Source: a virus
Taxonomy: Duplodnaviria; Heunggongvirae; Uroviricota; Caudoviricetes
IMG/VR virus record: IMGVR_UViG_3300013902_000267
DNA: 64,000 nucleotides
Direction: 5' to 3' (one strand)
In this document: one piece after another, positions 1-64,000 of the stretch
Numbering within the stretch: the first letter of the stretch is position 1
How the letters are laid out: every line of letters starts with the position of its first letter
Notes under the pieces: generated by a model
The model's input: only the letters and a program-made list of their open reading frames with translations
Databases searched by the model: none
What the model was told of the DNA's origin: nothing
Program-made: the position numbers and the translations under genes

Positions 1-32
1 TATATATAAGATAGTAAGCTTATAGATTTTAT

Positions 33-103
33 TGGGATATAATGTAATGGTAACATGGAATACTCTGAATGTTCTCTTACTGGTTCGAATCCGGTTATCC
101 CAA
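33..103 (+). tRNA. tRNA-Gln (anticodon CTG)
   Basis: Manual cloverleaf. Acceptor TGGGATA/TATCCCA is a perfect 7 bp. D-stem ATGT/ACAT. Anticodon stem GAATA/TGTTC (one G-U pair), loop CTCTGAA. T-arm ACTGG-TTCGAAT-CCGGT. Discriminator A. 71 nt. Confidence 0.8.
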
Positions 104-163
104 CATATTCGTAATTTTTATTTTTTATTTTTTTTATTTTTAAAGGATTTATACATAAAGAGA

Positions 164-197
164 AAAGGTTAATAAGATTTATTTCTTATTAACCTTT
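164..197. terminator. Perfect 14-bp inverted repeat (AAAGGTTAATAAGA ... TCTTATTAACCTTT) with a T/A-rich flank; probable bidirectional terminator
   Basis: Read directly. It lies between the tRNA (+) and the 3' end of the minus-strand gene 223..846. Confidence 0.5.
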
Positions 198-222
198 ATT
201 ATTTTATTTCTTAAAATAAATA

Positions 223-846
223 TTAATCTTCATCATCCCAATAATCATAATATTCATTTGGATCATAATTTAATTCTTTATCTTCCTTAAAATTATCAAT
301 CACCTTAGAATTTTCAACAAATTCTTTTACTTTTTCTATAATATCTGCATCGTTAATCATTATTTCTTGAGTGCCATCTGTTAACATTAAACCATCAATA
401 TTTATTTTATCGATTTTACATTCAGTTTCATCTGGATCATCAGGTTGATCATAATCATGTGAACGCATACCTGGCGTATAATCAACCCAACAATCAATGT
501 CTGCATTAAATGCTAAACTTACGCCATAATCTTCCATTGAACGTGTTAATATTGTTGCTGTTTCATTCTTTGGATCAACATCTGGTATAATATTACACAT
601 TAAACAATCGTCATCTTGATCATATTGCTCTATATATCCATTATCATTAAGAAGATCCATAATTAATGAATTAATTAATTCTTGTGGAAGTGATTCCATA
701 TCAGAAAGATCAATATCTCCATTTTCATCATAATACTTTGGATCAATATTAGATGATGTTATTATACCTTCATTAAGTGATTTCTTAAGTGCTGAAGCAA
801 TACCATTTACTAATGATTCATATAATGCTTTATTTTGTTTCTTCAT
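223..846 (-). CDS. Hypothetical acidic (D/E-rich) protein
   Basis: Intact 207-aa ORF in the standard code. No recognisable motif. Confidence 0.45.
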   Translation of the reverse strand: MKKQNKALYESLVNGIASALKKSLNEGIITSSNIDPKYYDENGDIDLSDMESLPQELINSLIMDLLNDNGYIEQYDQDDDCLMCNIIPDVDPKNETATILTRSMEDYGVSLAFNADIDCWVDYTPGMRSHDYDQPDDPDETECKIDKINIDGLMLTDGTQEIMINDADIIEKVKEFVENSKVIDNFKEDKELNYDPNEYYDYWDDED

Positions 847-942
847 AATTTCTATTAAATGCTAAATTATTTTTTATATTTATCATTTTTAAAACTATTT
901 AAAATAATTAATCTATAATAATTAAAATAAAAGGTTTGTTTT

Positions 943-1518
943 ATGAGTACACGTTGTAATTTACAAATACAAGATAATATAGAAGGAGAACATATATTAT
1001 ATCGACACTGTGATGGCATGCCAGATTCTGCAGGTAATGAAATAAAGAATTTCCTTAATGACTATGTAAAGAATACTAATACAACATATAATTATGAAGA
1101 AATTTCTAAAGGTATTATAGAACAGTTAGGATTTGAAGACGAAGGTAAAGTAGCAAAAGATATAAACTATTTTTATGAAATTGTTGTGCATCCAAATACA
1201 ATATTCTATACATGTTGGCATGTACCTGTATTTGGCAATTATGATATTGATAGTTTGGAGGATTATCCTGATTGTGAAGAACTAGAATGTGAGGAATTCA
1301 ATAAGTGTAATATACGAAAAGAAACTATTAATAAATCAACAGATGATATTGTTGATTCTAAAGAACTATTAAAATATGTAGATAGAAGAAATAAATTTCT
1401 TGATGAACTTTTAGATGAAGTTGAATTAAACGGTGGTATATCAAGAGATAAAATTATGAATATGTTAAAAGTAACATATGATCAGGGGTATAATTATAAT
1501 AGAGTAGATAATATTTAA
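943..1518 (+). CDS. Hypothetical protein
   Basis: 191-aa ORF. First gene of a long plus-strand block whose members overlap by a few nt (operon-like). Confidence 0.5.
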   Translation: MSTRCNLQIQDNIEGEHILYRHCDGMPDSAGNEIKNFLNDYVKNTNTTYNYEEISKGIIEQLGFEDEGKVAKDINYFYEIVVHPNTIFYTCWHVPVFGNYDIDSLEDYPDCEELECEEFNKCNIRKETINKSTDDIVDSKELLKYVDRRNKFLDELLDEVELNGGISRDKIMNMLKVTYDQGYNYNRVDNI

Positions 1519-1530
1519 TTTATAATTGTT

Positions 1531-1710
1531 ATGAAAAAATATTTAGAGATTCATTTGAAATATGAATTACCAGAAGATTATGATATTGATATTATAAATG
1601 ATGGTATTGATAATAAAGAAACATGGTCTTATATATTAGATTTAATGACAGATAATGAAAATAGAGAAAGTAAGGATACATGTAAATATACAACAGTTAA
1701 GATATACTAA
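1531..1710 (+). CDS. Small hypothetical protein (59 aa)
   Basis: ATG at 1531 to TAA at 1708-1710. Fills the gap between neighbouring genes. Below the ORF-track size cutoff. Confidence 0.3.
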   Translation: MKKYLEIHLKYELPEDYDIDIINDGIDNKETWSYILDLMTDNENRESKDTCKYTTVKIY

Positions 1711-1712
1711 AT

Positions 1713-2396
1713 ATGAAACATTACGATTCAATAGATAATATAAAATATAATACTGAATTAGTAGGAGAACAAGTATGGGCATTCAATAAATTAGATGGTC
1801 AGAATTTTTGTGCTAAATATTCTGTAAAGAAAAAGGAATTTACAAATTTTGGTTCAAGAAAATGTATGGTAGATGAGACATCAGAACAATTTGGTGATGC
1901 TGTACGTTATTTTAAATCACATAATTATTCATCTATATTAAGTAATATAGTTGAAAAACATAGAGTAAAGAAAGATATATTTTGTGGTGTTGATGAAATT
2001 ACATTTTTCTTCGAATGGTATGGAGAACATAGTTTTGCAGGATTTCATTCTGAAGAAGATAAAGATAATATGCATCTTGCATTAATTGATGTGTTCATCA
2101 AAAAGAAGGGATATATTGAACCAAAGATATATATGGATCTATTTAGAGATTGTGGAATAGAATTGCCGCAATTAGTTTATACGGGACCATTATCAAATGA
2201 TTTTATTAAAGATATTCAAGAAAATGACTGGACTGAACCAAATTGTAAATTTCCTTATGTAAAGGAAGGTGTTGTAATAAGGAGATCTACTATTTTAAAA
2301 GGACAACGAATGCCTAAAGTAAAAGTTAAAACAAAATGGTGGTTAACTGAATTACATAAAAGATATACAGAAGAAGAATGTAAATTATTAGAGTAA
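1713..2396 (+). CDS. ATP-dependent polynucleotide ligase, RNA-ligase-like (KxDG nucleotidyltransferase)
   Basis: Motif I 'AFNKLDGQN' (KxDG). Motif IV-like 'EGVVIR'. Motif V-like 'KVKVKTK'. 227 aa, minimal ligase size. Confidence 0.55.
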   Translation: MKHYDSIDNIKYNTELVGEQVWAFNKLDGQNFCAKYSVKKKEFTNFGSRKCMVDETSEQFGDAVRYFKSHNYSSILSNIVEKHRVKKDIFCGVDEITFFFEWYGEHSFAGFHSEEDKDNMHLALIDVFIKKKGYIEPKIYMDLFRDCGIELPQLVYTGPLSNDFIKDIQENDWTEPNCKFPYVKEGVVIRRSTILKGQRMPKVKVKTKWWLTELHKRYTEEECKLLE

Positions 2397-2398
2397 TT

Positions 2399-2851
2399 AT
2401 GACAACAGGTGAATTAGACGAAATTGTAAAAGATATTATTAATATTTTTGGTAAACATATAAAGCTTGCAAGTTTATCAGAAAAATCATATGCAACAGGA
2501 CATGAAAATTATTATGATATAGTGTTTGAGAATACTACATCATTTACTTCACGAATGTTCGGTTATCAATATAGAAAGTTCCTTAATAATCTTGCAAGTT
2601 TAACTAATGGTGAAACAAGAAAAACAAATTCATATAAAGGATTTGTATATTATTGGTTTCCTGGATTTATTTACAAGAAAAATAATTTAAGAATTGAATT
2701 TGGAAGGAAAGGTTGGAATAGACATAGTGGTGATGATTCAACTACATGTTTTTATATGACGACTAATAACAAATATATTATTGAAGAAATTGTTAATAAT
2801 ATATTAAGAGATAGAGATATACGTATTTTAAAGAAGAATGATTATGAATAA
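2399..2851 (+). CDS. Hypothetical protein (possibly an accessory domain of the adjacent ligase)
   Basis: 150-aa ORF lying between the ligase and the HisG-like gene. Confidence 0.4.
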   Translation: MTTGELDEIVKDIINIFGKHIKLASLSEKSYATGHENYYDIVFENTTSFTSRMFGYQYRKFLNNLASLTNGETRKTNSYKGFVYYWFPGFIYKKNNLRIEFGRKGWNRHSGDDSTTCFYMTTNNKYIIEEIVNNILRDRDIRILKKNDYE

Positions 2852-3491
2852 TAAACCAACATTAGTTGTTCCAAAAGGCAGACTATATAAAGGAATTAAA
2901 CATATGTTTAATTTATGTAATATTGATATGCCTGATGAGAATACTAGACAATATTATTTCCCTGATTGGAGTGATGATTGTGCATTATTTATAGCAAAAC
3001 CTAAAGCAATACCAGAATTAATTGCAAGTAAATTCTGTGAATTCAGTATGTGCGGATATGATATTATAAAGAATAGTGAATATGAAAATGATATAGAGCT
3101 CATTAAACACACAGGACTAAATAGAGTAAAAGTATGTTTAGCTTCACGATATAATATTGATGAATTGTGTCATATGAATAAACCAGTTATTTGTGCCACA
3201 GAATTTGATGTGTTAGCAAATCATTATTTTACAAAATTAGGAATTCCACATTATATATTAAATACAGCAGGTTCAACAGAAGGATATATTGATATTGGTG
3301 CAGATTGTATTATTGATGTTGTAGAAACAGGGAAAACACTTAAAGAAAATAATATTAATATATTAGATACACTGATTGATACTGATACATGTATATTTGA
3401 ACATGCATCATTAATGGATGCAATGTTACCATCAAATATACAAATAATTTATGATCAATGGATTAATAAGACATGGGAAACGAGAATGTAA
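2838..3491 (+). CDS. hisG: ATP phosphoribosyltransferase-like protein (HisG short form)
   Basis: N-terminal 'PTLVVPKGRLYKG' matches HisG 'L-I-A-x-PKGRL'. PRPP-binding signature 'DVVETGKTLKEN' matches HisG 'DLVSTGxTL'. 217 aa. Confidence 0.65.
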   Translation: MIMNNKPTLVVPKGRLYKGIKHMFNLCNIDMPDENTRQYYFPDWSDDCALFIAKPKAIPELIASKFCEFSMCGYDIIKNSEYENDIELIKHTGLNRVKVCLASRYNIDELCHMNKPVICATEFDVLANHYFTKLGIPHYILNTAGSTEGYIDIGADCIIDVVETGKTLKENNINILDTLIDTDTCIFEHASLMDAMLPSNIQIIYDQWINKTWETRM

Positions 3492-3934
3492 AATATATAG
3501 TAGAATTTGATGGTAATGATGGCACAGGAAAAACTTATACGATAAAAGTATTATCAAAAGTTTTTTCTAACTGTATTTTTATAGATAGAGGATTATTCAG
3601 TAAAGCAACATTGCTATCAGACGAAAATGATGAAATGTATAAGTATATTGATGATAATATTGATATGAATAGAATTTATATTATATTGGATGATTATCCA
3701 GAACATTGTCAAATGCTTATAAAAAGAAGAGGAGATTCTATTGAAGAGAAATATCATACAATAGAAGATTTAGAGTATTATCGTAAACAATTTACAAACT
3801 TATATGGTTATTGTTGTAAAAAGAATTATGATAATGTTTATTTAGTTACACGATTATTACCAGATCATGTTCAGGTAATGATTGATATTATTAAGAAATT
3901 TACTAATTTTAATAAGGAAAATAATAATGAGTAA
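3473..3934 (+). CDS. P-loop nucleoside monophosphate kinase-like protein (thymidylate/dNMP kinase family)
   Basis: 'IVEFDGNDGTGKTY' matches the 'IVFEGxDGSGKTT' kinase P-loop. 153 aa. Confidence 0.5.
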   Translation: MGNENVKYIVEFDGNDGTGKTYTIKVLSKVFSNCIFIDRGLFSKATLLSDENDEMYKYIDDNIDMNRIYIILDDYPEHCQMLIKRRGDSIEEKYHTIEDLEYYRKQFTNLYGYCCKKNYDNVYLVTRLLPDHVQVMIDIIKKFTNFNKENNNE

Positions 3935-4577
3935 AATAATTATTGGTACCAGTAATCCAGGTAAGATTAGAGAAATTGCATCTATTCTTTCACCATTAGG
4001 ATATGAGATTGAACCGCATGCATTGGATGTTGATGAAACAGGAAAGACTATTAAAGATAATGCTATTATAAAAGCAAAAGCATATAGTAATGTATTTCCA
4101 GATACTTATGTTATTGCAGAAGATAGTGGATTAGTCGTTCCTAAATTGAATAATCTTCCTGGTCCGTATTCAGCAAGATTTCATGAAATTACAATAGATG
4201 ATAATTTGAATGTTATAAATGTTCCACATGAAGAATTTACTACGGATAAATCTGAACATGATAAACTTAATAATGAGAAGTTGTTGAAGTATATTAAAGA
4301 TATTCCGTTTGATGAGCGTGCAGCATATTTTGAAGTATGTTTTGTCATTGCAAAGAATGGAATTATTCAAGAAACATTTAGTGGTTATTCATATGGTTAT
4401 ATAGCAGATGAATTACGTGGAACAAATGGATTTGGTTATGATCCATTGTTTATTGGTGAGAATACATTTGGTAAGACATATGCAGAACTAGATTCTGCAA
4501 GAAAGAATTTAAAGAGTCACAGAAAGCAAGCATTGAAACAATTGGGCCTTTGGGTTTCACAGAATATAGAGAATTAA
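3927..4577 (+). CDS. Non-canonical purine NTP pyrophosphatase (Ham1/RdgB/ITPase family)
   Basis: 'MSKIIIGTSNPGKIREI' is a classic Ham1 N-terminus. The ORF track starts at 3882; the ATG at 3927 is the likely start. Confidence 0.7.
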   Translation: MSKIIIGTSNPGKIREIASILSPLGYEIEPHALDVDETGKTIKDNAIIKAKAYSNVFPDTYVIAEDSGLVVPKLNNLPGPYSARFHEITIDDNLNVINVPHEEFTTDKSEHDKLNNEKLLKYIKDIPFDERAAYFEVCFVIAKNGIIQETFSGYSYGYIADELRGTNGFGYDPLFIGENTFGKTYAELDSARKNLKSHRKQALKQLGLWVSQNIEN

Positions 4578-4583
4578 TAATAT

Positions 4584-5075
4584 ATGAAGAAATTTATTTT
4601 TCCAGGTTCATTTGATCCTTTTACAAATGGGCATAAAGCAATAGTAGATCAGACATATAAATTGTGTGATGAATTTATTATAGCATTAGCGACAAACTTA
4701 AAGAAAGGAGAAGGACTTATTAAACGTCCTGAGCGTATTAAGTTAATTAAAGAGATTTTTAAAGATTATCCGAATGTAAAGGTAATTGATATGACAGATA
4801 CCTTGATTTCTGATTATTGTAAAAAGAATGGAGTTTCTTATATTGTTAGAGGTATCAGAAATTCGGAAGACTTTACATATGAAAAATCATTGGCAGCTAC
4901 TAACCATTATTTGGCAGGTGTAGAAACAATGTTGGTAATGGGTTTTTGCGAACCATATAATATTGATATTTCATCTACATTCGTTAGAGAATTGGTACAT
5001 TATAAATTACCTATTGGTGAGTTTGTTCCACCAGTTGTTGAACAATATATTAAAGATAATAATTTAACATGGTAA
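4584..5075 (+). CDS. Cytidylyltransferase-fold nucleotidyltransferase, PPAT (CoaD)-like; NMNAT-like activity not excluded
   Basis: 'FPGSFDPFTNGH' is the (T/H)xGH motif. C-terminal 'ISSTFVREL...FVPPVV' resembles PPAT. 163 aa. Confidence 0.6.
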   Translation: MKKFIFPGSFDPFTNGHKAIVDQTYKLCDEFIIALATNLKKGEGLIKRPERIKLIKEIFKDYPNVKVIDMTDTLISDYCKKNGVSYIVRGIRNSEDFTYEKSLAATNHYLAGVETMLVMGFCEPYNIDISSTFVRELVHYKLPIGEFVPPVVEQYIKDNNLTW

Positions 5076-5938
5076 ATAAGATTCAAGAAGAAGATTTAAA
5101 AGCAGTTGAGTATTGTAAAACTGTATTATATCCTAAATGGAATATCAAAGATTTGTATTCTATAGATTTTGATACATTTAGAAAAATGCCGTTGGTTGTA
5201 GAAGGTGAAAGTAAAGAGATACGTGCATTGGATGATGATTATTGTATCATTTATTTTAAACCTACAATTTATTCATTTACATATAATAGAACTGGTATTG
5301 TAGAAGGAAGTAATATTCCACGTGTTCATGTAAGTAAAGTATTGTGTGAGTTACTTAAAGAAAATGGTATTAAACATGCATATCTAGATTATGGTGATGA
5401 ATTTGTATTAGCACGCATAATTAAAGATACACCTAATATTGAAGTTGTTGTAAAAGCAAATCATACAGGTACAAGTAAACATAGATATTTTGGTATGGGT
5501 AAATCACATGTAAGAATGTCACATCCATATTATTCGGGAATGAAAATTAAAGACATGGAACCATATCCAGCACCTATTGTAAGATTTGATTGGCGAAATC
5601 CATTTTGGGAACCAAATACACATAAGATGTTAGCTGATGAAGTTATGTGCGATGATCAAGCAGATTATTATATTGATGTTAAGAAAGCAAAGAAAACTGC
5701 AGCACTAACATTCAGTGTATTAAGTGATTTTCTTGCAAGTAAAGATATTGTTATTTATGATTTGTGTTTGTTTATATCAGAAGATGGTGAAACAGTATAT
5801 GGAGAAATTTCACCAGATTGTGGAAGATATAGACATTATGATTTAGGAAGTCTTGATAAGGATGTATGGCGTGCAGGAGGTTCATCAGATCAGGTATTGG
5901 AGAAGTGGAATTTACTGTATAAAATGATTACACAATAA
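5069..5938 (+). CDS. SAICAR-synthetase (PurC)-like ATP-dependent ligase
   Basis: 'LVVEGESKEIRALDDDYCIIYFKPT' resembles PurC 'LYRGKAKTVY..DLLVLEF'. C-terminal 'GEISPDCGRYRHYD' resembles PurC 'DEFSPDGSRLWD'. Confidence 0.5.
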   Translation: MVNKIQEEDLKAVEYCKTVLYPKWNIKDLYSIDFDTFRKMPLVVEGESKEIRALDDDYCIIYFKPTIYSFTYNRTGIVEGSNIPRVHVSKVLCELLKENGIKHAYLDYGDEFVLARIIKDTPNIEVVVKANHTGTSKHRYFGMGKSHVRMSHPYYSGMKIKDMEPYPAPIVRFDWRNPFWEPNTHKMLADEVMCDDQADYYIDVKKAKKTAALTFSVLSDFLASKDIVIYDLCLFISEDGETVYGEISPDCGRYRHYDLGSLDKDVWRAGGSSDQVLEKWNLLYKMITQ

Positions 5939-5940
5939 TT

Positions 5941-6177
5941 ATGAGAAAATACGAATGTGAGATTGAAGATTATCATGGACATTTCTTTCACCATCGGTTT
6001 GAAGCAAACGATGATAATGAAGCGTTGGATAAAGCAAATGACCATGGTTATAGATATTATGCTAATGATGATACTTTATATTATGTAGAAGGAGATTATG
6101 TTGATTATAGTAATATAAGTACAGATCATTATAAAGAGAATATAAAGAAGTACCATCAAATATGGACTTCAATTTAA
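5941..6177 (+). CDS. Hypothetical protein (His/Tyr/Asp-rich)
   Basis: 78-aa ORF followed by a strong terminator. Confidence 0.4.
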   Translation: MRKYECEIEDYHGHFFHHRFEANDDNEALDKANDHGYRYYANDDTLYYVEGDYVDYSNISTDHYKENIKKYHQIWTSI

Positions 6178-6189
6178 ATAGTATATTTA

Positions 6190-6225
6190 AAAGTCACTAA
6201 AATAAAAACTTTAGTGACTTTTTCT
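6190..6225 (+). terminator. Rho-independent terminator (AAAGTCACTAAA - loop - TTTAGTGACTTT, then a T-run)
   Basis: Perfect 12-bp stem read directly, followed by TTTCTATT. Confidence 0.7.
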
Positions 6226-6263
6226 ATTATTATATATGAATTATAATTTAAACTATAAGATAA

Positions 6264-6647
6264 ATGAATTTAATTACAAATATAAAGAAATCATACAAAC
6301 ATATACCATATACATTTAAACATTGGAAGATGGTATTGAAATTAGAGAAGAAATATATAGGCTATTATAAATATCCTTTTCATGATTTAGATAAATTGTT
6401 CATGTATATATTCTTCCCTTATTTAGGAACAAAGATAATTCAGAAAATTCATACAAAGTTTGCTAATCATCATTTACGTAAATATAAGAAACATATGAAT
6501 TTTGATGAAGCTATTCTTGATTGGGAATCTGCAAGGTTTACAAAACCTGATAAACCATTGGATGCGTGGGATACATATCAAAAATATTTTACGGAATTTT
6601 CAAATGAACTTTTACCTATATTTGAAAAATTTAACTTGAAACATTAA
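6264..6647 (+). CDS. Hypothetical basic protein
   Basis: 127-aa ORF. Confidence 0.4.
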   Translation: MNLITNIKKSYKHIPYTFKHWKMVLKLEKKYIGYYKYPFHDLDKLFMYIFFPYLGTKIIQKIHTKFANHHLRKYKKHMNFDEAILDWESARFTKPDKPLDAWDTYQKYFTEFSNELLPIFEKFNLKH

Positions 6648-6869
6648 AGACTTTATTTATATACGTTTATATAAAATACATAATGATTTTGTTTTAGAAG
6701 AACATTTATAAAAACTGTTTTAATAATTAGTGTAAAAGTGAGCACACAGAAAAAGAGAATTATGATAATTTCTGTAGAGCATGGATCAATACCAGCATTA
6801 TATAATGTACAGTTTATAGCAACGAATGTTCGAAATTTAAATTAACTATATGTCTAACATTCTTAATTT

Positions 6870-6942
6870 TTATTATTGGTAATAAGTGGCAAAACATGCT
6901 AGGAATAGTAAGTTATCGGTTCGAACCCGATATAATAAAGAT
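6870..6942 (+). tRNA. tRNA-like element (canonical T-arm and 7-bp acceptor stem; D and anticodon arms unresolved)
   Basis: Acceptor TTATTAT/ATAATAA. T-arm ATCGG-TTCGAAC-CCGAT. I could not fold a convincing anticodon arm. Possible degenerate or atypical tRNA. Confidence 0.3.
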
Positions 6943-7154
6943 AGAAAATGGATGATAGTTAATGATGCTAGATATAACGCTTATTATAGAAGTATTATAG
7001 GATTTGATTGAAGTGTGGATGTTTATTATACCTGTTCTATTTTTTAATAAAACAAATGTCCCTATAGATTGAAACATGGATTGAGATGAATATAATATGA
7101 TGTAATTTTAAGTTTGTTATATTTAGCATTAATTTTTTAATAAGAATTATTAAT

Positions 7155-7598
7155 ATGTATATGTTACGATTACAAGATTTACCAGATGGTGCAATAGTTC
7201 AATTATACTATAGGTCTTACGAAGAAGGATATGGACGTAGTAAACCAATGTTTAGAACATATATTATATCATTTAATGATAATACTATAATTTTTTCAAA
7301 TGTAGAATCTAAATACGAAGGTAATTTTAGTTTTTATTTAAATCAAACAGCACAATATATACATTTTGATCCAACAGACATAAATAATATTAATAATTTT
7401 GGATTTGATAAAAACTATATTATTGTATATGGAATTTATACATTTGATGATTCTAATAATAAAGTAAAAATGCCATATTCAATGAAAGGCAAGTATAAAA
7501 TGAACATATACAATACAAAATGTATATATCAAGAAGATATATCAAAAATTGCAGGGGATGAAATACAAGCTTACAATAGACGATACAAATATTATTAA
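7155..7598 (+). CDS. Hypothetical protein
   Basis: 147-aa ORF. Confidence 0.4.
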   Translation: MYMLRLQDLPDGAIVQLYYRSYEEGYGRSKPMFRTYIISFNDNTIIFSNVESKYEGNFSFYLNQTAQYIHFDPTDINNINNFGFDKNYIIVYGIYTFDDSNNKVKMPYSMKGKYKMNIYNTKCIYQEDISKIAGDEIQAYNRRYKYY

Positions 7599-8109
7599 TA
7601 TAAACATATTACCCGGTGCAAAATTTGAATGTACAATATATAAAGGCAACGGACATTATGAAAGTTCATATGGAACTATTATGAAATGCAATGATAGATT
7701 AGTATTAATGTTGTGTGGACTTTTGTTTTTTGGATATGACTATCATTCTTGGAATAGTATTCATACTTATAATAAAAAACATTATCTGTATTATAATTAT
7801 TATAAGAATGATAACGATAGTATGAAAATAAAAGGTATTGTATGGTATTTAGATTTTGAAAAATATCCAGATAATTTTGGATTGTCTCCAAAATTATTTG
7901 TTGTTACTGATATATGGTTTAATAATATACATATATATAAAAGTAATTATATGTTGAAGAAATACAAACCAAGTTTAAAACCAAATTATATACATGAAGC
8001 AAATGAAAATTGTAAATGTTTTAAATATTGCGGTGGTAGTGTATATTCATCGGAAAAGTTAGAGGAATATGCAGAAGTAATACCTAATAAAAATTATAAT
8101 TATGAATAA
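7549..8109 (+). CDS. Hypothetical protein
   Basis: 186-aa ORF. Overlaps the upstream ORF by about 50 nt; the true start may be the later ATG at about 7558. Confidence 0.4.
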   Translation: MQGMKYKLTIDDTNIININILPGAKFECTIYKGNGHYESSYGTIMKCNDRLVLMLCGLLFFGYDYHSWNSIHTYNKKHYLYYNYYKNDNDSMKIKGIVWYLDFEKYPDNFGLSPKLFVVTDIWFNNIHIYKSNYMLKKYKPSLKPNYIHEANENCKCFKYCGGSVYSSEKLEEYAEVIPNKNYNYE

Positions 8110-9580
8110 TATTAAAGAAAATAATTTTTTCATTCCTAGAAAAATTGCTGTAGGATTTGTAAAAAGAGCAAATACATATTCAGGAAAGTTATCTTATATT
8201 ACTTATTATGATAATACTAATAAATTACGTAAGGACGTATCTTGGAATGGTTGGAGAGATAAAAATATAGAACCTGTATATACGGATAATATTCCAACAA
8301 CAGGTTTTATTATTAATAAACGTGCAGGAGGCGAAAAATGGGGATGGAACCAAAGAGCAACATATGCGCGTATATATGATCCAAGAGGGTTTGAATTTGA
8401 GATAACTATAGATAATCTTCTTTGGATTCTGGAATATACTAATTCAGAAAACAAGGAATTAAAAGGACAATTTGTATATAGTTGGTATGGAACTGAACTT
8501 GTACTTATGCCTATTGTTTCATCTGATTATGAAGAATCTAAACGTTTATCTGAACAACAATATAATAAAACATCGTTTAAAGAACGCGATTTAATTCCTG
8601 GAACACTTTATAAAATGAAAGGTAAGGAATTAAATGAATTGGTATATATTGGTAAAGTAAAAGTATCTACTGAATTCAATATGTCTTATGTTAATAAATT
8701 AGCATTTGTACCTATACAGGATTCTTGGAAGTTATATTCACATTATGATAAAAATATCAACAGATCTGATTTCTTTATATTTAAAAGTGTTTCGTCTGTT
8801 ATAGCAGAAATGCAACAAAATTATTTTAGTGACGATATTGTAAAAGAATATCTACATAGATTTGATATGTGCGCGTATTCATATAATTTCTGGAATAATT
8901 TTGGTAATTTCATTGATAAATTTGTTTCTGACCATCCATGTATAATGAATGATTATAAAAAACCATATAAGATAGAATATAATAGATATAGCACAGAGAA
9001 GAATAATTATAATAATATTATTGATAAATTCGAATATAATGGTATAAAGTTAGATTCATTAAGAATTATTCCTGAATGGTTAATCCAAACAGACAGAGAA
9101 CACATATTTTATGAAAATACAAGTGTATTAAAATCAGTTATATCCGATGATGGTAAATCCGTATTGATAAAAGATCAATATCCTACTATAGAAAAGATTA
9201 ATACATTTAATAGGATTGTATATAAACGAATGTATGATTTCATGAATATTGATTTAAATACAAATACATTTAATAAAATATGTGATCCCGGATTGTGGGA
9301 TGAATATAGAGGTCATCATTCTTGCGAAGTATCAAATATTATATATAAGCATCCATCAGAAACTACAGATGTTCAGAAAGCAAGAGAAATTAATACTCAG
9401 GTTTCATTAAATGATAACAGAACATTCTTATATTATATAACGAAGGATAATTATATATCTATATCATTACAGGAAATGATACGGAATCATCGTTATATGA
9501 AATTCGGTTTCTCGAATGGTATAGATGAGAATAAATGGGTAACATTAGATGTAATATTGTTACCAAAAAAGATTAAGTAA
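8102..9580 (+). CDS. Hypothetical protein (492 aa)
   Basis: Long intact ORF in the standard code. Confidence 0.5.
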   Translation: MNNIKENNFFIPRKIAVGFVKRANTYSGKLSYITYYDNTNKLRKDVSWNGWRDKNIEPVYTDNIPTTGFIINKRAGGEKWGWNQRATYARIYDPRGFEFEITIDNLLWILEYTNSENKELKGQFVYSWYGTELVLMPIVSSDYEESKRLSEQQYNKTSFKERDLIPGTLYKMKGKELNELVYIGKVKVSTEFNMSYVNKLAFVPIQDSWKLYSHYDKNINRSDFFIFKSVSSVIAEMQQNYFSDDIVKEYLHRFDMCAYSYNFWNNFGNFIDKFVSDHPCIMNDYKKPYKIEYNRYSTEKNNYNNIIDKFEYNGIKLDSLRIIPEWLIQTDREHIFYENTSVLKSVISDDGKSVLIKDQYPTIEKINTFNRIVYKRMYDFMNIDLNTNTFNKICDPGLWDEYRGHHSCEVSNIIYKHPSETTDVQKAREINTQVSLNDNRTFLYYITKDNYISISLQEMIRNHRYMKFGFSNGIDENKWVTLDVILLPKKIK

Positions 9581-9601
9581 TTTTTTTATTTCAAAATAAT
9601 T

Positions 9602-9624
9602 ATGTATCTTTGTATTGTTAATAA
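9602..9624 (+). promoter_or_regulatory. Conserved promoter-like motif ATGTATCTTTGTATTGTTAATAA (copy 1 of 6)
   Basis: Same 23-mer family upstream of five minus-strand genes, always in the direction of transcription. Followed by a conserved AACAATTAAAAATAT element about 15 nt before the ATG. Confidence 0.55.
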
Positions 9625-9657
9625 ACAAAAAGTATAAACAATTAAAAATATATAATT

Positions 9658-10149
9658 ATGGCAACAAATAAAAAGAATACAGTTAAGAAGTATATGCTTT
9701 CCCAAAATTTACCTTTTGGTAATTTAAAAGCAGGCATGATTTTCTCTTATGATACTATTACAAAAACTGCGGTATTTCCAAATGGACAAGAGATCTCACC
9801 ATTTGATGTAACAGATAAGAATTTCGTTAAGTCTGTCGCAGATGTAAAGTTTAATGTAGGTGATTGTGTCATTTATCATACACGATTGTATAAGATTACT
9901 GATATTAACTATGTAACAGGTCGTTGTAAGCTTTTAGAGTTTTACGCAAATAAAGAGGTTGATTTTGTAAGTCATTCTGTATTGACAGCAGCACAAGTTT
10001 ATTGGTTTGTTAATTCGTCTGGAACTGTTTCATCATCATATATTGGCAAACAACCAGATGCAGACTTATGGAGAGCAAAAACAAAGAACATGTTTAATAC
10101 CAAGGAGGAGTGTCAGAAGTATAAGAATATTGTTCTTAAAAGTAAATAA
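9658..10149 (+). CDS. Hypothetical protein
   Basis: 163-aa ORF preceded by the conserved promoter motif and followed by a terminator. Confidence 0.5.
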   Translation: MATNKKNTVKKYMLSQNLPFGNLKAGMIFSYDTITKTAVFPNGQEISPFDVTDKNFVKSVADVKFNVGDCVIYHTRLYKITDINYVTGRCKLLEFYANKEVDFVSHSVLTAAQVYWFVNSSGTVSSSYIGKQPDADLWRAKTKNMFNTKEECQKYKNIVLKSK

Positions 10150-10198
10150 AGAATATTTTTCAAATTTAAAATTTTAAATTAATATTTTATTTAACTCT

Positions 10199-10240
10199 TA
10201 AAGAGATTTGTAGTGATTACAAGTCTCTTTTTTCTTTTTA
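10199..10240 (+). terminator. Rho-independent terminator (AAGAGATTTGTA / TACAAGTCTCTT, one mismatch, T-run)
   Basis: Hairpin read directly, followed by TTTTCTTTTT. Confidence 0.6.
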
Positions 10241-10269
10241 ATAAATATATAAAATATAAAAGAAGTATT

Positions 10270-10863
10270 ATGCCAACAATGATGCCATTAATGGATAAAG
10301 ATACCGTAAGATATATAACATAGAATATTACACCAGAAGAAACTAAATATGTAGCTGATATAAAATCTACTATTGATGATACAAAGTGTGAACCAGAGAA
10401 ATGTGATGATGTTATATATCTTACTAAGATTATCGCTTTTTATACTAAATTTACAAATCTTGCAAATACAACACCTAATAATCAATATAAGATGCATATT
10501 CAAGATTTTATGTGGAGATTACAGCAATATAAGGAAGATATATTTGAAGTTGTTCAATCTATCATAGGAGTTTTAAATGGTTCCGATATTACAAAGATTG
10601 AATTACCTATAAGTGATAATCCATTAGAGATTATAAATGAATTAAAACAATGTGTACAAAATTGGTTTACACTTCATACAGATGATATTGAATATGAAGG
10701 CGCTAGATCATTAACTAGTTCATTCCTTTCTGTAATTCATAAGTTTGTTTACCTTTTTAGATTAGATAAATGCTCGACTGCTGATTATGGTCAGGATTAG
10801 AAATTACCAAATCCTGATGCAGGATTATGTGGAGTAAACGGAGCATATGCAGTAAATTTTTAA
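10270..10863 (+). CDS. Hypothetical protein; TAG-recoded (2 in-frame TAG)
   Basis: Continuous frame from ATG 10270 to TAA 10861-10863. The ORF track shows only the fragment 10492..10800 because it treats TAG as a stop. Confidence 0.55.
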
Positions 10864-10874
10864 TATGATATAAT

Positions 10875-11828
10875 ATGAATCCTATAAATCAACCATCATC
10901 TAGAAATTACAATATCAATGGTAGTACAAGAAATAATGGGTTCTTATATAAAATTATGCCTTTATCATTTAATTTACAATAGAGAGGAAATGATTTTAAA
11001 GTTAAAAAATACAATAAGTGTAAATTTAATATCGGCGATAATGTAAGAGGATTGTGTTTGGAAGATAAGAAAGAACATTCAGGACGAATTACTAATATCT
11101 TATACAGTACAAATACAGAAGTTCCTTATTTAGTTTATATCATTGATAATAAGACAAGATAGAAATTATCATTAAACTTTAGTTCGCTAGAATTTAATAA
11201 TTCTAAAATTGATGAGTCATATGGGTTTGATGTTGCCATTAAACTATATGAAACATTAAATAAAGATAAATATAATAAATTAAAACTTTAGAATAGAATG
11301 GTAAATTCAATAAAAGTTTTACTTGAAGAATATTTTAATAATACAGAACAAATGGATATGTTGTTAAATGATTATTAGAAACAACAGAAAAAAGCAAGTA
11401 AAGCATATGATTCACGTCAAGAGTTTTTAAAATCAATATTAGGTAAAGTAACATATAACAAATATCAAAATAAAGGTATGTTTGCTCCTATTCCTTTATC
11501 TGCATTGCATTTAACATTCGAAGATTTTTATTATTTGTTTCCAGAGAATAATATTAAGATGAGACCAATGGATAATGAAGCAGGTGTAGAGAAAGTAAAG
11601 AAACTTATTGCACGTATTAATAAGGAATATCCTAATAACGGTATTAGATTGTTAGATAATGGTGTTTCTTATACATTAAGTTCAAATCTTGTATTTAAGA
11701 GATTAGATAATATAATTGATTTTTTATAGATAATTCAGAAAAATGTTTTGAGGATTTCATCTGATAAAACAAATCCAACAGTTAATTGGAAGGCGATGAT
11801 AAAGAAATTCAGAAATTATCTACGATAA
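10875..11828 (+). CDS. Hypothetical protein; TAG-recoded (5 in-frame TAG)
   Basis: Continuous frame from ATG 10875 to TAA 11826-11828. Contains the track fragment 11478..11729. Confidence 0.5.
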
Positions 11829-11861
11829 TCAAATAAGTAAAATAAATTAATTAAAATAATA

Positions 11862-12365
11862 ATGATGATAACTACAAACATAAGTAACATTCCAGACGCA
11901 TGGGATGGTTATTTTGAACAATAGGTTAATAAGTTCACGCCTTCTGTTGAAGTTCCTAAGCCTTGGAGACATCCGGTTGGACCTGAACCTATGATGAAAC
12001 CTTGCAAGCATCATAAGACATAGTTTATTATAAAACATAAACCTGCTACATTACCAAATGGACCAGAACATGGATGTAACGTATGTGATCCATATCATCC
12101 AAATTTGTATGATCATATGAATATGCCTTGTTTTAATCAACATAAACCATATGGTATCGCTACTAATAGATTAATGAGTCCATTTGAAGATGATGATAGA
12201 CCTGATTGGCATGAATTCCATGCTAAGAATCGTAAACCTATGATGTTTGAAGAAGTTATAGATGAAAATGGTTGTTCACATGGTCCTCATGGAACAATTA
12301 ATGTTAGACCAGTTGAACCTGCTGATGATGAAGCAGATGAGATTGAAGATGAAGTAACAGTTTAA
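11862..12365 (+). CDS. Hypothetical Cys/His-containing protein; TAG-recoded (2 TAG)
   Basis: ATG 11862 to TAA. Contains the track fragment 12105..12365. Confidence 0.5.
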
Positions 12366-12398
12366 AATGAAAATTAATTAATGATAGAAATATAAATT

Positions 12399-13166
12399 AT
12401 GCAAACATCAAGTAAAGTTTCATACGATAATTGGAGTGATTGGAATTTAGGAAATTAGATAATGAATATAAGACCTGTTGGTACATATTGCTTCTGTGAA
12501 CATCATCATTGTCACCATCATCATCCTTGTGATTGTGTAGATTGTGAATTCTCAGAATCATATATTAAACCAGAATCTTGTTGTCATCATCATCCGCATC
12601 CACCAGTACCATGTCCACCACATCATTGTGATTGTCATGATCCACATTTATTTCCAATTGATCAAGATAATGATGGATTTGTAGAAAGTGATATGATTCA
12701 TAAACATCCAGAACCATATATTCCAGAACCATTACCAGGAGAAATTGGAGATAAAGAAGATGATACAACAAATAGAATGGAAGTAGGTGACGAAGTTGAT
12801 GATATTGATGATTCAACAAATTATTATGGTTCAAATTTAGTTGTAAGTATTCCTAAAGAAATTCAACCAGTAGAAACATCAGATGAAATTGATTCTATTT
12901 TAGATGAAGATACACAAGATGATATGGTAACTACTGATGAAGATGGTTATCATACATTAAGTGATGAAGTTCCAGCAGAAGAAGATAATTGGGAAACATC
13001 AAAAATGATTGATACTAATACATCTAAAATTATTGAAGAAACACCAGTTCCTGAATAGGAATTAAAGGAAGTTGAAACTATTCCATCTGTAGAATCAGTA
13101 GAAGAGAAACCCACACGTGGACGTAGAAGAGTTAATCGTGGAGGAAGACGTAAAAAAGAAGAATAA
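12399..13166 (+). CDS. His/Cys-rich (metal-binding-like) protein with a basic C-terminal tail; TAG-recoded
   Basis: 'CEHHHCHHHHPCDC...CCHHHPHPP...HHCDCHD' His/Cys clusters. Reading through TAG at 13056 extends to '...RGRRRVNRGGRRKKEE' and TAA at 13164-13166. Confidence 0.5.
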
Positions 13167-13180
13167 TTTTTATTCTATAT

Positions 13181-13227
13181 ATAATAGAAAAGAGACTTAG
13201 AACAAAAATACTAAGTCTCTTTTTATT
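13181..13227 (+). terminator. Rho-independent terminator (AAAGAGACTTAG / CTAAGTCTCTTT, T-run)
   Basis: Perfect 12-bp stem followed by TTTATTTTTT. Confidence 0.7.
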
Positions 13228-13262
13228 TTTTATAAACATTCACATTTAATTTTACTATAAAA

Positions 13263-13889
13263 TTAAAGCATACATTCATCCCACCAGTCAGCGCGGAAAG
13301 TCATATCACAAGACATCAAATCTGTACTGTCATAATTAAGTGTAGGACCAGGTACACCTGTTGTAGGGAAAATGTAATAGAATACCCATTGCCAATATGG
13401 ATTACCAGCACGATCTTGCATAGTAATAGTCATTGATGGCGCCACGTAATCTTTCTTAAGGCCTTCACGACCTGTAAGAGGATCATAAATAAGGTCAACC
13501 CATTCACGAAGGAACTTATATGTGTAGTTCTCAGGTGAACCGTTATCATATGAAAGGTTAAGGTTAAAGTGTAATGTCAAGTCGACATTAGTTCTATCTG
13601 GTTTTGCACCAGCGAATGAACGTTGTGCAAATTTATACTTTTGCTCTGTTGCGTTAGCACCAAATGAAGTAGAAATCTGACCAACACTTTGTACACCTTC
13701 AAGAATAATATTCAAACGTTCATCATCTGTTGTATCAACCATACCTTGAGGACAACTTAATTGAACAGTAAACAAGTTCAAATATATAGGTTCCCATAAT
13801 GAGGTAGATACACGGCTATTTCTAAAATGTGATAATCCTAACAAACCTGGAGATTTCTTAGGTAAAGTAGGTCCATTTGTTACTGCCAT
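13263..13889 (-). CDS. Tail tube protein, T4 gp19 family
   Basis: 'NRVSTSLWEPIYLNLFTVQLS' resembles T4 gp19 'PNLFQVEIS'. C-terminal 'DMTFRADWWDE' resembles gp19 'LALDYWE'. 208 aa. Implies a contractile tail. Confidence 0.55.
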   Translation of the reverse strand: MAVTNGPTLPKKSPGLLGLSHFRNSRVSTSLWEPIYLNLFTVQLSCPQGMVDTTDDERLNIILEGVQSVGQISTSFGANATEQKYKFAQRSFAGAKPDRTNVDLTLHFNLNLSYDNGSPENYTYKFLREWVDLIYDPLTGREGLKKDYVAPSMTITMQDRAGNPYWQWVFYYIFPTTGVPGPTLNYDSTDLMSCDMTFRADWWDECML

Positions 13890-14042
13890 ATTATTATTAA
13901 AGTATATTTTATTTTATTTATCTGTGAAAAATAGGTAGATTAAATGTAGACAAAAATATTTTTTTATAGTATAAATTAAGAATTTAAAAAAAATAGAGAT
14001 AAATAATTAAGTTCAAAAAATAAATTTTAAATAAAGAAGAAA

Positions 14043-14216
14043 ATGAAGAAGATTTTATTTGTACTTGCTGCTGTTGTAACAATGAGTTTCGCTTCTTGTG
14101 GTAACAAGACTACTACATGTGGAACAGCAAATGATTCAACTGCAACAGATACTACAGTTGTTGATTCTACAGCTACAGATTCAACTGCAGCTGATTCTAC
14201 AGTTTGTCCTATGTAA
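14043..14216 (+). CDS. Small lipoprotein (signal peptide plus lipobox Cys) with a DSTAT-type tandem repeat
   Basis: MKKILFVLAAVVTMSFASC-GNK, a Bacteroidota-type lipoprotein signal. Preferred over the antisense track ORF 14027..14221. Confidence 0.55.
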   Translation: MKKILFVLAAVVTMSFASCGNKTTTCGTANDSTATDTTVVDSTATDSTAADSTVCPM

Positions 14217-14301
14217 TTCATAAGACAAACTTTATTTTAGAGAAGATTATTGTGTAATTAAAATATAACCTAATATAAGGTTTATATTAAACTAATTTTA
14301 G

Positions 14302-14350
14302 AGATATACTAAATATATTCATTTATATTTGGTATATCTTTTTTTATTTA
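14302..14350 (+). terminator. Rho-independent terminator (AGATATAC ... GTATATCT, then TTTTTTATTT)
   Basis: 8-bp stem with a long loop and a T-run. Confidence 0.45.
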
Positions 14351-14389
14351 ATAAATATTTAAAATTTATTTAACTGAATTATATAATAT

Positions 14390-15286
14390 ATGGCAACATG
14401 GAATCAAGCAGTTCAATAGATGGGTAAGTTTTATCAATAGAATATACATACATATCAAGGAGGTAAATCAGGACATGCGACAGGTGCTAGACGTTCTTAT
14501 TCATGTCCTTTAGTTGGACACAGTGTAGGAGATGATTGTTCAGGATTTACTTCTGCGTGTTTATAGTTATTTGGAGCATTTCCAGGCTCATATATTGTTT
14601 CATCTAGTGGTTTTGCATCAACATCTGGTGCAACAGCCGCATATTTAAGAAAAGCTGGATTTTCACCGTTAAGATATATTAGTTACTCATCTTTATAGCC
14701 ATATGATATTGTTGCAAGAAATGGACATGTTGAAGTATTTTGTGGTATGAAGGGAAGTTCACCAATGTCATACGCATGGGGAAATATTCATGATGGCATA
14801 AATGGACATGTTGGTATGCCATGTTGGTTTTCTAAACAGTCTTATTCTATTGTATGGAGAAATTCTGGTGTAAGTATAGATACACCATTAGATTTTTCTT
14901 CAGTGTCTGGCGGTTCATTACAACAATAGATGAATTCTGGATATGGTACAGGTGGAACATTAAATGGGTAGACAGGTTCATAGTTTAATTATACATCAAA
15001 TACATATCCTGTTCATGATGAATATGAAACTATTTCATCTGGTAATGGTTCAAAATCTGTATTTGAAATTGTAGGTGAAAATACATTACGTATGGCATAT
15101 ACAAATTCATCATATATACAACAATTAGATTCATCTAATTATTAGTTAAAAAATACTCGTATATATTCAACTAATGATGCATCTATAATATTAGATGAAT
15201 TATCAATACCATTAGATCCATTTGATACGAGTGTTAATACATTAGATTCAAGTGTTATTGATAATTCAGTTAAAACAAATAATTAA
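14390..15286 (+). CDS. NlpC/P60-family peptidoglycan endopeptidase (virion- or tail-associated lysin); TAG-recoded (8 TAG)
   Basis: Catalytic-Cys signature 'GDDCSGFTSAC' (NlpC/P60 'DCSGF'). One frame from ATG 14390 to TAA 15284-15286, interrupted only by TAG. C-terminal module shared with the next gene. Confidence 0.65.
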
Positions 15287-15292
15287 TAATAT

Positions 15293-16333
15293 ATGGCTGG
15301 CAAGAAATTACTTAATGGTGTTTATATAACAAAGAAAATAATGGAAGCTTTTAATCTTAAAGATTATCAGGCTGCTGGATTTGCTGGTTGTTTTATGGAA
15401 GAATCTGGTTGTGATCCCGGTGCATATAATGCCGCTGAAAAATCTGGAAGATTTAAAGGTTCATCAGCGAACGGTGCAGGTTATGGTGCAGGTCTTGCAT
15501 AGTGGTCTAATGCATGGAAACGGTAGATATAGAGATAGTTTAATAATTCAAGGCCTATAGAAAATTGGACATTAGATTAGCAAATAGCTATTGTTACTAA
15601 AGGCTGTTCATAGTCTTTTGTAAATTTATTAAGAAAATGTACATCAGTAGGTTAGTCTACAGATATTGTTTTAAGAGGATATGAAAATGGTTCTGCAGGT
15701 AAAGGTACTAAATTACGTTCATAGCAATCAATGAAAGCATATACGTGGTGTAAGACATCATATATGGCAGATGGTAGTAGACGTACGTTTAGTGATGGAT
15801 ATATTGGTGCATTAACATGTAGAACATCATGGGCTAATGCAGTTTTAAGTAAAATGGGATCAGTTAATCTTGCAGATTTATCCGGATTAGGAACAGAAGT
15901 AGGTGGAGGATTAGGTGATGATGGCTCTTTTGGTTCTACTGGTGGAGGAGGAACTGGAGATTCAAACGCATATCCTGTTCATGATGAATATGAAACATTT
16001 ACTGGACAAGGTGGAAATATATTTGCAAATGCAAAAGATAATGCATTTCAATTAGCTGCTGATGCATCAAAATCTAAATTTTCATCTAAAGATTCTGAAG
16101 CATCTAAGCATACACGTATATATTCTACAAATGATTCTTGTATTGTTTTAGATGAATTAAGTATACCATATGATCCAAATGATCCAACTATTGAATATGC
16201 AAATCAAAATGTAAAAGCGGAAGATGTTAAGAAAGATACATCTACTAATGCAAAAGATAATACTAAAGACACATCTACAAATAAAAGTACAAATAAATCT
16301 AATACTACAAAAAAGACAACTAAATCTAAATAA
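15293..16333 (+). CDS. Phage tail lysozyme-like protein (Phage_lysozyme2 family); TAG-recoded (about 9 TAG)
   Basis: 'AAGFAGCFMEESGCDPGAYNAAE...GAGYGAGLA-Q-WS' matches the tail-lysozyme family signature. The family has Q where this gene has TAG. Confidence 0.6.
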
Positions 16334-16335
16334 TT

Positions 16336-19300
16336 ATGATTACAATAAATGGTATTAAATATTTAAAAAAAGGAGAGACATCAAATGATAAAACAATAAC
16401 GCATTATTATTATACAGATTCATTAAAGAAAACTTATAACATAATATATAATGGCAAAAATGCTAAATTATATACAGATACTAAAGTATACAAGGATTCT
16501 GATACAAATTAGATTATAAAGAAAGATTTCTTTAATTATACTATTGATTACGGAACAGGAAAATATGGAGGTGTTTGTTATTCAAAATCAGATGAAGATA
16601 AGATATTAGGTATGGTCGATTCTGATAGTAATATAGATGGAAGTTCTAATGGAGATTCTACAACTGATGGTGATAATAGTTCAAACTCTGGAAATAATTC
16701 TGATGATTCTGATAATAATGACGGTAATAGTTCAAATAATGGTAATGGAACAGGTGATGATACAAATGATTCTGATAGTAATGGATCTGGTAATAAAGAT
16801 ACTAATAATAAAGGTATATTTGAGGATTCAATGGGTAATAAAGATAAAGATAATCCTCGAAGTTCATTACCATTAGGAGCAGATATTAAAGATCCTGATG
16901 TTACAGGTTTTAGCATTGATGAAGTAACAGCGCCACATCCACGAGAAAACAATTGGTATAATAAAGGTTCTGTTTGTCCAATAATACGTATAAATGATCA
17001 TTATTTTTCTGATACTGAAATATAGCATTTTTCTATGGAAACTGGATATTATAAGAATTTTTATGATTATCAAGTATACCAAGCACCGTTAACAGGTGTT
17101 TTACCAACTATGAGGCTTATTGTTACAACAACAGATCCAGGTTTATTAAAGAAAGATTTTATAAAGCAAGGTGATAGATGTAATGTATTTTTCTAGAGTA
17201 ATCATTCTATGATTAAATCTATGAGATGTGATTTCAGAATTACTAATGTTGTAACAGATTAGTTAGATTAGACGTAGTATTAGAAATATCAAACATAGAT
17301 TATAACAGGTGAACTTTATGTCCCGGATTTAAGAAATGAAGAAACTCGTTATAATTTTAATGGTTCATCAAGAGATGCTATGATGGATTTGGCAAAGAGA
17401 TTAAGATTAAGTTTTTTCTTTTGTGATCCTGATGATACTAATGATAAAATGGTTTGGTGTAATTGTAAAACACCTGAAATGTTCATTCATGATTTAACAA
17501 CGCATGCATGGAAAAATTCTATATCATTCTTTGAATCTTGGATTGATCCACGTTATGGATTATCTTTTATGAATATTAATAGATTATTAGGTGAAGATGG
17601 ATTTGATGAATCAATAGATATGACATTCTGGACTAATACATTTATTAATAATAGATCAGTTGATGGAAAATCTGCAAATGAAACAGATACAGAATAGAAA
17701 AATAGTACACATATTCAAACAAAATGTTTTACTAATATTATTAATGATAATGAATCTGCTACAGTATATCATGTTAATAGTTGGAGATTGGTTAATAATG
17801 CATAGGAAATACAAGATTTTGTTGGATTGAATTGTAAAATGCAATATTCATCTGTTAATCCTGGATTATTATCAGATGAGAATAATAATCCAAATTATAG
17901 TGTAGAATTTTCATTATGTTTAAATAGAACTAAATTTGATCCAACTAAAAAGGATAATGATTTTTATGTATTATTAGGACCTGGTAGAAATATGACATAT
18001 GCGAGTGGCGATGCCGCCATGGGAACATCTGAAACACAATCTTCAAATAAAAATGAACCTGAACAAGTTACAAATCAAATGTCTGATGGTGATGCAGATG
18101 CAATGGATAGTACAGGAAATAATATGATGTCTTCTGGTAATACACATCAATTTTATGAAGTTGCTTATGAACATAATATGAGAAATTTACTATAGTTATA
18201 GAAATAGTATTTACTTGTAGAATTAAATGGTGCAAACTTAAGTATTGTTCGCGGTGAAAAAATGCCTATTGTATTAATGGATTTAAATAAAGCAGAACAA
18301 GCTATTAGAACTAGTCAAGCACGTACAAAAATAGAAGAATGTATGTATGAAGCTGAATCCGGTTGGTATATAATTGATGGTATTGAATGGGTTTTTGATC
18401 CTGATAATGATTAGGGACAAGGTACAAACTGGCGAACTAATGTGAAATTAGTTAGAAGAGAATGGCCAATACCATCAAAAATAAAAGATGCAAATGGTAA
18501 TACTGTTTCAAAAAATGTCGCAAATAGTATTGTTTTGGTAGATATTGGAAACGGACAATAGATAAGAATGGCTTATTATGATGCAGTAAAGAAATATAGT
18601 TAGGAAATAAAAAATGGTGATGTCAAAATATTAGGTGGAACAACATCTGAAGACGCAGTTGTAATTGGTCAGAAAAAACAAAACATATCTTCAACTAATG
18701 ATGAATAGAATTCAGATGATCTAGAAGAAAGTGGTAAATTATATACTGCAAATGGTGTAGAGACTGTAAGTGCAGTTAATTTTAATCTTGATTTAATGGA
18801 TCAATATGTAAAAGATTCTGATTATGTTGGTTAGTCTACAATACCTTTAACTGGTTTGAAAGATTTTATGAAAAATATTTATAAAACAATATTATCTGAA
18901 TCCGATAATAAATGTAAATTGGTATCTGGAAGACGGTGGGCAGTAGATGAATATGGTAATAAGGTAAATGGAAATGCGTTTGTAAAGAAATATGATTATT
19001 ATAAATGTATGAATGCTATAGGTGAAGTAATGTATTTTAAAAAAAATAATTCAAGTCATTTATATGGTGAAGCTATTGATATTATTAATAATGGTATAGA
19101 TTTTACTGAACTTATGACTAATGTAATAATGAAATCACCTGCGATATTAAAATTATTTTATGATAATGGTGTTTCTGCTTATATAGAGCAAGCAAAGGAT
19201 GATACAGGCGCAACTACTAAACATTACCATATTGGAACTGATACAATAAAACAACGAGAATTTTGGGAATCTGTTAAAGCTATATTAGGTTCTGATATGA

Positions 19301-19425
19301 TTCCAGGAACTATGATAACATTTATGAACTATATGACAAAAAATACATAGAGAACAACAGAATTCTCTGTAAGTAGTGAAATAGACGAAAACACATTACA
19401 AAAAAATAGTAATAATGATAAATGA
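16336..19425 (+). CDS. Large tail fibre/baseplate-like protein (about 1029 aa) with an N-terminal G/S/D/N-rich low-complexity region and a C-terminal peptidase-M15 domain; TAG-recoded (more than 20 TAG)
   Basis: One frame from ATG 16336 to TGA 19423-19425. Track fragments 16612, 17380, 17827 and 18856 are all in the same frame. M15 motifs 'SHLYGEAIDI' and 'HYHIG' near the C-terminus. Confidence 0.6.
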
Positions 19426-19429
19426 AAAT

Positions 19430-19460
19430 AAGGGAATAGATATTTGTAATCTATTCCCTT
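19430..19460. terminator. Bidirectional terminator hairpin (AAGGGAATAGAT / ATCTATTCCCTT) between convergent genes
   Basis: Perfect 12-bp stem read directly, with T-run TTTATT. Confidence 0.6.
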
Positions 19461-19467
19461 TATTATA

Positions 19468-20433
19468 TTAAATATGTTTTCTTTTTAATATTTGAATAAA
19501 TTCATCTTCAGTTATTTGAGCACCTGCTGCACCTTCATGTCCTCCACCATGATAATATTCTTGAAGATATTTACCACAATGGAATTCATGTGTATCTGTA
19601 GGATTATACAATGAAATTGCCCACATACCATCAGGTAATCTCTTAAATACAATACCGTTTTTGATTTTATCTTTACATGTTTTAAATATCTGTGAATTTG
19701 TTGGTTTCTGAATAAACAAAGCACATGCAGATCGATTATCAAATCCTACAGTCCATGTAAAATCACCATATGAATTAATGAGGTTCTTATTGTTTCTATC
19801 AATAATCTCTGATTCTAACTTACCTAATTCTTTAAGTTTCCCTAGTTCACATGCTAATTCTTCTGGTTTTGCTTGATATATTATATAATATACATGATTA
19901 ATAATTTCACTTACATTTAAATCATATTTATTATTAACACCAATGTTTACATATCTACAAAAATCAAAATTAATATTCTCCGCATCATAACTCCAGCTAT
20001 CCCATGCAGACAATACTTTAAACAAATCCGGTATTCTTCCAATAAAATTATACAAATAGCTAAAAGCATTATATAATGCAGAATGATCGATTGTCCTTAA
20101 ACCCTGAATATCGTCAAAATGTAATTCTTTTGAACTATTAATCATAGGCGCATGATGGTCAAACCAATATAGTTTATCACCAAAATGTTTTTTCAGTTTA
20201 AGCATTGTTTCTGCTGTATCAAACGAAATATCTGATATATAAACATAATCATATACACCTATAATATCATTTTGAATATTTAAGTTCTCCATCCCATTAT
20301 AATCTTCACCTAATAGTGTGATCATATTTGGATGTATTCCTTTTTCAATTACAAGAAAATTATATATGATAGCCATCGAAAATAAACCATCATTATCTTC
20401 CTTGTGATATATAATTAAATATTTGTCATCCAT
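19468..20433 (-). CDS. DHH-DHHA1 family phosphoesterase (NrnA/RecJ-like nanoRNase or oligonucleotide phosphodiesterase)
   Basis: Motif I 'YHKEDNDG'. Motif III 'FDHHAP'. DHHA1 'GGGHEGAAG'. 321 aa. Confidence 0.65.
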   Translation of the reverse strand: MDDKYLIIYHKEDNDGLFSMAIIYNFLVIEKGIHPNMITLLGEDYNGMENLNIQNDIIGVYDYVYISDISFDTAETMLKLKKHFGDKLYWFDHHAPMINSSKELHFDDIQGLRTIDHSALYNAFSYLYNFIGRIPDLFKVLSAWDSWSYDAENINFDFCRYVNIGVNNKYDLNVSEIINHVYYIIYQAKPEELACELGKLKELGKLESEIIDRNNKNLINSYGDFTWTVGFDNRSACALFIQKPTNSQIFKTCKDKIKNGIVFKRLPDGMWAISLYNPTDTHEFHCGKYLQEYYHGGGHEGAAGAQITEDEFIQILKRKHI

Positions 20434-20445
20434 TATATTATTAAT

Positions 20446-20631
20446 TTAATAATTAGTTTTCTGTTTCTCTAACATTTCTATTGCTTTTGCTTGTCTATCT
20501 ACTGTCTCTTGAAGTTGTTCACACTTATATTTGTAATAATGAGCTTCACCAGCTGCAATCAATATACAAACACATGTAAGTCCCAATATATAAATATCAA
20601 GCTTATTAAAAATCTTTTTTATTGTTTCCAT
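20446..20631 (-). CDS. Small membrane protein (one TM plus a coiled coil); spanin- or holin-like
   Basis: 'IYILGLTCVCILIAA' TM segment followed by a charged helical tail. Confidence 0.35.
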   Translation of the reverse strand: METIKKIFNKLDIYILGLTCVCILIAAGEAHYYKYKCEQLQETVDRQAKAIEMLEKQKTNY

Positions 20632-20642
20632 TTAATATATAA

Positions 20643-21344
20643 TTATTTTGATAAAGTACAATTATTAAAGAAAGTACAATATGATATATTAACTATATCA
20701 TTATATATAATTGTATCAACAAGTTCATCATATCTCAAAAGAGATGCTATGAAATTTTTATTATTCTGAAATTTAACACCTGGTTGCAATATCTTCGTTT
20801 CATAATGCATCCATATATTAACATTATTAAACTTATTTTTTAATATATCTATATACTTATGATAATCATCAAATGTATTAAATACACCTTTAAATAATGT
20901 ATCTATTATGTTAATATCATTGAAATCAACACTATTTAATAAATTTAATTCATCTGTATTACATGTTTCATATATTACATTATTATCTTTATCATATGAT
21001 TTTGTATTATATAAAATAAGTTGTATATCCTTTTCAGTTGTATTAATTATTTTTATATTTCTAACTATCAACGGACATGATATAATATATGATATAGGAC
21101 ATAGTATGCAGTTCTTTTTAATATTACTATCAAATATTAATGTAACACCACCATCTGAATATTCTATATCATCTATATTATGAACAATATTAATGTTTAT
21201 ATTATAATCATTCTTTTGTTTCTTTAATTTCAGTATATCATCTTTCCATCTTTTGAATTCTAATTCTCTTTGTTCATTTAGAACCTTTGAACCAACAGAT
21301 TCATTATTTACTATGTTATCAAATTCTTCGTCAAATAAATTCAT
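20643..21344 (-). CDS. Hypothetical protein
   Basis: 233-aa ORF. Confidence 0.4.
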   Translation of the reverse strand: MNLFDEEFDNIVNNESVGSKVLNEQRELEFKRWKDDILKLKKQKNDYNININIVHNIDDIEYSDGGVTLIFDSNIKKNCILCPISYIISCPLIVRNIKIINTTEKDIQLILYNTKSYDKDNNVIYETCNTDELNLLNSVDFNDINIIDTLFKGVFNTFDDYHKYIDILKNKFNNVNIWMHYETKILQPGVKFQNNKNFIASLLRYDELVDTIIYNDIVNISYCTFFNNCTLSK

Positions 21345-21435
21345 ACCTTTTTAAAATTAATCAATAATTATATAGAAAAATGATGAAAAAGTTATATATT
21401 TTCTTAAAAATATTGATATTTTAACAATAAAAAAT

Positions 21436-21461
21436 GATTCCAGTAGAAGTATACTGGAATC
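21436..21461 (-). terminator. Terminator hairpin (GATTCCAGTA / TACTGGAATC) downstream of nrdD
   Basis: 10-bp perfect stem 30 nt beyond the nrdD stop codon. Confidence 0.5.
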
Positions 21462-21489
21462 ATTAAAATATTAAAATAAAATAGTTAAA

Positions 21490-24400
21490 TTAAATATTTT
21501 CTTTTGGTAAATAAACACGTGTCTTTTGTTCTTTCTGACGTCCATCAGACCAATTCGAAATTTTAGTTAAATCACAATATACCCGAACTTTCATTCTATT
21601 TTAAAGGGGTTAGACTATACCACTAACTTCTTGAGTTACATCTTGGTAGTCGTTGAGGGCTTTTATTTGTTTCGTATCAAATAACTATCCCTGCTGATTA
21701 TCCATTGTTATATCATTAGAATTTTTACACTTTGGTATCTAATGCTTTAGGAACTTCCAGCATATTCGATGTTTGCTATATATGTCACCATATATAGGGG
21801 CATTTAATTAAAAATTTACCCGATTATTCTGTCATATAAACTTACATGAACTGATCCACACTTTGGACATACACTAAATGGTGTCTTTGAAATATATCCA
21901 CAATCTTCACATTTACAATTAGGAACATTAAATGTCCAATATTGACAACCATTCTCTGCCGCAAATTTCATAATGTGAACAATCTGTTTCTTAGACAAGT
22001 GCTCTGACAAATTGAGATGCGCTGCTGAACCACCATCCAAAAAATCTCCAATATAGTTCTTACCATGTAAGGTAATCTTATCAAAGATTGACAATGTTTT
22101 ATCATTTGGTTTGAATATGTAAGACGCATACAGGTTAGTGTCTGTTGGTACCCAATCAACTCTGTTACATGATTACATAATAATTTTAATATTATTGTTG
22201 AATGTAATCTGATTTATTAATATATTCATTTAGATTTATTAAACCTGCATGAATTTTCCTATGACAATTTGAACATACACATACACATTTTTTTATTTCT
22301 TCATATAGTTTTTCTTTACCTCTCCCTCGATGTTTACCTATTGTAAAATCTTTTTCATTTGGATCTATATGATGAAAATCTATACAACATGGTTCATATT
22401 CACTACATATTATACATGGATTCTTTAATGAATATAACCATTCTGTTTTTCTTTTTTGTGAACGCTTATTTTTGTTCATTATGTATTTCAGGATGTGCTT
22501 TTCTCATCTATTTCCTATATAATTTTCTACATTCTTTACATACTGCACGTCCTTTTTCAAACATTTCTATAGACAATTCTTTACCACATTTATTACATAT
22601 TTTTGTTGTCATATATATTAAATTATGTTTTATTATTTATCACCGGAACATGACAAAAATAACATAACCCAATTATATTAATAAACGCTTAATTATTTCT
22701 AATCAAGTCTCTATGTTACCATAGAGTTCGGACTATTGCATAGTTTTGTTTCACAACAAAACTCCTTTTTATTTAGTCTCTCAGGCTGCCCATAACATTG
22801 TTGTTATTGCTTGCCCCTCGTTATCCTTACTACCGGTACCTAAGGTAATAAAATGTAAGGAACTTCGAGTCAATTAAAAAAGGTTTTACATGGACATTGT
22901 TATTGTTGTCTATCCATCTTCAGAATCCCAATTATAATTCTTTATTGCCAAACTTTCAGCTGGTATACATTCAGTATTGAACGTTAACTTATGACCGTTA
23001 AATGTACCTGCAGCTTCTTGATTCTTTTGCTTTATATATCCAAATATTGTTTGACAAAGTTTTTCATAATGAGGATTTACATTACAAGTAATTCCTAAGA
23101 ATTCTGCCATTTGATTAAGACCATTCAAACCAATTGTTAAATATTGCTTATTCAAATTAATAAACCCTGCTTTATATACAGGTAATAATCCTGCGTCATA
23201 CATATCCCAAAGAAGTTCATTATATGCTGTATGATATTTATATACTCTATCAAGAATATTACCAAAATATTCGCACATATCATCATAATGCTCTTCTACA
23301 TTTTCTTTTGTTACTCCAGATTTCTTAACACTGTTAAACCAGTCTTGAGTTATGCGACTAAGATTCAGGGTTATCACACTTTTACTTCCTGTTTGACGTT
23401 TTCTCCATATATTTCTATATGGTCCGGGTCATATCTTATGTTTATTTAAATAATAAACATTGCACTATTTCGGCATTTAAAACGATTCGTTTCCTAAAAC
23501 GTTACTACGTATCAATAGTAGTCCTACTCCACCTGCTCATCACTTAGGGGATGACCTCCACACACATTAATAATTTTTATATGTTCTACCTATTAACATA
23601 TTCCTAAAATTATTCATTAAATAATTTTTATATTTACCGATTTTTAATTCTTCAATAGATTTGCCATTATTATATTGTTCTCTTAAATAAACAACTTCAT
23701 CTTTAGATAACAATGGTAACTTCTATTTACATTTATCAGTTCTAATAGGCATTTTTACATGCATATATGATTTTCCAAATAATATTTTATTAAATCCACT
23801 CCATGAATATAAATTACTATATTCTTTAAAAATATCATCTTCTTTTTCACCATTTACAAAATATCTTATTCTTATGTTTAATACTTCTTCATCAGATAAA
23901 TTCTTAGAATTTGCATGCATATTTCCTCTACGTGTTCTTCGATCTGATTTATAAAAATCATTTACTTTATCTGTATTATATTCTATACCAATTTCAGGTC
24001 TTGTATAATAATGCCAATATTTTGAAAATCCACTTTTTGACATTCTATCTTTATACATTTCATATACTTCTCCAAAAGTATATTTCATAGAATAACGTAT
24101 TTTTCTTAATTCTAATAATTCATTATCATTTAATATTGCTTTGGGATGCTCCTCCCCAACTTTTATTATAGTTGCAGAATGTCCACCCAATGTAGAATTA
24201 TATCCATTATTATAACTATCATATAATTTAATGTAATATATTTCTTTATTATCAGCTTCATCCTAATTAGGAACATTATCTTCTAATATTGAAAAATTTG
24301 ATTCATTAATATTATATTTTCTCATTGCTCTATATAATTTATAATCACTATGTTTCATATCATTTAAATGTTCTCTTACTCTTATATGATAATGATGTGT

Positions 24401-27400
24401 CTACCCAATATATACTTTTCCATTAGGAAATGATATTTTATAAATTGTAAATATTTTATTCATATATTATAAATGTAAAATTATAACATATTTATATTAA
24501 CTTGGCTCGGTATTACCATGCATATAGTTTCACAACTTATGTTTAGGCTTCACCGATGCATTAATATCGCTATATTAATACATTGCTTGATTAGCAATTA
24601 AGCACATAAAGGACCCAAGTTGATCCCTAAATTTCCATTTGTGAAGTTGAATTCCTTTGTTTGTATCTTATTCTTAAGTCTGCAGTTATGTGTTATATTT
24701 CCATTAGGCATTAAGAAATATGGTTCAAGATTCTTATCGCAGAGTTCTACACAATAATAATCTTTTGGTTCATCAAGATTTACAACTTCAACCTTTGTAA
24801 TTTTTCTTATAACAATGTCTTGATCTACATCTTTAAAATCATTTCTAAACATACCCATATATTGTCCATACTCAAAGATAAGTTGATCTCCTGTTTGAAG
24901 CAAATATGCTTGCTTATCTTTAATCATCTTATCATCATCAATAATAGGGAATATATGATCCGGTGTAACTCTCATTACATTTCGTGATTCATCCGGATTA
25001 AAATCGTCTGGAGCGAAATAAATTCTTACTTCTTGAACTGCTTCTGCTTTTACAAACTTAGCATTTACCCATTCACCTGTACATTTACCTGTTGTACCAT
25101 TAAAATTCATATGATATACATTAATAATTTCATCCTTATGCTTTTCATATGCATTTTTAAATGACTCAACCATATATGCGTTTGAACCTGCGTTTTCTTC
25201 CATATTACAAGGTTCTACATACATGAATGGAGTATCACCATCGAAACAACAACTTGATAATGAATCAACTGTATCTGACATATATGTAAAGAATGAATGA
25301 CCTCTTGCATATTCATCCGCCACAAAATCTGCAGATTCCTTATCAAGGAATTCTCCATCCTTATATACTAATGCGAAACTTTCCCATTTATATTCTATAT
25401 AGTTCGTTACACTATATACGTTCATAATAATGAACTGCTTTATGTTACCATAAAGATTAGACTATATCACAATCCTATAAATATAGGATTCTCCCCATTT
25501 CCACTCACTTGAGTGTACTTCCTTTCGGAATAGTCGTTGAACCTTATTATATAAATGAATATTTATGACCATAATATAATCTATTTGCATTTATCGATTT
25601 TACTAATCCTGATATACATGCAGTTCCTCCAATATTTTTAATAACTTCGGACATTGATGAATATATTATATTATTATCTAAACATTTTATTTTCTTTGGA
25701 AACGTTTTTCCCTTCATCGTATTACCAAATGTTTTAATAGAATATAATTCATTCTCTGATTGTGTGCACCATTCTAAATTATCTACTCTATTATCTGATC
25801 TATTACCATTTAAATGATTTACAAATGGTTTATTTTCAGGATTTGGTATAAATTCTTGAGCAACAAGTCTATGACATAAATATCTAGTTTTAATAGAATT
25901 TTGCATTAATGATATTCTTAAATAACCATCTAATGTATATTCTACTTTTAATGGTTTACCTTTATACGGACGTAATCCACCCCATCTACAAGGCACCATT
26001 CTATCTTTACTTCTGAAATTACCTAAATTACTAACTTCAAATGCGCCATCATATCCTGTTATACTTTTCCAAATTTCTTCCATAATATTCTCTTATATAA
26101 TCTTGGTTGCTGATTATCTAATAACTTCGCATATTTATTAGAGTTCCCAGCAGTTAAAGGAGTTTTTCAATAATAAATTACTTTATTATGCCGCAGATTG
26201 ATTTACGGGGAAGGTGATTATCGTACGAAGACGTTCCTTATTAAACCATATCATGAAGTCTTTCTGTAACCATGAAACACTTTCCCAACATGGTCTTGTT
26301 CCTTCTTCATCAGGAAATACAAATTCACCAAACATACCTTCAAAGAACGGTTTATCAAAATAAGAGAAATTTACAACATTTTTTCTTCTACATAAATCGT
26401 TACTTTATGTACGTTACTATTTGTAACTGCTCTATGATTTCCATAGACGATTAACGAATTTCACGTTAAAAGGGTTTGTTTAAACCGTTTAGACTATATC
26501 ACCAAATTTAATTTTCTTAAATTTGCACCTACACTTCCATAACACTTGTTATGTACTCTACTAACTCATTTAAAGTTTTCGATAGTCGTTGAACTTTTAT
26601 CCTTGTAGGATAATTAGCTGCGTATGATTACCCAATCTTTATCGTTTTTACAATCTGATAGCCGTTATACTATCTGCTACTATCTATGTTACCATGATAT
26701 GCTGTAGATAAAGCTCTAAGGGACTTCCCGCAATTCAAGGTGTTTATTAACGTCAGCACATGTAATTTCTCTTATAATTTAATTATTACCAAAATTATGT
26801 ATTTTATACATGTGACAATTTTTACAATATGTTATAAGATTATCTATGTTATTAAGTTCTTTATTTTTTATCGCTAAATTAAATAATTCATCAAAATTAT
26901 CAGTAGGATTTAATTCTGGATGTTCTGATAATAAATTATGAAATAATATTTTAAATGGAACTATATGATGAACTTGAAGATTTTCATGACAACCGCATAG
27001 CTAACAAGTATTATGATCTCTCTCTATAACTTCTGGAACTAATCGATTAAAATATGTTCTTATTTTATTACCTAATCTTGTAGTATCTGTTGTATATGGA
27101 ATATTAGTAATATTTAAACTATTTAATACTCTATTAATTACAGCTATTGTACAATTATATCTCCGTGCCAATTCTGTTTTTGATATTGACTATTCAATAT
27201 ATAAATTATATAATTTTTTATAATCATTAAAATCTTCTGGTATTTCTTTTTTATGATAATTCCACATAGATTCTGCAAAAGTACGTCTTTTAATCCCATT
27301 ATGTTTTAAATGACTTCTTATAGTAGTTGCTGAACAGTTAAATATTTTACCTATTTCTACTGTAGATTTACCATCATTATATAATTTTATTATTTCCTAA

Positions 27401-28901
27401 TCATTTGTATCATCATATTGTTCATAAACTTCATAATTAGTATTTTTTATATTATATTTTTTAAAATATCTATTAATAGTACCTTTATGACATTTATATA
27501 TTTCTGAAATTTCTTTCATTGTTAAACCATTATTAACATAATTTATTAAATCTTCTTTTTTAATTATTAATTTAGATTTTTCAATATTCCATTTTCTTAA
27601 ATATTCTTTAATATTTGCTAATGTTGTATTTCCTTCTTTAGCACACTATTTTCGTGTTAAACCTTTAATAACATAATTTTCATATAACCAATCTCTATCT
27701 TTTGTAAAATATCTATAATTAGACATAATTTCAGATATGTAAAATTACATACAGGATTATGTAATTTTTAATTTATTTTAGTTTATGCTGACTATAATCC
27801 TCTGGAGGCCGCAGGTTGGTTAATTGAATACACGACCTATTGAAAGAATTGTTGAATACATGAACCAATAGTTCTTGTACCATCACCTATCTTAATAGGA
27901 TTCGTAAAATCTTTTATTGAACCTTCAACATCATATTGTGATAATTCTTTCTCATATGCTTCAAGTTCTTCATCTGTTAACTCTCTTTCTGAATTATAAA
28001 CAAGTTCATCACGAAGTTTGTTTAATTCGTCTGAACCAAAATCATGTTTTCTCAATGTATCTACATCTTTACACCAATAATTAGATTCATTAAGAAGTTT
28101 CCTATATTTAGGCCCAATCTTATAAAATTCTTTACTATGCAAATGATAATCTTCACCAAACTCTTTTCTTGCAAAATAATCAAAATAAACAAGAAATTCC
28201 GATGTTGCAACTGCACCTGCAAATTGAGCAGCAACTGCAAATACAAGATTTACATACATACCACAATAAGAATCAAGATTTTGTGGATGACATGAAAGAC
28301 CTCCTATTTTTTCTAAACCATTATGAAGGAATGGATACATAGTTATACTTGTGCAATACGGACTTATGGCACCAGCGAAGCTAGACTCATCGTTCTTATA
28401 TATAATATGGTTTTTTAAATCTTTTTGATATTGTTTTGCTTTAAAATTTGGATATAGTTCTTTAAGTTTCCTTGTAATCATACCTCTGCTTACAAGAATA
28501 TTATCAGCTTTATGAATTTCAGCATTTAATACACCGATATTCTTAGAAGAAACATTAGAATTATCATCTACAGTACTATTTGCAGTATTAGATGCATTCT
28601 TATATCTTTCAATAAATGCTTCCTTATTAGCAACCCATTCTCTAATTTCCTTTTTCTTGTTACGATAAAGAATAAATTCTTTCGCAACTTTAGGATAATC
28701 ATGAGAATACAAACTTGTTTCAATTTGATCCTGTATTTCCTCTACAGGAATACCATCATATGGTGTTATTGAGTTTGCAATATTAGCTATAGTATCTTTA
28801 GTATACTTAGTTTTCGTAGACTTAAACGCCTCACGAATCGCTCGTTTAACTGTCTAAACACTATAGTTCTCAAAACTACCATCACGTTTCGTTACCTTCA
28901 T
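21490..28901 (-). CDS. nrdD: Anaerobic ribonucleoside-triphosphate reductase NrdD, split into about 6 exons by 5 intron-like insertions, with a mini-intein in exon 3. Approximate exons: 28901-27840, 26390-26205, 25425-24601 (includes the intein), 23415-22906, 22165-21819, 21578-21490
   Basis: Exon 1: ATP-cone-like N-terminus 'MKVTKRDGSFENYSV-Q-TVKRAI' and 'SPYCTSITMYPFL'. Exon 2: '...ERLRTIITFPV'. Exon 5: Zn-ribbon 'CEDCGY...CPKCGS' ending '...DRIIG'. Exon 6: 'YCDLTKISNWSDGRQKEQKTRVYLPKENI' completes the RxxGY glycyl-radical motif and resembles E. coli 'WNDGKQ..KDRV'. Intervening segments carry HE ORFs and RNA-like conserved blocks. Confidence 0.7.
21579..21818 (-). mobile_element. Intron 5 of nrdD: small (about 240 nt) ORF-less group I-like intron just after the glycyl-radical Gly codon
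   Basis: Exon 5 stops at TAA immediately after '...DRIIG'. The missing C-terminus resumes about 240 nt downstream in another frame. The intervening sequence has GC-richer structured blocks. I could not find a canonical ending at the 3' splice site. Confidence 0.5.
22166..22905 (-). mobile_element. Intron 4 of nrdD (group I-like), carrying a small HNH endonuclease ORF
   Basis: NrdD reading frames break on both sides. The internal HNH ORF is 22192..22479. Confidence 0.5.
22192..22479 (-). CDS. HNH homing endonuclease (small, 95 aa)
   Basis: 'CIICSEYEPCCIDFHHIDP...CSNCHRKIH' HNH zinc-finger motif. Confidence 0.65.
   Translation of the reverse strand: MNKNKRSQKRKTEWLYSLKNPCIICSEYEPCCIDFHHIDPNEKDFTIGKHRGRGKEKLYEEIKKCVCVCSNCHRKIHAGLINLNEYINKSDYIQQ
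23416..24600 (-). mobile_element. Intron 3 of nrdD (group I-like), carrying a GIY-YIG homing endonuclease
   Basis: Exon 3 ends '...GINLGPLCA' at TAA 24598. Exon 4 resumes after an in-frame TGA near 23415. Confidence 0.5.
23567..24463 (-). CDS. GIY-YIG homing endonuclease; TAG-recoded (3 TAG)
   Basis: 'IYKISFPNGKVYIG-Q-T' GIY-YIG motif with TAG at the conserved Gln. Continuous 299-codon frame from ATG (rc of 24461-24463) to TAA. Contains the track fragment 23723..24190. Confidence 0.7.
24685..25083 (-). other. Mini-intein (about 133 aa, no endonuclease domain) inside nrdD exon 3
   Basis: Begins 'CTGEWVN...'. Block B 'RVTPDHIF' (T-x-x-H). C-terminal 'YYCVELCDKNLEPYFLMPNGNITHN' followed by the extein Cys. 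Confidence 0.6.
25426..26204 (-). mobile_element. Intron 2 of nrdD (group I-like), carrying an HNH endonuclease
   Basis: Shares conserved blocks (TATGTTACCAT, GACTATA, TAGTCGTTGAAC) with the other nrdD introns. Confidence 0.5.
25547..26083 (-). CDS. HNH homing endonuclease (HNH_3 type, 178 aa)
   Basis: 'FEVSNLGNFRS' NUMOD-like N-terminus. 'HRLVAQEFIPNPENKPFVNHLNGNRSDNRVDNLEW' HNH_3 signature. Confidence 0.7.
   Translation of the reverse strand: MEEIWKSITGYDGAFEVSNLGNFRSKDRMVPCRWGGLRPYKGKPLKVEYTLDGYLRISLMQNSIKTRYLCHRLVAQEFIPNPENKPFVNHLNGNRSDNRVDNLEWCTQSENELYSIKTFGNTMKGKTFPKKIKCLDNNIIYSSMSEVIKNIGGTACISGLVKSINANRLYYGHKYSFI
26391..27839 (-). mobile_element. Intron 1 of nrdD (group I-like), carrying an HNH endonuclease with HTH repeats
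   Basis: Structured GC-richer 5' part (CTGGAGGCCGCAGGTTGG). 3' part has the conserved GTTTAGACTATATCACC and TAGTCGTTGAAC blocks. Confidence 0.5.
26779..27726 (-). CDS. HNH homing endonuclease with repeated HTH (NUMOD1-like) modules; TAG-recoded (4 TAG)
   Basis: C-terminal 'CQLCGCHENLQVHHIVP...CKNCH' HNH motif. Three '...KEISEIYKCHKGTINRY...' HTH-like repeats. 316-codon frame, invisible to the ORF track. Confidence 0.6.
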
Positions 28902-29038
28902 ACTTAGTTTTCTTTCTATTTTATTTTTGGTAAAATATTTATTCTCGACTATGAGAATTTTTCAAAATATTATTTTATATATTATATAAAAAAATGCAAA
29001 TGAAGTCTTATAACAAACATCATTTGCATTAAAATATT

Positions 29039-29758
29039 TTAATTATTTTTAAAAATTTTTTCTTTCCAATAATTAAAGTCAATATCTTTGATTTGATATT
29101 GAATTAAATTTCCAGTTAATACATCAGAAAGTTTTACAGGTTTATAATCATTTCCATCAACACCAACATCATATGTCATTGCTTTTTCTTTTAATTTCTT
29201 AGCAATATTTGCATCTGTACCTGTATATGTTTCAACATTCTTTGGTGTATGCAGATGTCCATGTATATTGAACTTTCCTAAAAATTGACCATCACAATGT
29301 GGATAATGTGAAACTGTAAATTGAAGAATTATTTTATCTTTATAATCGTCATATATTTGTACAATAAGTTCTGTACTCCAATATACTTTACTATTCTCAT
29401 TATATGGCATCATATTCCTTCTTTGCAATACATTCTTTACATCATGATTTCCAATAATATTATAAATCTTTTCAGCATTAATATTATTAACCATTTCATC
29501 ATATGTACTTACATTACTAAATATAAAATCACCACAATTTATAAGTATTGGATTAACGCATTCAGATAAAGTTTCATTAAGATTATCAAATAAAACTTTA
29601 TTCATTTCTTGTACATCTTTAAATGGTCGATTACAATATTTTATTATATTTGCATGATTTGCATGTATATCACTAGTAAAAAATATTCTATTTATATCAG
29701 ATACTTTAAACTTTAATATATGCGGCCCCATTACTACTGTTTTCTTTTCTTGCTTCAT
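29039..29758 (-). CDS. Calcineurin-like metallophosphoesterase
   Basis: 'FFTSDIHANH', 'NCGDF', 'GNHD', 'GHLH' motifs. Confidence 0.6.
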   Translation of the reverse strand: MKQEKKTVVMGPHILKFKVSDINRIFFTSDIHANHANIIKYCNRPFKDVQEMNKVLFDNLNETLSECVNPILINCGDFIFSNVSTYDEMVNNINAEKIYNIIGNHDVKNVLQRRNMMPYNENSKVYWSTELIVQIYDDYKDKIILQFTVSHYPHCDGQFLGKFNIHGHLHTPKNVETYTGTDANIAKKLKEKAMTYDVGVDGNDYKPVKLSDVLTGNLIQYQIKDIDFNYWKEKIFKNN

Positions 29759-29761
29759 TAT

Positions 29762-30016
29762 TTACCAAAATCCCCTTTTATAATCTTCATATTCTACATA
29801 ACATCTTTCTACATTCCTAAATAGAATTTTAAAATAACGTGGAAGTTCATCATACATTAATGCTAAACATTGATCTACACTTAATGGATCAACTATATAT
29901 TCATGTCCAGATAATTCCCAACATTTAGTTATAAGTTTTGCTTCACTTTCAACATAATCACACATAAATGGAGCAATCCATATATTACCAGAGTTCTTAA
30001 TTGTTACAATTCTCAT
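29762..30016 (-). CDS. Hypothetical protein
   Basis: 84-aa ORF in a tightly packed minus-strand operon. Confidence 0.35.
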   Translation of the reverse strand: MRIVTIKNSGNIWIAPFMCDYVESEAKLITKCWELSGHEYIVDPLSVDQCLALMYDELPRYFKILFRNVERCYVEYEDYKRGFW

Positions 30017-30018
30017 TA

Positions 30019-30822
30019 TTACATATTTCTAAATGAAGTTTTTGGATCAAAACCTGCATTTATAATTTTTGTTTTATTATCAGGTAAGCATTCAGGTTCT
30101 TTCTTTGTTTCCCAAAGAAAATTCTCTATATCTATATAAACATTCTGTTCATTCGTTATTCTACTTCTATTTGAACCTAATACATCAAACTTTTGTTTTA
30201 CAAATATAGGATTAATTGTTAATCCTGCATTACCATCAAGATAGTGAGAAATATCATCTGATTCATTAGCATACATAAAAGTAGGTGATTCAAGCTTTCT
30301 GAATATATCTGGATTCTCTATTTTCCAACTTTGTTTTTCAAATTCAAATTTAGGAATATACCACCTACTATTTCTATCATACAATTTATCAATATGAAGC
30401 TTTTCTCTTAATCCATTTTTCTTACAATATTCATCAAATTTACATTGGACCTTATTATAAATTTTATCCCACAAATTCTTATCATGTACATATTCTTCAG
30501 CAACTGGTATAGGATTTAATTCAATAGGGACATATGTATTTCTTGTAATTTTATGCATAATTACATAAAATGGACATATATAGATATAAGGATAAAATCC
30601 ACATACAATAGATTCCATCCATGCTACATAATCTTCTTTAAATCCATATGTATGAAAATAAAGATGTCCATAATCATGAATTTCCTTTATAATAGATTTA
30701 TATTTTTTATCATCTTTATCTATTTGTATAGGATTACGTACATAGGTAATACTTTCATCTGGTTTACCAAGAATAAATCCAAATGAATCATAAAAATCCT
30801 TATATTTTGATACTATTTTCAT
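30019..30822 (-). CDS. Hypothetical protein
   Basis: 267-aa ORF. Confidence 0.4.
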   Translation of the reverse strand: MKIVSKYKDFYDSFGFILGKPDESITYVRNPIQIDKDDKKYKSIIKEIHDYGHLYFHTYGFKEDYVAWMESIVCGFYPYIYICPFYVIMHKITRNTYVPIELNPIPVAEEYVHDKNLWDKIYNKVQCKFDEYCKKNGLREKLHIDKLYDRNSRWYIPKFEFEKQSWKIENPDIFRKLESPTFMYANESDDISHYLDGNAGLTINPIFVKQKFDVLGSNRSRITNEQNVYIDIENFLWETKKEPECLPDNKTKIINAGFDPKTSFRNM

Positions 30823-30827
30823 AATGA

Positions 30828-31280
30828 TTAAACTTTCATTTCTTTGTTAGATTCTGCAATATAAAGTTTCATATGTGTAAATATCATATATCCCCTATAT
30901 ACAGTATCTAAATTTTCATTTTCGTAAAAATGCTTTACTGCATTCTTCCTTTGTTCTTCACGTATTTCATCTATTCCTCTCCATTGAGATTCAGACCTAT
31001 ATGTATATTCATTAAATTTAAATCCATATGAATATTGTTCATATAAATCATTATTTAGTTTTCGAACGTGATTATATATATTTTCCCAAAGTTTCTTATC
31101 TATCCGTTTATTTGCATTCATAAAAAGATAAATCATGTCATAATTATCTTCTATATATGTAGCAAATGTTTCTTTAATATATGGCTGAAATTCTTCATAT
31201 GGATGATGTTTCTTTGGACGACCTCGTTTTCTTTTAACCGGTTGTTCAATAATTTCTTCAGTATCTTTAATTTCTTCCAT
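30828..31280 (-). CDS. Hypothetical protein with an AT-hook-like basic N-terminus (KRKRGRPKK)
   Basis: 150-aa ORF. Possible DNA-binding protein. Confidence 0.4.
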   Translation of the reverse strand: MEEIKDTEEIIEQPVKRKRGRPKKHHPYEEFQPYIKETFATYIEDNYDMIYLFMNANKRIDKKLWENIYNHVRKLNNDLYEQYSYGFKFNEYTYRSESQWRGIDEIREEQRKNAVKHFYENENLDTVYRGYMIFTHMKLYIAESNKEMKV

Positions 31281-31282
31281 TT

Positions 31283-31477
31283 TTACTTTGCAAACTTTAA
31301 TTTCATAATAAGTTCATCCACTAATTCACCTGGAACATCATTCACTTTAATATATTGATTATCAAACTCAGACCATACACATGTGCATTCAGTCCACTTC
31401 AATACATCAATTAACTTTTGAACCATATCCTTTGAAAGTGATACTTGATTATTATTTCCTTTAAGTGTAAAATCCAT
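31283..31477 (-). CDS. Hypothetical small protein
   Basis: 64-aa ORF. Confidence 0.3.
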   Translation of the reverse strand: MDFTLKGNNNQVSLSKDMVQKLIDVLKWTECTCVWSEFDNQYIKVNDVPGELVDELIMKLKFAK

Positions 31478-31598
31478 TATCGTTTTAATTTAAGTTATTA
31501 ATATACATATATTACTTTAAAAATATTGATTTGTTTACTCATATAAAATAAAAAATCTCTAATAATCTTTCAAAATTATTAGAGATAAAAATATAAAA

Positions 31599-32393
31599 TT
31601 ACTTTCCAAGAATTAAATTAGGAATTCCGTGACTACCAACATATGTTTTTGGTAGTTCTCCTGTCCATTTTTCAATTGCCATTTTTTGAATAAGCAAAGG
31701 TGTAAGAGACTGTTCTTTCAACTTATTTGCTTTAGCTTCTGCTTCTGCAAGAACAATCTTTTTCTTTGCTTCTGCTTCTGCCACGCGTATCTCATTGCTG
31801 ACTCGCATTTCATCTTGTATAGCTTTGTTTTTAGCATTAATAGCTTCTTCATAAGATTTCGGATAACCAATACCTGGTGTTAGTTGCTGAAGAATAAAAT
31901 GTTCTTTTGCAAATGATTTTCTAACTCTATCCTCAAATGATTTATCAACTGATTCTCGATTTGATACAATCTGATCTGCTGTATACTTGTTGAATTCAAT
32001 ACGAGCAGCGTCTCTAATATATACATATAATGTATTCTTTACAATATCATCAAGTTGCTTACGATATTTCTTAAATATAATAGGCGATTTCCCATCTTCT
32101 ATTTTTACAAGAACTGCTGGATCAACTGTAAATTTTGTTCCATCTTTACTGTTTACTTCAAATGATGGATAATCTACTGTCTGAATATATGTAGGATATT
32201 CAAATACGTCATTCGTAAATGGACAATACCATTTAACGCCTGTACATAGACTTACTTCACCCACACCCTTATCATCACCATAAAGATTTACATAAATACC
32301 TTCACACCCTGCGTCTATCCTCTCATACCAGCAAGATGTCAAACTCATACATGCTATAATAGCAACAATAAAATTCAATAGAATTTTCTTCAT
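31599..32393 (-). CDS. SPFH/band-7 (stomatin/prohibitin-like) domain lipoprotein
   Basis: Signal peptide plus lipobox 'MSLTSC'. SPFH-like C-terminus with 'RVAEAEAKKKIVLAEAEAK'. Confidence 0.5.
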   Translation of the reverse strand: MKKILLNFIVAIIACMSLTSCWYERIDAGCEGIYVNLYGDDKGVGEVSLCTGVKWYCPFTNDVFEYPTYIQTVDYPSFEVNSKDGTKFTVDPAVLVKIEDGKSPIIFKKYRKQLDDIVKNTLYVYIRDAARIEFNKYTADQIVSNRESVDKSFEDRVRKSFAKEHFILQQLTPGIGYPKSYEEAINAKNKAIQDEMRVSNEIRVAEAEAKKKIVLAEAEAKANKLKEQSLTPLLIQKMAIEKWTGELPKTYVGSHGIPNLILGK

Positions 32394-32418
32394 ATAAAAT
32401 TATATTTTAAATAGTTAA

Positions 32419-32670
32419 TTAATGTTGTATATTCTTATTCATTTCTTTTTGTCTCTTCATATATCTAATATAAAAATCATTATAATATCGCAATACAATA
32501 ATACAGCAATATATAGTAAATAATATAACAAATAACGCTACAATATTTAAAATCGTAGATGTTACAGAAAGTAATGTAGGTATTGCATATCCAAACATTA
32601 CAACCAGCAGAATAATAAATCCTGATGTTACTGTATAAATTCCTAATTTTCTAAGTGGATTATGATACAT
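32419..32670 (-). CDS. Small two-TM membrane protein (holin-like candidate)
   Basis: Two hydrophobic segments followed by a basic C-terminus. Confidence 0.3.
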   Translation of the reverse strand: MYHNPLRKLGIYTVTSGFIILLVVMFGYAIPTLLSVTSTILNIVALFVILFTIYCCIIVLRYYNDFYIRYMKRQKEMNKNIQH

Positions 32671-32739
32671 AGTTTTAATTTTTATAATTATAATTTTATA
32701 TAATTATTTATTACATTTGTCTACTTTTAATATAAAGAA

Positions 32740-32769
32740 AAGAGAATAACAAGTTAATGTTATTCTCTT
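32740..32769 (-). terminator. Rho-independent terminator downstream of htpG (AAGAGAATAACA / TGTTATTCTCTT)
   Basis: Perfect 12-bp stem with a U-run on the minus strand. Confidence 0.65.
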
Positions 32770-32779
32770 CAATATAAAA

Positions 32780-34816
32780 TTACTTTTCAATCATCTTAAT
32801 AGATCTCTTAACGAATTTCGCTAAATCTTCACCTTGAAGCAAACCATACTGCAACAATGCAATATCAATCAACTCGTGAATATGATTATCTGTATGTGCA
32901 TGATTATTGATGATTTCTTTCTTCTTCTCTAGGACTTTATCAAGTTCTTCCTTAATAGGTTTCTTTGCATCATCATTTTCTGCGTTTTCAAGGCGTGAAT
33001 TAATGTCTTTAACTTGTTCATTAATTTCATTAATTGCAGGTCCAATTTCTTTTTCTGCAATCTTAATAATTTTCTTAACAACCTTTGAATCTGCATTAAT
33101 TACAAATTTAATATTTGCATTATCCTCAAGATACATACCAGCATTATTAAGCATAGACATTTCTTTCATACGACGGAAGAACTCATCTGCGATAATAGTA
33201 ATAGGCAAAGCATCCTTGCCATCTTGCTTAACCTGGAATTGATGTGTAATCTTAGGAAGATTCAAATCAATACAATCAAACAAAGAAATAAGCATACTAA
33301 TAATATTATCAGAAATTGGTTTAACTTTCTTTGTATCATCTTCTTTCTGAATAAGTTCCTCTGGTACTGCAGAGTCAATTCTCTTAAATGTTACATTCTT
33401 ATCCTGAAGTTTCATCTCGAATGTATGAACTTCAAATGCACCATATTGACTATTAAACAACAAGATGTTATATCCATATTCCTTCAATGCTTCAATATAT
33501 GTATATTGTGTAGCAGTATCATATGTATAAAGATATACAATCTTTCCATTCTTATCTTTCTGTGTCTCTAATACCTTATCATAATATTCATCAAAAGTAT
33601 ACATCTTATTATCTGTATCAACAAGAAGAATAATATCCTTTGCCTTGTCAAAAATATTAGGCTCCGTTACAACACCAAGGTTAATAAATGTTTTAATCGT
33701 CTCCCATTTCTTTTCATATGTTTCACGATCTTTCTTCATAAGAGTTCTCAATGAACTCATTACCTTATTTGTAATATGTGAACTAATCTTCTTAACATTC
33801 GCATCATTCTGAAGAACTGATCTTGAAACATTCAAAGGAATATCAGGGGAATCAATCACACCATGAAGAAGACTCAAATAATCTGGCAATACACCATCAA
33901 CATCATCTGTAACGAATACGCGGTTACAATACAAATTCAAATGTCTACGTTCAAAAATAGGATGTTTTTGATCGAATGCTGGGAAATAAAGAATACCCTT
34001 AAATGTAAATGGTGTATCAATATTAATATGAATCCAGAAAAGAGGGTCAGGTCTACCAGGAAATGTATCCTTATAAAACTTAATATAATCTTCATCTTTA
34101 AGTTCTGATGCAGACTTCAACCACAATGGTTCATCTCTTGTAATCAAATTTTCTGTAGGCTCTGGATATGTAACTTCACCTGTAGACGCATCTGTTGTAG
34201 GTGCAGGAATATCTTTAAGATAAATCTTTACAGGAAGATATTCAGCATATTTCTTAAGAAGTTCAGAAAGTTTTGAATTATTTACATATTCCTTATACTC
34301 ATCAGAAATATGCATAATTACATCTGTACCAACAGTTTCTTTATCATCATCTACAAGAGTAAATTCTGTTGTTCCTTCACAAGTCCAACGACATGCTGTT
34401 GAACCTTCCTTATAACTCTTTGTGACAATCTCAACCTTTGAACTCACCATGAAACTTGAATAGAATCCAAGTCCAAAATGTCCAATAATCTGAGTATCTT
34501 TATATTTCTCAAGAAAATCATTAGCACCCGAAAATGCAATCTGATTAATATACTTCTCTACTTCATCAGCAGTCATACCGATACCCATATCAGATACAGT
34601 AATAGTATTATCTTCATGATTAATAGATACTGTAACTTTCAAATCATCGGGATTTGCATTATACTCATTTGCGCTAATAACCTTAACAAGTTTCTCTGTT
34701 GCATCAACTGCATTACTAACAATCTCACGGATAAAAATATCCTGATCGTTGTACATGAACTTTTTTATCAATGGAAAAATATCCTAACTAGTAACTCCAA
34801 TATTACCTTTTTGCAT
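32780..34816 (-). CDS. htpG: Hsp90-family molecular chaperone HtpG, with a TAG codon at position 11
   Basis: 'IFIREIVSNAVDA' HATPase signature. Reading through TAG (plus 34784-34786) restores a Bacteroides-type N-terminus 'MQKGNIGVTS-Q-DIFPLIKKFMYND' (matched from memory). The track ORF 32780..34771 starts at an internal Met. Confidence 0.8.
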
Positions 34817-34894
34817 ATTTAATTATCAATAAAATTTTTATTTAATTATTATACTCTAATATAAGTTAATTGTTTGAATTATTTTAAAATAAAA

Positions 34895-34923
34895 AAGGGT
34901 ATAACCTTTAGAGTTATACCCTT
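34895..34923 (-). terminator. Terminator hairpin (AAGGGTATAAC / GTTATACCCTT)
   Basis: 11-bp perfect stem with a U-rich flank on the minus strand. Separates htpG from the upstream 565-nt ORF-free region. Confidence 0.55.
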
Positions 34924-34929
34924 TAAAAA

Positions 34930-35495
34930 TTAATAGTATGTTTTTAATAATTATTCAAAATCTAAAAGTCCAATAAAATCTCCGCTTTAAATTAACCTCC
35001 AATAACACAGGGACATTCATTACTCATTAATCATCCAATTAATCTATAATACTATTTTCATCTCATTTTCAACTCCTAAACTTATATCAAACTTTTATTT
35101 TAAAATAAAAATCTTTATAAAAATTATCATCTCATTTTCAATTCCAATATATTACTTCATAATCTTCAAATTAACTTTCTTGGGTATAATACTACTGTAC
35201 TATTAAAATAAAGTTTCAATAATACCTTCCTAATAAACTGAAATAACTAATAAATAGTATCTAATTTATGTTTTTACTTGATTTATGGGATTATCAGAAA
35301 TATGTATATTGTTTATTCTTAAATATATTTAATCGTTCATATTCTATTATATATTACTACAACTATACATATATTCATATCATATTTCTAATTATAAATA
35401 TCTATTGATACTTATCTGATAAAGGAAATGGTCATAAAATCATAATGGTTTAGCCTATAGATTCAGTTATACTATTATTTTTTATATTATATCTT
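34930..35495. other. ORF-free AT-rich region (about 565 nt) with two direct repeats TCATCTCATTTTCAA(C/T)TCC (35058-35077 and 35127-35145)
   Basis: No ORF of useful length in any frame, even allowing TAG as sense. Direct repeats 69 nt apart. Candidate ncRNA, 3' UTR or replication-origin-like region. Confidence 0.35.
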
Positions 35496-35921
35496 TTACT
35501 TATTAGTACTATCCTCTTTATTATTTTGAGCAATATCTTCATTCATCATTCGATAAATACGCTCAGGTGATTCATTGAATGTTGCAGACTCAATTGTCTC
35601 ATTATTAAAGTAAATAGTTGATACATACTTTCCAGATTCCTCTGTTTGAGAAATAACAGAAATAATATCTGTATTTACAATCATTACAGAATTATCGTCA
35701 TTCGAATGAAGCTTCAAAAAATCTGTATTACCAAAATCAATAATATTTTGATAAATTTTCTCGGGTGTTTCATTCACTGTAATACTATCAATATTATCAT
35801 CATCAAAATATACAGTTGTTACTTTATCTTCTGTACATACAATACTAATCTTATTAATACGTATAATAATAACACTGTTATCTTCCTTTGAATGAAGTTT
35901 CAAAAACTTATTTGTTGACAT
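35496..35921 (-). CDS. Hypothetical protein with an internal tandem duplication (two about 60-aa repeats)
   Basis: 'FLKLHSKEDNSVIIIRINKISIV' and 'FLKLHSNDDNSVMIVNTDIISVI' repeat. Confidence 0.4.
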   Translation of the reverse strand: MSTNKFLKLHSKEDNSVIIIRINKISIVCTEDKVTTVYFDDDNIDSITVNETPEKIYQNIIDFGNTDFLKLHSNDDNSVMIVNTDIISVISQTEESGKYVSTIYFNNETIESATFNESPERIYRMMNEDIAQNNKEDSTNK

Positions 35922-36016
35922 ATTTGTTATTTAGTTTATATTACTTTATTAAATTCAAATTACAATAATCATATAATGTAAATTAGATAAAGTCTATAAT
36001 TTATTTAAAATATTTT

Positions 36017-36421
36017 TTACTTACAAGGAATCCAATTAAACTCCATAGAAAATACTTGCAATCCTGGTTCATACTTAATATGATACATTTTGCAATCATT
36101 TCTATTTAATGTAAATATAGTTCCTTGTGGTCCTTCTACTTGCTTAAGAATTAATACATTAAGAAGTTGACTTTTTGATGTATAAATAAACTTCTTACAT
36201 ATATATTTCTTAACTATTTCTCTTGATCCACAAACTGACTTTTGCCTAAGCATATACTTTTGTCCAATAACAAACTTTTTGTTAACAAGAGCTTTTGCAT
36301 TATTCTTTGCCTCTTGTTTTGATAATTCAACAATAGGTTCAATTAATGCGTCTTGCTCTTGTTCTTGCTTAGTCTTTAGTTCAGATTTTTTTGGACTCGC
36401 TTCCATCAAAAAAAATCCCAT
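36017..36421 (-). CDS. Hypothetical protein
   Basis: 134-aa ORF. Confidence 0.4.
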   Translation of the reverse strand: MGFFLMEASPKKSELKTKQEQEQDALIEPIVELSKQEAKNNAKALVNKKFVIGQKYMLRQKSVCGSREIVKKYICKKFIYTSKSQLLNVLILKQVEGPQGTIFTLNRNDCKMYHIKYEPGLQVFSMEFNWIPCK

Positions 36422-36438
36422 AACTATATATACTAAAA

Positions 36439-37560
36439 TTACTTTTTATCTGTATCTGTCAATGATACTTCAAGTTGACGTGCAAATTCACGCAAATGAT
36501 GCTCATATTCTTTTCGCTCCTCTGCACCACGTTCATGAATATTCTTAACTTCCTGAATAGTCTGAATAAGTTCCTGAGTTGTGTCCTTAAGTGTATCAAG
36601 TTTAATAACCGATTCCTCACTTGCCTTTGCAACATTAACAGAATTCATATGCAATGCCTTTGCATTTTCACGAAGGATCTTATTCGTTGTATCAGTAATT
36701 CTTTGTTGTGCCTCAATAGAATTTTTCTGATTATTCATAATGATACTAATAGAAATCTGATTCTTCCACAACGGTAAAACATTATTTACAATATTATCAG
36801 ACTTATCTGCAATTGCAATATTATTTTGCTGAGTTGCTCTAATCTGAAGAAGATTCTGCGTCAATACATATTCAGTTGTCTCCATATCAACAACCTTCTT
36901 CTGGATCTGATTCAAGAAATTCTGAGTATCATTAATCTCATACATTTCATAATCATTTGCATGTGCCTTCATATTTTCAAGTTCATCCTTTACTGCTTGC
37001 TCACGAATTTTAGCAGCCAAAATCAACTCTCGTATTTGCTCAATATATGATACATTAGCATCAAAAATAACATTAAGTGTTGAGTTATCTCTCAATGCAA
37101 CAGTACGTGCTTGGTCAATCTTTTCACCAATCTTAGATACACTATCCTTAATAGTATCATATTTTGTCATAATAGACTCAACAGAAGTCATCATCTTTCC
37201 AATAATAGGGAAATTACGCCAAAACTTCTTCCATCGTGTATTAGTATTAATCTCATCAATATCAATAAGATTAAGTTGTCCAAGAAGTTCATTTGTCAAC
37301 TGAACAACAACAGATGAATTATCGCCACGAACAGAATTCAAAAGGTTATCACCATTTCGAGAAATAACAGAGCTAAGTTCCTTACCATATGATGTAACAG
37401 TTGTCATATCATGTCGATCAAGTTTCTCTGTCTTTTGTAGATACTTTTGCTTTTCATCAGCAGACATAACAGCAATACGCTGATCATAGTTATACTGATT
37501 TTGAGTAAGGGTTTCTACTTGTCCCTTCTCATTAAACATTGCTACTTTTGTATTATCCAT
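36439..37560 (-). CDS. TelA/KlaA-like (toxic-anion-resistance family) coiled-coil protein
   Basis: 373 aa. Size and helical, Q-rich composition resemble the TelA family. No sharp motif, so a tentative call. Confidence 0.3.
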   Translation of the reverse strand: MDNTKVAMFNEKGQVETLTQNQYNYDQRIAVMSADEKQKYLQKTEKLDRHDMTTVTSYGKELSSVISRNGDNLLNSVRGDNSSVVVQLTNELLGQLNLIDIDEINTNTRWKKFWRNFPIIGKMMTSVESIMTKYDTIKDSVSKIGEKIDQARTVALRDNSTLNVIFDANVSYIEQIRELILAAKIREQAVKDELENMKAHANDYEMYEINDTQNFLNQIQKKVVDMETTEYVLTQNLLQIRATQQNNIAIADKSDNIVNNVLPLWKNQISISIIMNNQKNSIEAQQRITDTTNKILRENAKALHMNSVNVAKASEESVIKLDTLKDTTQELIQTIQEVKNIHERGAEERKEYEHHLREFARQLEVSLTDTDKK

Positions 37561-37633
37561 TAACTTTAGTAATTTAAAATTATTAATTAAAATTTACATT
37601 AATATATATAATAACTTATTAAAAATGTTTAAT

Positions 37634-38197
37634 TTACCAACCACATTTTTCAGTTATTAACTTTAATTTGTCTTTCTCCTCTTTTTTCAATGCATCAACT
37701 TCTTCTTTTACCATATGTGGATCATCATATATTTGAATTTTAGGTAAAACTTTTTTATTCTTATTACGACCCCACATTTCATTTAGATATTTGCTATATT
37801 TAGACATCGCTTCAAATCTATAATCAGGTGCATATCTATTATTATTTGTTGCAATATAATATAATTCTTCCTTTTTCTTATCAACGAAATCTTCTAATGT
37901 TTTGTTATTACCTATATATCTTTCCAATAATCTATAATTAAAAGATGTATTTTGAATATTATCCGGAGTAATAGTATTTGCAAGAATTTTTTTACGTTCT
38001 CTATCAATAACAATATATCTAAGTTCACATACGTTAAGTTCTTCGATAAAATTATCACAAACAGACTTATCATCAAATTCTTCTGCTTGTTCATTATCTG
38101 AATTTTGTGGAATACCGTAATTATTGATAGATCTAATCTTATCTATATAAATAACTACATATCTCTTATGCCATAAATATCTTCTATAATTATTCAT
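37634..38197 (-). CDS. Hypothetical protein
   Basis: 187-aa ORF. Confidence 0.4.
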   Translation of the reverse strand: MNNYRRYLWHKRYVVIYIDKIRSINNYGIPQNSDNEQAEEFDDKSVCDNFIEELNVCELRYIVIDRERKKILANTITPDNIQNTSFNYRLLERYIGNNKTLEDFVDKKKEELYYIATNNNRYAPDYRFEAMSKYSKYLNEMWGRNKNKKVLPKIQIYDDPHMVKEEVDALKKEEKDKLKLITEKCGW

Positions 38198-38202
38198 AAT
38201 AA

Positions 38203-38982
38203 TTAAACTTTATCTTGACTAAATATATTATATGAAATATTAAATTCTTTCTCGTTATTTGTTATATTTTTAATAGTACCGAATTCATCTATCATAAATC
38301 CAGCTCTACAATCCAAACATGCATATGTTTCTCTAAATATAGGTGTTTCTTGTTGTTGTGTATGTCCAAATATCTGATAATAAATATCATCTAATTTATT
38401 ATCTTCATATTGTAATTCGCATTCATCAGCCCAAAGTATTGAACCGTATTTAGAATACCCTCCACGTGCATATCCTACATAATCAAAAACTTTTGCTAAC
38501 TTTTGATTATCATGTTTCCGTATAAGTTCATTTAAATATGTAATAGAATCATAAATATTCTTATGTTTTATTTCACCTACATATTCGTTTTTCCATTGAT
38601 TACCAATACATGAATGACTAAATGTTACCATACAATCATTTATCATTCTGTATGTAACTACTTTAAAATATTTTATATTATCAATAAACAATTTACGATA
38701 TTCATCAGCATGCTCATAATCATATCGCGATCTAGATAAAAATTTCTTGCTGATATATTGTATATCATGATTTCCTAATAATAGTGTTACTTTATCAATA
38801 TTTTTAGATTTAAAATCAAGAATTTCTTTGAAATTACTTATAGCATCATCTATAGTTATTCCTTCATATCTATATGGATCCAAATAATCACCTAAGAATA
38901 TAATTTCATCACATTCTTGATTCACACATTCTTTCCAAAATGTACGTCCATGAATATCCGGTATAATTATAATTTTACTCAT
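38203..38982 (-). CDS. Calcineurin-like metallophosphoesterase
   Basis: 'IIIPDIHGRTFW', 'FLGDYLDP', 'LGNHD' motifs. Confidence 0.6.
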   Translation of the reverse strand: MSKIIIIPDIHGRTFWKECVNQECDEIIFLGDYLDPYRYEGITIDDAISNFKEILDFKSKNIDKVTLLLGNHDIQYISKKFLSRSRYDYEHADEYRKLFIDNIKYFKVVTYRMINDCMVTFSHSCIGNQWKNEYVGEIKHKNIYDSITYLNELIRKHDNQKLAKVFDYVGYARGGYSKYGSILWADECELQYEDNKLDDIYYQIFGHTQQQETPIFRETYACLDCRAGFMIDEFGTIKNITNNEKEFNISYNIFSQDKV

Positions 38983-39035
38983 TAAATAAAATACTTTTAT
39001 AAATTATATTCATTAGATGATTATTTGTTTGATAA

Positions 39036-40082
39036 TTATTCAGATACATTATCTTTCATAACTTCATGATATTGTTCCTTTGCATATTCTTGCATATCAG
39101 GAACGTCATCTGTTTCATCAATAATTTCAATATTGAGTATTGTTTCGATAACATCCTCCAATGTTACAATACCTCTAAACGTTCCATATTCATCAGTAAT
39201 TGCAGAAATATGTTCATGATTCTTTACCATATCATTAAATATATCTGATACATCTGTAGTATCAATATAGTTATGAATATCATGGACATAATCAGAAATC
39301 TTAATATCCTCCTTTGTTAAATCCAATTCATTCTTAAGAATATAACCACTACAATAGTTATTCATATTCATACAAGGAATACGAGAGAATGTATCACCAT
39401 TAGAAAGATATTTATATAAATCTGTATCTTTATGAACTGTTATATAATCCGCAATAGTTTCAACAACAGTTGCAGGCGTCATAATATCTTCAGCTTTATA
39501 TTGATTAAGTTTCAATATACGTTGAATAATCATATTCTCTTTCTTATCAATTACTCCCTCTTTTGCACCTTCATCTGTCATTGCAATAATCTCTTCACGT
39601 GAAATAGCAACAGCATTATCATTACTAATAAGACGTGTTACAAAATTAAGAATCTTAACCAGTGGATATGTAATATAAATCATTATATTAATTACACGAG
39701 TAACATACAATGTAATATTTTTCCAATAATTTGCACCTATAGTTTTTGGTAAAATCTCAGCAAACATAAGAATCAATACTGTAAATATTGCTGATATGAT
39801 ACCTATAAATGAAGCGCCATCAATACCTTGTTCAACTGCATATGCTGATGCAGCTGAACCAACAATAGATGCACCTACTGTATTTGCAATAGTATTAATA
39901 ATAAGGATAGCAGACAATGGTTTATCCATATTTTCCTTAAAATTTCTTAATATATCTGCCCCAGATTTTCCTTTAAGTGTAGATACAAAAGACATAGGTG
40001 TAGAAGACAAACATGCTTCACATAACGAGCAAATTGCTGATACCACAATGGCAATCAACATATAAATTATAATTGTTTCCAT
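39036..40082 (-). CDS. CNNM/CorC-family transporter (DUF21 transmembrane domain plus CBS pair)
   Basis: N-terminal multi-TM DUF21-like region. 'IMTP...' CBS-pair region. 348 aa. Confidence 0.5.
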   Translation of the reverse strand: METIIIYMLIAIVVSAICSLCEACLSSTPMSFVSTLKGKSGADILRNFKENMDKPLSAILIINTIANTVGASIVGSAASAYAVEQGIDGASFIGIISAIFTVLILMFAEILPKTIGANYWKNITLYVTRVINIMIYITYPLVKILNFVTRLISNDNAVAISREEIIAMTDEGAKEGVIDKKENMIIQRILKLNQYKAEDIMTPATVVETIADYITVHKDTDLYKYLSNGDTFSRIPCMNMNNYCSGYILKNELDLTKEDIKISDYVHDIHNYIDTTDVSDIFNDMVKNHEHISAITDEYGTFRGIVTLEDVIETILNIEIIDETDDVPDMQEYAKEQYHEVMKDNVSE

Positions 40083-40087
40083 TTAGC

Positions 40088-40396
40088 TTAATCTTTTTTA
40101 TAATAATCATTCAGCCAATCACATTTTTTAAGATAATGGATATATTCACCATTACGGAATGATCCCTCTAAATATTGTGTATCATCCCATGTTTCTTCAT
40201 GTGTATAACCTGTCTGAAGACTATGACATAATACTCTTACATCATTACATTCATCTTCATTGAAATCAGTTAATAATGTAAATACCATATCACCTTCACC
40301 ACCACCATTACGGAATGTATAACCAGTTTTCAGATATTGAGGACGAGACCAGAAATCTGAATGATTCATAGGATAGAATTGTACTTTATTACTCAT
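40088..40396 (-). CDS. Hypothetical protein
   Basis: 102-aa ORF. Confidence 0.35.
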   Translation of the reverse strand: MSNKVQFYPMNHSDFWSRPQYLKTGYTFRNGGGEGDMVFTLLTDFNEDECNDVRVLCHSLQTGYTHEETWDDTQYLEGSFRNGEYIHYLKKCDWLNDYYKKD

Positions 40397-40434
40397 AATT
40401 ATTTTATTTTTAATTGTTTAATATACCATATTAA

Positions 40435-40698
40435 TTAGAATGGCAGTTCAGATTCAATAACACCTGGCTCTCCTAATGGGAGAAAATCCATACATGTATT
40501 AGTATTAAATACACGATCAAATGCATACATTACAGAAAACTTTACAAACTCATCCTTATCAACAATAAGATCTGATGTTTCCTGCTGAATATATGATGCT
40601 TCTGCAACTAATGTATTTAATGTATCATTATCAGTTAATTCTTTATTAAAACGATTCTTATATTCGTTTTTAATCATTTCTATTAATGTTGTATTCAT
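40435..40698 (-). CDS. Hypothetical protein
   Basis: 87-aa ORF preceded by promoter-motif copy 5. Confidence 0.4.
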   Translation of the reverse strand: MNTTLIEMIKNEYKNRFNKELTDNDTLNTLVAEASYIQQETSDLIVDKDEFVKFSVMYAFDRVFNTNTCMDFLPLGEPGVIESELPF

Positions 40699-40721
40699 AT
40701 TTCTTATTTTTTATAATTGAA

Positions 40722-40743
40722 TTATTACATCACAAAGATACAC
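40722..40743 (-). promoter_or_regulatory. Conserved promoter-like motif (variant GTGTATCTTTGTGATGTAATAA), copy 5
   Basis: Same family as 9602..9624. 25 nt upstream of the ATG of 40435..40698. Confidence 0.45.
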
Positions 40744-40810
40744 ATATTTTTTAAAACAAAAAAATGATGATACTATATTTTTCAATATAATACCATCATT
40801 TAATATTTAA

Positions 40811-41974
40811 TTATTGTTCGTCAATATAACTATTTGAATCATCATTATCAATATTTTCAGATTGTTCATCTTCAATATTAGTTATACTCTTTAATATATT
40901 ATCTTTATATTTTTTATTTATACATTTATTTAATATATATGGTTCCATAGTTTCCGATCTACTAAACATAAATCCATTTGATTCATATAAATTTGAATTC
41001 TTTTTACATAAAGCAGATATTCTAGAAAATGCAACACCTGTTATCTTTTCCGCATCTTTTAATTTATTACATTTATATAACAATTTTCCGTTTAAATTAA
41101 ATACATTTACTCCTTTTTGTGTTAATAATATATCTTTATTTTTATAATTTACACAATAATTATATATTTCATTAGTCCATTTTCTAGTTAATGTAGGTAA
41201 CTAATATTTTATTATATAATTTTCATAATAATATTTAAAAATAGTTCTTGCTTTCTTAGATGATATAATATAATAACCAAAATTTTTTGTTTTATCTTCT
41301 ATAAAAATATTTGATGTTTTATCCTATAATATTTCTTCAAATCTTTGTTTTATATATAATAGTGTTTCATATGTTCCTACACAACTTATATATAAACGTT
41401 TACTTTTATGTCTATTTTCATTATATACTCCTATAGAACCATCTCCATCTATTACACCTATAATAAAGCAATCCTTATATATAGTTTCTAATATTGGTGG
41501 TATATATACATTCGTTTTCTATTTAGTAATATTAAAATTTTTATATAAATCATTCACTATCTACTCAGATAAAATATGAAAACTTACATTTTTAAATTTT
41601 TTATTATTTAAAATATTATAACCATAATATAATTTATATGTTGATGATATATTATATTTCAACTATTTTAAAAAATTCTCATCTTTTATTGATAATTTTA
41701 TATTCAAATTTTTATTTGTTTTATCTATAGAACCATCGGCAGCTATAAACCCTGCATAGTAAGAATTTATCGGATTTATTAATGAAAAATAATTATCATT
41801 AACATTATAAATACGTTCTCCTTTAATATTTTTCTTTAGTTGTAAATTATATACCTTTTTCCAATATGTTAAATTCTTACAAATTTTACCGGTAATTTCT
41901 TTTGATGCAACCTATTCTGAAATATTTTTATTATTTGCATAATCTATAATTTCCTATAATATATTTTTATCCAT
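40811..41974 (-). CDS. LAGLIDADG homing endonuclease (double-motif); TAG-recoded (7 TAG)
   Basis: 'YYAGFIAADGSI' and 'FIIGVIDGDGSIGV' LAGLIDADG motifs. 388-codon frame from ATG (rc 41972-41974) to TAA. Contains the track fragment 40811..41083. Confidence 0.7.
40860..40886. repeat. 27-nt repeat GATTGTTCATCTTCAATATTAGTTATA (copy A, 3' end of the LAGLIDADG gene)
   Basis: Identical to 42066..42092 at the 3' end of the Rnl2-like ligase gene. Encodes '...ITNIEDEQS' in both. Confidence 0.8.
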
Positions 41975-42008
41975 TTATTAAAAAATATTTTATATATTTA
42001 TATAAAAT

Positions 42009-42038
42009 ATGGAAGCATTTAAACTTAAATGCTTCCAT
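42009..42038 (-). terminator. Hairpin (ATGGAAGCATTTAA / TTAAATGCTTCCAT) downstream of the ligase gene
   Basis: 14-bp inverted repeat between the ligase stop and the LAGLIDADG start. Confidence 0.45.
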
Positions 42039-42043
42039 AAATA

Positions 42044-43555
42044 TTAATTAGTTTCATTTTCTGATGATTGTTCATCTTCAATATTAGTTATACCTGCATC
42101 TAATTCTTTTTCTTCCTTATTAACAAAACGATAGCACTTCAATTTGAATGCACGAGGTATCATATCATCTATTTTAATTACAACACCTTCATGTGGAACT
42201 TTATTATTACATTCAGGTGATAACATTTCCATATAAAAATTCTTATCACTTGACATCTTATTCCAAAAATTTTCGTGCCAATGATTAGTTATATCAAGCT
42301 CAGGATACAAATCTTTAGCTTTACCATAATAATATTCAATTACAGGTGTTAATTCATGTTGAATACACCATACTTGTACTTCTCGTGGTGAAAATTCATG
42401 TACATCTCCATCAACATTTGTTAAAGTAATACGATATATCATTATCTTAAAATGCTTTCCATATGTATACTCTTCACCAGACTTTAAAGGTACACATCCA
42501 TAATCATATCCCTTTTGTATATAATTATTATTTGGAAGATAACCTACAATTTCTGCATAAATCATCATTCCCTTTATCATGTGTGGCTTTAATACATTAA
42601 ATGCTTCACCCCATATATCAAAATTATAGAATCCCTTATGATATACATTACCATTTTTTTCAGATTCCTTCATTATATACTGGTTTTTTATAACAGTTCT
42701 TGATGAATATAAATAATCATAATCATTAAATTCATAACCTGTTAAAAATTTCGCAATTTTCTGCTTTATAGTTAATTGTTTCTTACATAAAACATAACCA
42801 ACACAAAGAGAAGTACCGTGCCATTTAGAACTTATATGTATATAATCATTAGGTTGAACAACAAATGGAACCTTCTTAACAAGTGCAGTGTCGTAATGGA
42901 ACCTAAATTGTTCTGGTATAACTCTGTTAAATCTCTTTAACTTTCGTTGTCTTCTCTTATATCTAGATTGATCACCTCCAGTTTTATTTCTCTTTATAAA
43001 TATCTTTGGTATAAATTTCTTTGATAACCAAAATGATTTACCATTATGTTCAATAGTATCAAACCATGTTCCATCCTTTATATCATTCTCATTAACTTCT
43101 ATATTAAAATTATCTAATATAAAATTAAGAACTACTTGTAATTCTATCAAGAAACCATCTGATACACCATTAGGTAAAAATACTTTTTCAACTTCTCCAG
43201 TAGATGGATCAATTTTATCCATTGTTGCTCGTAGTCTAATGGACTTCACTCTACCATTATCATCAAATAACCCAGTTTTATTAGGATTACTATTCATTTC
43301 ATTTTTACGATATAAATTAGCATATCTTAAAAATTCAGGATTTATTTGTGTACTTGATGGAAAGAATACATATTTTCCTGGTTGTGAATCCTTACTTACT
43401 ATAACATTATAAATTGTATCTCCACCTATTCTACAACACTTTAACTTGTTAACTTCAGGATTAGGATGTGGAGAGAAATCCTCTTCCTTGATATAAATTA
43501 CACGTGAAACATAATTAGGGTGTAATTCACTTTCCTTCGACTTAATAAACTTCAT
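42044..43555 (-). CDS. RNA ligase, Rnl2-like nucleotidyltransferase (KxHG motif I) with an N-terminal extension
   Basis: Motif I 'SSKWHGTS' resembles T4 Rnl2 'KIHGTN'. Motif IV 'HEGVVIKID'. Motif V 'AFKLKCYRF'. 503 aa. Confidence 0.6.
   Translation of the reverse strand: MKFIKSKESELHPNYVSRVIYIKEEDFSPHPNPEVNKLKCCRIGGDTIYNVIVSKDSQPGKYVFFPSSTQINPEFLRYANLYRKNEMNSNPNKTGLFDDNGRVKSIRLRATMDKIDPSTGEVEKVFLPNGVSDGFLIELQVVLNFILDNFNIEVNENDIKDGTWFDTIEHNGKSFWLSKKFIPKIFIKRNKTGGDQSRYKRRQRKLKRFNRVIPEQFRFHYDTALVKKVPFVVQPNDYIHISSKWHGTSLCVGYVLCKKQLTIKQKIAKFLTGYEFNDYDYLYSSRTVIKNQYIMKESEKNGNVYHKGFYNFDIWGEAFNVLKPHMIKGMMIYAEIVGYLPNNNYIQKGYDYGCVPLKSGEEYTYGKHFKIMIYRITLTNVDGDVHEFSPREVQVWCIQHELTPVIEYYYGKAKDLYPELDITNHWHENFWNKMSSDKNFYMEMLSPECNNKVPHEGVVIKIDDMIPRAFKLKCYRFVNKEEKELDAGITNIEDEQSSENETN
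42066..42092. repeat. 27-nt repeat (copy B, 3' end of the Rnl2-like gene)
   Basis: Identical to 40860..40886. Confidence 0.8.
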
Positions 43556-43657
43556 ACTAGATTTAATTTTATTTTCCTATGTCATTCTTTAGTTCGAGTC
43601 TCCACTACTCACGTATCACCAGATTATTTTTTAATAGGAAAATAATCAAACCTATTA

Positions 43658-43930
43658 TTAATATTTAGAAAACTGTTCATTCAGAACAGATAATTCTTTT
43701 TCTTTCTTAAAAATTAGCTTATCTAGGAAATCATCCATCATTCTCATTTCATCTTGATTTAGAATAATGTCAATATATGGTTTTCCATAATGATATGTTT
43801 GATAATCACTTTTCATTATCCATTCAATATCATGCAACTTTTTTAATTCTTTACATGCGGATATAATACCTTTAGTCTTTAATATTCTTTCATGTAAAGA
43901 ATTAATTTTTTTTAAAGTATCTTCATTCAT
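43658..43930 (-). CDS. Hypothetical protein
   Basis: 90-aa ORF. Confidence 0.35.
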   Translation of the reverse strand: MNEDTLKKINSLHERILKTKGIISACKELKKLHDIEWIMKSDYQTYHYGKPYIDIILNQDEMRMMDDFLDKLIFKKEKELSVLNEQFSKY

Positions 43931-43933
43931 AAT

Positions 43934-44425
43934 TTAAAATAGTTTAACGGACGCATTAGTATCCATTCTTTCCTTCATACCATTATTATAATAATCAGCC
44001 AAAATTTCAGCTTTAATTTTAGGTGACAATACTTTCCGTACTACATAATCATAATTAAAATTAAAGAATTCATTTATAGCTATTACCATTTCATATGCAG
44101 ATAATGTCTTCACCTCTGCTAATTTATTTTTCATGTAATAGAAGATTTTCCCTGTTTCTTCCTTAGGTATTTTTGGAACGACGAATGTAGATGTATCAAC
44201 TTTATATTGTTCTGCAAATGGAGATTCTATCCATATGCTATATAATTTTTCTGCTGTATCTTTCCTTTCATGCAACAAGACTATATCATCTGTCATCGCA
44301 TAATCATACTAATCTGCGACTAAAGGAGATACAGTCATTGTTTGACTTGAAAGATCTGCATTATAGTCTGAACTCGCAAAATACCCATCATTACTAAGCA
44401 TCTTCTATGTATTAATTCTTGCCAT
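43934..44425 (-). CDS. Hypothetical protein with a TAG-containing N-terminal extension
   Basis: The track ORF 43934..44296 extends in frame through two TAG codons to ATG (rc 44423-44425): 'MARINT-Q-KMLSNDGYF...'. Confidence 0.4.
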
Positions 44426-44491
44426 ATAATGTTTGATATTTTTTCTTTTACTATAATTATATGATAAAAATAGCAAATTGTTTATAATATT

Positions 44492-45682
44492 TTACATAGA
44501 AAATAAATCTTGTGCTTGTATTTGTGTTTCAGTTAATCCTAATTGCGGAGTACTCATAGAATCAGATGCACCGGGACGAATACCAACAGATGAAGAATAA
44601 TTATTTGAATTATTATGTTGGTAATTATTATCTCCTTTATGCTTATCTTTTACTAATCCATCCAATGAAACATTCTCAGGAATAATATTTTCCTCAAGAT
44701 TCTCTTCAATTCTTAAATATGTAGGATTAAAATCAAATTTCTTCTTATCTCCCATGTGTCCAGAATTACGTATTGCTACTGCTTTCAAATAATATGTATT
44801 ATCTACACGCATTAAAGATGACTGAATAATACCGAACAAACTATCAACAGTTGCGATAAGACCTCCAGATTCTGAAACGTTACTCATACCAATATCAGTA
44901 GAATCATATGCAGTTCTATTTGTCTGTGTTAATGATACAACACACCAATTATTTCTCTGAGCCATCGCACGAACATCCTCGCAGATAGATTTAATCTTTA
45001 AATATGTACTTTCAGAATTTGGATTCTTTGCGTCTTTCATAATATTAACATAATCAATGAAAATGTTCTTAAACTTAAATGGTTTATCTTCTGTAGATAA
45101 CTCTTCTTCTTGCTTAAGTAAGAATGACTCAATATCATAAACAGTTGCAGATGATGTAGGGAACTCTTCTATAATAAACTTACCTGGATTAATAAGTGAA
45201 TTCATATAAAATTCCTTCATTTTCTGCATCATAAGATTTGTGTCTGATGCATACTTATCATATTCTTCAATTGGAATATTAAAAAGATTTGAACCTATAC
45301 GTTGTGCTACAAGCTGATAAGCCATCTCCAATGTAATATATGCAGAATTCTCACCATTTCTTACAGAATTCGCACATAGGTTACAAAGCCACATAGATTT
45401 ACCAACTTTAGGTGACCCCATAAATACATTAAGAGTCTTATTTGCCCATCCGCCTTTCAAACATTGATCAACAAAATTATAACCTGTTTTCCTTGTTTCA
45501 AGTTCAGTTTGTTTATGATTAATTGGGTCAAAGAAATCATGTCCTTTAGAATTATTTAATGTAAAATTAGTTTCACTCTGAAATAATGATTTTATATGTT
45601 GTACAATTTCTGCACAATTTTCAAATGTAACTTCAGATTCTGTTGTCTTTACATATTCAATAACTCTTCGGAGACCTGTCAT
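44492..45682 (-). CDS. DnaB-family replicative helicase (C-terminal RecA-like domain)
   Basis: Walker A 'GSPKVGKSMW'. 'ITLEM'. Walker B 'IFIDYVNIM'. 396 aa. Confidence 0.6.
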   Translation of the reverse strand: MTGLRRVIEYVKTTESEVTFENCAEIVQHIKSLFQSETNFTLNNSKGHDFFDPINHKQTELETRKTGYNFVDQCLKGGWANKTLNVFMGSPKVGKSMWLCNLCANSVRNGENSAYITLEMAYQLVAQRIGSNLFNIPIEEYDKYASDTNLMMQKMKEFYMNSLINPGKFIIEEFPTSSATVYDIESFLLKQEEELSTEDKPFKFKNIFIDYVNIMKDAKNPNSESTYLKIKSICEDVRAMAQRNNWCVVSLTQTNRTAYDSTDIGMSNVSESGGLIATVDSLFGIIQSSLMRVDNTYYLKAVAIRNSGHMGDKKKFDFNPTYLRIEENLEENIIPENVSLDGLVKDKHKGDNNYQHNNSNNYSSSVGIRPGASDSMSTPQLGLTETQIQAQDLFSM

Positions 45683-45688
45683 TAAATT

Positions 45689-46000
45689 CTACCATTCGCC
45701 AAATGCTACTGTATTCTGTTCCAACCATTCATCTGTATATTGACTAACCATATCACGAGTTTGCCATAATGTATGAATTTGATCTTCTGTTACTTTATCA
45801 TCTTTAGCTGCTAATCTAATAAGATCTATTGTTTGTTGCTCAGTTGGTTCTGCTCTAAAATCTAATATATGCGGTTTAACCACATCAAATATAATTTTTA
45901 ATGCAGGATTAGTAAAATATCTTCCTTTAAAAGACTATACAAGATTTAAATTCTTAATTATATAAAAGAATATGACGTTTTCAAGATACGTATTATTCAT
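45689..46000 (-). CDS. Hypothetical protein with a TAG-containing N-terminal extension
   Basis: The track ORF 45689..45883 extends in frame through one TAG to ATG (rc 45998-46000). Confidence 0.4.
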
Positions 46001-46125
46001 AAATAAATTATTCTACCTTTGTTTTAATTTATAGTGAGTAAAAGTATTAAAGTTTATTAGCAATTCAAAAATTAAGAAAATTATATATAGTTTTGTAAAA
46101 CTATAAAAATTTCTCAATTTTTATA

Positions 46126-46938
46126 TCATTTTATTGGAATTTTTGATGTTTTTTCAAAGATTTTTCTATTGTTTTCATCATTAAGTATATACCCACTGTG
46201 AATAACAAATTTATCTCTATCAAACTCCCCATATTCATCTGATTTCATATGAACAGTTTCCTTATATACAAATCTTCCATATTTCTTTCCATCATCAAAT
46301 GTATTCCAATCAATATCAGTTGATTCTTTCAAAATATCTATAAGTTCATCTGCTTTCTTTGATGTACATTCCTTATGTGACAAATAAGTTCTTACTGTTT
46401 GTTGCTTGCTGTTTCTTATACAATCAAGTTGTCTATATAAGAACCATGTATAAACATCATTATATGATGGAACATTCCATGCTTTACAATCGAACTCATG
46501 TAATTTTATATTATTAATAATATCAATAAGTTCAGATTTACTGAATTGCTCTTTACATGTTCTATTAATTGCTTCAATAATCATTAATTGATTAAACTTA
46601 GATGTTGCCATTGATGCACATAGTGGTAATATTTTCTCCAATCTATAACCAAAAAATGAATCTGTTTCTGGTGTATCAAAATCCGTAATAACAAGAGATA
46701 TTTCATCTGACTGGACATATGCGAATTTACATCCTTGTATACATTCACATAAATATCTTGCGGTTTCATTCATAATATTAATGAATGTATCATCAAATGG
46801 TTTCTTGAAATATTTTTTAATGGTTGATGAAAATGATCTACCGTCTAACATAACCATTACATAACTATTTGGCATTAACTTATAATCTGTTAAACCACGA
46901 AGATATAGCATTCTATCTTCAATATTCTTAAATTTCAT
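46126..46938 (-). CDS. Thg1-like 3'-5' nucleotidyltransferase (tRNA-His guanylyltransferase family, TLP)
   Basis: 'VMVMLDGRSFSSTIKKYFKKPFDD' resembles Thg1 'VVVRLDGRNFHRF..KPND'. 'AYVQSDEISLVI' resembles 'AYGQSDEYSFVF'. The track ORF starts at 46980; the ATG at 46938 is more plausible. Confidence 0.6.
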   Translation of the reverse strand: MKFKNIEDRMLYLRGLTDYKLMPNSYVMVMLDGRSFSSTIKKYFKKPFDDTFINIMNETARYLCECIQGCKFAYVQSDEISLVITDFDTPETDSFFGYRLEKILPLCASMATSKFNQLMIIEAINRTCKEQFSKSELIDIINNIKLHEFDCKAWNVPSYNDVYTWFLYRQLDCIRNSKQQTVRTYLSHKECTSKKADELIDILKESTDIDWNTFDDGKKYGRFVYKETVHMKSDEYGEFDRDKFVIHSGYILNDENNRKIFEKTSKIPIK

Positions 46939-47025
46939 AATTATACAAATATAATAAAAGGATATTATCAAATAAATCAAATATTTGGTAATATCCTCAT
47001 GTTATTAAAAATTAAATATTCATTA

Positions 47026-47262
47026 TTAATATACAAATTGAATCTTTGATTCAGCCATATTTGTGATACGCCATGAGAACATAGTACCACTCATTTGCTC
47101 AGTTACCTTGTGTTCACAATTTGTAACATTTGTAGCCTCAACAAGATGCACTTCCTTAATTTTCTTAGGCTTACCATTATCTGGATTTTCTCCATCAATA
47201 ACAACAGTACACATATAGAACTTATTGCCTTCTGATGGTTGCATTACTTTCATGTCTTCCAT
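47026..47262 (-). CDS. Hypothetical protein
   Basis: 78-aa ORF. Confidence 0.35.
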   Translation of the reverse strand: MEDMKVMQPSEGNKFYMCTVVIDGENPDNGKPKKIKEVHLVEATNVTNCEHKVTEQMSGTMFSWRITNMAESKIQFVY

Positions 47263-47457
47263 AAATTAAACAATTAAATTTGATTTTTTACTTCTTGCTT
47301 ATCCTTCTTAGTTTTAGTTTTTAAATTAATTATTTTTAAAAACCTATGTTTCTTGTTTCATAGACACACTACTTTTTAGTATAGTTATTATTTATAACTT
47401 CTGTCATCCATAGTTAGTATCTCCACAAGCGTAAATTCGGTAAAACTCAACCCTATT

Positions 47458-47772
47458 TTAAACTATTAAATTTAATTTTTTCTCTTCTTGCTTATCATTT
47501 TTATTCTTCATATTCTTTCTACTTTCAAAAAGTTTCTTATCATATGGACTTAATTCCCTACAATTAGCACATATAAAAACTTTCAATGGAACTTGTGTAG
47601 TTTCTGAACCTTGACCAATAAGCATGCCAGGAACTTTCTTAAAAATAATACCAGGTATAAAAACCTCACATCCACAATTTGGACATACTTCTGAAGGATA
47701 ATCTAACGGATTTACCGCTGGCATATTTGCATTAGTACCAGCGGCATTTCCAAATAGTTTGCTATTTTCCAT
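47458..47772 (-). CDS. Zinc-ribbon protein
   Basis: 'CPNCGCEV...CANC' motif. Confidence 0.4.
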   Translation of the reverse strand: MENSKLFGNAAGTNANMPAVNPLDYPSEVCPNCGCEVFIPGIIFKKVPGMLIGQGSETTQVPLKVFICANCRELSPYDKKLFESRKNMKNKNDKQEEKKLNLIV

Positions 47773-48881
47773 TAGTCAACTTTATTTTCTTCTTTTTCTG
47801 CATCAGCTGCAGCTTCTTCAGCCTCACGACGTGCAATAACAGCATCACGTTCATCAGATGGTACATCTGACAAAATTACACGATTCTTCTCAATCTTATG
47901 TACATATACCTGTACATTTGCACCTGCAGGAATTTCATTATTTCTCATTGCCTCGCGAGTCTCATCCTTTACAAGTGTCTTATGCAACATACCTGTAATA
48001 AACTCGTCAAGCTCGACGAACACACCAAATGAGGTTGTACCTGTTACTTTACCCTCAAATACATGGTCCTTATCATTCTCCAACAAATCCTCAAGTTCAC
48101 GAAGCTTGACTGGAAGCATTGTTCTCAAGAACTTCTTACGTGATACAACAAAACCATAATTTGGATCATAAGATTCAATCATAACCTCAAACTTAGTACC
48201 AACCATGCTCTCAAAATCAGTTACACGGTTAGCTGCTGCCATTGAACCAGGCATAAATGCCTTAACCGTATTCATAATATCAACAACAAATCCACCCTTA
48301 TTAGTAGACAAAATTGTTGCGTAATATGCCTTAGACTTCTTGGTAATCTGTTCCTTCATCTCTCTCTCAAGAGTTTCAACATAACCATTCCAGATAGACG
48401 CTTTCTCAACATCACCCTCTGTAATCTTAGCATTCAAATCCATACCAAGAAGTTGTTCCTTAAACTTAGGGTCCTTCAATGCGGTTACAAACATATCCTT
48501 ATCCATTGTCTTATCATCACCGACATTGAACTGATTAAAGAACTGATGTTCCTTATTAAGATCAACGATAACATTGTTAGAACCACCATTAATTGTCAAC
48601 ATCAATGTATCATCATCAATAGGATCAATATCAGAAATATGCACAAGTGCATTCTTAATAAGTTCCTTACTACCAATTACATGAACATTTGCATATGCAT
48701 CATACAAATCCTGTGCATAAGATTCATGACTATAAACTTTCTCGTTATTCTTTGTCTTAATATTCTTATTTACCTTAAGTGAAGTACCATTCCATCCATC
48801 ATCATATGGACTCCAATCAAATGAACCCGGTGTTGGTTCGCCCCATTCATAACGTTGGGTCAACTCATTAAATTTCGCCAT
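47772..48881 (-). CDS. S1-domain RNA-binding protein (ribosomal protein S1-like, about 3 S1 repeats)
   Basis: Repeated '...G.V..I...G.FV.L......GMLH' S1-like segments. 369 aa. Confidence 0.5.
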   Translation of the reverse strand: MAKFNELTQRYEWGEPTPGSFDWSPYDDGWNGTSLKVNKNIKTKNNEKVYSHESYAQDLYDAYANVHVIGSKELIKNALVHISDIDPIDDDTLMLTINGGSNNVIVDLNKEHQFFNQFNVGDDKTMDKDMFVTALKDPKFKEQLLGMDLNAKITEGDVEKASIWNGYVETLEREMKEQITKKSKAYYATILSTNKGGFVVDIMNTVKAFMPGSMAAANRVTDFESMVGTKFEVMIESYDPNYGFVVSRKKFLRTMLPVKLRELEDLLENDKDHVFEGKVTGTTSFGVFVELDEFITGMLHKTLVKDETREAMRNNEIPAGANVQVYVHKIEKNRVILSDVPSDERDAVIARREAEEAAADAEKEENKVD

Positions 48882-48950
48882 TAAATATTCGTTTTTAAAA
48901 AATTAAACTTAAAATTATCAAAAATTAAAAATTATTAAATATTAAATTAA

Positions 48951-49829
48951 TTACTGTTGTACTGTTGAAAGAACAGTAAATGATGTTTGATCAGTTGATT
49001 CAATTCTTACCTTTTGCTTTGAATCATTAGGTAATGTAATAATAATACTCTCTGCATCACCTTTAAGATTTACTGCTGTAAAGAAATTACTTCTGTAAAT
49101 AGGTATTGCATTTTCTGCACCTGTACCATCTTTCAAGAAACCAAGCAAATAATCATAAGATTCATTTGTATCATCATACGCATAAAGTGCCCATTTGCCT
49201 GTACCTTCATCAATCTTTGTATAGAACTTAATAATATCTTTCTTTGCATCTGTAACAAAAATAGAAGAAATATTAGTAAGATTCTTCAATACATTCATTG
49301 AAATCTCAAATGACATAGGATTTGCAATAACATTAATTCTATCAAAGAAAAGTTCATCTGATACTTGTTCAAACTCAGATATATTGCAATCCTTTACCTT
49401 CATTGTATTTGTACGAGATTTAAGTCTAATAGACTGTGCATGGAACTCATCTCCTACATGTCCCTTATAAACATCAAAATCTACATTCAATTGAAAATCT
49501 GTATCCTTGAAAATATCGATAACGGAAATAAATCGTGGAAGAATCATAAAGATACCAATCTTAATTCTTACATTATATTTCTCATTCCATTCATCAAGAG
49601 AATATGCAACATTATCATTATCTCTGATATTCAAAATTTCCAATCCAGCATTTTCAAAAGAAATCTTTGCATATTTAACTACAGTATGATCTGCAGTAAA
49701 ACCCTTTGAAACAAAGCATTGTTCTTTCAAATCACATTCTATGAGAAGTGAACTTTGGATTTCCTTAAAGGCTTTCAACCATGTAGAAAATCCTGCAGTT
49801 GTTCCTTTATTCTTAAATACTAAATTCAT
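48951..49829 (-). CDS. Hypothetical protein
   Basis: 292-aa ORF. Confidence 0.4.
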   Translation of the reverse strand: MNLVFKNKGTTAGFSTWLKAFKEIQSSLLIECDLKEQCFVSKGFTADHTVVKYAKISFENAGLEILNIRDNDNVAYSLDEWNEKYNVRIKIGIFMILPRFISVIDIFKDTDFQLNVDFDVYKGHVGDEFHAQSIRLKSRTNTMKVKDCNISEFEQVSDELFFDRINVIANPMSFEISMNVLKNLTNISSIFVTDAKKDIIKFYTKIDEGTGKWALYAYDDTNESYDYLLGFLKDGTGAENAIPIYRSNFFTAVNLKGDAESIIITLPNDSKQKVRIESTDQTSFTVLSTVQQ

Positions 49830-50134
49830 TATTAAATTATGTTAAAATTAAACGTTTATAATTATTAGATATTTAACTTAATAACAACATATACAAACTT
49901 TATAATATATGTGAAGTTAACCTAAGAAACTATATTATAATATAGAAGATAATTATCTAAATCTTATCTTATCTTTTTTTTAAAAATATAAATTAATTTA
50001 AATTCTATATGCATAATTTATAAACTAAATTCTTCCAATGACTTAAATTTATAAATACATAATGTATATAAAATAAATATATTCATATTTTAATATTTTA
50101 TTTATTATATTGATTAACTTATAAAAAGTTTATA

Positions 50135-50371
50135 TTAAATTCTTGAAAAATTTTTAATAATTGAATTTATACGTTTTGTATGTTTTAATTGTTGTTGTGT
50201 AGTTGGCCATTTAGTATATCCTCTGCTAAACCATGTATGAACAGCAATTAAATTTGTATCATAAAATTCATTTTTAATATCATTGCTATATATCGCTGAT
50301 GTTAATCCCGATAAATCAAATGTACAATTATTTTTTACAAAATCTGAATCATATAAATCTGTACCAAACAA
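50135..50371 (-). CDS. Hypothetical protein
   Basis: 78-aa ORF. Confidence 0.3.
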   Translation of the reverse strand: MFGTDLYDSDFVKNNCTFDLSGLTSAIYSNDIKNEFYDTNLIAVHTWFSRGYTKWPTTQQQLKHTKRINSIIKNFSRI

Positions 50372-50410
50372 ATAATATATAGGTGTATCAGATAAAATTA
50401 CTAATGCTTG

Positions 50411-51157
50411 CTACAATATATAATATGGTTCAAAATTAGGTTCTTCTTCATCTTTATAACTATATGGAATTTGATGGGGTTCAATTTTATTATCAGGATC
50501 ATCTCTTACTGTTTTACAATAAGGTGTCTCATGATTTGGTAAATCAACTCTTGTTTCTCGAAATATCTTTGCATTAGAAATCATTTTCATTGATTCTCCA
50601 TTCATATACTTATATAAATCTTTATCTTTATTGTTTATTAATTTATTGATAAATTCTTTATATAAAGTATTAGGATTTTTCTCAAATTCGTTTGATATAT
50701 ATGTAATTATATTATTAAAAGAAATATTTTTATCTCTTAATAATTTAATATTCCAAAAACTTAAAAAAGTATTAATCATAAAACGACTATGATTCCTATG
50801 ACAAAATACCCCACCATCTTGAGGACCTGCTATACAACAACCACTTTGTACAAAATTCTTAAATTCTTTTATTAAAGATTCAAAATCATTAATAAAACAA
50901 TCCTCATCTATATAAATTACATAATCAAAATTTTTATTAGATAACATATAACTAAACATTAATAAAAATGCATCTAACCCATAAAATGGCTTGTTATCTT
51001 TTATACCTGGAATAACCCAAAAATTTTGAATAGGTATATATTCTATATATGTCTTTAATGACGGTATTAACAATGAACTAGGTAAACATATTGAATTTGT
51101 TACAAAGCATACTTTATTCTATGATAACCATGTTTTAATCTCTACTATATTATCCAT
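50411..51157 (-). CDS. Putative DXD-motif glycosyltransferase-like protein with a TAG codon at position 13
   Basis: 'FDYVIYIDEDCFIND' DxD-like motif. In-frame extension through TAG to ATG (rc 51155-51157). Confidence 0.3.
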
Positions 51158-51209
51158 TTAAATAAAATTAAATTATTGTATATATTTTACTTTAAATTAA
51201 TAATAAAGT

Positions 51210-51518
51210 TTACAATGTTGATATATTAAAGCCACAATAACTCAATAAAATTACTATACGGATAAAATCTTGCATTTTAACATTTTCAAAATCTTTAACT
51301 TGCTCAAGATGTATCTTTAATAATTTTATATCTAATGGTTTATTTTCCTTATATAGTTTATATACATAATCATAACATATTTCAAAAAGTTCTTTTTCAC
51401 TTTTAGGCATATCACCATTAAGAATAGTATTCTTCATTTCTAAAGAATAATGGTCAAAGTCCATTTTCTCAAGGGACTTTGACCATTCATTAAAATCTTG
51501 TTTATTTGTTGTGTTCAT
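51210..51518 (-). CDS. Hypothetical protein
   Basis: 102-aa ORF. Confidence 0.35.
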   Translation of the reverse strand: MNTTNKQDFNEWSKSLEKMDFDHYSLEMKNTILNGDMPKSEKELFEICYDYVYKLYKENKPLDIKLLKIHLEQVKDFENVKMQDFIRIVILLSYCGFNISTL

Positions 51519-52227
51519 AATACTTTCTATACTCTTTGTATAATTTATCTATAATCAATTGGTTATCTAAATTTTCAATATGAATTTCATTTACCATTGC
51601 ACATAATTTCCATAATTCATATTGATTAATACCAGATTTTTCATAATCATGATACCATGTAGTTTCAGGAAACATCCATCCATCATCCTCGCCAATACCA
51701 AATATATGAATATCATTATGTAATTTATCTATAATTAATGATACACCACCATATGATTGACAATGACTATTATATGTAAAATGGTAAAGTCTTATAGAAG
51801 CTTCATCATAAAACCCTTTATCATAACAACCAAATGAATCCATCATATTACCTAAATAACACGGATCATAATCATATTCATATTTAACTTCTGCTAAATC
51901 ATTATACCAACGTGGTTGTCGATTTTTAATAACACCTATTTGAATAAGTTTATCTTCAATATCCTTATTATAAGGCCAATATTGCCATAAACAATTGCAT
52001 CCATAATGAGTTAATTCAGCAAATTTATATATATCATTCTGAATACATTCAAAGAATGGTGCATATTGCGTTTTATCTATATTATTTTCTTCAAAATATT
52101 TAAGATCATAACCACAACAACTACCATCTGCATCGGCAAGTAAATCTTCTTTCTGTTTATCAGATAATTCAGTTTTATTAAATATATATGGTAACCATTC
52201 AGAGCCTTTATTATAATCTAGAATCAT
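51502..52227 (-). CDS. Hypothetical Cys-rich protein
   Basis: 241-aa ORF. Confidence 0.4.
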   Translation of the reverse strand: MILDYNKGSEWLPYIFNKTELSDKQKEDLLADADGSCCGYDLKYFEENNIDKTQYAPFFECIQNDIYKFAELTHYGCNCLWQYWPYNKDIEDKLIQIGVIKNRQPRWYNDLAEVKYEYDYDPCYLGNMMDSFGCYDKGFYDEASIRLYHFTYNSHCQSYGGVSLIIDKLHNDIHIFGIGEDDGWMFPETTWYHDYEKSGINQYELWKLCAMVNEIHIENLDNQLIIDKLYKEYRKYYEHNK

Positions 52228-52478
52228 ATGGTACCTCCTTTCTTTATTAATATAGGTTTATAATAATCCTGAAAAAATTCAGGACATGCTAAAGGATTAA
52301 ATTCATTAGCTTTACGTAAATCTATATTTTCCCTTACATTTTTACAAAAAGGTTTAAGTACAGAAATTATATCATCTTCAAATATCTTTTCGCCTGTATT
52401 AATATCAACTAAACCAGTCCATGCAACATCTGATCTTTCAGATACCCATTGATTATTTTTATTTAGCCATGTTCTCAT
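52224..52478 (-). CDS. Hypothetical protein
   Basis: 84-aa ORF. Confidence 0.35.
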   Translation of the reverse strand: MRTWLNKNNQWVSERSDVAWTGLVDINTGEKIFEDDIISVLKPFCKNVRENIDLRKANEFNPLACPEFFQDYYKPILIKKGGTI

Positions 52479-52600
52479 TGTATAATTATCTTTTAGTTTT
52501 ACATTTAATTATACAAGATATTGAATAGAACAATAAATATATATATTCTATCCAATATCAGGCAGCCAGTTTCATTTATAGTTTGAAACAAACTTTTTAT

Positions 52601-52738
52601 TTATCGTACATCACCAGTAAAAATTGCCCATATAAACTGAAGTACCATTCCGATAACTCCAAATACTACAGGAATAATTACACATGCAAGTGCAAATACA
52701 GCAATCGCTATGATGATACCAAGTAAAAACATTATCAT
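52601..52738 (-). CDS. Small hydrophobic membrane protein (45 aa)
   Basis: MIMFLLGIIIAIAVFALACVIIPVVFGVIGMVLQFIWAIFTGDVR. Downstream of promoter-motif copy 6. Below the ORF-track cutoff. Confidence 0.35.
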   Translation of the reverse strand: MIMFLLGIIIAIAVFALACVIIPVVFGVIGMVLQFIWAIFTGDVR

Positions 52739-52773
52739 AATCTTTATATTTAAATTGTTAATATTTATGTTTA

Positions 52774-52796
52774 TTATTTACATTACAAAGATACAT
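52774..52796 (-). promoter_or_regulatory. Conserved promoter-like motif (ATGTATCTTTGTAATGTAAATAA), copy 6
   Basis: Same family as the other copies. Followed by TTAACAATTTAAATAT and then the ATG. Confidence 0.45.
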
Positions 52797-52834
52797 AATA
52801 TTTTCCTAAATAAAAAATATATTACCTAAAATTA

Positions 52835-53368
52835 TTAAGAATTTAAATAATTATGAAATGAACCATCATCAGAATCTCCAATAAGATTGTTCAATACATG
52901 CCAATACTCAAGATAACGCTTTGCTTTCTCCATATCCTGTGTTTCTTTCTCCTTATGGTCAGATCTCCAAATATACTTAAATGAATTCAACTTACAGAAA
53001 TCCATTGTTGCTTGTTTTCCAAATGTCTGAAGCATAGCTTCTATACATTGTAAGCCATTACCACCAGCGCCATAATGATTTGGATGTTCAACAACATTCA
53101 AATTCTGTGTACTAAAAATAGGATTTAATTTTGTCTTATGTAATTGTAAATGTGCAGGTTCATCCTTAAATACAATCTTCTCATAATTCAACGGTTCTCT
53201 ATTCTATTCAGCTACATTATCACTAATAGGTTCACCACATTTCTCGTCATTATCTGTTGCAACTTCATCGGTTCTATTAGAAACAAATACAATATCTTTA
53301 TCATCCTTTGTACGTGTAGGTTCACCATATACAGGTTCCTATGTACGAGTTTCCTTATTATAACTCAT
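52835..53368 (-). CDS. Phage protein (DUF3310-like C-terminal domain) with a TAG-containing N-terminal extension
   Basis: 'KYIWRSDHKEKETQDMEKAKRYLEYW' resembles the DUF3310 signature. Extends through two TAG to ATG (rc 53366-53368). Confidence 0.35.
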
Positions 53369-53413
53369 ATTATATCAATTAGTTTTCATTTATAATTATA
53401 CAGTAAAAATAAA

Positions 53414-53884
53414 TCATTGTTTAATAGATTTTAACGAAATTAATGTAGTTCCAGATAAATCTATTAAATCTTTTTCTTTTGATGAAAAATCTAATATATG
53501 TTGTGTATGAGTTTCTTTAATTATACCATCGTTTTCCTATATAGGTTCAGGTTCAATTAAATAAGATAACTATTCATTATTATCTTTTTTATGTATCATA
53601 TATAATGTATTCTGTTCTAACGCATCTTCTATTGAAAGTTCTTTAGTTGAACCATCAGCAAAATATGTTACGCTTGGTATTGGTGCATCTAAATCATAAT
53701 ACGTCTAAATAATATCATATTTAGACGTATCTATATCATTTATACTTTTAATATTAGTTAAATCATCTTCATCATTATTTTCATCTACAATATCTGACGT
53801 AATATCATTAACTCCTGTAAATTTTACTAATAGACAAAGAATAACAAAAAAACCTATACTTATTGATATTACTGGATCTATCAT
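53414..53884 (-). CDS. Membrane-anchored acidic protein; TAG-recoded (4 TAG)
   Basis: N-terminal TM 'ISISIGFFVILCLLV'. 157-codon frame found only when TAG is read as sense. Confidence 0.4.
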
Positions 53885-53913
53885 AATCTCTTATTTTATT
53901 AAATTAATAATTA

Positions 53914-54147
53914 TTATTTACTCTCAAAATTAATAGTTGATACATCTTCCACTTTTTCTTTTAAACTATCAACTGTTATTGTATGTGTATTCTGTTGCTC
54001 TTGTAATGAGTCTACAATGAATTCCTGTGTTTGCTTAATATGCTTTAGCTTCTCTTCATAATCAATACGGAGACGATTTGCAATTACAAGCATCATTATA
54101 AATCCTAATACAAATAAAACAATAAATACTGTTACTATTATATTCAT
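53914..54147 (-). CDS. Small membrane protein (one TM plus a coiled coil); spanin- or holin-like
   Basis: 'IIVTVFIVLFVLGFIMMLVIA' TM segment followed by a charged helix. Confidence 0.35.
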   Translation of the reverse strand: MNIIVTVFIVLFVLGFIMMLVIANRLRIDYEEKLKHIKQTQEFIVDSLQEQQNTHTITVDSLKEKVEDVSTINFESK

Positions 54148-54264
54148 ATTATTTTCTAATTAAAATTTTACTTTTTATTTATAGTATATTAAATCAATAA
54201 AGTTTATATATTAAAATAAAAAATGGATAGATAGTTAAACGAAAAAACTATCTATCCATCATAA

Positions 54265-55302
54265 TTATGCTTGATACGAATACTTGTCAAACAATGATTC
54301 AATATTAGAGGGATGCACAGCATTTATGCCGATTTCATTGCATTTTTTCAATGTATCATGGAAATCATCTATAAGACATACATCCTTAACATTCCACTTC
54401 ATTTTATGAGCAAACTGCTCAATAAAAACGTGCTTATAATTTTTATTTCCGACAAACATTCGGTTCTCAACAGGAATCTCTGGGAAATATTTATCAAGCC
54501 ATTCATTCTTCTCATTCCACGCTATTGAATTAGCACATGCAGTCACAATATAAACATTCTTCATGTCATAATGTTTCTTAACAAAATCAATGATATGTTT
54601 AACAGGCTTCAAATTTTTAAATAGTTCGCTACTTACAAAATCTGAATTTCCGTTAATATCAAGTTTTGCCTTGCCATAACAAGCTAATGTACCATCCATG
54701 TCAAGAAGTAAATACTTATTGGTAAAATAATCAACGCGAATGAATTCATCTACCAATGGGATGTACTTATTCTTACATGCTTCAATACGTAAATTTTTCT
54801 TATAAATATCTTCAATTGGAACTTTACGAGTTCTTCCTTGAAGTCTATTTATACAAACTTCTACAGGAGTATCAAAGAATATACAAGTAATCTTATCTAC
54901 ATTTTTATTTCTTAAATAATCTATAATACTAAGATTATAATGATTATTAATTCCACCGCCGTCAAGAATAACATTACAATTAATCTTTGAACTATCTGCA
55001 ATAGCAAAAATTATTTTTCGTGTTATTTGAACCGACTCTTCATGAACAACTTCCGGATGTTCATCAGTATAACCTTTTAACAATGGTTTAATTTCATCAG
55101 CAGAAATTACTATTGTTTCATTTATACAAAGATTATCTTCAATTGTCTGAATAATTTTATCTAAATTACATTCATCAAATGGTTTATCTAAAATAGATGT
55201 TAACCATTCAATGAGATGCAAAATATTTGGATAATTCTCTTGAAGATATGTACTTTTACCAGATGCAGGCAAACCGAGGAAGTACGAGAACTTACTGATC
55301 AT
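54265..55302 (-). CDS. pnk: Polynucleotide 5'-kinase/3'-phosphatase (T4 Pnk-like)
   Basis: N-terminal P-loop 'GLPASGKSTY'. C-terminal HAD phosphatase 'LLLDMDGTLA' resembles T4 'IFDVDGTLA'. 'CLIDDFHDTLKKCNEIGINAV' resembles T4 '[23 protein letters not shown]'. Confidence 0.7.
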   Translation of the reverse strand: MISKFSYFLGLPASGKSTYLQENYPNILHLIEWLTSILDKPFDECNLDKIIQTIEDNLCINETIVISADEIKPLLKGYTDEHPEVVHEESVQITRKIIFAIADSSKINCNVILDGGGINNHYNLSIIDYLRNKNVDKITCIFFDTPVEVCINRLQGRTRKVPIEDIYKKNLRIEACKNKYIPLVDEFIRVDYFTNKYLLLDMDGTLACYGKAKLDINGNSDFVSSELFKNLKPVKHIIDFVKKHYDMKNVYIVTACANSIAWNEKNEWLDKYFPEIPVENRMFVGNKNYKHVFIEQFAHKMKWNVKDVCLIDDFHDTLKKCNEIGINAVHPSNIESLFDKYSYQA

Positions 55303-55327
55303 AACTAAAATATAATTTAATTTTTAA

Positions 55328-56911
55328 TTAGTCAACAGTTCCATCAAGAAGTTTATGAACTGCATCTTGACGAGTCTTTCGGATTTCAGCAAGTGTAAAC
55401 TCTCTTACTAACTTACCATCTTCAAAAACAGTCTTCAATTCATTCTTATCTGATGCTTCCTCTTCAGGCGTTACACGATCAACTGGTACATACTTACCAT
55501 TACCATCTTTTACAACCATAAGAAGTCCACGATGTGATTTCTTTGGCATACCGCATACTGTTTTAGGATCCTTATAAATTTCTATAGGTTTGCCATTAAC
55601 TTTACACCATGTAGACTTACAGGCTATGCCTAAAGAATCTCTGGATCGTACATTATAAGTAAAGCTTCCTATACCTTCAATAAGGTTAGTTGCTGCGAAA
55701 CCCTTATCTTCAAGTTGAGAATATGTATCCTTTTGGCGTTTCATATTAATTGAGTCTCCATAAAGAAGTCCAATATGTGGATCAAGAATTTTATATCCTT
55801 TTTCATTAAATGTTCCACCGAACGTATTCCAAAGAAATTCATAAGAACCCATCTTTACAAATGGATCTTCTGCTTCCGGATCACCACAAATAATTTTAAC
55901 AGGATCACCACTATCAGGACGAATTACTACACGCCCATTACGAGACATAATTTGTTCTTTATACTTAGGAACAATCTTTGTCAAGAAATACCAATAATCA
56001 TAACCATCTGCAACAATTGAAATAATACCATCTGGAAATTCATCAAGCATATTCTTAAAATAAACTTCATCATTTGGCTTACCTGTTTCATCTGTTGCAT
56101 TAGAGCACTCAATAGAATGTTCAGTAGCTGGAACAGTTGCAGCTATCAATTCTTTTTTAGGATCTGCATTATAATAATACTCAATCATCTTAATTGCTGG
56201 AACTGTTTCAGAACCACAAAAAGAAGTAAGATGTGCCATACCAGAAACAATAGATGCTTCAAATGAACTCATTCCTCTCATAGAGAAATCATGACATAGA
56301 AATGCAAGATTAGACATATCGTTAGGATTATAAAAACCAGTTTTCATAGCATGTCTAACAAGTTCACGTTTAAATACATCAGCTGTTGTTGCAGAAGTAA
56401 TTGGAAGCCAAAGGACATTTGAAGTCAAAGACTCCAAATAATTTGTGAGCCAAGCAAAATCAGGATGTGTATTTGTGATTGTTAAAATAGGGCATCCGAT
56501 TGGACAATATGAACCTTCAGGAAGTGCCTTAATACGAATAGGAAGATAACCAAGTTTATGCAATGCAATAATATGATCAACCCCTACTTTCTTTGCAACT
56601 GCTTCTCCTAGAAATGTAGTTGTCAAATCTGTATAAGTTTTTCGTACAGTATCTTCATCAAGATTAAAGAAATAATTATTAAATGTATTAATAAGATACT
56701 TCTTAATAAAATACTGAATACCAAACACAACTGCTCCCTCTGTAGCTTCCGGAAAATATTTATTACTACGAGGAGTAAAGTTACTGAAAAGTTGCGTCAT
56801 TCCCTTAGGGTACATACAGTGATGACCAAGCTTGTAGCCATCTGTCATAAGCATTGCATTAAGAAGTATGTCTTCTACCAATACATGCTGTGAATCTTTT
56901 ACGTTTGTCAT
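55328..56911 (-). CDS. nadV: Nicotinamide phosphoribosyltransferase-family protein (NadV/NAMPT-like; a Namat-type enzyme cannot be excluded)
   Basis: 'MLMTDGYKLGHHCMYP' resembles the NAMPT N-terminal 'DSYKVTHYKQYP'. 527 aa. Confidence 0.65.
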   Translation of the reverse strand: MTNVKDSQHVLVEDILLNAMLMTDGYKLGHHCMYPKGMTQLFSNFTPRSNKYFPEATEGAVVFGIQYFIKKYLINTFNNYFFNLDEDTVRKTYTDLTTTFLGEAVAKKVGVDHIIALHKLGYLPIRIKALPEGSYCPIGCPILTITNTHPDFAWLTNYLESLTSNVLWLPITSATTADVFKRELVRHAMKTGFYNPNDMSNLAFLCHDFSMRGMSSFEASIVSGMAHLTSFCGSETVPAIKMIEYYYNADPKKELIAATVPATEHSIECSNATDETGKPNDEVYFKNMLDEFPDGIISIVADGYDYWYFLTKIVPKYKEQIMSRNGRVVIRPDSGDPVKIICGDPEAEDPFVKMGSYEFLWNTFGGTFNEKGYKILDPHIGLLYGDSINMKRQKDTYSQLEDKGFAATNLIEGIGSFTYNVRSRDSLGIACKSTWCKVNGKPIEIYKDPKTVCGMPKKSHRGLLMVVKDGNGKYVPVDRVTPEEEASDKNELKTVFEDGKLVREFTLAEIRKTRQDAVHKLLDGTVD

Positions 56912-57106
56912 AAAATAATTTGTTTAAATTTTAATTTGATTACAATAATAATTTGTTTGTTTAATTATCTTGTAATCATTATTTATATATATTATTAATT
57001 AAATTGTTTATAAAATTCATATTAAAAAAATAACATCCTATTTTCACAAACAAGATGTTAATAATTCAAAGACATATTTATTTGAAAATTAAGTTGCGAA
57101 ATTAAT

Positions 57107-57652
57107 TTATGCAGCCTGTCGAACTTCCCAATCAATAATATCAACAACATACTTTTCTTTGTTGATAGAAATTGACTTAATATTTTTAAGTGAAAGTGTT
57201 CTATACTCAATAACAGAAGTACTTGCCTTTTTCTTTGGCATGAATCTCTTCATATACACTTCATCTTCTGCAGAAATCTTCTCACCATTAAGAATAATAT
57301 TATTCTTTGAATAATTATTAGGAATGTAAATCAAACATACATTACCTGTACTAATATATTGCATAACAACATTCTTTACAAGATGACGGCGATTTGTATC
57401 TGTTGCCTTATAATCCTCACCAAGAATCTTACTCATTGTCTTTTCATAATCCTGTCCAAAATGGAAAGTAACTGAGAAATCTGTGCGTGGTTGAAATCCA
57501 TCCTTAATATGTTCCTTAGGAAGACCATCTGTATTAAACTTATTCAACTTAATATCAGACTCACCATATACAGTGACATACTTACCGTTGCACTTTGCGT
57601 TAGACATAAGCTCGATAAACTCATCTACTGTTGTAATAATATTGTTGTTCAT
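57107..57652 (-). CDS. Hypothetical protein
   Basis: 181-aa ORF preceded by promoter-motif copy 2. Confidence 0.45.
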   Translation of the reverse strand: MNNNIITTVDEFIELMSNAKCNGKYVTVYGESDIKLNKFNTDGLPKEHIKDGFQPRTDFSVTFHFGQDYEKTMSKILGEDYKATDTNRRHLVKNVVMQYISTGNVCLIYIPNNYSKNNIILNGEKISAEDEVYMKRFMPKKKASTSVIEYRTLSLKNIKSISINKEKYVVDIIDWEVRQAA

Positions 57653-57687
57653 ATTCTTTATATTTTTAATTGTTCAACTTAATTGTT

Positions 57688-57710
57688 TTATTAACAATAC
57701 AAAGATACAT
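57688..57710 (-). promoter_or_regulatory. Conserved promoter-like motif ATGTATCTTTGTATTGTTAATAA (copy 2)
   Basis: Identical to copy 1. Followed by AACAATTAAGTTGAACAATTAAAAATATAAAGAAT and then the ATG. Confidence 0.55.
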
Positions 57711-57888
57711 GTTTTATTTCAAATAAAAAAATATTAGAAGAAAAAATTAAATATTTTCTCTTAAAAATTTATCGATAAGTTTTTTAACACTATTACATTT
57801 ATATTGTGTTTCTACATAACTACCTGTCCAATCAGTATGAACATGAAAATTCTCAAGAAACCAGTTTGCAATCTTTTCTTTATCCATA

Positions 57889-58188
57889 TCAATAATCTTC
57901 TGCATCTCGTGAAACTCTCATATTCTTTAAATCATTAATGAGTTTTTCACACTCTTTTAACAATACATATATAGTAGAAATAATTATCACTATAATAAAT
58001 AATAATATTCCTAATGCTATATAAAACCCTGAATCTTCATAATTAGAAATAAACTTAAAACATGTAATTATATATGTAAAAGTAAATGGTATTACTAAAC
58101 ATAAAATCCAATTTATTATATGTCTCCATACATGTTTCTCTATATATTCGTTTCTCTCTTTATGTGATTTAAACCATTTATTTTCCAT
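57889..58188 (-). CDS. Hypothetical membrane protein
   Basis: 99 aa with two hydrophobic segments. Confidence 0.35.
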   Translation of the reverse strand: MENKWFKSHKERNEYIEKHVWRHIINWILCLVIPFTFTYIITCFKFISNYEDSGFYIALGILLFIIVIIISTIYVLLKECEKLINDLKNMRVSRDAEDY

Positions 58189-58229
58189 ATTTCCTATTTC
58201 TTTTTTACATCATCAATAGTTAGAATACG

Positions 58230-58415
58230 TCACTTTTTAATATAAAATTTCTTTATAGATGGAGATTCCTGTATTTCTTCAAATAATGAACATGGACTAA
58301 ACCAATTATGTACAGTCTTAGCATATTCCATTGCTGTCTCTTCTGAATCGCAAACTGCAGATAATTCACGATTATATTCGTCACATGTACGATAAACTTC
58401 TACAACTTCTTTCAT
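58230..58415 (-). CDS. Hypothetical protein
   Basis: 61-aa ORF. Confidence 0.3.
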   Translation of the reverse strand: MKEVVEVYRTCDEYNRELSAVCDSEETAMEYAKTVHNWFSPCSLFEEIQESPSIKKFYIKK

Positions 58416-58434
58416 AATTATATGTAATTTAAAA

Positions 58435-58623
58435 TTAATTATTCAAATGTATATCATTAATACATAAAGGGATAAAAATATAAAATATATTTTCTATATA
58501 TAATGATAAAATCAAATTCCATAAATTATCTATAGTTAACATATTATAATACCAAAATCCCAATATAGTTAGTACGCTACCTATGATAGAACATAAAATA
58601 GTAAATTTATATATTTGTTTCAT
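58435..58623 (-). CDS. Hypothetical small membrane protein
   Basis: 62 aa, hydrophobic. Confidence 0.3.
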   Translation of the reverse strand: MKQIYKFTILCSIIGSVLTILGFWYYNMLTIDNLWNLILSLYIENIFYIFIPLCINDIHLNN

Positions 58624-59009
58624 TCTTTAATTTTTCTACCTAAAATATTTTTTAACATCCATACCAACATATTAAATGCAACCAATAATTTATTTTCTGT
58701 ATCATCAGTCTCTTCTGAATGAACTATATTATCACCTTTCATATTTTCAAGTTTCACCGAATAACTATCAATAACCATATAATATTCTGTACTCATAGTC
58801 AAATCTTCAATACGACGGTATAAATCTTGAAGAGTATATGTATAATAACCTAATTTATACTTAACTAATTGTTCACAATAATCTTTGTGCATATTTACAT
58901 TATATTGATTTTTACCAATATAAATTAATGAAGCATCTGAAATATCAAGTCCAAGCTTCACCAATATATCCATATTATCTTTTGATAATGTAATTGTATT
59001 CTCTTTCAT
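58620..59009 (-). CDS. Hypothetical protein
   Basis: The ATG at rc 59007-59009 ('MKENTITLSKDN') is preferred over the track start at 59030, which lies inside the promoter motif. Confidence 0.4.
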   Translation of the reverse strand: MKENTITLSKDNMDILVKLGLDISDASLIYIGKNQYNVNMHKDYCEQLVKYKLGYYTYTLQDLYRRIEDLTMSTEYYMVIDSYSVKLENMKGDNIVHSEETDDTENKLLVAFNMLVWMLKNILGRKIKE

Positions 59010-59020
59010 ATATATAATTT

Positions 59021-59043
59021 TTATTAACAATACAAAGATACAT
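59021..59043 (-). promoter_or_regulatory. Conserved promoter-like motif ATGTATCTTTGTATTGTTAATAA (copy 3)
   Basis: Identical 23-mer, 11 nt upstream of the ATG at 59009. Confidence 0.5.
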
Positions 59044-59147
59044 ATTTTATTTTAAATAAAAAAGAGATATAACAAAATAATCTGTTATACCTCTTATAAA
59101 ATATATCTTAAAATAATAAAAAATTACATAATATATTGTAAAAGCAT

Positions 59148-60137
59148 CTATGTTTCCTCATCAGCTTTTAATTTTGGATATGCAGCTCTAAGTATCTGTA
59201 ATACACGTGTTTCTGTCATTCCATGTTCTTCTGCAACTTGCCATGTATTCTTTTCACCACGTCCATTAATACCATAGCAATCACATACAATTTCACCATC
59301 TCTTTCACCAAGAACTCTCTTTACATTATCTTCAAGTTCTCTTTCAAGATCAGCGTTATTAAGATTACTATCAGGGTCTTTAAATGTCCTATTAGCTGTT
59401 ACATCACCTAATGTTGTTTTAGAATCATCATCATCCCCGTATGATTTATCCAAACTATTTGCACGTGTATTTGCTTCCATTGTTTGTGCAAATGTTTCAT
59501 ATTTCAAATCTGGATGTTTCTTTACGAGAACATTATAAATATCATCAATATCAGGTTCATAACCATTCTTATTATATAATTGATCCTTGATACGAGCGGC
59601 TTCACGAGCAATACTACCCATATTACGGGGAACTGCCATATGTCCACCTACCTCATCAACAGCAGTCATAATTTCTCTACGAATATACCAAATAGCATAA
59701 GAAACAAAACGTACATCTTTACCTGGCAAACTTGGATCATATGTATCTGCTGCTTGCATAAGTCCTATATTTCCATATTGAATCATATCTTCCTTTGGTA
59801 TATTAATATTTTTATACTTATTGACAACAGAAATAACAAATGGAAGATTTGCGGACACCAACTTATTCTTTGCCTTTTCAATTTCTCTCTTATTATCAGA
59901 ATGTTGAATAATATCAGCAAGTTTCACTTCATCTGCATGTGATAATTGTTTTTTCTTATTAATAGCATGTAAATATGCAATAGTAGACTTTGCTGTATTT
60001 TCATCCTGTGTAATAGCAAAATCATCATGCAAATCCATATGCATTCCATTATTAGCTTCATTGAGTTTCTTTCTAATAGTCTTAGAAACATTTCTCATGA
60101 TACTTTCATACAATGTCTTCTTTTCATTTAACTTCAT
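59148..60137 (-). CDS. Sigma-70 family RNA polymerase sigma factor
   Basis: Region 2 'GNIGLMQAADTYDPS...RFVSYAIWYIRREI'. Region 4 'TWQVAEEHGMTETRVLQILRAAYPKLK'. 329 aa. Confidence 0.7.
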   Translation of the reverse strand: MKLNEKKTLYESIMRNVSKTIRKKLNEANNGMHMDLHDDFAITQDENTAKSTIAYLHAINKKKQLSHADEVKLADIIQHSDNKREIEKAKNKLVSANLPFVISVVNKYKNINIPKEDMIQYGNIGLMQAADTYDPSLPGKDVRFVSYAIWYIRREIMTAVDEVGGHMAVPRNMGSIAREAARIKDQLYNKNGYEPDIDDIYNVLVKKHPDLKYETFAQTMEANTRANSLDKSYGDDDDSKTTLGDVTANRTFKDPDSNLNNADLERELEDNVKRVLGERDGEIVCDCYGINGRGEKNTWQVAEEHGMTETRVLQILRAAYPKLKADEET

Positions 60138-60186
60138 ATCTTGATAAAAATTATTTCAATATTTTAAATATTTATCTTAAAATAAA

Positions 60187-60219
60187 AATAGAGAATAGTT
60201 ATCGCAACTACTCTCTATT
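60187..60219 (-). terminator. Terminator hairpin (AATAGAGA ... TCTCTATT) with a U-run on the minus strand
   Basis: 8-bp outer stem plus inner AGTT/AACT pairing. Confidence 0.45.
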
Positions 60220-60231
60220 TATAATTATCTA

Positions 60232-60789
60232 TTATTCTATATTTAATATTTGTTTAATCTTTACTATGTCATCCTGTGTTATACCTGAATAACTATCTAT
60301 TTTTATAAAGTTATCCTGTTGATATGTCATCATATCATCATCGTCATCTACTATACAATAATCTATTCTTAATTCATCATCTTTAAATTTAAAATAATCT
60401 TCATCATAAAATTGTTTATAGTTTCGCACATTTGTATTTCCGCTATACATAAGGAAATAATGAATTTCATTTCCTCTTATTGAGTGTTCATCATGATATT
60501 TTGGTGTTATACCTACTATATATTTAATTAAACATTTCAAATCTTTATACTTATCAAACGCATATTTTGTTGCTTCTAATGAAATCTCTCTCCATGACGA
60601 TGATATAACTAATCTTACATTATAATTCTCACATAATTGTTCTATAAGTTTTACTGCATTTTTGTCTACAAAATGATCACCATTTTCTTCATTTATATAT
60701 TTCTTTCCTTCCTTTGTAAAACACCAATTCGCATATTGTTCAGAATTCAAAACACCGTCTATGTCTAAAAATAATATTTTTATATTCAT
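60232..60789 (-). CDS. HAD-superfamily phosphatase
   Basis: 'ILFLDIDGVLN' HAD motif I. 185 aa. Confidence 0.55.
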   Translation of the reverse strand: MNIKILFLDIDGVLNSEQYANWCFTKEGKKYINEENGDHFVDKNAVKLIEQLCENYNVRLVISSSWREISLEATKYAFDKYKDLKCLIKYIVGITPKYHDEHSIRGNEIHYFLMYSGNTNVRNYKQFYDEDYFKFKDDELRIDYCIVDDDDDMMTYQQDNFIKIDSYSGITQDDIVKIKQILNIE

Positions 60790-60792
60790 TTA

Positions 60793-61116
60793 TTAATCTT
60801 CATCAAAATTATCATATATTGAAATCTTATTCTTCCTACGTTCTTTCTTAGGTTCTATACAAGGAAAACAATACTCTCCTACATGCTTTATATATCTTTC
60901 ATTCGTATATGTTGGTTCACCTTTAAAATTAAAATTCCGTTGTTCACCATATGCAATATGTTTCTTTTTCTTCCATTTAACAACTTTATCTTTCTGTACT
61001 TCTATATCTTGTAAATCCTTATGTTTATTCTTTACTTTAAATTTTTTATCACATTCTACTACAAAACTAGATGAACCCTTATTTACTTTATGTGTTTGAT
61101 GATAACTTCTTGACAT
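60793..61116 (-). CDS. Hypothetical basic protein
   Basis: 107-aa ORF. Confidence 0.35.
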   Translation of the reverse strand: MSRSYHQTHKVNKGSSSFVVECDKKFKVKNKHKDLQDIEVQKDKVVKWKKKKHIAYGEQRNFNFKGEPTYTNERYIKHVGEYCFPCIEPKKERRKNKISIYDNFDED

Positions 61117-61132
61117 AATATAAATTTTTTAT

Positions 61133-61444
61133 TTATAATCTTTCTATATTTATAACTTTATCTGCTAATAATGGTTTTAATGTTTTATTAAACGTGTTTT
61201 CACTTATAGAAATTTTTTTATATCTTAATTTATATTCTCGTGTATTACTTTCAAAAGGATTATTTACTTCATATTTTAATTCAGAAGCAAAATATATTGT
61301 ATAATATATATTTGGTCTAACAGAATCATATGTTCTACTTATATTCTTTTCTATATATACAATGGATTTAATAGGTAAAATTATATTACTACATTTTATA
61401 TATTCTATATTATTTCCTTTACTATGATTTTTAAATTTTATCAT
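61133..61444 (-). CDS. Hypothetical protein
   Basis: 103-aa ORF. Confidence 0.35.
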   Translation of the reverse strand: MIKFKNHSKGNNIEYIKCSNIILPIKSIVYIEKNISRTYDSVRPNIYYTIYFASELKYEVNNPFESNTREYKLRYKKISISENTFNKTLKPLLADKVINIERL

Positions 61445-61448
61445 TTTA

Positions 61449-61853
61449 CTAAATATATCTTAAATCATCTGCATAATCGCACATATCTAAAAATTCATTT
61501 TGAAGTTCACTATCTATAATAGTAAATGCTCTGACTTCATCATATGATTTCTTGTCTGGAATAACATCACACCAATCTGCATCCACATCATATACTTTAT
61601 GCGTCGCTGTAGACATAACACGAATCATTGTTTTTTCTTTATATTCTTGTGTATATCCTAACGGTCCATATTCGTTAACTAATACTGTTTTCTTAAATGG
61701 CTTCATAATACATACAAGTCTTGTATTCATTTCATCTTTCTCACATGAATACATTCCTGGTATAAGCAATACTCTTTTACCTGTTGTTACATTTATATTA
61801 TATTCACAGTTACTTCTGAGAAATATCAAATCACCAATATTAAAGCACATCAT
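61449..61853 (-). CDS. Hypothetical protein
   Basis: 134-aa ORF preceded by promoter-motif copy 4. Confidence 0.4.
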   Translation of the reverse strand: MMCFNIGDLIFLRSNCEYNINVTTGKRVLLIPGMYSCEKDEMNTRLVCIMKPFKKTVLVNEYGPLGYTQEYKEKTMIRVMSTATHKVYDVDADWCDVIPDKKSYDEVRAFTIIDSELQNEFLDMCDYADDLRYI

Positions 61854-61888
61854 AATTCTTTATATTTTTAATTGTTTATATTCTTATT

Positions 61889-61911
61889 TTATTAACAATA
61901 CAAAGATACAC
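61889..61911 (-). promoter_or_regulatory. Conserved promoter-like motif (GTGTATCTTTGTATTGTTAATAA), copy 4
   Basis: Followed by AATAAGAATATAAACAATTAAAAATATAAAGAATT and then the ATG. Confidence 0.55.
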
Positions 61912-62091
61912 ATTATTTTTGATATAAAAAAGAAAACATAAAGAAATATCAATTTTTATAGTAAAAACAATTAAAATTCTATAGAAATCTTATTAAATTT
62001 TATAATATTTTTTAAACAAGTATAGATAAGAAAAGTCTACCATGACTTACATCATAATAGACTTATAGTACATCTTTAAAAATAATATCTG

Positions 62092-62187
62092 TGGATATAG
62101 ATGGACTCGAACCACCATGTATCTGCCCTAGAATTATGATACAAACTAACATCATATTAGTCGCGTTTACCATTTCGCCATATATCC
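62092..62187 (-). tRNA. Type II (long-variable-arm) tRNA, about 96 nt. The anticodon loop TATGATG gives TGA (Ser) if canonical, but position 33 is atypical
   Basis: Acceptor GGATATA/TATATCC. T-arm GGTGG-TTCGAGT-CCATC. Anticodon stem ACTAA/TTAGT. Unusually long variable arm (stem TGTATC/GATACA with a 14-nt loop). Confidence 0.45.
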
Positions 62188-62193
62188 ATATAG

Positions 62194-62266
62194 CAGGCCT
62201 GATGAGATTCGAACTCACAACAACATGATTAAAATTCGTGTGCTCTACCAATTGAGCTACAGGCCC
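62194..62266 (-). tRNA. tRNA-Lys (anticodon TTT)
   Basis: 5' GGGCCTGTAGCTCAATTGGTAGAGCA... T-arm GTGAG-TTCGAAT-CTCAT. Anticodon loop ATTTTAA. 73 nt. One C-A mismatch in the anticodon stem. Confidence 0.65.
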
Positions 62267-62374
62267 AAAGTTCTATTTTAAATTTCCACGCAATAGAACT
62301 CCGAAGATTTGTAGATCTGTGTTCATGGTACTTAATCTAATGCTTGTTTTTAATACTGACGTGTTAACCTCTTC

Positions 62375-62470
62375 ACCAAATCCCCGATTAAATAATATGT
62401 AATAGAGGGGATTCATGGGTTCGAACCATGGATAATCAGTAAAATCATGATATATCACGAATGACACCAT
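62375..62470 (-). ncRNA. tRNA-like fragment: T-arm (CATGG-TTCGAAC-CCATG) plus acceptor 3' strand, with its complement GGGGATT placed downstream. Degenerate, permuted or unusual tRNA
   Basis: The minus strand reads ...CATGGTTCGAACCCATGAATCCCC-(21 nt)-GGGGATT... I could not fold a canonical cloverleaf. Confidence 0.25.
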
Positions 62471-62682
62471 GACAATCTACGTTAACTGTAATACTAAAGC
62501 TCTTGACTCAATGCTAACGCTAAAATCTAGGATTCTGTTTATGCTAAATGTAATCAAGCTAATGCTTTAGTCAATTTACATATGTTATATATGATATTAT
62601 ATTCAAAGTCTATTATTCATATCAAAAATATTTTTAAGAAATAAATATCATAAATGAATCGATAACATTTATTATATAATAT

Positions 62683-63897
62683 ATGAATAAGAATTATAAC
62701 AAACTATATGAAGAAATGATGTCAGATATTTCAGTTATCGTTAAAAAGAAAATAAATGAAGCATATGACAATCAGCTTCTCGAAGAATATGGTGCAAAGG
62801 ATATGTTTAATGATATTATGAAAGAAGCATCAAAAGAAGGTAAAATCTTTTATAAGCATCTTAAATAGTTTATAATTTATATCATCAAAAAATTACAAGA
62901 GACAGATCAATATAAAAAAGCTGAAAAACTTATGAATGCGTATGTTCAGAAAGTACAGAAATATATTGATGAACATAAGAAGATTACTCCGAGACGTATG
63001 TTGAAAATTACTGTTGCTGTATTGACAATGTATGGAGGTGTTTCAATGATACAAGATTGTAAATAGATGATTAAATCTTTATAGGGTAATGTTGAAACTT
63101 ATGAATAGAAAGTAGAAAATGTACCGGATGAAAAGCAACAAGAAGTAATAGTAGAAGAACCTGAAGATTTTGTTGTTGAAGTTAAAGATGAAGCAAAAGA
63201 AAAATTAAGTGTCAAGAAAGTATCTACTGAAGATATTAATAATACACCTGAAAAGAAATTTAAGGAAGACAAGAATTTCAATTTTAAGTCAAGCAACGAG
63301 GCTCGCGAATTTATTAAACATCATGAGTTATGCTTACTTTACCCTTATTACGCAAAACCCGAAGAGGAAGCAAAAGGAATGGTAACTATTGGTTATGGTC
63401 ATGTTGTATTGGAATCAGATGGTGAATTATACAAGAAAGTATAGCAATTAAAAAAGAAAGGCTTAATTAAACAATCATTTGTTACAAAAAATGGTAAAAC
63501 TATTTTAAACCCTAATCATTGTAAAACCATTATAACAAAGACTGACGCAGATAAATTATTTTAGAAAGATATTAAGATTGCTGAATAGCGTGCATATAGA
63601 ACTATACAAAATATGCCTACTGATGATGATAATGTTAAATATTATATGTTATATAATCAAAAAATAAGAGATGGTTTAACATCATTATGTTATAATGCTG
63701 GATAGCTTAAACATGAAAAATATACATTCATAACAAAAGGTCTTGCAAAATCTAGATATGATTATCAAGCATAGAAAATAAATGCAGGTGATTATAATGT
63801 ATCCTTTAAATATTTCAAGAATATTAAAGATAATCCTAACAGAAGAAATGAGGAATATAAGTTATTCTTTATGAACGCAAATAAGTCTATGTCATAA
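62683..63897 (+). CDS. T4-type lysozyme (GH24) endolysin with a long N-terminal extension containing a TM segment (membrane-anchored or SAR-like); TAG-recoded (about 12 TAG). Alternative starts at 62932 and 63067
   Basis: Single frame. '...HHELCLLYPYY...GMVTIGYGH' matches the T4L catalytic Glu and 'TIGIGH' regions. 'LAKSRYDYQAQ' resembles 'LAKSRWYNQ'. 'PNRRNEEYKLF' resembles 'PNRAKRVITTF'. TM 'ITVAVLTMYGGVSMI' about 110 aa upstream of the catalytic domain. Confidence 0.65.
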
Positions 63898-63922
63898 TAA
63901 AAAATAAATTTTAATTAAATAT

Positions 63923-64000
63923 ATGAAAAAATTATTTGAAGCAAAATAGAAGCCATTAGTTGTTTATAATCCTGCTGATATTTTCATGAAATATAATATG
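63923..64000 (+). CDS. Hypothetical protein, 5' partial at the window end; contains an in-frame TAG
   Basis: ATG 63923 'MKKLFEAK-Q-KPLVVYNPADIF...'. Runs off the window. Confidence 0.3.

What the first reader, a model, noticed from the sequence alone, without database searches (positions are those of the whole stretch)
21490..21818. Glycyl-radical C-terminus of NrdD sits on a roughly 90-nt terminal micro-exon behind a small ORF-less intron
Exon 5 ends ...DRIIG followed immediately by TAA. This truncates the essential RxxGY glycyl-radical motif right after the Gly. The remainder (Y-CDLTKISNWSDGRQKEQKTRV...) appears about 240 nt downstream in a different frame. Only RNA splicing, or an unusual recoding event, can restore an active enzyme. 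Insertion exactly at the radical Gly codon is a striking target choice. I could not place a canonical ending at the 3' splice site, so the intron type and exact boundaries are open.
Basis: partly seen in the sequence, partly recalled or inferred. Interest (0 to 1): 0.65.

Follow-up and report, generated by a model that had tools for sequence, protein, structure and literature searches.

The report
Small group I intron in nrdD
A 245-base self-splicing-type (group I) intron without a gene of its own interrupts the anaerobic ribonucleotide reductase gene of a Lak megaphage right after the codon of its radical-bearing glycine; it is real and has normal splice sites, but it is an ordinary example of something phages are known to do.

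Summary
The window is Prevotella megaphage Lak-B DNA. The conserved tail lies on an 83-nt last exon.

The sister phages Lak-A and Lak-C have no intron here and read DRIIG-Y-LTKISNW. The Lak-B intron is therefore 21817..21573 (245 nt). The 5' exon ends in U, the intron ends in G (omega-G), and the spliced product is DRIIGYLTKISNW. "YCD" is intron sequence.

One internal guide sequence, UUAAAU|GCCC, pairs with both exons (P10 of 6 bp, P1 of 4 bp with U.G). Helices P1-P9, including the P3/P7 pseudoknot, are supported by covariation:
- 8-sequence seed: 94.7% of cells paired.
- 110 distinct relatives from viral contigs: 93.3% paired.
- No shuffle reached either value (0 of 500).

Homologous introns sit at the same G|Y junction in at least two other phage nrdD lineages. 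Some of those carry an HNH endonuclease gene.

dN/dS for the exons is 0.06, so the gene is under purifying selection. Splicing itself was not observed. Group I introns splitting phage nrdD are already documented, so this is a new member of a known kind.

The parts
21818..22154 (-). nrdD exon 5. It ends ...GAC AGA ATA ATC GGG T (DRIIG plus the first base of the Tyr codon). The last base, U at 21818, is the 5' splice-site U.
   Evidence: tblastn with the MT835492 NrdD; alignment to intron-less Lak-A1; Pfam NRDD
21816..21818 (-). In-frame TAA made of the last exon base plus the first two intron bases. It stops ribosomes on unspliced RNA at the intron border.
   Evidence: Sequence. Same-site relatives have TGA at the same place. 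The function is inferred.
21573..21817 (-). Group I intron, 245 nt, no endonuclease ORF, 32% G+C.
   Evidence: Exactly this stretch is absent from Lak-A/C. Own CM scores 208.8 bits. Rfam RF00028 scores 24 bits, E=2.6e-4, below the gathering score of 50. Covariation.
21798..21807 (-). Internal guide sequence UUAAAU|GCCC. GCCC pairs with exon GGGU (21821-21818) to form P1 with U.G at the splice site. UUAAAU pairs with 3' exon AUUUAA (21572-21567) to form P10.
   Evidence: Read from the sequence. P1 is also in the unconstrained MFE fold. P1 covaries across relatives in other genes.
21776..21797 (-). P2 hairpin, 9 bp, GUGA (GNRA) loop.
   Evidence: 8 of 9 pairs have double changes in the seed alignment.
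21657..21771 (-). P3 5' strand (21771-21768) and the P4-P5-P5a-P6-P6a domain. P4 is UGCUGG/UCAGCA, within the conserved elements AAUAUGCUGGAA and AAUCAGCAG.
   Evidence: Rfam aligns model positions 60-148 here.
21612..21653 (-). P7 (A21653, bulged C21652, GACUA 21651-21647, paired with UAGUCU 21617-21612), P3 3' strand GAUG (21642-21639) and the P8 hairpin (21638-21624).
   Evidence: P3, P7 and P8 covary. For example CAACGACUA...UAGUCU alternates with CAGAGACUA...UAGUCC.
21573..21609 (-). P9 (CCCC 21609-21606 with GGG 21584-21582), inner hairpin GAAU-GAAA-GUUC (21596-21585), and the 3' tail UAUAUUGUG ending in omega-G at 21573.
   Evidence: A conserved module ...N4-GAAA-N4-GGGUAU-N3-6-G|exon is present in relatives, and the inner stem covaries. 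The MFE fold contains it.
21490..21572 (-). nrdD exon 6, 83 nt: the last two bases of the Tyr codon, 26 codons (LTKISNWSDGRQKEQKTRVYLPKENI) and TAA.
   Evidence: Colinear with Lak-A1 and 25 homologues. dN/dS is 0.2 for this exon and 0.06 for E5+E6.
21433..21464 (-). Terminator-like hairpin (13 pairs) with a T-run, 26 nt after the nrdD stop codon.
   Evidence: 1 found against 0.2 expected.

Best explanation
The 245 nt at 21817..21573 (minus strand) are a compact, endonuclease-less group I intron in the nrdD gene of a Lak-B megaphage. It is inserted after the first base of the Tyr codon of the glycyl-radical motif R-I-I-G-Y.

Proposed mechanism. In the pre-mRNA the guide sequence GCCC pairs with the exon end GGGU (P1, U.G wobble at the cleavage site). 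Exogenous guanosine bound in P7 attacks after U21818. The adjacent guide segment UUAAAU then pairs with the 3' exon AUUUAA (P10). Omega-G21573 enters the G site and the exons are ligated to ...AUC GGG UAU UUA ACU..., giving NrdD with DRIIGYLTKISNWSDGRQKEQKTRVYLPKENI.

On unspliced RNA the TAA formed at the junction stops ribosomes before they enter the ribozyme.

The intron is a derivative, without an endonuclease gene, of a lineage that occupies the same junction in other gut phages and there carries an HNH_3/AP2-type endonuclease gene in P9.

Shown: boundaries, pairings, covariation, homology, purifying selection on the exons.
Inferred: catalysis and splicing in vivo, the role of the stop codon, and the loss of the endonuclease.
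For: - Boundaries. All 9 Lak-B genomes carry the insert and all 6 Lak-A/C genomes lack exactly it. The exons join as DRIIGYLTK, the reading found in 25 continuous homologues and in the proteins retrieved from the 120 best database hits.
- Splice-site rules. The 5' exon ends in U, the intron ends in G, P1 has 4 bp with U.G, and P10 has 6 bp directly abutting P1 on one guide sequence.
- Structure on the seed alignment. My hand-drawn P1-P8 structure on 8 homologues gives 94.7% of cells paired and 28 of 47 pairs with double changes. No shuffle reached this (0 of 500), and slid controls give 35-47%.
- Structure on the large set. On 110 distinct CM matches from viral contigs, 93.3% of cells are paired and 44 of 47 pairs have double changes, again 0 of 500.
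- Unconstrained MFE folding recovers P1, P2, P4-P6a, P7, P8 and P9.
- Rfam Intron_gpI matches P4-P7 at E=2.6e-4.
- blastn links core pieces to introns in Staphylococcus phage Twort-like phages and Bacillus phages AR9/PBS1, and to an annotated Intron_gpI in Clostridium phage phiCD211.
- Homologous same-site introns occur in MT835492 and in IMG/VR contigs L049, L075 and L016, where NrdD is only 44-68% identical.
- dN/dS between Lak-A1 and Lak-B is 0.06.
- Precedent: small ORF-less group I introns splitting nrdD in gut jumbo phages have metatranscriptome-supported splicing (PMC12880540).
Against: - No transcript data were available, so splicing was not observed.
- No protein with the spliced Lak-B C-terminus was found among the 5.8 billion database proteins; the best hit is the Lak-A type at 89%.
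- Rfam does not reach its gathering score (24 against 50 bits), and it found nothing when the region was searched inside a larger stretch.
- The folding-energy z-score is only -1.54.
- The nine Lak-B copies are identical, so there is no covariation within the lineage.
- The large alignment was fitted to my own model. P3, which was not in the model, pairs in only 60-77% of cells there.
Confidence: 0.9

Rival explanations
1. The intron is a decayed, non-splicing relic, and Lak-B nrdD is a pseudogene or makes a truncated, inactive NrdD that ends at the radical Gly.
For: No endonuclease gene, no transcript evidence, and the gene carries four more introns plus an intein. Rfam is below threshold.
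Against: Every core helix and conserved element is intact. The exons show dN/dS 0.06 against Lak-A1, with dS saturated in exon 5. The tail exon keeps its frame, stop codon and terminator. All nine Lak-B genomes keep the arrangement.
Confidence: 0.05
2. Gene in pieces: the tail is translated separately from the ATG at 21594 (MKVRVYCDLTKISNW..., 34 aa) and associates with truncated NrdD, as in the split NrdA of Aeromonas phage Aeh1.
For: An ATG-started ORF, 21594..21490, exists in the tail frame. Split but functional phage RNRs are known (PMC3653736).
Against: That ATG lies inside the P9 inner hairpin. In same-site relatives the equivalent frame is closed by a stop (ERV*KDLTKISNW), so the ORF is not conserved. 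The split would leave the radical Gly as a free C-terminus. The ribozyme core, P1 and P10 would have no explanation.
Confidence: 0.02
3. Recoding: ribosomes bypass about 240 nt from GGG-UAA to the downstream GGG (T4 gene 60 style), or read through or frameshift.
For: GGG followed by a stop upstream, and a second GGG (21584-21582) downstream.
Against: Landing on the second GGG gives G-Y-I-V-I-stop, not the conserved tail (read). The gap is about five times that of gene 60 (own knowledge). That GGG is a conserved P9 strand in relatives inserted in unrelated genes. TAA is not the reassigned codon in Lak phages; that codon is TAG (PMC6784885).
Confidence: 0.01
4. Group II intron or another insertion element with target-site duplication (the repeat TCGGGTA at both ends).
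For: TCGGGTA occurs at 21823-21817 and at 21585-21579.
Against: Removing one repeat plus the insert gives the wrong frame (IGYIVI*). The intron is 245 nt, does not start with GUGYG, and no Rfam group II match was found. The second copy is the P9 strand shared with relatives that have other exon contexts.
Confidence: 0.01

Closest known systems
Same-site group I introns in nrdD of other gut phages (GenBank MT835492; IMG/VR contigs 3300045988_070932, _109994 and _079855)
   Same: The 5' exon is identical (...AUUGGGU|) and so is the 3' exon start (|AUUUA...). The guide sequence is the same (GCCC). P2-P9 are homologous with compensatory changes. A stop codon is formed at the junction.
   Different: The IMG/VR copies hold a 256-aa HNH_3/AP2 endonuclease ORF in P9. 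MT835492 (308 nt) keeps only the last ~25 codons of that ORF. The Lak-B copy keeps none and is the smallest. None of these records is annotated as an intron.
Small ORF-less group I introns splitting nrdD and terL in Jug jumbo phages and crAss-like phages (PMC12880540; PMC7886860)
   Same: Gut phages of Bacteroidota. Many ~200-nt introns plus inteins and homing endonucleases fragment nrdD. Splicing is supported there by metatranscriptome reads.
   Different: A different phage clade. Lak phages have so far been reported to have only tRNA introns (PMC6784885). The insertion sites are not given in the text I read, so I could not check whether they are the same site.
Phage T4 nrdD (sunY) group I intron with I-TevII
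   Same: [quoted passage not shown]
   Different: The T4 intron lies mid-gene: the CDS spans 43535-46385 with I-TevII at 44836-45612. It is about 1 kb (own knowledge) and encodes a GIY-YIG endonuclease. It is not at the glycyl-radical motif.
Staphylococcus phage Twort / Bacillus phage AR9-PBS1 / Clostridium phage phiCD211 group I introns
   Same: blastn similarity of 74-86% over conserved core segments (P4, P7-P9). The Twort nrdE introns also sit next to catalytic residues (PMC3653736).
   Different: Other host genes (terminase, DNA polymerase and others). Twort-type IA2 introns have P7.1/P7.2 (own knowledge). Here only CCAA separates P7 from P3', so there is no room for them.
Compact IC3-type tRNA introns (Azoarcus, Anabaena)
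   Same: A similar size and helix set (P2, P5/P5a, P6/P6a, P8, P9) with GNRA loops on P2 and P9. One family member (L053) lies in a tRNA anticodon loop.
   Different: The resemblance is recalled from memory and was not tested with subgroup models. The subgroup remains unassigned.

Membership tests
Group I intron | The 5' splice site follows a U that forms a U.G wobble in P1 with an internal guide sequence | tested here: met
   Exon GGGU (21821-21818) pairs with GCCC (21801-21798), with U21818.G21801. U.G is the commonest pair at this column in 110 relatives, and the other P1 pairs covary.
Group I intron | The intron ends in guanosine (omega-G) | tested here: met
   Alignment with intron-less Lak-A1 fixes the 3' end at G21573, or 1 nt later if slid over the shared A. 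Relatives end ...GGGUAUAAAAG(G)|.
Group I intron | P10: the guide sequence also pairs with the start of the 3' exon | tested here: met
   UUAAAU (21807-21802) pairs with AUUUAA (21572-21567), 6 of 6 Watson-Crick pairs, directly 5' of the P1 segment. MT835492 has only 4 bp, by eye.
Group I intron | Conserved core: P4-P6 domain and P3-P7-P8 domain with the P3/P7 pseudoknot, supported by covariation | tested here: met
   94.7% paired; P3 4 of 4, P8 4 of 5 and P6 2 of 3 pairs with double changes; 0 of 500 shuffles; 93.3% paired on 110 sequences, against 33-42% for slid controls.
Group I intron | Guanosine-binding P7 with a bulged nucleotide and conserved flanking elements of R/S type | tested here: met
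   UCAACGACUACC and GGUAUAGUCU form P7 with bulged C21652. The closing pair switches A-U to G-C together with the bulge context. That this site binds G is inferred from the family.
Group I intron | Match to Rfam RF00028 at the gathering score | tested here: not met
   No hit at gathering, and none in the 7.7-kb search. The intron alone scores 24 bits against a cut-off of 50, E=2.6e-4, covering P4-P7 only. This is a curators' threshold for one model, not a defining property.
Group I intron | Self-splicing with guanosine cofactor; ligated exons in RNA | not testable with these tools
   No transcript data. The protein database holds no spliced Lak-B C-terminus.
Mobile (homing) group I intron | Intron-encoded homing endonuclease | tested here: not met
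   No ORF above 65 codons, even with TAG read as sense. Relatives at the same site do encode an HNH_3/AP2 protein.
Group II intron | More than ~400 nt, 5' GUGYG, domain V/VI, 3' AY | tested here: not met
   245 nt, starts AAAUUU, ends GUG, and has no Rfam group II match.
Translational bypass (T4 gene 60 type) | Matched take-off and landing codons that restore the conserved downstream frame | tested here: not met
   Going from GGG to GGG gives GYIVI* instead of the conserved tail.
NrdD (class III RNR) glycyl-radical domain | C-terminal R-x-x-G-Y motif following a Zn-ribbon, colinear with solved NrdD structures | tested here: met
   The spliced sequence matches Pfam NRDD to profile position 560 of 562. 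It aligns to 4COI residues 549-635 with RIIGY on RIVGY (G at chain position 621).

The most novel reading that the evidence does not exclude
The G|Y junction of the NrdD glycyl-radical motif is a recurrent homing site of one lineage of compact group I introns with HNH_3/AP2 endonucleases. The two Lak alleles would then be the two sides of an intron/endonuclease conflict. Lak-A/C keep an uninterrupted site with a free-standing HNH gene inserted directly downstream of nrdD. Lak-B carries an endonuclease-less intron that splits that site and lacks the HNH gene. This resembles the 'collaborative homing' described for cyanophage psbA (own knowledge), with the intron acting as protection against cleavage.
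Probability: 0.15. Interest if true: 0.45.

Novelty: new member of a known kind. Interest (0 to 1): 0.25.

Why it matters
- Annotation. Lak-B nrdD, read naively, looks truncated at its radical glycine. With the correct splice sites it encodes a complete enzyme.
- Lak phage biology. In the literature I could read, only tRNA introns had been described in Lak megaphages. This gene carries five group I introns and an intein. Such elements may account for part of the 'large, highly expressed intergenic regions' noted for these genomes, but I did not test that.
- Practical lesson. The P9 strand GGGUAU near the 3' end mimics the Gly-Tyr codons of the exon and can mislead exon calling.
- Wider field. 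Beyond these points the result adds no new principle. Catalytic-site insertion of group I introns in phage RNR genes is well known.

Tried and rejected
- Rfam at gathering score on the whole window, and at E<=10 on 21300-29000, found no group I hit. Only the isolated intron gave a sub-threshold match.
- Target-site-duplication reading of TCGGGTA: wrong frame after excision.
- Bypassing from GGG to GGG: wrong frame.
- Folding energy against shuffles is not significant on its own (z=-1.54).
- I searched 5.8 billion proteins for a spliced Lak-B C-terminus, which could have come from an assembled transcript or an intron-less Lak-B allele. None was found. The short hits I suspected of ending at RIIG turned out to be N-terminally truncated but continuous across G|Y.
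- L120 (5' exon ...AGATTATGTGGGT|) looked like another RLCG|Y site, but tblastn finds no NrdD there.
- Subgroup assignment (IA2 or IC3) could not be tested because no subgroup models were available.
- The T4 nrdD intron is not at this site.
Full report
WHERE THE WINDOW COMES FROM
The region 21400-22200 is 100% identical to six Prevotella megaphage Lak-B genomes (B1, B2, B4, B7, B8, B9) and 99.1% identical to B3, B5 and B6. The gene in question lies on the minus strand.

THE OBSERVATION
The ORF 22094..21816 ends ...CPKCGSVHVSLYDRIIG and is followed at once by TAA. A 34-codon ORF, 21594..21490, reads MKVRVYCDLTKISNWSDGRQKEQKTRVYLPKENI. Joined, the pieces match Pfam NRDD (PF13597) up to profile position 560 of 562 (E=1e-22). 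tblastn with an uninterrupted homologue (MT835492) finds six nrdD pieces in the window:
- 28406-27732
- 26374-26204
- 25371-24613
- 23392-22913
- 22154-21819
- the tail

The two pieces are in different frames. No ORF of at least 30 codons was listed on the plus strand inside the intron, and the longest open stretch in any of the six frames is 65 codons, even with TAG read as sense.

THE TRUE BOUNDARIES
The six Lak-A1, A2 and C1 genomes match the same query in two DNA pieces that are 238 nt closer together. At protein level they match as one continuous piece. Lak-A1 reads ...GAC CGT ATC ATT GGA TAT TTA ACT AAA ATT TCG AAC TGG... = DRIIGYLTKISNW.

Lak-B has ...ATC GGG T|AAATTTTT...TATATTGTG|AT TTA ACT AAA ATT TCG AAT TGG. 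This fixes the following:
- The intron is 21817..21573 (245 nt).
- The 5' exon ends in U (21818).
- The intron ends in G (21573).
- The product is DRIIG-Y-LTKISNWSDGRQKEQKTRVYLPKENI.

All 25 continuous homologues recovered from viral contigs read R[IVP]IGY[LI]T, and so do the retrieved proteins from the 5.8-billion-protein library. The spliced sequence aligns with Thermotoga maritima NrdD (4COI), placing RIIGY on RIVGY with the Gly at chain position 621. That G621 is the radical glycine is my own knowledge.

WHAT KIND OF INTRON

Guide sequence. One internal guide sequence, UUAAAU|GCCC (21807-21798), pairs with both exons. GCCC pairs with exon GGGU to form P1, with the U.G wobble at the cleavage site. 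UUAAAU pairs with the first six bases of the 3' exon, AUUUAA, to form P10.

Relatives. blastn of the intron alone links its core segments to introns in Staphylococcus Twort-like phages and Bacillus phages AR9/PBS1, and to a feature annotated Intron_gpI in Clostridium phage phiCD211.

Seed alignment. I took eight compact members, made an alignment (A2) and drew P1, P2, P3, P4, P5, P5a, P6, P7 and P8 by hand.
- 94.7% of cells form standard pairs.
- 28 of 47 pairs carry changes on both sides.
- No shuffle out of 500 reaches any of the five measures.
- Sliding the partners by 1-3 columns gives 35-47% paired.
- P3 and P7 cross, which is the group I pseudoknot.
- The closing pair of P7 switches A-U to G-C together with its bulge context (CAACGACUA...UAGUCU against CAGAGACUA...UAGUCC).

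Larger set. A covariance model from this alignment (R1) finds 121 matches in 100 sources. On the 110 distinct rows, 93.3% of cells pair and 44 of 47 pairs have double changes. One caveat: that alignment is fitted to the model. P3 was not in the model and pairs in 60-77% of cells.

Other support.
- Unconstrained MFE folding of the Lak-B sequence recovers P1, P2, P4, P5, P5a, P6, P6a, P7, P8 and P9, although the energy z-score is only -1.54.
- Rfam's Intron_gpI finds nothing at gathering or in a 7.7-kb search. On the isolated intron it aligns P4-P7 at 24 bits (cut-off 50), E=2.6e-4.
- The 3' end (P9 CCCC/GGG, inner hairpin GAAU-GAAA-GUUC, then UAUAUUGUG) is a conserved module...N4-GAAA-N4-GGGUAU-N-G|exon. 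It is shared with relatives in unrelated genes, and its inner stem covaries.

Subgroup. Only CCAA separates P7 from P3', so there is no room for P7.1/P7.2. The helix set with GNRA loops on P2 and P9 recalls compact IC3 introns. That resemblance is from memory and was not tested, so the subgroup is unassigned.

SAME-SITE RELATIVES AND HISTORY
MT835492 (an unannotated human-gut phage) has an otherwise uninterrupted nrdD that ends WDRIIG + TGA. It is followed by a homologous 308-nt intron and then |ATTTAACAAAAATTTCTAACTGG.

IMG/VR contigs L049 and L075 (the same lineage) and L016 (NrdD only 44% identical) have the intron at the same junction. In L049 and L016 P9 holds a 256-aa ORF with HNH_3 and weak AP2 matches. 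L075 is cut off soon after the core, so its P9 was not seen. MT835492 retains only the last ~25 codons of that ORF.

The endonuclease frame runs into the 3' exon frame, and in the relatives it is closed by ...ERV-TAA. Lak-B reads KVRV-TAT at the same place, which is why an ORF appears to run from the intron into exon 6 there.

L031 has a related intron two codons upstream (DRV|IGY). Of 29 nrdD C-terminal loci in viral contigs, only the two Lak-B-type contigs are interrupted here. The T4 nrdD intron lies mid-gene, not at this site.

IS THE GENE ALIVE?
Between Lak-A1 and Lak-B, exons 5 and 6 together show dN/dS = 0.06, with pS 0.64 and pN 0.08. The tail exon keeps its frame and stop codon, and a terminator-like hairpin follows it 26 nt later. 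This argues against a pseudogene. The separate-peptide idea (ATG at 21594) is not conserved, because relatives have a stop in that frame, and that ATG lies in the P9 hairpin. Bypassing from GGG to GGG gives the wrong frame.

HOW IT MOST LIKELY WORKS
Standard two-step group I splicing, guided by P1 and P10, restores the RIIGY motif. The TAA formed by the last exon base and the first two intron bases stops ribosomes at the border. The same position is TGA in the same-site relatives. From what is known of T4 introns (own knowledge), this keeps ribosomes from unfolding the ribozyme. These steps are inferred, because no RNA data were available.

COMPARISON WITH WHAT IS KNOWN
- RNR genes are the most often intron-split genes in phages, and nrdD was the most commonly split RNR gene in one survey (PMC3653736).
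- Jug jumbo phages have nrdD fragmented in 95 of 104 genomes, with group I introns that average ~206 nt genome-wide and metatranscriptomic evidence of splicing (PMC12880540).
- crAss-like phages show the same pattern (PMC7886860, as cited there).
- For Lak phages, the founding paper reports only tRNA introns and large expressed intergenic regions (PMC6784885).

The finding is therefore a correctly recognised but ordinary group I intron: a new member of a known kind. The site choice at a catalytic residue is typical rather than striking.

RESIDUAL NOVELTY
The G|Y junction is occupied in at least three divergent NrdD lineages. Among the 15 complete Lak genomes there is a perfect split. Six (Lak-A/C) have the intron-less site plus a 1.3-kb spacer with an HNH ORF directly after nrdD. 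Nine (Lak-B) have the intron and no spacer. This amounts to two clades, so effectively n = 2, and it is only a lead towards an intron/endonuclease conflict.

Noticed in passing
window 21490-28712, minus strand: nrdD is split into six exons by five introns: roughly 27731-26375, 26203-25426, 24597-23393, 22912-22155 and 21817-21573. Several hold ORFs: NUMOD4+HNH_3 at 26083-25547, an HNH-like Cys/His ORF at 22479-22192, and 24190-23723 with no Pfam hit. My intron model gives weaker hits at 26211-26093, 22913-22721, 26728-26626 and 25575-25450, so the other introns also look like group I.
   Followed up: partly
window 25248-24685, minus strand: A mini-intein of about 188 aa (CFDGDT...ITHN, then +1 Cys) interrupts NrdD at the conserved SSC|C motif, with a weak Pfam Intein_splicing match. 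Lak-A1 has it too. MT835492 and L031 have a larger intein at the same site, and L049 has none.
   Followed up: partly
window 27837-27839, minus strand: An in-frame TAG in nrdD exon 1 (CAA TTC TTT CAA TAG GTC GTG) aligns with Gln in Lak-A1 (FFQQVVYS). This fits the TAG reassignment (code 15) reported for Lak phages. The table-11 ORF list cuts the exon there (PMC6784885).
   Followed up: partly
L001 3409-4753 (Lak-A1, MK250015 461210-462554), compared with window 21345-21489: All six Lak-A/C genomes carry a 1.3-kb spacer with a 239-aa weakly HNH-like ORF directly downstream of the intron-less nrdD. Lak-B has only a 145-nt spacer there and instead carries the intron. This may be a case of free-standing endonuclease against intron.
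   Followed up: partly
L053 12409-12628, minus strand: A member of the same intron family sits in the anticodon loop of a tRNA gene on a 184-kb viral contig.
   Followed up: no
L137-L141 around 1501-1902: These nrdD genes have an in-frame stop in the table-11 translation at two positions where homologues have Trp (L*DRIIGY, KN*SSG). This suggests a stop codon read as Trp in those contigs. I did not read the codon itself.
   Followed up: no
window 62092-62187, minus strand: Rfam calls a third tRNA with a 25-nt insertion after the anticodon arm (45 bits). ARAGORN does not report it. It may be the intron-containing or long-variable-arm tRNA noted for baboon Lak phages (PMC6784885).
   Followed up: no
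window 21490-21572 compared with 21818-22154: Synonymous divergence between Lak-A1 and Lak-B is much lower in exon 6 (dS 0.35) than in exon 5 (dS about 2.4, saturated). The counts are small, but a recombination or co-conversion tract next to the intron site is possible.
   Followed up: no
L031 2534-3486, minus strand: A related intron with an HNH_3-type ORF lies two codons upstream in the same motif (DRV|IGY). The 5' exon again ends in GGGU.
   Followed up: partly

What the first reader, a model, noticed from the sequence alone, without database searches (positions are those of the whole stretch)
24685..25083. Mini-intein in NrdD
About 133 residues bounded by Cys1 (CTGEWVN...) and ...NGNITHN followed by Cys. 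Block B TxxH (RVTPDHIF) and the C-terminal F/G blocks (YYCVELCDKNLEPYFLMPNGNITHN) are present. There is no LAGLIDADG or HNH domain. A protein-level parasite and RNA-level parasites coexist in the same gene.
Basis: partly seen in the sequence, partly recalled or inferred. Interest (0 to 1): 0.6.

Follow-up and report, generated by a model that had tools for sequence, protein, structure and literature searches.

The report
Mini-intein splitting Lak megaphage NrdD

Summary
The window is Prevotella phage Lak-B. On the minus strand, nrdD is split into six exons by five intervening sequences, and exon 3 carries an in-frame intein. The N-terminal end is wrong. The element is 188 aa (window 24685–25248), CFDGDTPF…NGNITHN, inserted in SLSSC|CRLKNK.

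Removing 188 aa gives one unbroken alignment to T. maritima NrdD. A Lak-like allele with no intein lacks exactly these 564 nt. A crAss-like phage NrdD is 73% identical straight across the junction. AlphaFold2 models all 188 aa as one domain (pLDDT 85.5), and the top 49 Foldseek PDB hits are all inteins or Hint domains. C1, TxxH and HN/C+1 are invariant, and dN/dS is 0.15. There is no endonuclease domain.

Clostridium phage c-st and a faecal phage carry LAGLIDADG-containing inteins at the same site. The +1 Cys corresponds to the thiyl-radical cysteine of T4 NrdD.

This is a new member of a known kind. Splicing activity was not tested.

The parts
24685..25248 (-). The intein: 188 codons, CFDGDTPF…PYFLMPNGNITHN. 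These are residues 476-663 of the 985-aa NrdD precursor, or aa 60-247 of ORF 24598..25425.
   Evidence: Deleting it restores a continuous NrdD alignment. An intein-free Lak-like allele lacks exactly these 564 nt. AF2 models a single domain with pLDDT 85.5, and Foldseek top hits are all inteins. Homologues cover 100% of the 188 aa.
25246..25248 (-). Cys1 of the intein (N-terminal nucleophile, block A CFDGDT). The preceding codon, 25249-25251, is the -1 Cys of the NrdD SSCC motif.
   Evidence: Invariant in 8 of 8 aligned variants. All free-standing and allelic homologues start their alignment here.
25081..25083 (-). It is an internal, invariant, non-junction cysteine.
   Evidence: It lies at the start of the long strand E55-78 of the AF2 model.
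24955..24966 (-). Block B T-x-x-H (Thr95…His98 of the intein; TPDH).
   Evidence: Invariant in all variants. The Pfam Intein_splicing match starts just upstream.
24751..24753 (-). Cys166 of the intein, in YYCVEL. By motif register this is block F position 4, which is usually Asp in standard inteins.
   Evidence: Invariant in Lak variants and conserved in the c-st, P0024 and P0029 inteins at the same site. The positional assignment is inferred from spacing: it is 22 residues before the terminal Asn, compared with 21 in the MP-Be DnaB intein (PMC2807308).
24682..24690 (-). His187-Asn188 of the intein, plus the +1 Cys of the C-extein (CRLKNK).
   Evidence: Invariant. The +1 Cys aligns with the second Cys of SCCR (residues 328-331) in TmNrdD, which aligns to MGCR (288-291) in T4 NrdD (PMC4493059).
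24623..25384 (-). nrdD exon 3. The N-extein part is 25249..25384 (ESFALVYKDG…SLSSC). The C-extein part is 24623..24684 (CRLKNKIQTKEFNFTNGNLGI).
   Evidence: Borders come from the intron-less alleles of Lak-A1 and Lak-C1 and from an in-frame assembly. Borders are good to ±1-2 nt.
27785..28901 (-). nrdD exon 1 (ATP-cone-like N-terminus through …GLQSA). It contains three in-frame TAG codons read as Gln.
26205..26376 (-). nrdD exon 2.
22912..23396 (-). nrdD exon 4.
21818..22156 (-). nrdD exon 5. It ends …SLYDRIIG, inside the glycyl-radical motif.
21490..21572 (-). nrdD exon 6 (YLTKISNWSDGRQKEQKTRVYLPKENI, then a TAA stop).
26377..27784 (-). Intervening sequence 1 (1408 nt). It holds a 315-aa HTH+HNH endonuclease ORF (27726..26779) with 4 in-frame TAG codons.
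   Evidence: Absent from Lak-A1. ORF and Pfam hits. The upstream exon ends in U and the intron ends in G.
25385..26204 (-). Intervening sequence 2 (820 nt). It holds a NUMOD4+HNH_3 endonuclease ORF (26083..25547).
   Evidence: Absent from Lak-A1 and Lak-C1. Pfam hits. About 125 nt at its 3' end is 81-85% identical to DNA in Herelleviridae and other phages.
23397..24622 (-). Intervening sequence 3 (1226 nt). It holds a 298-aa GIY-YIG-like ORF (24463..23567) with 3 in-frame TAG codons.
   Evidence: Absent from Lak-C1. The Pfam GIY-YIG score is 22.2 bits against a cut-off of 22.6.
22157..22911 (-). Intervening sequence 4 (755 nt). It holds a 95-aa Cys/His-rich, HNH-like ORF (22479..22192).
   Evidence: Absent from Lak-A1 and Lak-C1. 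The ORF has no Pfam hit.
21573..21817 (-). Intervening sequence 5 (245 nt, no ORF). It splits the RIIG|Y glycyl-radical motif.
   Evidence: Absent from Lak-A1 and Lak-C1. RNA fold z-score is -2.1. No Rfam hit.

Best explanation
Window 24685..25248 (minus strand) encodes a 188-residue class-1-type mini-intein. It lies in the class III ribonucleotide reductase NrdD of Prevotella phage Lak-B, between the two cysteines of the conserved SSC|CRL finger-loop motif.

Shown here: after the five intervening sequences are removed, the mRNA encodes a 985-aa precursor with three TAG codons read as Gln.

Inferred from established intein chemistry, not tested here: the Hint domain then excises itself in four steps. 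(1) Cys1 makes an N-S acyl shift, helped by block B Thr95/His98. (2) The +1 Cys takes over the N-extein by trans-thioesterification. (3) Asn188 cyclises, helped by His187, and releases the intein. (4) An S-N shift restores the peptide bond …SLSSC-CRLKNK…. The product is a 797-aa NrdD.

The +1 nucleophile corresponds by alignment to the thiyl-radical cysteine of T4 NrdD, so the enzyme should be inactive until splicing happens. The intein carries no homing endonuclease. It is now inherited vertically within Lak phages and is kept functional by selection on the host enzyme. It most likely derives from the LAGLIDADG-bearing inteins found at the same nrdD site in other phages.
For: Source: 100% identity to Lak-B genomes.

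Boundaries:
- The NCBIfam NrdD profile match stops at SLSSCC.
- Deleting 188 aa gives one 108-bit alignment to T. maritima NrdD running sccrlknkiqt / SCCRLTSSTQT. Deleting 133 aa gives two broken pieces.
- crAss-like phage cr116_1 NrdD is 72.7% identical over 190 spliced residues in one piece, reading …SLSSCCRLKNKIQTKEFNFTNGN….
- The intein-free Lak-like contig L007 aligns ungapped to the window once 25248..24685 is removed. The difference is exactly 564 nt.
- The reconstructed 797-aa product scores 667.5 bits on TIGR02827 (cut-off 568.3), with one stretch running across the junction.

Fold:
- AF2 gives pLDDT 85.5 and pTM 0.80 for all 188 aa as one domain. The first 60 residues score 76-96.
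- The top 49 Foldseek PDB hits are all inteins or Hint domains. The best is the P. horikoshii RadA mini-intein, E 7.8e-10, TM 0.69/0.75.

Catalytic residues: C1, T95, H98, H187 and N188 are invariant in 8 variants that are about 50% identical overall.

Selection: dN/dS is 0.15 for the intein and 0.18 for its first 55 aa, Lak-B against Lak-A.

No endonuclease: only Intein_splicing hits appear. A short low-confidence linker (residues ~131-140, pLDDT 64) sits where c-st carries its LAGLIDADG domain.

Same-site relatives: c-st CST076 and MT835492 have ASC|C…THN|CRL inteins with LAGLIDADG motifs. hhalign aligns the C-terminal 26 aa at 95% probability and 54% identity.

Essential cysteines: TmNrdD C329A and C330A are both inactive, and SCCR aligns to T4 MGCR (PMC4493059).
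Against: - Splicing itself was not and cannot be tested with these tools.
- The Pfam Intein_splicing score (26.5-26.7 bits, E 6e-6) is below the gathering cut-off of 35.8 and covers only the C-terminal 98 residues.
- No solved intein is detectable by sequence alone.
- Block F position 4 appears to be Cys rather than the usual Asp, so the details of step coordination may differ from textbook class 1 inteins.
- Which of the two adjacent Cys codons belongs to the intein cannot be decided from sequence. It is assigned by convention.
- Descent from a LAGLIDADG-bearing ancestor is inferred only from the shared site and the similarity of the C-terminal motif.
Confidence: 0.9

Rival explanations
1. 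One reading: a 133-residue mini-intein that starts at Cys115 of the ORF (CTGEWVN, 25083). On this reading the preceding 55 residues (CFDGDTPF…GTTGK) are native NrdD sequence.
For: Cys115 is invariant in all variants. 133 aa is a typical mini-intein size. The Pfam hit covers only residues 150-247.
Against: - Deleting 115-247 leaves the NrdD alignment broken at SSCC|F: two domains, 96 bits instead of 108.
- Intein-free relatives have no counterpart of the 55 residues.
- The 133-aa unit would lack block A and the first strands of the Hint fold, which AF2 models confidently as part of one domain.
- Every homologue, including the free-standing ones, begins at CF[DE]xxT.
Confidence: 0.02
2. A decayed, non-splicing intein remnant. 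On this reading nrdD in Lak-B is a pseudogene, or the insert is tolerated as a permanent domain.
For: There is no homing endonuclease. The Pfam score is sub-threshold. The gene is crowded with six insertions.
Against: - All splice-junction residues are invariant across variants that are only ~50% identical.
- dN/dS is 0.15 for the intein and 0.01-0.08 for the flanking exteins.
- The insert separates two cysteines that are each essential in TmNrdD, so retaining it should kill the enzyme.
- The spliced product passes the equivalog cut-off for NrdD.
- The intein is kept in all 15 Lak GenBank genomes and in 6 IMG/VR contigs.
Confidence: 0.04
3. The intein splices, but by a variant or conditional route. 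Either the invariant block F Cys166 acts as a class-3-like branch nucleophile, or the cluster of cysteines (-1, 1, 56, 166, +1) forms disulfides that block splicing under oxidising conditions. The second option would tie maturation of an oxygen-sensitive enzyme to anoxia.
For: - Cys at the inferred F:4 position and Thr at G:5 are two of the three WCT residues of class 3 inteins, while Asp is usual in standard inteins (PMC2807308).
- Cys56 and Cys166 are invariant.
- There is a precedent: a block F catalytic Cys forms a disulfide with a non-catalytic Cys and halts splicing under H2O2 in the M. smegmatis DnaBi1 intein (PMC6195587).
Against: - Cys1 and a canonical TxxH block B are present, and the third WCT residue (Trp at B:12) is Phe. 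The defining class 3 features are therefore not met.
- There are no experimental data.
Confidence: 0.1

Closest known systems
Clostridium phage c-st NrdD (RNR) intein, in CST076. Cited as a known phage RNR intein in PMC3653736 and PMC7824862.
   Same: Identical insertion site between the two Cys of the S-C-C-R finger-loop motif (ASC|C…THN|CRL). It shares Cys1, a TxxH block B, the YxYC block F strand, and an EPYF(T/L)(L/M)PNG(I/N)ITHN|C end. hhalign gives 95% probability and 54% identity over 26 aa.
   Different: The c-st intein is about 330 aa and has a LAGLIDADG homing-endonuclease domain between the splicing halves. The Lak intein has only a ~15-residue linker there. Overall sequence similarity is too low for BLAST. 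The host NrdD belongs to a different subclade.
Same-site NrdD inteins in uncultured phages: MT835492 (L006, with LAGLIDADG), P0031 (with LAGLIDADG), and P0024 and P0029 (mini-inteins).
   Same: Same SSC|C / AMC|C site and a homologous C-terminal splicing region. The Lak profile HMM finds them at E 1.6e-9 to 9e-6.
   Different: P0024 is shorter (164 aa) because it lacks part of the N-terminal helix and hairpin region. They are under 30% identical to the Lak intein.
Structurally characterised mini-inteins, for example P. horikoshii RadA (4E2T), the TFIIB mini-inteins (5O9I) and NpuDnaB (4O1R).
   Same: The same Hint horseshoe fold (TM 0.56-0.75), Cys1/TxxH/HN architecture, and no endonuclease.
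   Different: Only 12-17% sequence identity. They sit in different host proteins. The Lak intein has a longer N-terminal lobe: 94 residues from Cys1 to block B Thr.
Intron-plus-intein coincidence in phage RNR genes: SPbeta nrdE, Brochothrix phage A9 nrdE, Lactococcus phage 949 nrdD, Jug phage nrdD.
   Same: Self-splicing RNA and protein elements share one ribonucleotide reductase gene (PMC3653736; PMC12880540).
   Different: Here five intervening sequences and one intein sit in one nrdD. The introns vary between Lak clades, while the intein is kept in all sequenced Lak-A, Lak-B and Lak-C genomes.

Membership tests
Intein (Hint superfamily, class 1 / standard) | In-frame insertion that is precisely absent from orthologous host proteins | tested here: met
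   T. maritima NrdD, crAss-like cr116_1 NrdD and the Lak-like contig L007 are all continuous across SSC|CRL. The difference is exactly 564 nt.
Intein (Hint superfamily, class 1 / standard) | Hint (Hedgehog/intein) fold | tested here: met
   AF2 pLDDT 85.5 and pTM 0.80. The top 49 Foldseek PDB hits are all inteins, BIL domains or Hedgehog Hint domains. The best E-value is 7.8e-10.
Intein (Hint superfamily, class 1 / standard) | N-terminal Cys/Ser nucleophile and block B TxxH | tested here: met
   Cys1, Thr95 and His98 are invariant in 8 variants.
Intein (Hint superfamily, class 1 / standard) | C-terminal His-Asn followed by Cys/Ser/Thr at +1 | tested here: met
   …ITHN|C is invariant.
Intein (Hint superfamily, class 1 / standard) | Match to a curated intein HMM above its threshold (Pfam PF14890 Intein_splicing) | tested here: inconclusive
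   E 5.5e-6 to 6.2e-6 but 26.5-26.7 bits, below the gathering score of 35.8. Only profile positions 60-155 match.
Intein (Hint superfamily, class 1 / standard) | Block F position 4 Asp (usual in standard inteins) | tested here: not met
   The residue in that register is Cys166 (YYCVEL), which is invariant. The register is inferred from motif spacing. This is a usual feature of the class, not a defining one.
Intein (Hint superfamily, class 1 / standard) | Autocatalytic protein splicing | not testable with these tools
   Needs expression of a precursor and detection of the ligated exteins.
Mini-intein (no homing endonuclease) | No LAGLIDADG, HNH or other endonuclease domain between the splicing halves | tested here: met
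   188 aa in a single domain. Pfam finds only Intein_splicing. There is a ~15-residue linker where c-st has ~170 aa containing LAGLIDADG motifs.
NrdD finger-loop (SCC|CR site) intein allele, as in phage c-st | Same insertion point in NrdD | tested here: met
   c-st has ALASC|CFDGQ…ITHN|CRLTSS. Lak has SLSSC|CFDGD…ITHN|CRLKNK.
NrdD finger-loop (SCC|CR site) intein allele, as in phage c-st | Detectable homology of the splicing domain | tested here: inconclusive
   The C-terminal 26 aa align at 95% probability, E 4e-8. In the N-terminal half only block-level motifs match. tblastn with the Lak intein finds no non-Lak phage.
Class 3 intein | Lacks an N-terminal Cys/Ser/Thr nucleophile | tested here: not met
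   Cys1 is present and invariant.
Class 3 intein | WCT triplet (Trp B:12, Cys F:4, Thr G:5) | tested here: not met
   B:12 is Phe (TPDHIF). Cys at the inferred F:4 position and Thr at G:5 are present, so two of three (definition from PMC2807308).
Group I introns (the neighbouring intervening sequences) | Match to the Rfam group I intron covariance model | tested here: not met
   No family matched at E<=10 across 21300-28000. Large ORF insertions and 24-32% GC may hide the cores.
Group I introns (the neighbouring intervening sequences) | Precise absence from sister alleles, upstream exon ending in U, intron ending in G, and internal homing-endonuclease ORFs | tested here: met
   Lak-A1 lacks introns 1, 2, 4 and 5. 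Lak-C1 lacks 2 to 5. The U…G rule holds for 5 of 5 once the borders are fixed by reading frame. HNH, NUMOD4-HNH_3 and GIY-YIG ORFs are present.

The most novel reading that the evidence does not exclude
The invariant cysteines of this intein are -1, 1, 56, 166 (inferred block F position 4) and +1. They may make it a redox- or oxygen-gated splicing switch, or give it a class-3-like block F branch step. Either way, the oxygen-sensitive glycyl-radical enzyme NrdD would mature only in a reducing, anoxic cell. This would be a natural example of an intein regulating the enzyme whose catalytic cysteine it uses as its nucleophile.
Probability: 0.1. Interest if true: 0.6.

Novelty: new member of a known kind. 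Interest (0 to 1): 0.3.

Why it matters
- The public Lak genome records are unannotated. The Lak papers held in the searched library never use the word "intein".
- Anyone annotating nrdD in these 540-550 kb gut phages will see fragments unless they remove five intervening sequences, remove one 188-aa intein, and read TAG as Gln. The exact borders given here allow a correct 797-aa NrdD to be called.
- The locus is a compact natural comparison of selfish elements. The endonuclease-carrying intervening sequences come and go between Lak-A, Lak-B and Lak-C. The endonuclease-free intein is retained in all of them and is under purifying selection.
- The insertion point lies between two individually essential cysteines, and the +1 nucleophile is the counterpart of the radical cysteine. 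This is a clean example of inteins targeting catalytic centres.
- None of this changes what is known about inteins.

Tried and rejected
Tested directly and rejected.
- **Rfam on the gene region.** Searches at E<=0.01 and E<=10 gave no group I intron hit and only noise, for example sau-31 at E 3.8 inside the intein. The intron class therefore rests on indirect evidence.
- **Sequence search of solved structures with the intein profile.** Nothing significant: sortase and aldolase hits at E>0.05. Only fold comparison links it to solved inteins.
- **tblastn of the intein against 50,697 phage records.** Found only the 15 Lak genomes, so there is no close relative in cultured phages.
- **First exon assembly.** It was out of frame by one base at the exon 2/3 junction. 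Placing the exon 3 start at 25384 fixed it.
- **Native NrdD insertion or decayed remnant.** Considered and rejected on fold, invariant junction residues and dN/dS.
- **Class 3 intein.** Considered and rejected on Cys1 and the missing Trp.
- **Cysteine-cysteine distances.** Could not be measured, because model coordinates are not exposed.
Full report
**Source and context.** The window is 27% GC. It is 100% identical to Prevotella phage Lak-B genomes (MK250021 and others) over the tested 1.2 kb. Lak-A and Lak-C match at 83-86%. These GenBank records carry no annotation. The feature lies on the minus strand, inside the class III ribonucleotide reductase gene nrdD. ORF fragments across 21.5-28.9 kb match successive parts of the NCBIfam NrdD model TIGR02827.

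**Check of the observation.** The TxxH motif and the C-terminal …NGNITHN|C are present. However, the enclosing ORF (24598..25425) reads …TYMSDTVDSLSSC-CFDGDTPFMYV…NGNITHN-CRLKNK…. The NrdD profile match ends exactly at SLSSCC.

**Boundary tests.**
- With the 188 residues C60-N247 removed, the exon 2-4 protein aligns to T. maritima NrdD (4COI) as one continuous 108-bit domain. It runs straight through the junction (…sdtvdslssccrlknkiqt.kefnf… against …SDSIDAVASCCRLTSSTQTLKKFSL…).
- The closest intein-free NrdD among GenBank phages is from crAss-like phage cr116_1. It is 72.7% identical over the 190-aa spliced query in a single piece, reading …TYISDTVDSLSSCCRLKNKIQTKEFNFTNGNIGIQTGSKSVITLNL….
- A metagenomic contig (L007, Logan SRR30201816) is clearly Lak-like. 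It is 27% GC, has in-frame TAG codons, and carries the same first intervening sequence with its HNH gene at 77% nucleotide identity. It carries an empty site. Removing 25248..24685 from the window gives an ungapped match to it (73 of 87 nt), and the length difference is exactly 564 nt, or 188 codons.

So the element occupies 24685..25248. The two Cys codons flanking the N-terminal junction are equivalent by sequence. Assigning the second one to the intein follows convention.

**Is it an intein?**
- Pfam Intein_splicing matches residues 91-188 of the element at E 5.5e-6. At 26.7 bits it is below the gathering score of 35.8.
- No solved intein is found by sequence.
- AlphaFold2, run on an 8-sequence alignment, models all 188 residues as one domain. 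Mean pLDDT is 85.5, pTM is 0.80, and the first 60 residues score 76-96.
- The top 49 Foldseek PDB hits are all inteins, bacterial intein-like domains or Hedgehog Hint domains. The best is the P. horikoshii RadA mini-intein, at E 7.8e-10 and TM 0.69/0.75.
- Among eight variants only about 50% identical to each other, Cys1, Thr95/His98 (block B), His187 and Asn188 are invariant. The +1 Cys follows …THN in all of them. It lies at the start of a long beta strand of the model.
- dN/dS between Lak-B and Lak-A is 0.15 for the intein and 0.18 for its first 55 residues. For the flanking exteins it is 0.01-0.08.
- There is no endonuclease domain. A low-confidence ~15-residue linker sits where related inteins carry one.

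**Reconstruction of the gene.**
- Lak-A1 has exons 1-3 contiguous, and Lak-C1 has exons 2-6 contiguous. This fixes five intervening sequences in the window: 27784-26377, 26204-25385, 24622-23397, 22911-22157 and 21817-21573.
- With these borders every upstream exon ends in U and every intervening sequence ends in G.
- Four of the five contain endonuclease ORFs: HTH+HNH, NUMOD4+HNH_3, GIY-YIG-like, and a small Cys/His ORF. Two of these ORFs are open only if TAG is read as Gln.
- Exon 1 also has three in-frame TAG codons. At two of them Lak-A1 has ordinary Gln codons. At the third it has TAG too.
- Joining the six exons gives a 985-aa precursor with the intein at residues 476-663. Removing the intein gives a 797-aa protein. 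It scores 667.5 bits on TIGR02827 (cut-off 568.3), with one stretch covering profile positions 170-596.
- Rfam found no group I intron model anywhere in the region, even at E<=10. The intron class is therefore inferred, not shown.

[quoted passage not shown] The C329A and C330A mutants are each inactive (PMC4493059). The Lak intein is inserted between the counterparts of these two cysteines, and its +1 nucleophile is the counterpart of C330. Uninterrupted NrdD therefore requires excision. This is an inference from the alignment and the cited mutagenesis.

**Most likely mechanism.** The standard class 1 pathway is expected. This follows from established intein chemistry and from the presence of every residue it needs. 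It was not tested.
1. N-S acyl shift at Cys1.
2. Trans-thioesterification to Cys+1.
3. Asn188 cyclisation.
4. S-N shift, which restores the peptide bond.

One departure was seen. The residue in the register of block F position 4 is an invariant Cys (YYCVEL), where standard inteins usually have Asp. Cys at that position, with Thr at G:5, is typical of class 3 inteins (PMC2807308). Because Cys1 and TxxH are present and the class 3 Trp is replaced by Phe, I do not file this element as class 3.

The cysteine-rich junction (-1, 1, +1) plus invariant Cys56 and Cys166 leaves room for redox control. There is a precedent in the M. smegmatis DnaBi1 intein (PMC6195587). This is speculation, at about 10% probability.

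**Relatives and distribution.**
- The word-index search found 13 proteins. A full HMM scan of 1.84 billion representatives found 23.
- The intein is present in all 15 Lak genomes in the phage collection and in no other phage record. It is on 6 IMG/VR contigs, five of them 71-554 kb long.
- Clostridium phage c-st CST076 (979 aa) and faecal phage MT835492 carry larger inteins with LAGLIDADG motifs at exactly the same site. Their C-terminal end is similar: EPYFTLPNGIITHN|C in c-st against EPYFLMPNGNITHN|C in Lak. hhalign gives 95% probability.
- Other metagenomic NrdDs carry same-site mini-inteins (P0024, P0029) or a LAGLIDADG-bearing one (P0031).
- The Lak element is thus a divergent, endonuclease-free member of an existing same-site NrdD intein group. 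Loss of the endonuclease is the simplest history, but it is not proven.

**Comparison with the literature.** Inteins in phage RNR genes are established. So is their coexistence with group I introns: SPbeta nrdE, Brochothrix A9 nrdE, c-st nrdD and Lactococcus 949 nrdD (PMC3653736), c-st again (PMC7824862), and Jug phage nrdD (PMC12880540). The Lak-specific papers in the library have no occurrence of "intein".

**Verdict.** The finding is real and its main interpretation stands. Its N-terminal coordinate must move from 25083 to 25248, and its size from 133 to 188 residues. It is a new, unannotated member of a known kind and is of modest interest.

Noticed in passing
window 28854-28856, 27837-27839 and 27792-27794 (nrdD exon 1); ORFs 27726..26779 and 24463..23567: In-frame TAG codons are present: three in nrdD exon 1, four in the HNH endonuclease ORF of intervening sequence 1, and three in the GIY-YIG-like ORF of intervening sequence 3. 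At two of the exon 1 positions Lak-A1 has ordinary Gln codons. This fits TAG-to-Gln recoding in this phage. The intein itself contains no TAG.
   Followed up: partly
window 21573-27784 (five intervening sequences in nrdD): The intervening sequences differ between Lak clades. Lak-A1 has only number 3, Lak-C1 has only number 1, and Lak-B (this window) has all five. The intein is in all three clades. No Rfam group I model matches any of the five, even though they follow the U…G end rule and carry endonuclease ORFs.
   Followed up: partly
window 25428-25555 (3' part of intervening sequence 2): About 125 nt is 81-85% identical to DNA in Staphylococcus, Bacillus and Enterococcus phages (listed rows); unlisted records in the same search are from Vibrio, Alteromonas and Rhizobium phages. 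In Staphylococcus phage CF5 the matching stretch lies next to a gene annotated as 'intron encoded nuclease'. It looks like a conserved intron core shared by very distant phages.
   Followed up: partly
L009 4001-4633 (ENA scaffold, 150 kb, 40% GC); proteins P0018, P0020, P0021, P0026, P0027, P0030: Free-standing Hint-domain proteins of about 200-220 aa are full-length homologues of the Lak intein. They keep the CF[DE]xxTP start and the TPNH block B, but end …ISHD|SSV.Y with almost no flanking protein. P0018 and P0020 lie directly upstream of nrdD genes. The nrdD next to P0018 was read in full and is intact and intein-free (T4-like STMGCRT loop). They do not look like ordinary inteins, and their role is unexplained.
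   Followed up: partly
protein P0089 (metagenomic NrdD fragment): A second intein insertion site exists in NrdD relatives: …ILVHN|CVSISMYPF…. This is in front of the cysteine of the AISPYC motif, the counterpart of T4 Cys79 / TmNrdD Cys125. Another catalytic cysteine is thus used as the +1 residue.
   Followed up: no
L007 2411-2501 versus window 24490-24577: In the intein-free Lak-like contig, a sequence 83% identical to the 5' part of the window's intervening sequence 3 sits at a different nrdD position, after …GDFLDG in exon 5. A GIY-YIG gene follows it. This suggests the same element has moved to a new site.
   Followed up: no
window about 27880-28150 (nrdD exon 1, precursor residues ~250-340): A stretch of about 90 residues (…HLHSKEFYKIGPKYRK…ELTDEELEAYEKELSQYDVEGS…) has no counterpart in the NrdD profile TIGR02827, whose match splits around it. 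It is mostly absent from the crAss-like cr116_1 NrdD. It may be a Lak-specific surface insertion of unknown role.
   Followed up: no

What the first reader, a model, noticed from the sequence alone, without database searches (positions are those of the whole stretch)
34930..35495. 565-nt ORF-free region with direct repeats between two minus-strand terminators: ncRNA or origin candidate
Genes elsewhere abut or overlap. Here no frame of useful length exists even with TAG as sense. Two copies of TCATCTCATTTTCAA(C/T)TCC lie 69 nt apart. On the minus strand the region lies after gene 35496-35921 and before a strong hairpin (34895-34923) and the htpG promoter. It could be a structured 3' UTR or ncRNA, an iteron-like replication origin, or a packaging signal.
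Basis: seen in the sequence. Interest (0 to 1): 0.5.

Follow-up and report, generated by a model that had tools for sequence, protein, structure and literature searches.

The report
Large structured RNA in Lak megaphages
The gene-free stretch is not a replication origin: it most likely encodes a roughly 600-base folded RNA that matches no described RNA family, is kept in the giant Lak phages of gut Prevotella and their relatives, and has no known function.

Summary
The window is Prevotella megaphage Lak-B2/B4/B7 (100% identity). Region 34823-35495 is the largest ORF-free gap in the window with TAG read as sense. It sits between a 141-aa gene and htpG, both on the minus strand.

The gap persists at 630-980 nt in every related phage locus that extends far enough downstream. 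These range from Lak A/B/C to lineages whose neighbouring protein is only 40-57% identical. A second clade of IMG/VR phage contigs also has it.

Conservation is in blocks separated by variable, indel-rich domains. The blocks are linked by long-range helices with many compensatory base changes:
- H1: 7 of 11 pairs.
- P1: 7 of 14 pairs in Lak, 8 of 21 in clade 2.
- Helices A and B of clade 2: 9 of 16 pairs.

Shuffled and slid controls fall well below these values. G-U pairs, UNCG-capped optional hairpins and a terminal intrinsic terminator place the RNA on the gene strand. No Rfam family matches.

GC skew does not flip here. Only one of the two claimed terminators exists.

Verdict: a new family of large structured RNA, function unknown. 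It is always linked to an upstream gene whose product has a LytTR-like predicted fold.

The parts
34885..35495 (-). Whole element: about 600 nt of conserved non-coding sequence, read as a structured RNA. The 5' end is not mapped and lies somewhere between the stop codon at 35496-35498 and about 35463. The 3' end is the terminator T-run.
   Evidence: There is one copy per genome in all 15 complete Lak genomes. Syntenic gaps of 630-980 nt occur in divergent relatives. nhmmer hits the window only here, at E 8.5e-99.
35458..35462 (-). H0 5' strand, AUCUA, at the start of conserved block 1.
   Evidence: It pairs with UAGAU at 35263..35259 and is invariant in the Lak clade. The helix is 9 bp in L013. 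In L020 it is CAUCUAAG/CUUAGAUG, 8 bp, with a compensatory U-A to C-G change (read from sequence).
35446..35457 (-). Conserved asymmetric loop UAGGCUAAACCA between H0 and H1. Clade 2 has GGCCGUAAGCC at the same place.
   Evidence: Nearly invariant in alignments A2, A8 and the anchored alignment. Also present in L020.
35434..35445 (-). H1 5' strand, UUAUGAUUUUAU.
   Evidence: It pairs with 35277..35266. 7 of 11 pairs show compensatory changes. The covariation score is 0.49 against 0.21 +/- 0.03 in shuffles (0 of 500 reach it), and slid controls are at most 0.054. In a column-permutation null, 0 of 200 trials gave a helix with 5 or more covarying pairs.
35278..35433 (-). Variable domain 1, closed by H1.
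   Evidence: 67.7% identity between LakB and LakA with 6 gaps, against about 90% in the flanking blocks. Length and sequence differ between lineages, and L022 has a roughly 130-nt insertion.
35266..35277 (-). H1 3' strand, GUAAAAACAUAA.
35259..35263 (-). H0 3' strand, UAGAU.
35229..35255 (-). P1 5' strand, AUUUAUUAGUUAUUUCAGUUUAUUAGG.
   Evidence: An unbiased duplex search pairs it with 34969..34942 at equivalent positions in LakB, LakA, L016, L017 and L061. L020 has a perfect 13-bp duplex, AAUAUUAGACAAC/GUUGUCUAAUAUU, at the same place. 7 of 14 pairs are compensatory, against at most 3 when slid. Shuffles reach the observed values 0 of 1000 times (percent paired) and 2 of 1000 times (double changes). 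The register was anchored by hand.
35160..35228 (-). Conserved block 2, including GGAAGGUAUUAUUGAAA, AAUAGUACA and UAUUAUACCCA.
   Evidence: 89.8% identity between LakB and LakA over 35277-35160. The motifs GAAGG, UUGAAA and AUACCCA recur in L017, L020 and clade 2.
35040..35159 (-). Variable domain 2.
   Evidence: Both full repeat copies occur only in Lak-B loci. Lak A/C keep only a TTGAAAATGA core. The domain between block 2 and the core is 62-73 nt in the L017 group, 167-170 nt in Lak A/B/C and 218-232 nt in the L013/L016 group, and about 35 nt in L020.
35007..35018 (-). Invariant core GAAUGUCCCUGU.
   Evidence: It is identical in every Lak-clade locus and in all but two clade 2 members: L050 has GAACGUCCCUGU and L071 has GAAUGUCCCUAU. 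L020 has AAUGUCCCUAU. It is unique in the window, with 0.10 matches expected by chance.
34970..35006 (-). Core hairpin interior with the conserved UGGAG(G). GUCC (35014..35011) can pair with GGAC (34971..34968).
   Evidence: 91.3% identity between LakB and LakA. GUCC/GGA(C/U/A) can form in every lineage, but there is no covariation, so this helix is inferred only.
34942..34969 (-). P1 3' strand, ACUUUUAGAUUUUGAAUAAUUAUUAAAA.
   Evidence: It is positionally equivalent to the P1 3' strand of clade 2.
34885..34924 (-). Intrinsic terminator: a 13-bp stem with loop UCUAAAG, followed by a T-run.
   Evidence: The stem sequence differs completely between lineages but still pairs (GGGUAUAAC/GUUAUACCC, CACCCGAUC/GAUUGGGUG, GUCACUAGUUC/GAAUUAGUGAC).
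35496..35921 (-). Upstream 141-aa gene that is always linked to the element. It is a tandem duplication with a LytTR-like predicted fold.
   Evidence: Homologs lie directly upstream of the element in every locus examined that carries the element.

Best explanation
The minus strand of about 35495-34885 encodes a roughly 600-nt multi-domain structured RNA. It belongs to a family found in Lak megaphages and related phages.

Shown:
- The sequence is non-coding.
- It is single-copy and syntenic.
- It is conserved in blocks separated by variable domains.
- The blocks are held together by long-range helices that keep pairing through compensatory changes. H0 and H1 close a 5' domain. P1 joins the segment before block 2 to the segment after the invariant GAAUGUCCCUGU core.
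- An intrinsic terminator ends it.

Inferred:
- It is transcribed together with, or just behind, the upstream LytTR-like gene. No terminator separates them, and in L020 helix H0 overlaps that gene's stop codon.
- It folds into a compact architecture and accumulates as a stable RNA that acts as a folded scaffold. It may work with a protein partner or as an oligomer, in the manner of other large phage-associated RNAs. It is not read as a leader of htpG or as a DNA site.

Its biochemical function is unknown.
For: Identity and context:
- The window is Lak-B2/B4/B7.
- There is one copy in each of the 15 complete Lak genomes.

Non-coding status:
- It is the largest ORF-free gap with TAG as sense.
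- No conserved frame exists, and indels of 1-4 nt occur.
- The ATG inside the core is ACG in L050.

Conservation:
- Blocks are 90-93% identical between LakB and LakA, against 78.6% for the adjacent gene and 67.7% for variable domain 1.
- The gap and the motifs persist where the neighbouring protein is only 40-57% identical.

Covariation in the Lak clade:
- H1 has 7 of 11 compensatory pairs; 0 of 500 shuffles reach the covariation score, and slid controls show 0-1 pairs with a change on both sides.
- In the column-permutation null, 0 of 200 trials match the best helix.
- P1 has 7 of 14 compensatory pairs, and L020 has a 13-bp perfect duplex at the same place.

Covariation in clade 2:
- The whole structure has 11 compensatory pairs against 3.0 +/- 1.3 in shuffles. 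8 of them are in P1, whose strands lie about 285 nt apart.
- Helices A and B have 9 of 16 compensatory pairs against 3.4 +/- 1.3.

Strand:
- In clade 2, 95.7% of cells pair on the sense strand against 79.8% on the antisense strand, with 109 G-U cells.
- Optional hairpins are capped by UUCG or UACG.
- The terminator is on the minus strand.

Literature: Devoto et al. [quoted passage not shown]
Against: - No expression data were examined for this particular locus, and the Devoto figures are not held.
- The 5' end and any promoter are not defined.
- The Lak sequences are about 80% A+U, so many helices could form by chance. The single-sequence fold z-score is only -1.9 on either strand.
- The alignments rest on few independent lineages: about 4 in Lak plus L020, and about 4-5 in clade 2.
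- The P1 register in Lak was anchored by hand.
- Watson-Crick covariation alone would also fit single-stranded DNA.
- Homology between the Lak clade and clade 2 rests on synteny, the shared 12-mer and a common architecture. nhmmer E-values between the clades are weak, 0.04-0.16.
- A trans-acting role is inference only.
Confidence: 0.75

Rival explanations
1. It is a cis-acting structured 3' UTR. The fold is part of the mRNA of the upstream LytTR-like gene or operon. It acts only on that mRNA, through stability, 3' end protection or feedback by the encoded protein, and not as a separate RNA.
For: No terminator lies between the gene and the element. In L020 helix H0 overlaps the gene's stop codon. 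The upstream gene family is constant while the downstream gene changes.
Against: About 600 nt with several invariant unpaired motifs and nested long-range helices is far more than is known for 3' end protection. The element is 1.4 times (Lak) to nearly 3 times (clade 2) the length of the gene it would serve. LytTR domains are DNA binders, an established property of AgrA and ComE.
Confidence: 0.15
2. It is regulatory DNA. The region carries operator or promoter sites for the adjacent LytTR-like DNA-binding protein. The direct repeats are its binding sites, controlling htpG or the downstream module.
For: The predicted fold of the 141-aa protein matches the LytTR domains of AgrA and ComE (E 5e-4, target TM-score 0.7). 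Such proteins bind pairs of direct repeats, which is established for AgrA. The repeats are non-random.
Against: The repeats occur only in Lak-B, while the protein and the element are widespread. Their 69-nt spacing is unlike the roughly 21-nt spacing of LytTR sites. DNA sites do not explain compensatory changes between positions 170-290 nt apart. Pfam does not detect LytTR by sequence.
Confidence: 0.05
3. It is a 5' leader of the downstream gene, such as a riboswitch, attenuator or thermosensor. The terminator would be its expression platform, controlling read-through into htpG.
For: A conserved fold is followed directly by an intrinsic terminator about 78 nt upstream of htpG.
Against: The downstream gene is htpG in Lak but a family-B DNA-polymerase-like gene in clade 2 and yet other genes in L020. 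A conserved TATAAT-like box lies between the terminator and htpG in all Lak-clade loci. The size is 3-5 times that of known riboswitches. No Rfam cis-regulatory family matches.
Confidence: 0.03
4. It is a replication origin with iterons, or a packaging signal, acting as double-stranded DNA.
For: It is A+T-rich and ORF-free, with two exact-core direct repeats. In clade 2 it lies upstream of a DNA polymerase gene.
Against: There are only two repeat copies, they are confined to Lak-B, and they lie in a variable domain. GC skew stays constant at -0.23 to -0.24 through 32-38 kb and flips at about 20 kb and 62 kb instead. The conservation pattern is pairing-preserving and strand-asymmetric. The region ends in a terminator.
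Confidence: 0.02

Closest known systems
ROOL RNA (Rumen-Originating, Ornate, Large; Rfam family)
   Same: It is a bacterial/phage-associated non-coding RNA of about 580 nt with unknown function, multiple domains and long-range helices, known from rumen and gut metagenomes. PMC5737381 and PMC12286853 came up; only their titles and abstracts were seen there, and the size and the rumen and phage associations are from my own knowledge.
   Different: No match to the Rfam model, even at E up to 1-10, on the window or on the G+C-richer homologs. The conserved motifs differ. The carriers are Bacteroidota-infecting megaphages. The element is linked to a LytTR-like gene rather than to tRNAs.
GOLLD RNA (Rfam family)
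   Same: It is a very large, ornate RNA often carried by phages, with unknown function. The abstract of PMC12286853 states that GOLLD, ROOL and OLE form homo-oligomeric RNA complexes.
   Different: No covariance-model match. GOLLD is about 800 nt, with different motifs and hosts.
OLE RNA with its protein partners
   Same: It is a large structured RNA of about 600 nt that works with a dedicated partner protein (OAP), according to the abstract of PMC3413148. That the partner gene lies next to the RNA gene is from my own knowledge. Here too a small protein gene is invariably adjacent.
   Different: There is no sequence or model similarity. OLE is chromosomal in extremophilic Firmicutes. The adjacent protein here has a LytTR-like fold, not a membrane protein.
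'Large, highly expressed intergenic regions' of Lak phages (Devoto et al., bioRxiv 10.1101/356790)
   Same: Same genomes. [quoted passage not shown] This locus is probably one of them.
   Different: In the text held here (the 2018 bioRxiv version), the passages found report expression only, with no family, conservation, structure or coordinates. I could not verify that this particular region is among those shown.

Membership tests
Any Rfam 15 family (including ROOL, GOLLD, OLE, raiA, HEARO, RNase P, tmRNA, 6S, riboswitches) | Match to the family covariance model at or above its gathering score. | tested here: not met
   The whole window gave only 3 tRNA matches. Region 34700-35700 at E up to 10 gave only two chance-level matches: snoR25 at 20 bits against a gathering score of 50, and DapZ at 18.6 against 56, the latter on the terminator. 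Eight relative loci gave no matches at E up to 1.
Structured non-coding RNA (general) | Conserved sequence without a conserved reading frame. | tested here: met
Structured non-coding RNA (general) | Base pairs maintained by compensatory substitutions, above controls. | tested here: met
   H1, the permutation null, P1 in Lak plus L020, and clade 2.
Structured non-coding RNA (general) | Evidence of transcription of the proposed strand. | not testable with these tools
   The support is indirect only: the terminator lies on the minus strand, and the literature makes a general statement on expressed Lak intergenic regions.
Iteron-type replication origin | An array of several regularly spaced iterons that is conserved among relatives. 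| tested here: not met
   There are two copies only, 69 nt apart. The full repeats are absent outside Lak-B.
Iteron-type replication origin | A strand-composition (GC skew) switch at the locus. | tested here: not met
   Skew is -0.228, -0.239 and -0.226 in the three 2-kb windows spanning 32-38 kb. Sign changes occur at about 20 kb and 62 kb. The whole-genome profile was not computed.
Riboswitch / 5' leader attenuator | Lies in the 5' UTR of a consistent class of regulated genes, with no promoter in between. | tested here: not met
   The downstream gene differs between clades. A conserved TATAAT-like box lies downstream of the terminator.
LytTR DNA-binding domain (for the linked 141-aa protein) | Sequence match to Pfam LytTR. 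| tested here: not met
   No Pfam family at E up to 0.1.
LytTR DNA-binding domain (for the linked 141-aa protein) | The all-beta LytTR fold. | tested here: inconclusive
   The AlphaFold model has pLDDT 86. The top Foldseek PDB hits are 3d6w, 4g4k, 4xqn and 3bs1 (AgrA and other LytTR domains), at E 5e-4 to 5e-3, with TM-scores of 0.53-0.58 (query) and 0.68-0.73 (target). DNA binding was not tested.

The most novel reading that the evidence does not exclude
This is a previously undescribed class of large 'ornate' RNA specific to Lak-type megaphages and their relatives. It would function as a self-contained machine: either a ribonucleoprotein with the invariably adjacent LytTR-fold protein, or an RNA-only oligomeric assembly like ROOL and GOLLD. 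It would be needed during infection of Prevotella. It would then be one of the abundant 'intergenic' transcripts seen in Lak metatranscriptomes.
Probability: 0.3. Interest if true: 0.85.

Novelty: new variant of a known kind. Interest (0 to 1): 0.7.

Why it matters
Bacterial and phage RNAs longer than 500 nt with conserved, covariation-supported architecture are rare. To my knowledge, each such class has become a target for structural and functional work. The recent cryo-EM study of GOLLD, ROOL and OLE is one example (PMC12286853).

Lak megaphages are widespread in human and animal guts, have not been cultured, and were already reported to express large intergenic regions strongly without explanation. 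This locus gives one of those regions a concrete description:
- boundaries;
- a multi-helix model;
- invariant motifs;
- a phylogenetic spread;
- a candidate partner gene.

That makes it directly testable by metatranscriptome mapping, chemical probing, cryo-EM and binding assays.

Tried and rejected
- Rfam, at gathering and permissive thresholds, on the window and on eight relative loci: nothing relevant.
- Single-sequence folding z-scores: uninformative, -1.9 on both strands, because of the roughly 80% A+U content.
- Mini-ORF idea (ATG inside the core, MSL...): rejected. The peptide length varies from 3 to more than 30 codons, 1-nt indels occur, and L050 has ACG instead of ATG.
- The 66- and 47-codon stop-free runs on the plus strand: low-complexity, no start codon for the longer one, and not kept in other lineages.
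- Hairpin H2 (AAUUAG/UUAGUU), first considered: now thought wrong, because its 5' arm is needed for H0, which L020 supports.
- A 5'-3' closing helix AAUAGUAU/AUACUAUU in LakB: the register is not conserved in other lineages, so it is left as a possibility only. An alternative partner, UGUUAU just after the core, scored 2 covarying pairs, which is within the null.
- Pairing of the AUACCC motif with the upstream GG: not conserved.
- MAFFT local and global alignments misplace the L017 group and L020. An anchored segment-wise alignment was used instead.
- Search for the element in INPHARED phages beyond Lak: none found.
- L056, L057 and L059, distant relatives of the protein: they have a gap but no recognisable motifs.
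- Promoter assignment for the RNA: not resolved. TATAAT-like boxes are everywhere in this composition (24 found against 20.6 expected).
- Supplementary files of Devoto et al.: not held.

Full report
**1. Where the window comes from**

A 2.5-kb query around the finding is 100% identical to Prevotella phage Lak-B2, B4 and B7. It is 99.3-99.7% identical to the other Lak-B genomes and about 82% identical to Lak-A1, A2 and C1. These are megaphage genomes of 540-552 kb, assembled from human and baboon faeces, and the records carry no annotation. Genes around the finding lie on the minus strand. The htpG reading frame starts at 34816 and has an in-frame TAG at codon 11. This agrees with the TAG-to-Gln recoding published for Lak.

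**2. The observation**

With TAA and TGA as the only stops, 34823-35495 is the longest stretch of the window not covered by an open frame of at least 70 codons.
- The longest ORF with a start codon is 46 aa, on the plus strand.
- Two stop-free runs of 66 and 47 codons on the T-rich plus strand encode low-complexity I/F/Y/L strings and are not kept in other lineages.
- The two 19-nt repeats are at the stated coordinates and are non-random.
- One strong intrinsic-terminator-like hairpin lies at 34924..34894 on the minus strand.
- No second terminator follows the upstream gene, so 'between two terminators' is not confirmed.

**3. Conservation**

The element is single-copy in all 15 complete Lak genomes.

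Between Lak-B and Lak-A the identities are as follows:

| Segment | Identity |
|---|---|
| Upstream 141-aa gene | 78.6% |
| Leader, block 1 and H1 5' strand | 93.5% |
| Block 2 | 89.8% |
| Core and 3' domain | 91.3% |
| Variable domain 1 | 67.7%, with indels |

I then collected more distant relatives through homologs of the 141-aa protein and their contigs.
- In every Lak-like locus the order TelA, 130 aa, 79 aa, 141 aa, gap, htpG is kept, with a gap of 630-980 nt.
- This holds where the protein is only 49-57% identical.
- The gap sequences align.
- They share an invariant GAATGTCCCTGT, followed by TGGAG, and further blocks.
- A JGI contig (L020, protein 40% identical) has block 1 and the core.

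A protein-profile scan of IMG/VR and DNA pattern scans gave a second clade: L049, L050, L051, L053, L058, L071, L072 and L073.
- Its homolog of the protein is a single unit of 66-72 aa.
- The downstream gene is a family-B DNA-polymerase-like gene.
- The intervening 600 nt carry the same 12-mer core in the same orientation, AUACCCA and GAAGG...UUGAAA motifs, and a terminal terminator.

The pattern scan of the metagenome collection found only Lak relatives plus five obvious chance hits in G+C-rich DNA. The core 12-mer occurs once in the window.

**4. Not coding**

Indels of 1-4 nt separate close relatives. No frame is conserved. The ATG inside the core is ACG in L050, and the peptide that would follow has no constant length.

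**5. RNA structure: clade 2**

RNAalifold on eight distinct sequences predicts a long-range helix, P1, whose strands are about 285 nt apart. P1 encloses nearly the whole 3' two-thirds of the element.

| Measure | Result |
|---|---|
| Cells that form a standard pair | 95.7% of 625 |
| Pairs with changes on both sides | 11 |
| Same measure in shuffles | 3.0 +/- 1.3 (0 of 500 reach 11) |
| Same measure when the 3' partners are slid | 3-7 |
| Compensatory pairs in P1 | 8 |

The 5' third has two nested helices.
- Helix A is UGUGAAAUUGUG/CACAAUGGCACA, with a conserved tandem A-G mismatch.
- Helix B is CCAGAA/UUCUGG, which becomes UUAGAU/AUCUAA, CCAGAU/AUCUGG or UCGGAU/AUCCGA in other members.
- Together they have 9 of 16 pairs with changes on both sides, against 3.4 +/- 1.3 in shuffles (0 of 500) and 1-4 when slid.

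Members differ by whole optional hairpins, two of them capped by UUCG or UACG tetraloops. On the opposite strand only 79.8% of the cells would pair, because of 109 G-U cells.

**6. RNA structure: Lak clade**

I used an alignment anchored on the invariant motifs and made an unbiased scan for stacked, consistently paired columns.
- The best helix, H1, has all five core pairs covarying: UUUAU/AUAAA in Lak A/B, CAAAC/GUUUG in L013/L016, and UAUGU/ACAUA in L017.
- None of 200 column permutations gave a helix with 5 covarying pairs.
- Extended to 11 pairs, H1 has 7 compensatory pairs. Its covariation score is 0.49, against 0.21 +/- 0.03 in shuffles (0 of 500) and at most 0.054 when slid.
- In window coordinates, H1 joins 35445..35434 to 35277..35266 and closes variable domain 1.

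Outside H1, the invariant AUCUA of block 1 pairs with the invariant UAGAU (35462..35458 with 35263..35259). This helix, H0, is 9 bp in L013. In L020 it is CAUCUAAG/CUUAGAUG, a compensatory change in an independent lineage.

A duplex search between the segment after H0 and the segment after the core finds a duplex of about 21-25 bp at equivalent positions in LakB, LakA, L016, L017 and L061. In L020 it finds a perfect 13-bp G+C-containing duplex at the same place.
- With a gap-free register anchored on UAUUAG and UUU(U/C)G, this P1 has 7 of 14 pairs with changes on both sides.
- Slid controls give at most 3.
- Shuffles reach the observed values 0 of 1000 times (percent paired) and 2 of 1000 times (double changes).
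- The register was chosen by hand, so this count leans towards the model.

The topology is the same in both clades. An outer helix carries a conserved GGC(N)UAA(A)(G)CC loop on its 5' side. Next come an inner helix and variable domain 1. Then follow the P1 5' strand, block 2, variable domain 2, the core hairpin, the P1 3' strand, a tail and the terminator. The terminator stems also differ completely between lineages while still pairing.

**7.

Both copies lie in variable domain 2.
- Lak A/C keep only a TTGAAAATGA core.
- In the L013/L016 and L017 lineages the variable domain holds unrelated sequence of a different length, 218-232 nt and 62-73 nt against 167-170 nt in Lak A/B/C.
- The full repeat occurs only in Lak-B loci.

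The repeats are a lineage-specific duplication inside a variable domain, not the functional core.

**8. Rival readings**

- Origin or packaging signal. GC skew is flat across the locus and flips at about 20 kb and 62 kb, together with the gene strand. There is no conserved repeat array, and the constraint is on pairing.
- Leader of htpG. The downstream gene is not conserved. A conserved TATAAT-like box lies between the terminator and htpG.
- Operator DNA for the neighbouring protein. The protein model (pLDDT 86) resembles the LytTR DNA-binding domains of AgrA and ComE, so this had to be considered. It does not explain long-range covariation, and the repeats are not conserved.
- cis-acting 3' UTR. 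This cannot be excluded. No terminator separates gene and element, and in L020 H0 overlaps the stop codon.

**9. Comparison with what is known**

No Rfam family matches.

In size, phage association and architecture the nearest analogues are ROOL, GOLLD and OLE, but there is no homology to any of them.

[quoted passage not shown] They gave no further characterisation in the text held here. I could not check whether this locus is one of those shown.

**10. Verdict**

This is a real, conserved feature. It is most likely a new family of large structured RNA of about 600 nt on the minus strand, tied to an upstream LytTR-fold protein gene.

Shown: non-coding conservation, synteny, covarying long-range helices, strand asymmetry and the terminator.

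Inferred: transcription, independence from the upstream mRNA, and any function.

Noticed in passing
window 35496-35921 (-); L049 2501-2719; L051 2495-2695: The upstream 141-aa protein is a tandem duplication of a unit of about 62 aa. Its AlphaFold model resembles LytTR DNA-binding domains (AgrA, ComE), although Pfam finds nothing. In clade 2 the homolog is a single unit of 66-72 aa. The gene is always directly upstream of the RNA element.
   Followed up: partly
window 34894-34924 (-) and homologous terminators in L001, L013, L016: The terminator loop CUAAAG is kept in Lak A/B and in L013/L016, although the stem sequences are entirely different. The loop may have a role of its own. It is not kept in L017 or in clade 2.
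   Followed up: no
L022 about 3680-3810: One relative carries an insertion of about 130 nt, richer in G+C (GGGTTGAGCTCACCC...), inside variable domain 1 of the element.
   Followed up: no
window 62092-62187 (-): A tRNA-like gene with an insertion of about 25 nt in the variable-loop region. The Rfam tRNA model finds it (45 bits) but ARAGORN does not. It sits next to tRNA-Lys at 62193-62266. This is consistent with the 'enigmatic introns' reported for Lak tRNAs.
   Followed up: no
window 34784-34786 (-): An in-frame TAG at codon 11 of htpG. This is direct evidence in the window for TAG read as sense.
   Followed up: yes
window 6648-7100, 21351-21815, 26405-26778, 49842-50134: Further ORF-free gaps of 290-465 nt with TAG as sense. 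They may be other expressed intergenic regions of the kind reported for Lak.
   Followed up: no
window about 20000 and about 62000: The GC-skew sign changes coincide with switches of the coding strand. They are candidates for replication landmarks or simply for transcription-unit boundaries.
   Followed up: no
window about 34830-34860 (-) and homologous positions in L013, L016, L017: A conserved TATAAT-like box followed by TTAAAYAAAAAT lies between the terminator and the htpG start in all Lak-clade loci. It is a plausible htpG promoter.
   Followed up: partly
L056, L057, L059, about 2897-3230: More distant relatives of the protein (33-38% identity) are also followed by a non-coding gap of 330-470 nt, but none of the RNA motifs is recognisable there.
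   Followed up: partly

What the first reader, a model, noticed from the sequence alone, without database searches (positions are those of the whole stretch)
40811..42092. LAGLIDADG homing endonuclease gene downstream of the Rnl2-like ligase carries a duplicated copy of the ligase 3' end
A 27-nt identical segment (GATTGTTCATCTTCAATATTAGTTATA, rc encodes ITNIEDEQS) ends both the ligase gene (42066-42092) and the LAGLIDADG gene (40860-40886). The two are about 1.2 kb apart. This looks like the footprint of HE insertion into, or just after, the ligase C-terminus with duplication of the target, or of co-conversion during homing. It marks the ligase 3' end as the homing site.
Basis: seen in the sequence. 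Interest (0 to 1): 0.6.

Follow-up and report, generated by a model that had tools for sequence, protein, structure and literature searches.

The report
Homing endonuclease inside ligase gene tail
A selfish "homing endonuclease" gene has inserted into the last few codons of an RNA ligase gene of a Lak megaphage, bringing a spare copy of the ligase tail so the ligase stays whole; related phages without the insert have only one copy, and the endonuclease can only be made once the phage switches the cell to its altered genetic code.

Summary
The repeat is real. It is 28 nt long and exact, at 40860-40887 and 42066-42093, and none is expected by chance. The window is Prevotella phage Lak-B (100% identity).

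Nine HEG-free Lak-A/C-type loci carry one copy and end the ligase with ...ITNIEDAQSENIDNDDSNSYIDEQ*. In Lak-B a 1206-bp cassette sits 16 codons before that stop.

The cassette supplies:
- a replacement ligase tail (S-SENETN*);
- a terminator hairpin;
- a LAGLIDADG gene with no stop of its own, which reads through the second repeat into the original ligase tail.

The gene is 387 codons (41974->40811, minus strand), not the 90-aa ORF. It has seven in-frame TAG codons that are read as Gln.

The cassette is 97% identical in a Lak-C-like genome whose flanks are only 80% identical to Lak-B, so it moves horizontally.

All 12 homologue loci examined lie 65-120 nt downstream of this ligase family. About 30% of 120 homologues end in a ligase-type tail.

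Precedents exist: fungal mitochondrial HEGs with duplicated C-termini, T4 free-standing HEGs, and a recoded intron HEG in Agate phages. This is therefore a well-supported new variant, not a new kind.

The parts
42044..43555 (-). RNA ligase gene, 503 aa, no in-frame TAG. It now ends ...ELDAGITNIEDEQS-SENETN*.
   Evidence: ORF. Pfam RNA_ligase PF09414 scores 27.1 bits against a cut-off of 27, over residues 239-472. PHROG 968 'RNA ligase' has E=1.6e-23. Homologues carry an N-terminal PF21189 OB-fold domain.
42066..42093 (-). Upstream copy of the 28-nt repeat (GTATAACTAATATTGAAGATGAACAATC on the minus strand), encoding (G)ITNIEDEQS of the ligase.
42044..42065 (-). Cassette-borne replacement tail of the ligase (S-E-N-E-T-N plus TAA). 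This is a short, diverged copy of the resident tail SENIDN....
   Evidence: Absent from the empty sites of Lak-A/C. Present and near-identical in L014 (SSENENN*) and similar in L015 (SLENDN*).
42008..42039 (-). Terminator-like hairpin between the ligase and the endonuclease gene: a 14-bp stem followed by UUUUAUAU.
   Evidence: Terminator scan found 4 sites against 0.2 expected. Fold energy is -22.4 kcal/mol, z=-3.9. L015 has a compensatory G->A/C->U change and L014 a G-U pair.
41975..42043 (-). 69-nt AT-rich spacer of the cassette, which contains the hairpin. A TAA lies in frame immediately before the endonuclease ATG.
   Evidence: A spacer of 65-120 nt is present in all homologous loci.
40811..41974 (-). 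LAGLIDADG homing endonuclease gene, 387 codons. It has 7 in-frame TAG codons (41954-6, 41912-4, 41663-5, 41561-3, 41519-21, 41324-6, 41201-3). The two LAGLIDADG motifs are at 41726-41761 (YYAGFIAADGSI) and 41432-41470 (CFIIGVIDGDGSI).
   Evidence: Translation. Pfam LAGLIDADG_3 scores 30.2 bits against a cut-off of 22.5. This frame has only the terminal TAA and no TGA, against 29 and 61 TAA/TGA in the other two frames. TAG aligns with Gln in homologues. The AF2 model has pLDDT 89.7 and matches I-Tsp061I, I-AniI and I-SceI.
40860..40887 (-). Downstream copy of the 28-nt repeat. This is where the endonuclease ORF joins the resident ligase tail.
   Evidence: In L014 the switch from cassette-type to resident (Lak-C) type falls inside this copy, between 40880 and 40866.
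40811..40859 (-). Original (resident) ligase tail ENIDNDDSNSYIDEQ plus the original stop codon. It is now the C-terminus of the endonuclease ORF.
   Evidence: The amino acids are identical to the ligase tail of the empty-site genomes Lak-A1/A2/C1, L008 and L009. The tail has low confidence in the model (pLDDT 42-58).
40758..40799 (-). Resident hairpin plus T-run that follows the ligase stop in empty-site genomes. It now follows the endonuclease ORF.
   Evidence: Seen directly in the sequence and conserved in Lak-A/C directly after the ligase stop. The terminator scan did not call it because the stem is AT-rich.

Best explanation
What it is. A free-standing LAGLIDADG homing endonuclease gene (HEG) cassette of 1206 bp is inserted inside the 3' coding end of the RNA ligase gene of Prevotella phage Lak-B, 16 codons before the original stop.

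Anatomy. The cassette carries its own short copy of the ligase tail plus a stop, which keeps the conserved ...LDAGITNIEDEQ motif on the ligase. It then has a terminator hairpin, an AT-rich spacer, and an endonuclease ORF with no stop codon of its own. That ORF runs in frame through a second copy of the ITNIEDEQS segment into the original ligase tail, stop and terminator. The 28-nt repeat is the overlap between the cassette-borne replacement tail and the resident tail.

Shown by the data:
- The insertion exists relative to empty sites.
- The downstream copy is the resident one.
- The cassette occurs in a different Lak background at the same position, with much higher identity than its flanks.
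- The gene is intact, of LAGLIDADG fold, and is read with TAG as Gln.
- The same arrangement recurs across a large, diverged HEG family that always sits behind this ligase.

Inferred mechanism:
- The enzyme cuts HEG-free ligase alleles in or near the conserved tail-coding sequence.
- The break is repaired from the HEG-carrying genome in a co-infected cell. The ligase body serves as the left homology arm. The tail copy at the end of the HEG ORF, plus downstream DNA, serves as the right arm.
- The founding event was probably a one-sided, illegitimate repair that joined the HEG 3' end to the cut ligase tail.
- Because 7 of its 12 Gln codons are TAG while the ligase has none, the endonuclease can be translated only after the phage has imposed TAG=Gln decoding. 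This delays it relative to the ligase.
For: Identity of the window. It is 100% identical to Lak-B2/B4/B7.

Empty sites. In Lak-A1/A2/C1 the flank alignments overlap by 28 nt. The ligase ends ...DAGITNIEDAQSENIDNDDSNSYIDEQ* followed by the same hairpin that follows the HEG in Lak-B. L008, L009 and L031 are also empty.

Horizontal transfer. L014 has flanks 96.8-97.7% identical to Lak-C1 and 80% to Lak-B. Its HEG ORF is 97.4% identical to Lak-B. The switch back to C-type occurs inside the downstream repeat. In L015 the HEG is 90.7% identical against flanks of 78-84%.

Intact gene.
- The frame has no TAA or TGA in 387 codons, against 29 and 61 in the other frames.
- TAG columns align with Gln.
- The motif residues D80, D176 and D178 are invariant or nearly so in 48 homologues.
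- Pfam LAGLIDADG_3 is above its cut-off.
- The model has pLDDT 89.7, with top PDB matches I-Tsp061I, bI3 maturase, I-AniI and I-SceI.

Family-wide pattern.
- All 12 distinct loci have the HEG 65-120 nt downstream of a PF09414/PF21189 ligase.
- 36-38 of 120 homologues end in ...LDxGxxNIEDxx.
- Empty-site ligases at only 50% identity end natively in FLNKEQxxLDxGExNIEDxx*.

Recoding.
- HEG/ligase TAG counts are 7/0, 6/0, 7/0, 8/0 and 3/0 in five TAG-recoded phages.
- In a TGA=Trp phage the HEG has 2 TGA and 0 TGG.
- The three HEGs of the window have the highest TAG share of Gln codons, at 0.58-0.75. Of 53 genes, 32 have none.

Precedent. Borges et al. proposed recoding as a delay for an intron HEG (10.1101/2021.08.26.457843).
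Against: There is no biochemical evidence that the enzyme is active or where it cuts.

With a 28-nt exact duplication, an ordinary 18-24-bp LAGLIDADG site lying wholly inside the repeat would still be present twice in the HEG-carrying genome. Self-immunity therefore remains unexplained.
- The one candidate immunity polymorphism I saw (ACA->ACT, GCT->GCA) also occurs in an empty site, L008.
- The B-like tract upstream of the insertion in L014, which I first read as co-conversion, is also present in the empty site L031. It may predate the insertion.

All Lak-B genomes share the insertion, and Lak-B1 and B2 show no difference across the cassette. Within Lak-B the element may simply be inherited vertically.

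TAG codons also occur in some replication genes (nrdD, the DnaB-like helicase). TAG use therefore does not by itself define a 'late' class.

No suppressor tRNA lies in the window.
Confidence: 0.85

Rival explanations
1. The endonuclease gene is a decaying relic. The TAG codons are real stops, the element no longer moves, and the repeat is only a fossil scar of an old insertion.
For: Under the standard code only a 90-aa ORF survives. All nine Lak-B genomes carry the same insertion with no polymorphism, which is compatible with vertical inheritance. There are no activity data.
Against: All seven interruptions are TAG. The frame has no internal TAA or TGA, against 29 and 61 in the other frames. 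TAG aligns with conserved Gln in homologues from standard-code phages. The genome demonstrably reads TAG as sense in long structural genes. Motif and catalytic Asp residues are conserved, and the fold model is confident. The cassette is 97.4% identical in a background that is 80% identical.
Confidence: 0.07
2. The ligase-type tail on the endonuclease is kept because it is functional for the endonuclease. For example, it could be a short acidic peptide that docks on the same partner as the ligase tail, recruiting the nuclease. Under this reading the duplication is selected for that reason, not as an insertion by-product.
For: The tail motif ...LDxGxxNIEDxx is conserved in both proteins over deep divergence. 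In the HEG family it persists in members with only 33-40% identity and with a different C-terminal DNA-binding module. There are no frameshifts in 36-38 tails.
Against: About 70% of homologues lack the tail and end near ...NKKYL. They nevertheless occupy the same position behind the ligase (L020, L023, L027). In L014 the tail is simply the resident Lak-C tail. The tail is predicted to be disordered (pLDDT 42-58). Repeated homing and gene conversion would also keep it ligase-like. The hypothesis is not exclusive of the main explanation.
Confidence: 0.1
3. The endonuclease gene sits in a self-splicing group I intron, or is part of an intein. The ligase mRNA or protein is then restored by splicing to the original long tail.
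For: LAGLIDADG genes are typically intron- or intein-borne. The ORF is in frame with the downstream ligase tail. Other loci (L020) appear to have additional endonuclease ORFs inside the ligase gene.
Against: Rfam at a permissive E-value finds no group I or II intron in 40600-42400. Only 69 nt are non-coding, and most of that is a simple hairpin. A TAA stop and a terminator-like hairpin separate the ligase from the endonuclease, and a TAA precedes the ATG, so it cannot be an intein. The ligase already has a complete conserved tail without splicing.
Confidence: 0.03
4. The repeat is a chance match, an assembly artefact, or a tandem duplication unrelated to the endonuclease.
For: The genome is 27% GC with strong codon bias, so short AT-rich repeats are common. 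The genome is a metagenome assembly.
Against: No matches occurred in 100 shuffles. The same two-copy structure is found in nine Lak-B genomes, three IMG/VR contigs, and independently assembled Logan and ENA contigs. All HEG-free relatives have one copy. The two copies bracket exactly the inserted DNA.
Confidence: 0.01

Closest known systems
Free-standing homing endonucleases of T4-like phages (seg and mob genes; 'intronless homing'), including mobE, which splits nrdA in Aeromonas phage Aeh1
   Same: The endonuclease gene is not in an intron or intein and lies next to or inside a conserved nucleic-acid-metabolism gene. It shows presence/absence polymorphism among close relatives and spreads with the flanking DNA. 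Expression is delayed relative to the neighbouring early gene (review PMC2988022).
   Different: The catalytic family is LAGLIDADG rather than GIY-YIG or HNH. The insertion lies inside the coding 3' end, with a duplicated replacement tail, and the ORF ends in host-gene codons. The delay would come from recoded stop codons rather than from RNA structures over the ribosome-binding site. The cleavage site is unknown here.
Fungal mitochondrial HEG insertions with duplicated or alternative C-termini (Allomyces macrogynus atp6, Ophiostoma novo-ulmi rps3, Phlebia radiata cox2 and atp6)
   Same: An endonuclease ORF is inserted near the 3' end of a host gene. A new C-terminal coding piece restores the host protein, and the displaced original C-terminus remains downstream (PMC4019555; PMC7902536).
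   Different: Those cases are organellar. In most of them the HEG is fused to the upstream host reading frame or lies after a premature stop. Here the element is in a phage, the HEG has its own start after a terminator, and it is fused to the downstream (original) tail. The arrangement also recurs across a large family and across three genetic codes.
Recoded group I intron endonuclease of Agate phages (Borges et al., stop-codon recoding in phages)
   Same: It is a homing endonuclease gene lying among standard-code early genes that preferentially uses the reassigned stop codon. This was interpreted as preventing production of the endonuclease until late in infection (10.1101/2021.08.26.457843).
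   Different: That case is intron-borne and uses TGA=Trp. Here the gene is free-standing and uses TAG=Gln. The same HEG family shows the pattern in TAG-recoded, TGA-recoded and standard-code phages.
Monomeric double-motif LAGLIDADG enzymes (I-Tsp061I, I-AniI, bI3 maturase, I-SceI, I-OnuI group)
   Same: They share the two-repeat alpha-beta-beta-alpha-beta-beta-alpha core with an acidic residue at the end of each LAGLIDADG helix.
   Different: Sequence identity is only 10-19%. This protein has an extra N-terminal three-helix module (residues 1-41) and a C-terminal NUMOD1-like module (residues ~288-338), plus the captured disordered tail.

Membership tests
LAGLIDADG homing endonuclease family | Two LAGLIDADG motifs, each ending in a conserved acidic residue | tested here: met
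   YYAGFIAADGSI (aa 72-83) and CFIIGVIDGDGSI (aa 169-181). D80 is nearly invariant, and D176, G177, D178 and G179 are invariant in 48 homologues.
LAGLIDADG homing endonuclease family | Significant match to a curated family profile | tested here: met
   Pfam LAGLIDADG_3 PF14528 scores 30.2 bits against a cut-off of 22.5. Homologues also hit PF00961 and PF14528. PHROG 4645 'endonuclease' has E=1.6e-22.
LAGLIDADG homing endonuclease family | Pseudo-dimeric alpha-beta-beta-alpha-beta-beta-alpha fold | tested here: met
   The AF2 model has mean pLDDT 89.7. The top Foldseek PDB hits are all LAGLIDADG enzymes, at E=1.6e-8 to 1e-5 and probability 1.00.
LAGLIDADG homing endonuclease family | Site-specific double-strand cleavage of a long target | not testable with these tools
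   This needs expression of the protein with TAG changed to CAG, and cleavage assays.
Free-standing (intron-less, intein-less) mobile HEG | Not embedded in a self-splicing intron or intein | tested here: met
   There is no Rfam intron match at E<=10. A TAA stop, a hairpin and a 69-nt spacer lie upstream, and the gene has its own ATG preceded by TAA.
Free-standing (intron-less, intein-less) mobile HEG | Presence/absence polymorphism at the same site in close relatives, with a clean empty site | tested here: met
   Occupied: Lak-B1 to B9, L005-L007, L014 and L015. Empty with a single repeat copy: four Lak-A1 records, Lak-A2, Lak-C1, L008, L009 and L031.
Free-standing (intron-less, intein-less) mobile HEG | The element is more similar between genomes than its flanks are (horizontal movement) | tested here: met
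   Between L014 and Lak-B the HEG is 97.4% identical and the flanks ~80%. Between L015 and Lak-B the HEG is 90.7% identical and the flanks 78-84%.
Free-standing (intron-less, intein-less) mobile HEG | Co-conversion of flanking markers | tested here: inconclusive
   L014 has a B-like tract from ~42152 to the repeat, and the right-hand switch lies inside the second copy. However, the same tract is present in the empty site L031, and partial patterns occur in L008, L009 and Lak-A2.
   PF09414 scores 27.1 bits against a cut-off of 27, over residues 239-472. PHROG 968 'RNA ligase' has E=1.6e-23. There is no PDB sequence match at E<=1.
This definition comes from my own knowledge of the family. | tested here: not met
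   The nucleotidyltransferase match lies in the C-terminal half. Homologues have an N-terminal PF21189 OB-fold domain. From memory, an N-terminal OB domain followed by the nucleotidyltransferase is the order in the DraRnl/NgrRnl (Rnl5) group. I did not test that assignment.
TAG-to-Gln recoded phage gene (code 15 usage) | In-frame TAG only, aligned with Gln in relatives, in a genome that reads TAG as sense elsewhere | tested here: met
   Lak-A2 and Lak-A1 ligases break at TAG where Lak-C1 and Lak-B have a Gln codon.
TAG-to-Gln recoded phage gene (code 15 usage) | Suppressor tRNA(CUA) encoded by the phage | tested here: not met
   None is present in the 64-kb window; only tRNA-Gln(CTG) and tRNA-Lys(TTT) are found. 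The rest of the 550-kb genome was not scanned. Suppressor tRNAs are reported for recoded phages, including a Lak representative, in 10.1101/2021.08.26.457843.
Group I intron-encoded HEG | Conserved ribozyme core flanking or overlapping the ORF | tested here: not met
   cmscan against Rfam 15 at E<=10 returned only chance miRNA/snoRNA matches to the hairpin.

The most novel reading that the evidence does not exclude
The duplicated ligase tail is an evolved, working part of the selfish element rather than a scar. Under this reading:
- The upstream copy is a built-in repair patch that makes insertion into an essential conserved motif harmless.
- The downstream copy, as the last codons of the endonuclease ORF, is the element's right homology arm and supplies its stop and terminator.
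- The two direct copies allow precise excision; the hybrid empty site in L008 is what such a loss would leave.
- Production of the nuclease is gated by the phage's switch of genetic code.

The HEG family re-creates this last property in whichever code its host phage uses (TAG=Gln, TGA=Trp or standard).
Probability: 0.3. Interest if true: 0.65.

Novelty: new variant of a known kind. Interest (0 to 1): 0.5.

Why it matters
It gives a clean, base-resolved example of how a homing endonuclease can colonise the coding end of a conserved phage gene without destroying it. There are natural occupied and empty alleles, and the element has evidently moved between Lak lineages.

It defines a large, previously undescribed LAGLIDADG family dedicated to one target, the 3' end of a phage RNA ligase. 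That makes the family a ready source of natural enzyme/target pairs.

It extends the idea that stop-codon recoding times gene expression. Here selfish endonucleases sitting among early genes are among the most heavily recoded genes, in several phage lineages and under two different reassignments.

For annotation, it shows that standard-code gene calling hides such genes in Lak and similar phages. This one appears only as a 90-aa fragment.

Tried and rejected
(1) Group I/II intron or intein. The Rfam scan at E<=10 was negative, and a stop plus a terminator lie between the genes. Rejected.

(2) Pseudogene. Rejected on the stop-codon spectrum and the TAG/Gln alignment.

(3) Silent ACA->ACT and GCT->GCA changes as the immunity determinant of HEG-carrying alleles. 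Rejected as a strict rule, because the empty site L008 has both changes.

(4) A clear co-conversion tract in L014. Downgraded, because the empty site L031 carries the same tract.

(5) Lack of polymorphism in the cassette between Lak-B1 and B2 as a sign of a sweep. There are 0 of 22 differences in 40502-42183. However, 17 of the 22 cluster in 40014-40501, so the absence is not significant.

(6) The promoter scan was uninformative: 31 sites against 34 expected, and Bacteroidota-type promoters are not modelled.

(7) Sequestration of the HEG start by the hairpin. The minimum-energy and centroid folds disagree downstream of the hairpin, so there is no support.

(8) A PDB sequence search with the ligase gave no hit. 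A ligase structure was not predicted because no admissible alignment was built.

(9) A second shared tail type (...LIxEGKIKxEDF) was suspected to mark a different target gene. Its locus (L025) is again behind the same ligase family, whose local tail subtype (MIDEGQVDIEM...) it resembles.
Full report
**Observation.** The 27-mer GATTGTTCATCTTCAATATTAGTTATA occurs exactly twice in the window, at 40860-40886 and 42066-42092. None of 100 dinucleotide-preserving shuffles gave a match, even with three mismatches allowed. BLAST extends the exact identity to 28 nt (40860-40887 and 42066-42093), 1206 nt apart. Both copies are read on the minus strand as ITNIEDEQS.

**Where the window comes from and which code it uses.**
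- The region is 100% identical to Prevotella phage Lak-B2/B4/B7 and 99.5% identical to other Lak-B genomes.
- The window is 27% GC.
- Long plus-strand ORFs at 10.2-19.4 kb exist only if TAG is read as sense, for example 1029 codons with 19 TAG.
- No suppressor tRNA lies within the window.

**True extent of the endonuclease gene.**
- Under the standard code only a 90-aa ORF (40811-41083) is seen.
- Translating 41974->40811 gives 387 codons interrupted by seven TAG codons and nothing else.
- This frame has one TAA (the terminal stop) and no TGA. The other two frames of the same DNA have 29 and 61 TAA/TGA.
- TAG positions align with Gln in homologues, including ones from phages that do not use TAG.
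- With TAG=Gln the protein hits Pfam LAGLIDADG_3 above its threshold. It has two LAGLIDADG motifs with conserved Asp residues.
- It gives a confident model (pLDDT 89.7) whose best PDB matches are I-Tsp061I, bI3 maturase, I-AniI, I-PanMI and I-SceI.
- The model has an N-terminal three-helix module, the double LAGLIDADG core, and a C-terminal NUMOD1-like module.
- The tail from about residue 360 has low confidence.

**Empty sites.**
- Lak-C1, Lak-A2 and Lak-A1 span the same interval in 3.08 kb instead of 4.30 kb.
- Their two flank alignments overlap by exactly 28 nt on the subject, so they hold one copy of the repeat.
- In them the ligase ends ...KEEKELDAGITNIEDAQSENIDNDDSNSYIDEQ*. This is followed by the hairpin plus T-run that follows the endonuclease ORF in Lak-B.
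- Three IMG/VR contigs (L008, L009, L031) are further empty sites.

It follows that the downstream repeat copy and everything after it (40811-40887) is the original ligase tail. The upstream copy plus S-E-N-E-T-N-stop, the hairpin at 42008-42039, the spacer and the endonuclease ORF are the inserted DNA. The endonuclease ORF has no stop of its own. It uses the ligase's original stop and terminator.

**Mobility.**
- A Logan contig (L014) has flanks 96.8-97.7% identical to Lak-C1 and about 80% identical to Lak-B.
- It nevertheless carries the cassette at the same position, with the endonuclease ORF 97.4% identical to Lak-B.
- Its ligase has the cassette-type tail (SSENENN*), and its endonuclease ends in the Lak-C-type tail (DAQSENIDNDDSNSYIDEQ).
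- The switch from cassette-type to resident-type sequence falls inside the downstream repeat, between 40880 and 40866.
- In a third lineage (L015, a 531-kb contig) the endonuclease is 90.7% identical to Lak-B, against 78-84% for the flanks. The two repeat copies there share 34 exact nt.

The cassette has therefore moved between Lak lineages.

**A caveat on co-conversion.** A B-like tract in the last ~90 nt of the L014 ligase first looked like co-conversion. The same tract occurs in the empty site L031, and partial patterns occur in L008, L009 and Lak-A2. The ligase 3' end is thus a patchwork across Lak genomes. That fits a recombination hot spot, but it does not prove co-conversion in L014.

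L008 has a hybrid single copy (GCA, ACT, then GCACAATCT). Recombination between the two copies of an L014-like allele would leave exactly this sequence, but so would ordinary polymorphism.

**The arrangement is family-wide.**
- A database search found 415 homologues, many of them full length.
- All 12 distinct loci I looked up have the endonuclease 65-120 nt downstream of a 450-520-aa ligase with PF09414 and/or PF21189 domains. A hairpin usually lies in the spacer.
- Of 120 homologues, 36-38 end in ...LDxGxxNIEDxx. These include members with only 33-40% identity and members with a different C-terminal DNA-binding module.
- Empty-site ligases that are only ~50% identical to the Lak-B ligase end natively in FLNKEQxxLDxGExNIEDxx*. 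The motif therefore belongs to the ligase.
- In L017 the endonuclease tail (FLNKEQKDLDKGITNIEDEQ*) is closer to that consensus than the ligase's own, presumably cassette-borne, tail (FISGPDSLDEINIEDEN*).
- Tail-less endonucleases (L020, L023, L027) occupy the same position and end near ...NKKYL.
- A second tail type (...LIxEGKIKxEDF) resembles the local ligase tail subtype.

The simplest reading is a HEG lineage specialised on the ligase 3' end. Its ORF became joined to the cut ligase tail, with the duplicated tail carried along since then.

**Recoding.**
- The endonuclease has 7 TAG among 12 Gln codons. The ligase has 0 of 14.
- The same contrast holds in L014 (6/0), L015 (7/0), L016 (8/0) and L017 (3/0).
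- In L019, a phage that uses TGA as Trp, the endonuclease has 2 TGA and no TGG at conserved Trp positions, while the ligase fragment has 3 TGG and no TGA.
- In the window, the three endonuclease genes have the highest TAG share of Gln codons: this LAGLIDADG gene, an HNH-HTH gene at 26779-27744, and a borderline GIY-YIG gene at 23567-24466. Their shares are 0.58-0.75. Of 53 genes, 32 have no TAG.
- Borges et al. already suggested that recoded stops delay production of an intron endonuclease in Agate phages. The idea is therefore not new, but the pattern here is broader.
- TAG also occurs in nrdD and in the DnaB-like helicase, so TAG use is not a strict early/late marker.

**What is inferred, not shown.**
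- That the enzyme is active.
- That it cuts HEG-free alleles in or near the tail-coding sequence.
- How HEG-carrying genomes avoid self-cleavage when 28 nt of the site region are present twice.
- That the replacement tail is needed for ligase function.
- That translation is delayed.

**Comparison with known systems.**
- The element works like the free-standing endonucleases of T4-like phages. It differs in catalytic family and in lying inside the coding end of its host gene.
- The duplicated or alternative C-terminus has clear precedents in fungal mitochondria: Allomyces atp6, Ophiostoma rps3 and Phlebia cox2. There the endonuclease is usually fused to the upstream reading frame.
- I found no description of this arrangement in phages, nor of this ligase-associated LAGLIDADG family, in the searched literature. 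That search covers open-access papers only.
- The neighbouring ligase belongs to the RNA ligase nucleotidyltransferase family, but it has an N-terminal OB-fold domain. That is not the T4 Rnl2 domain order.

**Verdict.** The feature is a well-documented new variant of a known kind of selfish element, of moderate interest.

Noticed in passing
window 22886-28961 (- strand): The anaerobic ribonucleotide reductase gene nrdD appears to be in pieces. An ATP-cone+NRDD N-terminal fragment lies at 27783-28961 and matches only profile positions 15-157 of 562. It is followed by an HNH + multi-HTH endonuclease ORF at 26779-27744 (4 in-frame TAG). Further ORFs lie at 25547-26092 and 24598-25590, then a GIY-YIG-like ORF at 23567-24466 (3 TAG; 22.2 bits against a cut-off of 22.6), then 22886-23428. 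I did not determine whether these are introns or a split gene.
   Followed up: partly
window 10195-19425 (+), 62680-63897 (+): These are TAG-rich genes that exist only with TAG read as sense. Examples are 16336-19425 (1029 codons, 19 TAG) and a phage lysozyme at 62683-63897 (9 TAG; PF00959).
   Followed up: partly
window 33-104 and 62193-62266: tRNA-Gln(CTG) and tRNA-Lys(TTT) are present. No suppressor tRNA with anticodon CTA lies in this 64-kb window.
   Followed up: no
window 44492-46120 (- strand): The DnaB-like helicase reaches a homologue-like length only if the TAG codons (3) in the stop-to-stop frame 44492-46120 are read as sense. The standard-code ORF is 396 aa, while the L015 homologue is at least 500 aa with PF03796.
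   Followed up: no
L002 (Lak-A2) and L003 (Lak-A1) ligase genes: The ligase reading frame breaks at an in-frame stop where Lak-C1 and Lak-B have Gln (…KKKLNWK*/Q KIAKY…; …RRQ/* KKLKRF…). The ligase is therefore TAG-free in Lak-B and Lak-C but not in Lak-A. I did not print the stop codon itself.
   Followed up: partly
L019 (Logan ERR12324407 contig 3095): This 27% GC phage contig uses TGA as Trp. Several genes have in-frame TGA. The HEG homologue has 2 TGA and no TGG, both at conserved Trp positions.
   Followed up: partly
L020/L021/L022 positions ~750-3924; L016 positions 2340-3387: In these phages the ligase gene itself seems to be interrupted upstream of the tail. In L020 a 290-aa PF21189 fragment, a 200-aa LAGLIDADG_2 ORF and an 82-aa ligase C-terminal ORF are preceded by NUMOD1/NUMOD3 ORFs. 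In L016 only a 180-aa ligase C-terminal ORF is called, after ~1 kb without a called gene.
   Followed up: no
L008 (IMGVR_UViG_3300045988_166570) around position 5450-5510: This empty site carries a hybrid repeat sequence (GATGCAGGTATAACTAATATTGAAGATGCACAATCT). The sequence equals the product expected from recombination between the two repeat copies of an L014-like occupied allele. It could be a footprint of precise HEG loss or simply polymorphism.
   Followed up: partly
window 40014-40501: Of the 22 differences between Lak-B2 (the window) and Lak-B1 across 40000-44300, 17 cluster in the two small ORFs just downstream of the HEG (40088-40698). None lies in 40502-42183.
   Followed up: no
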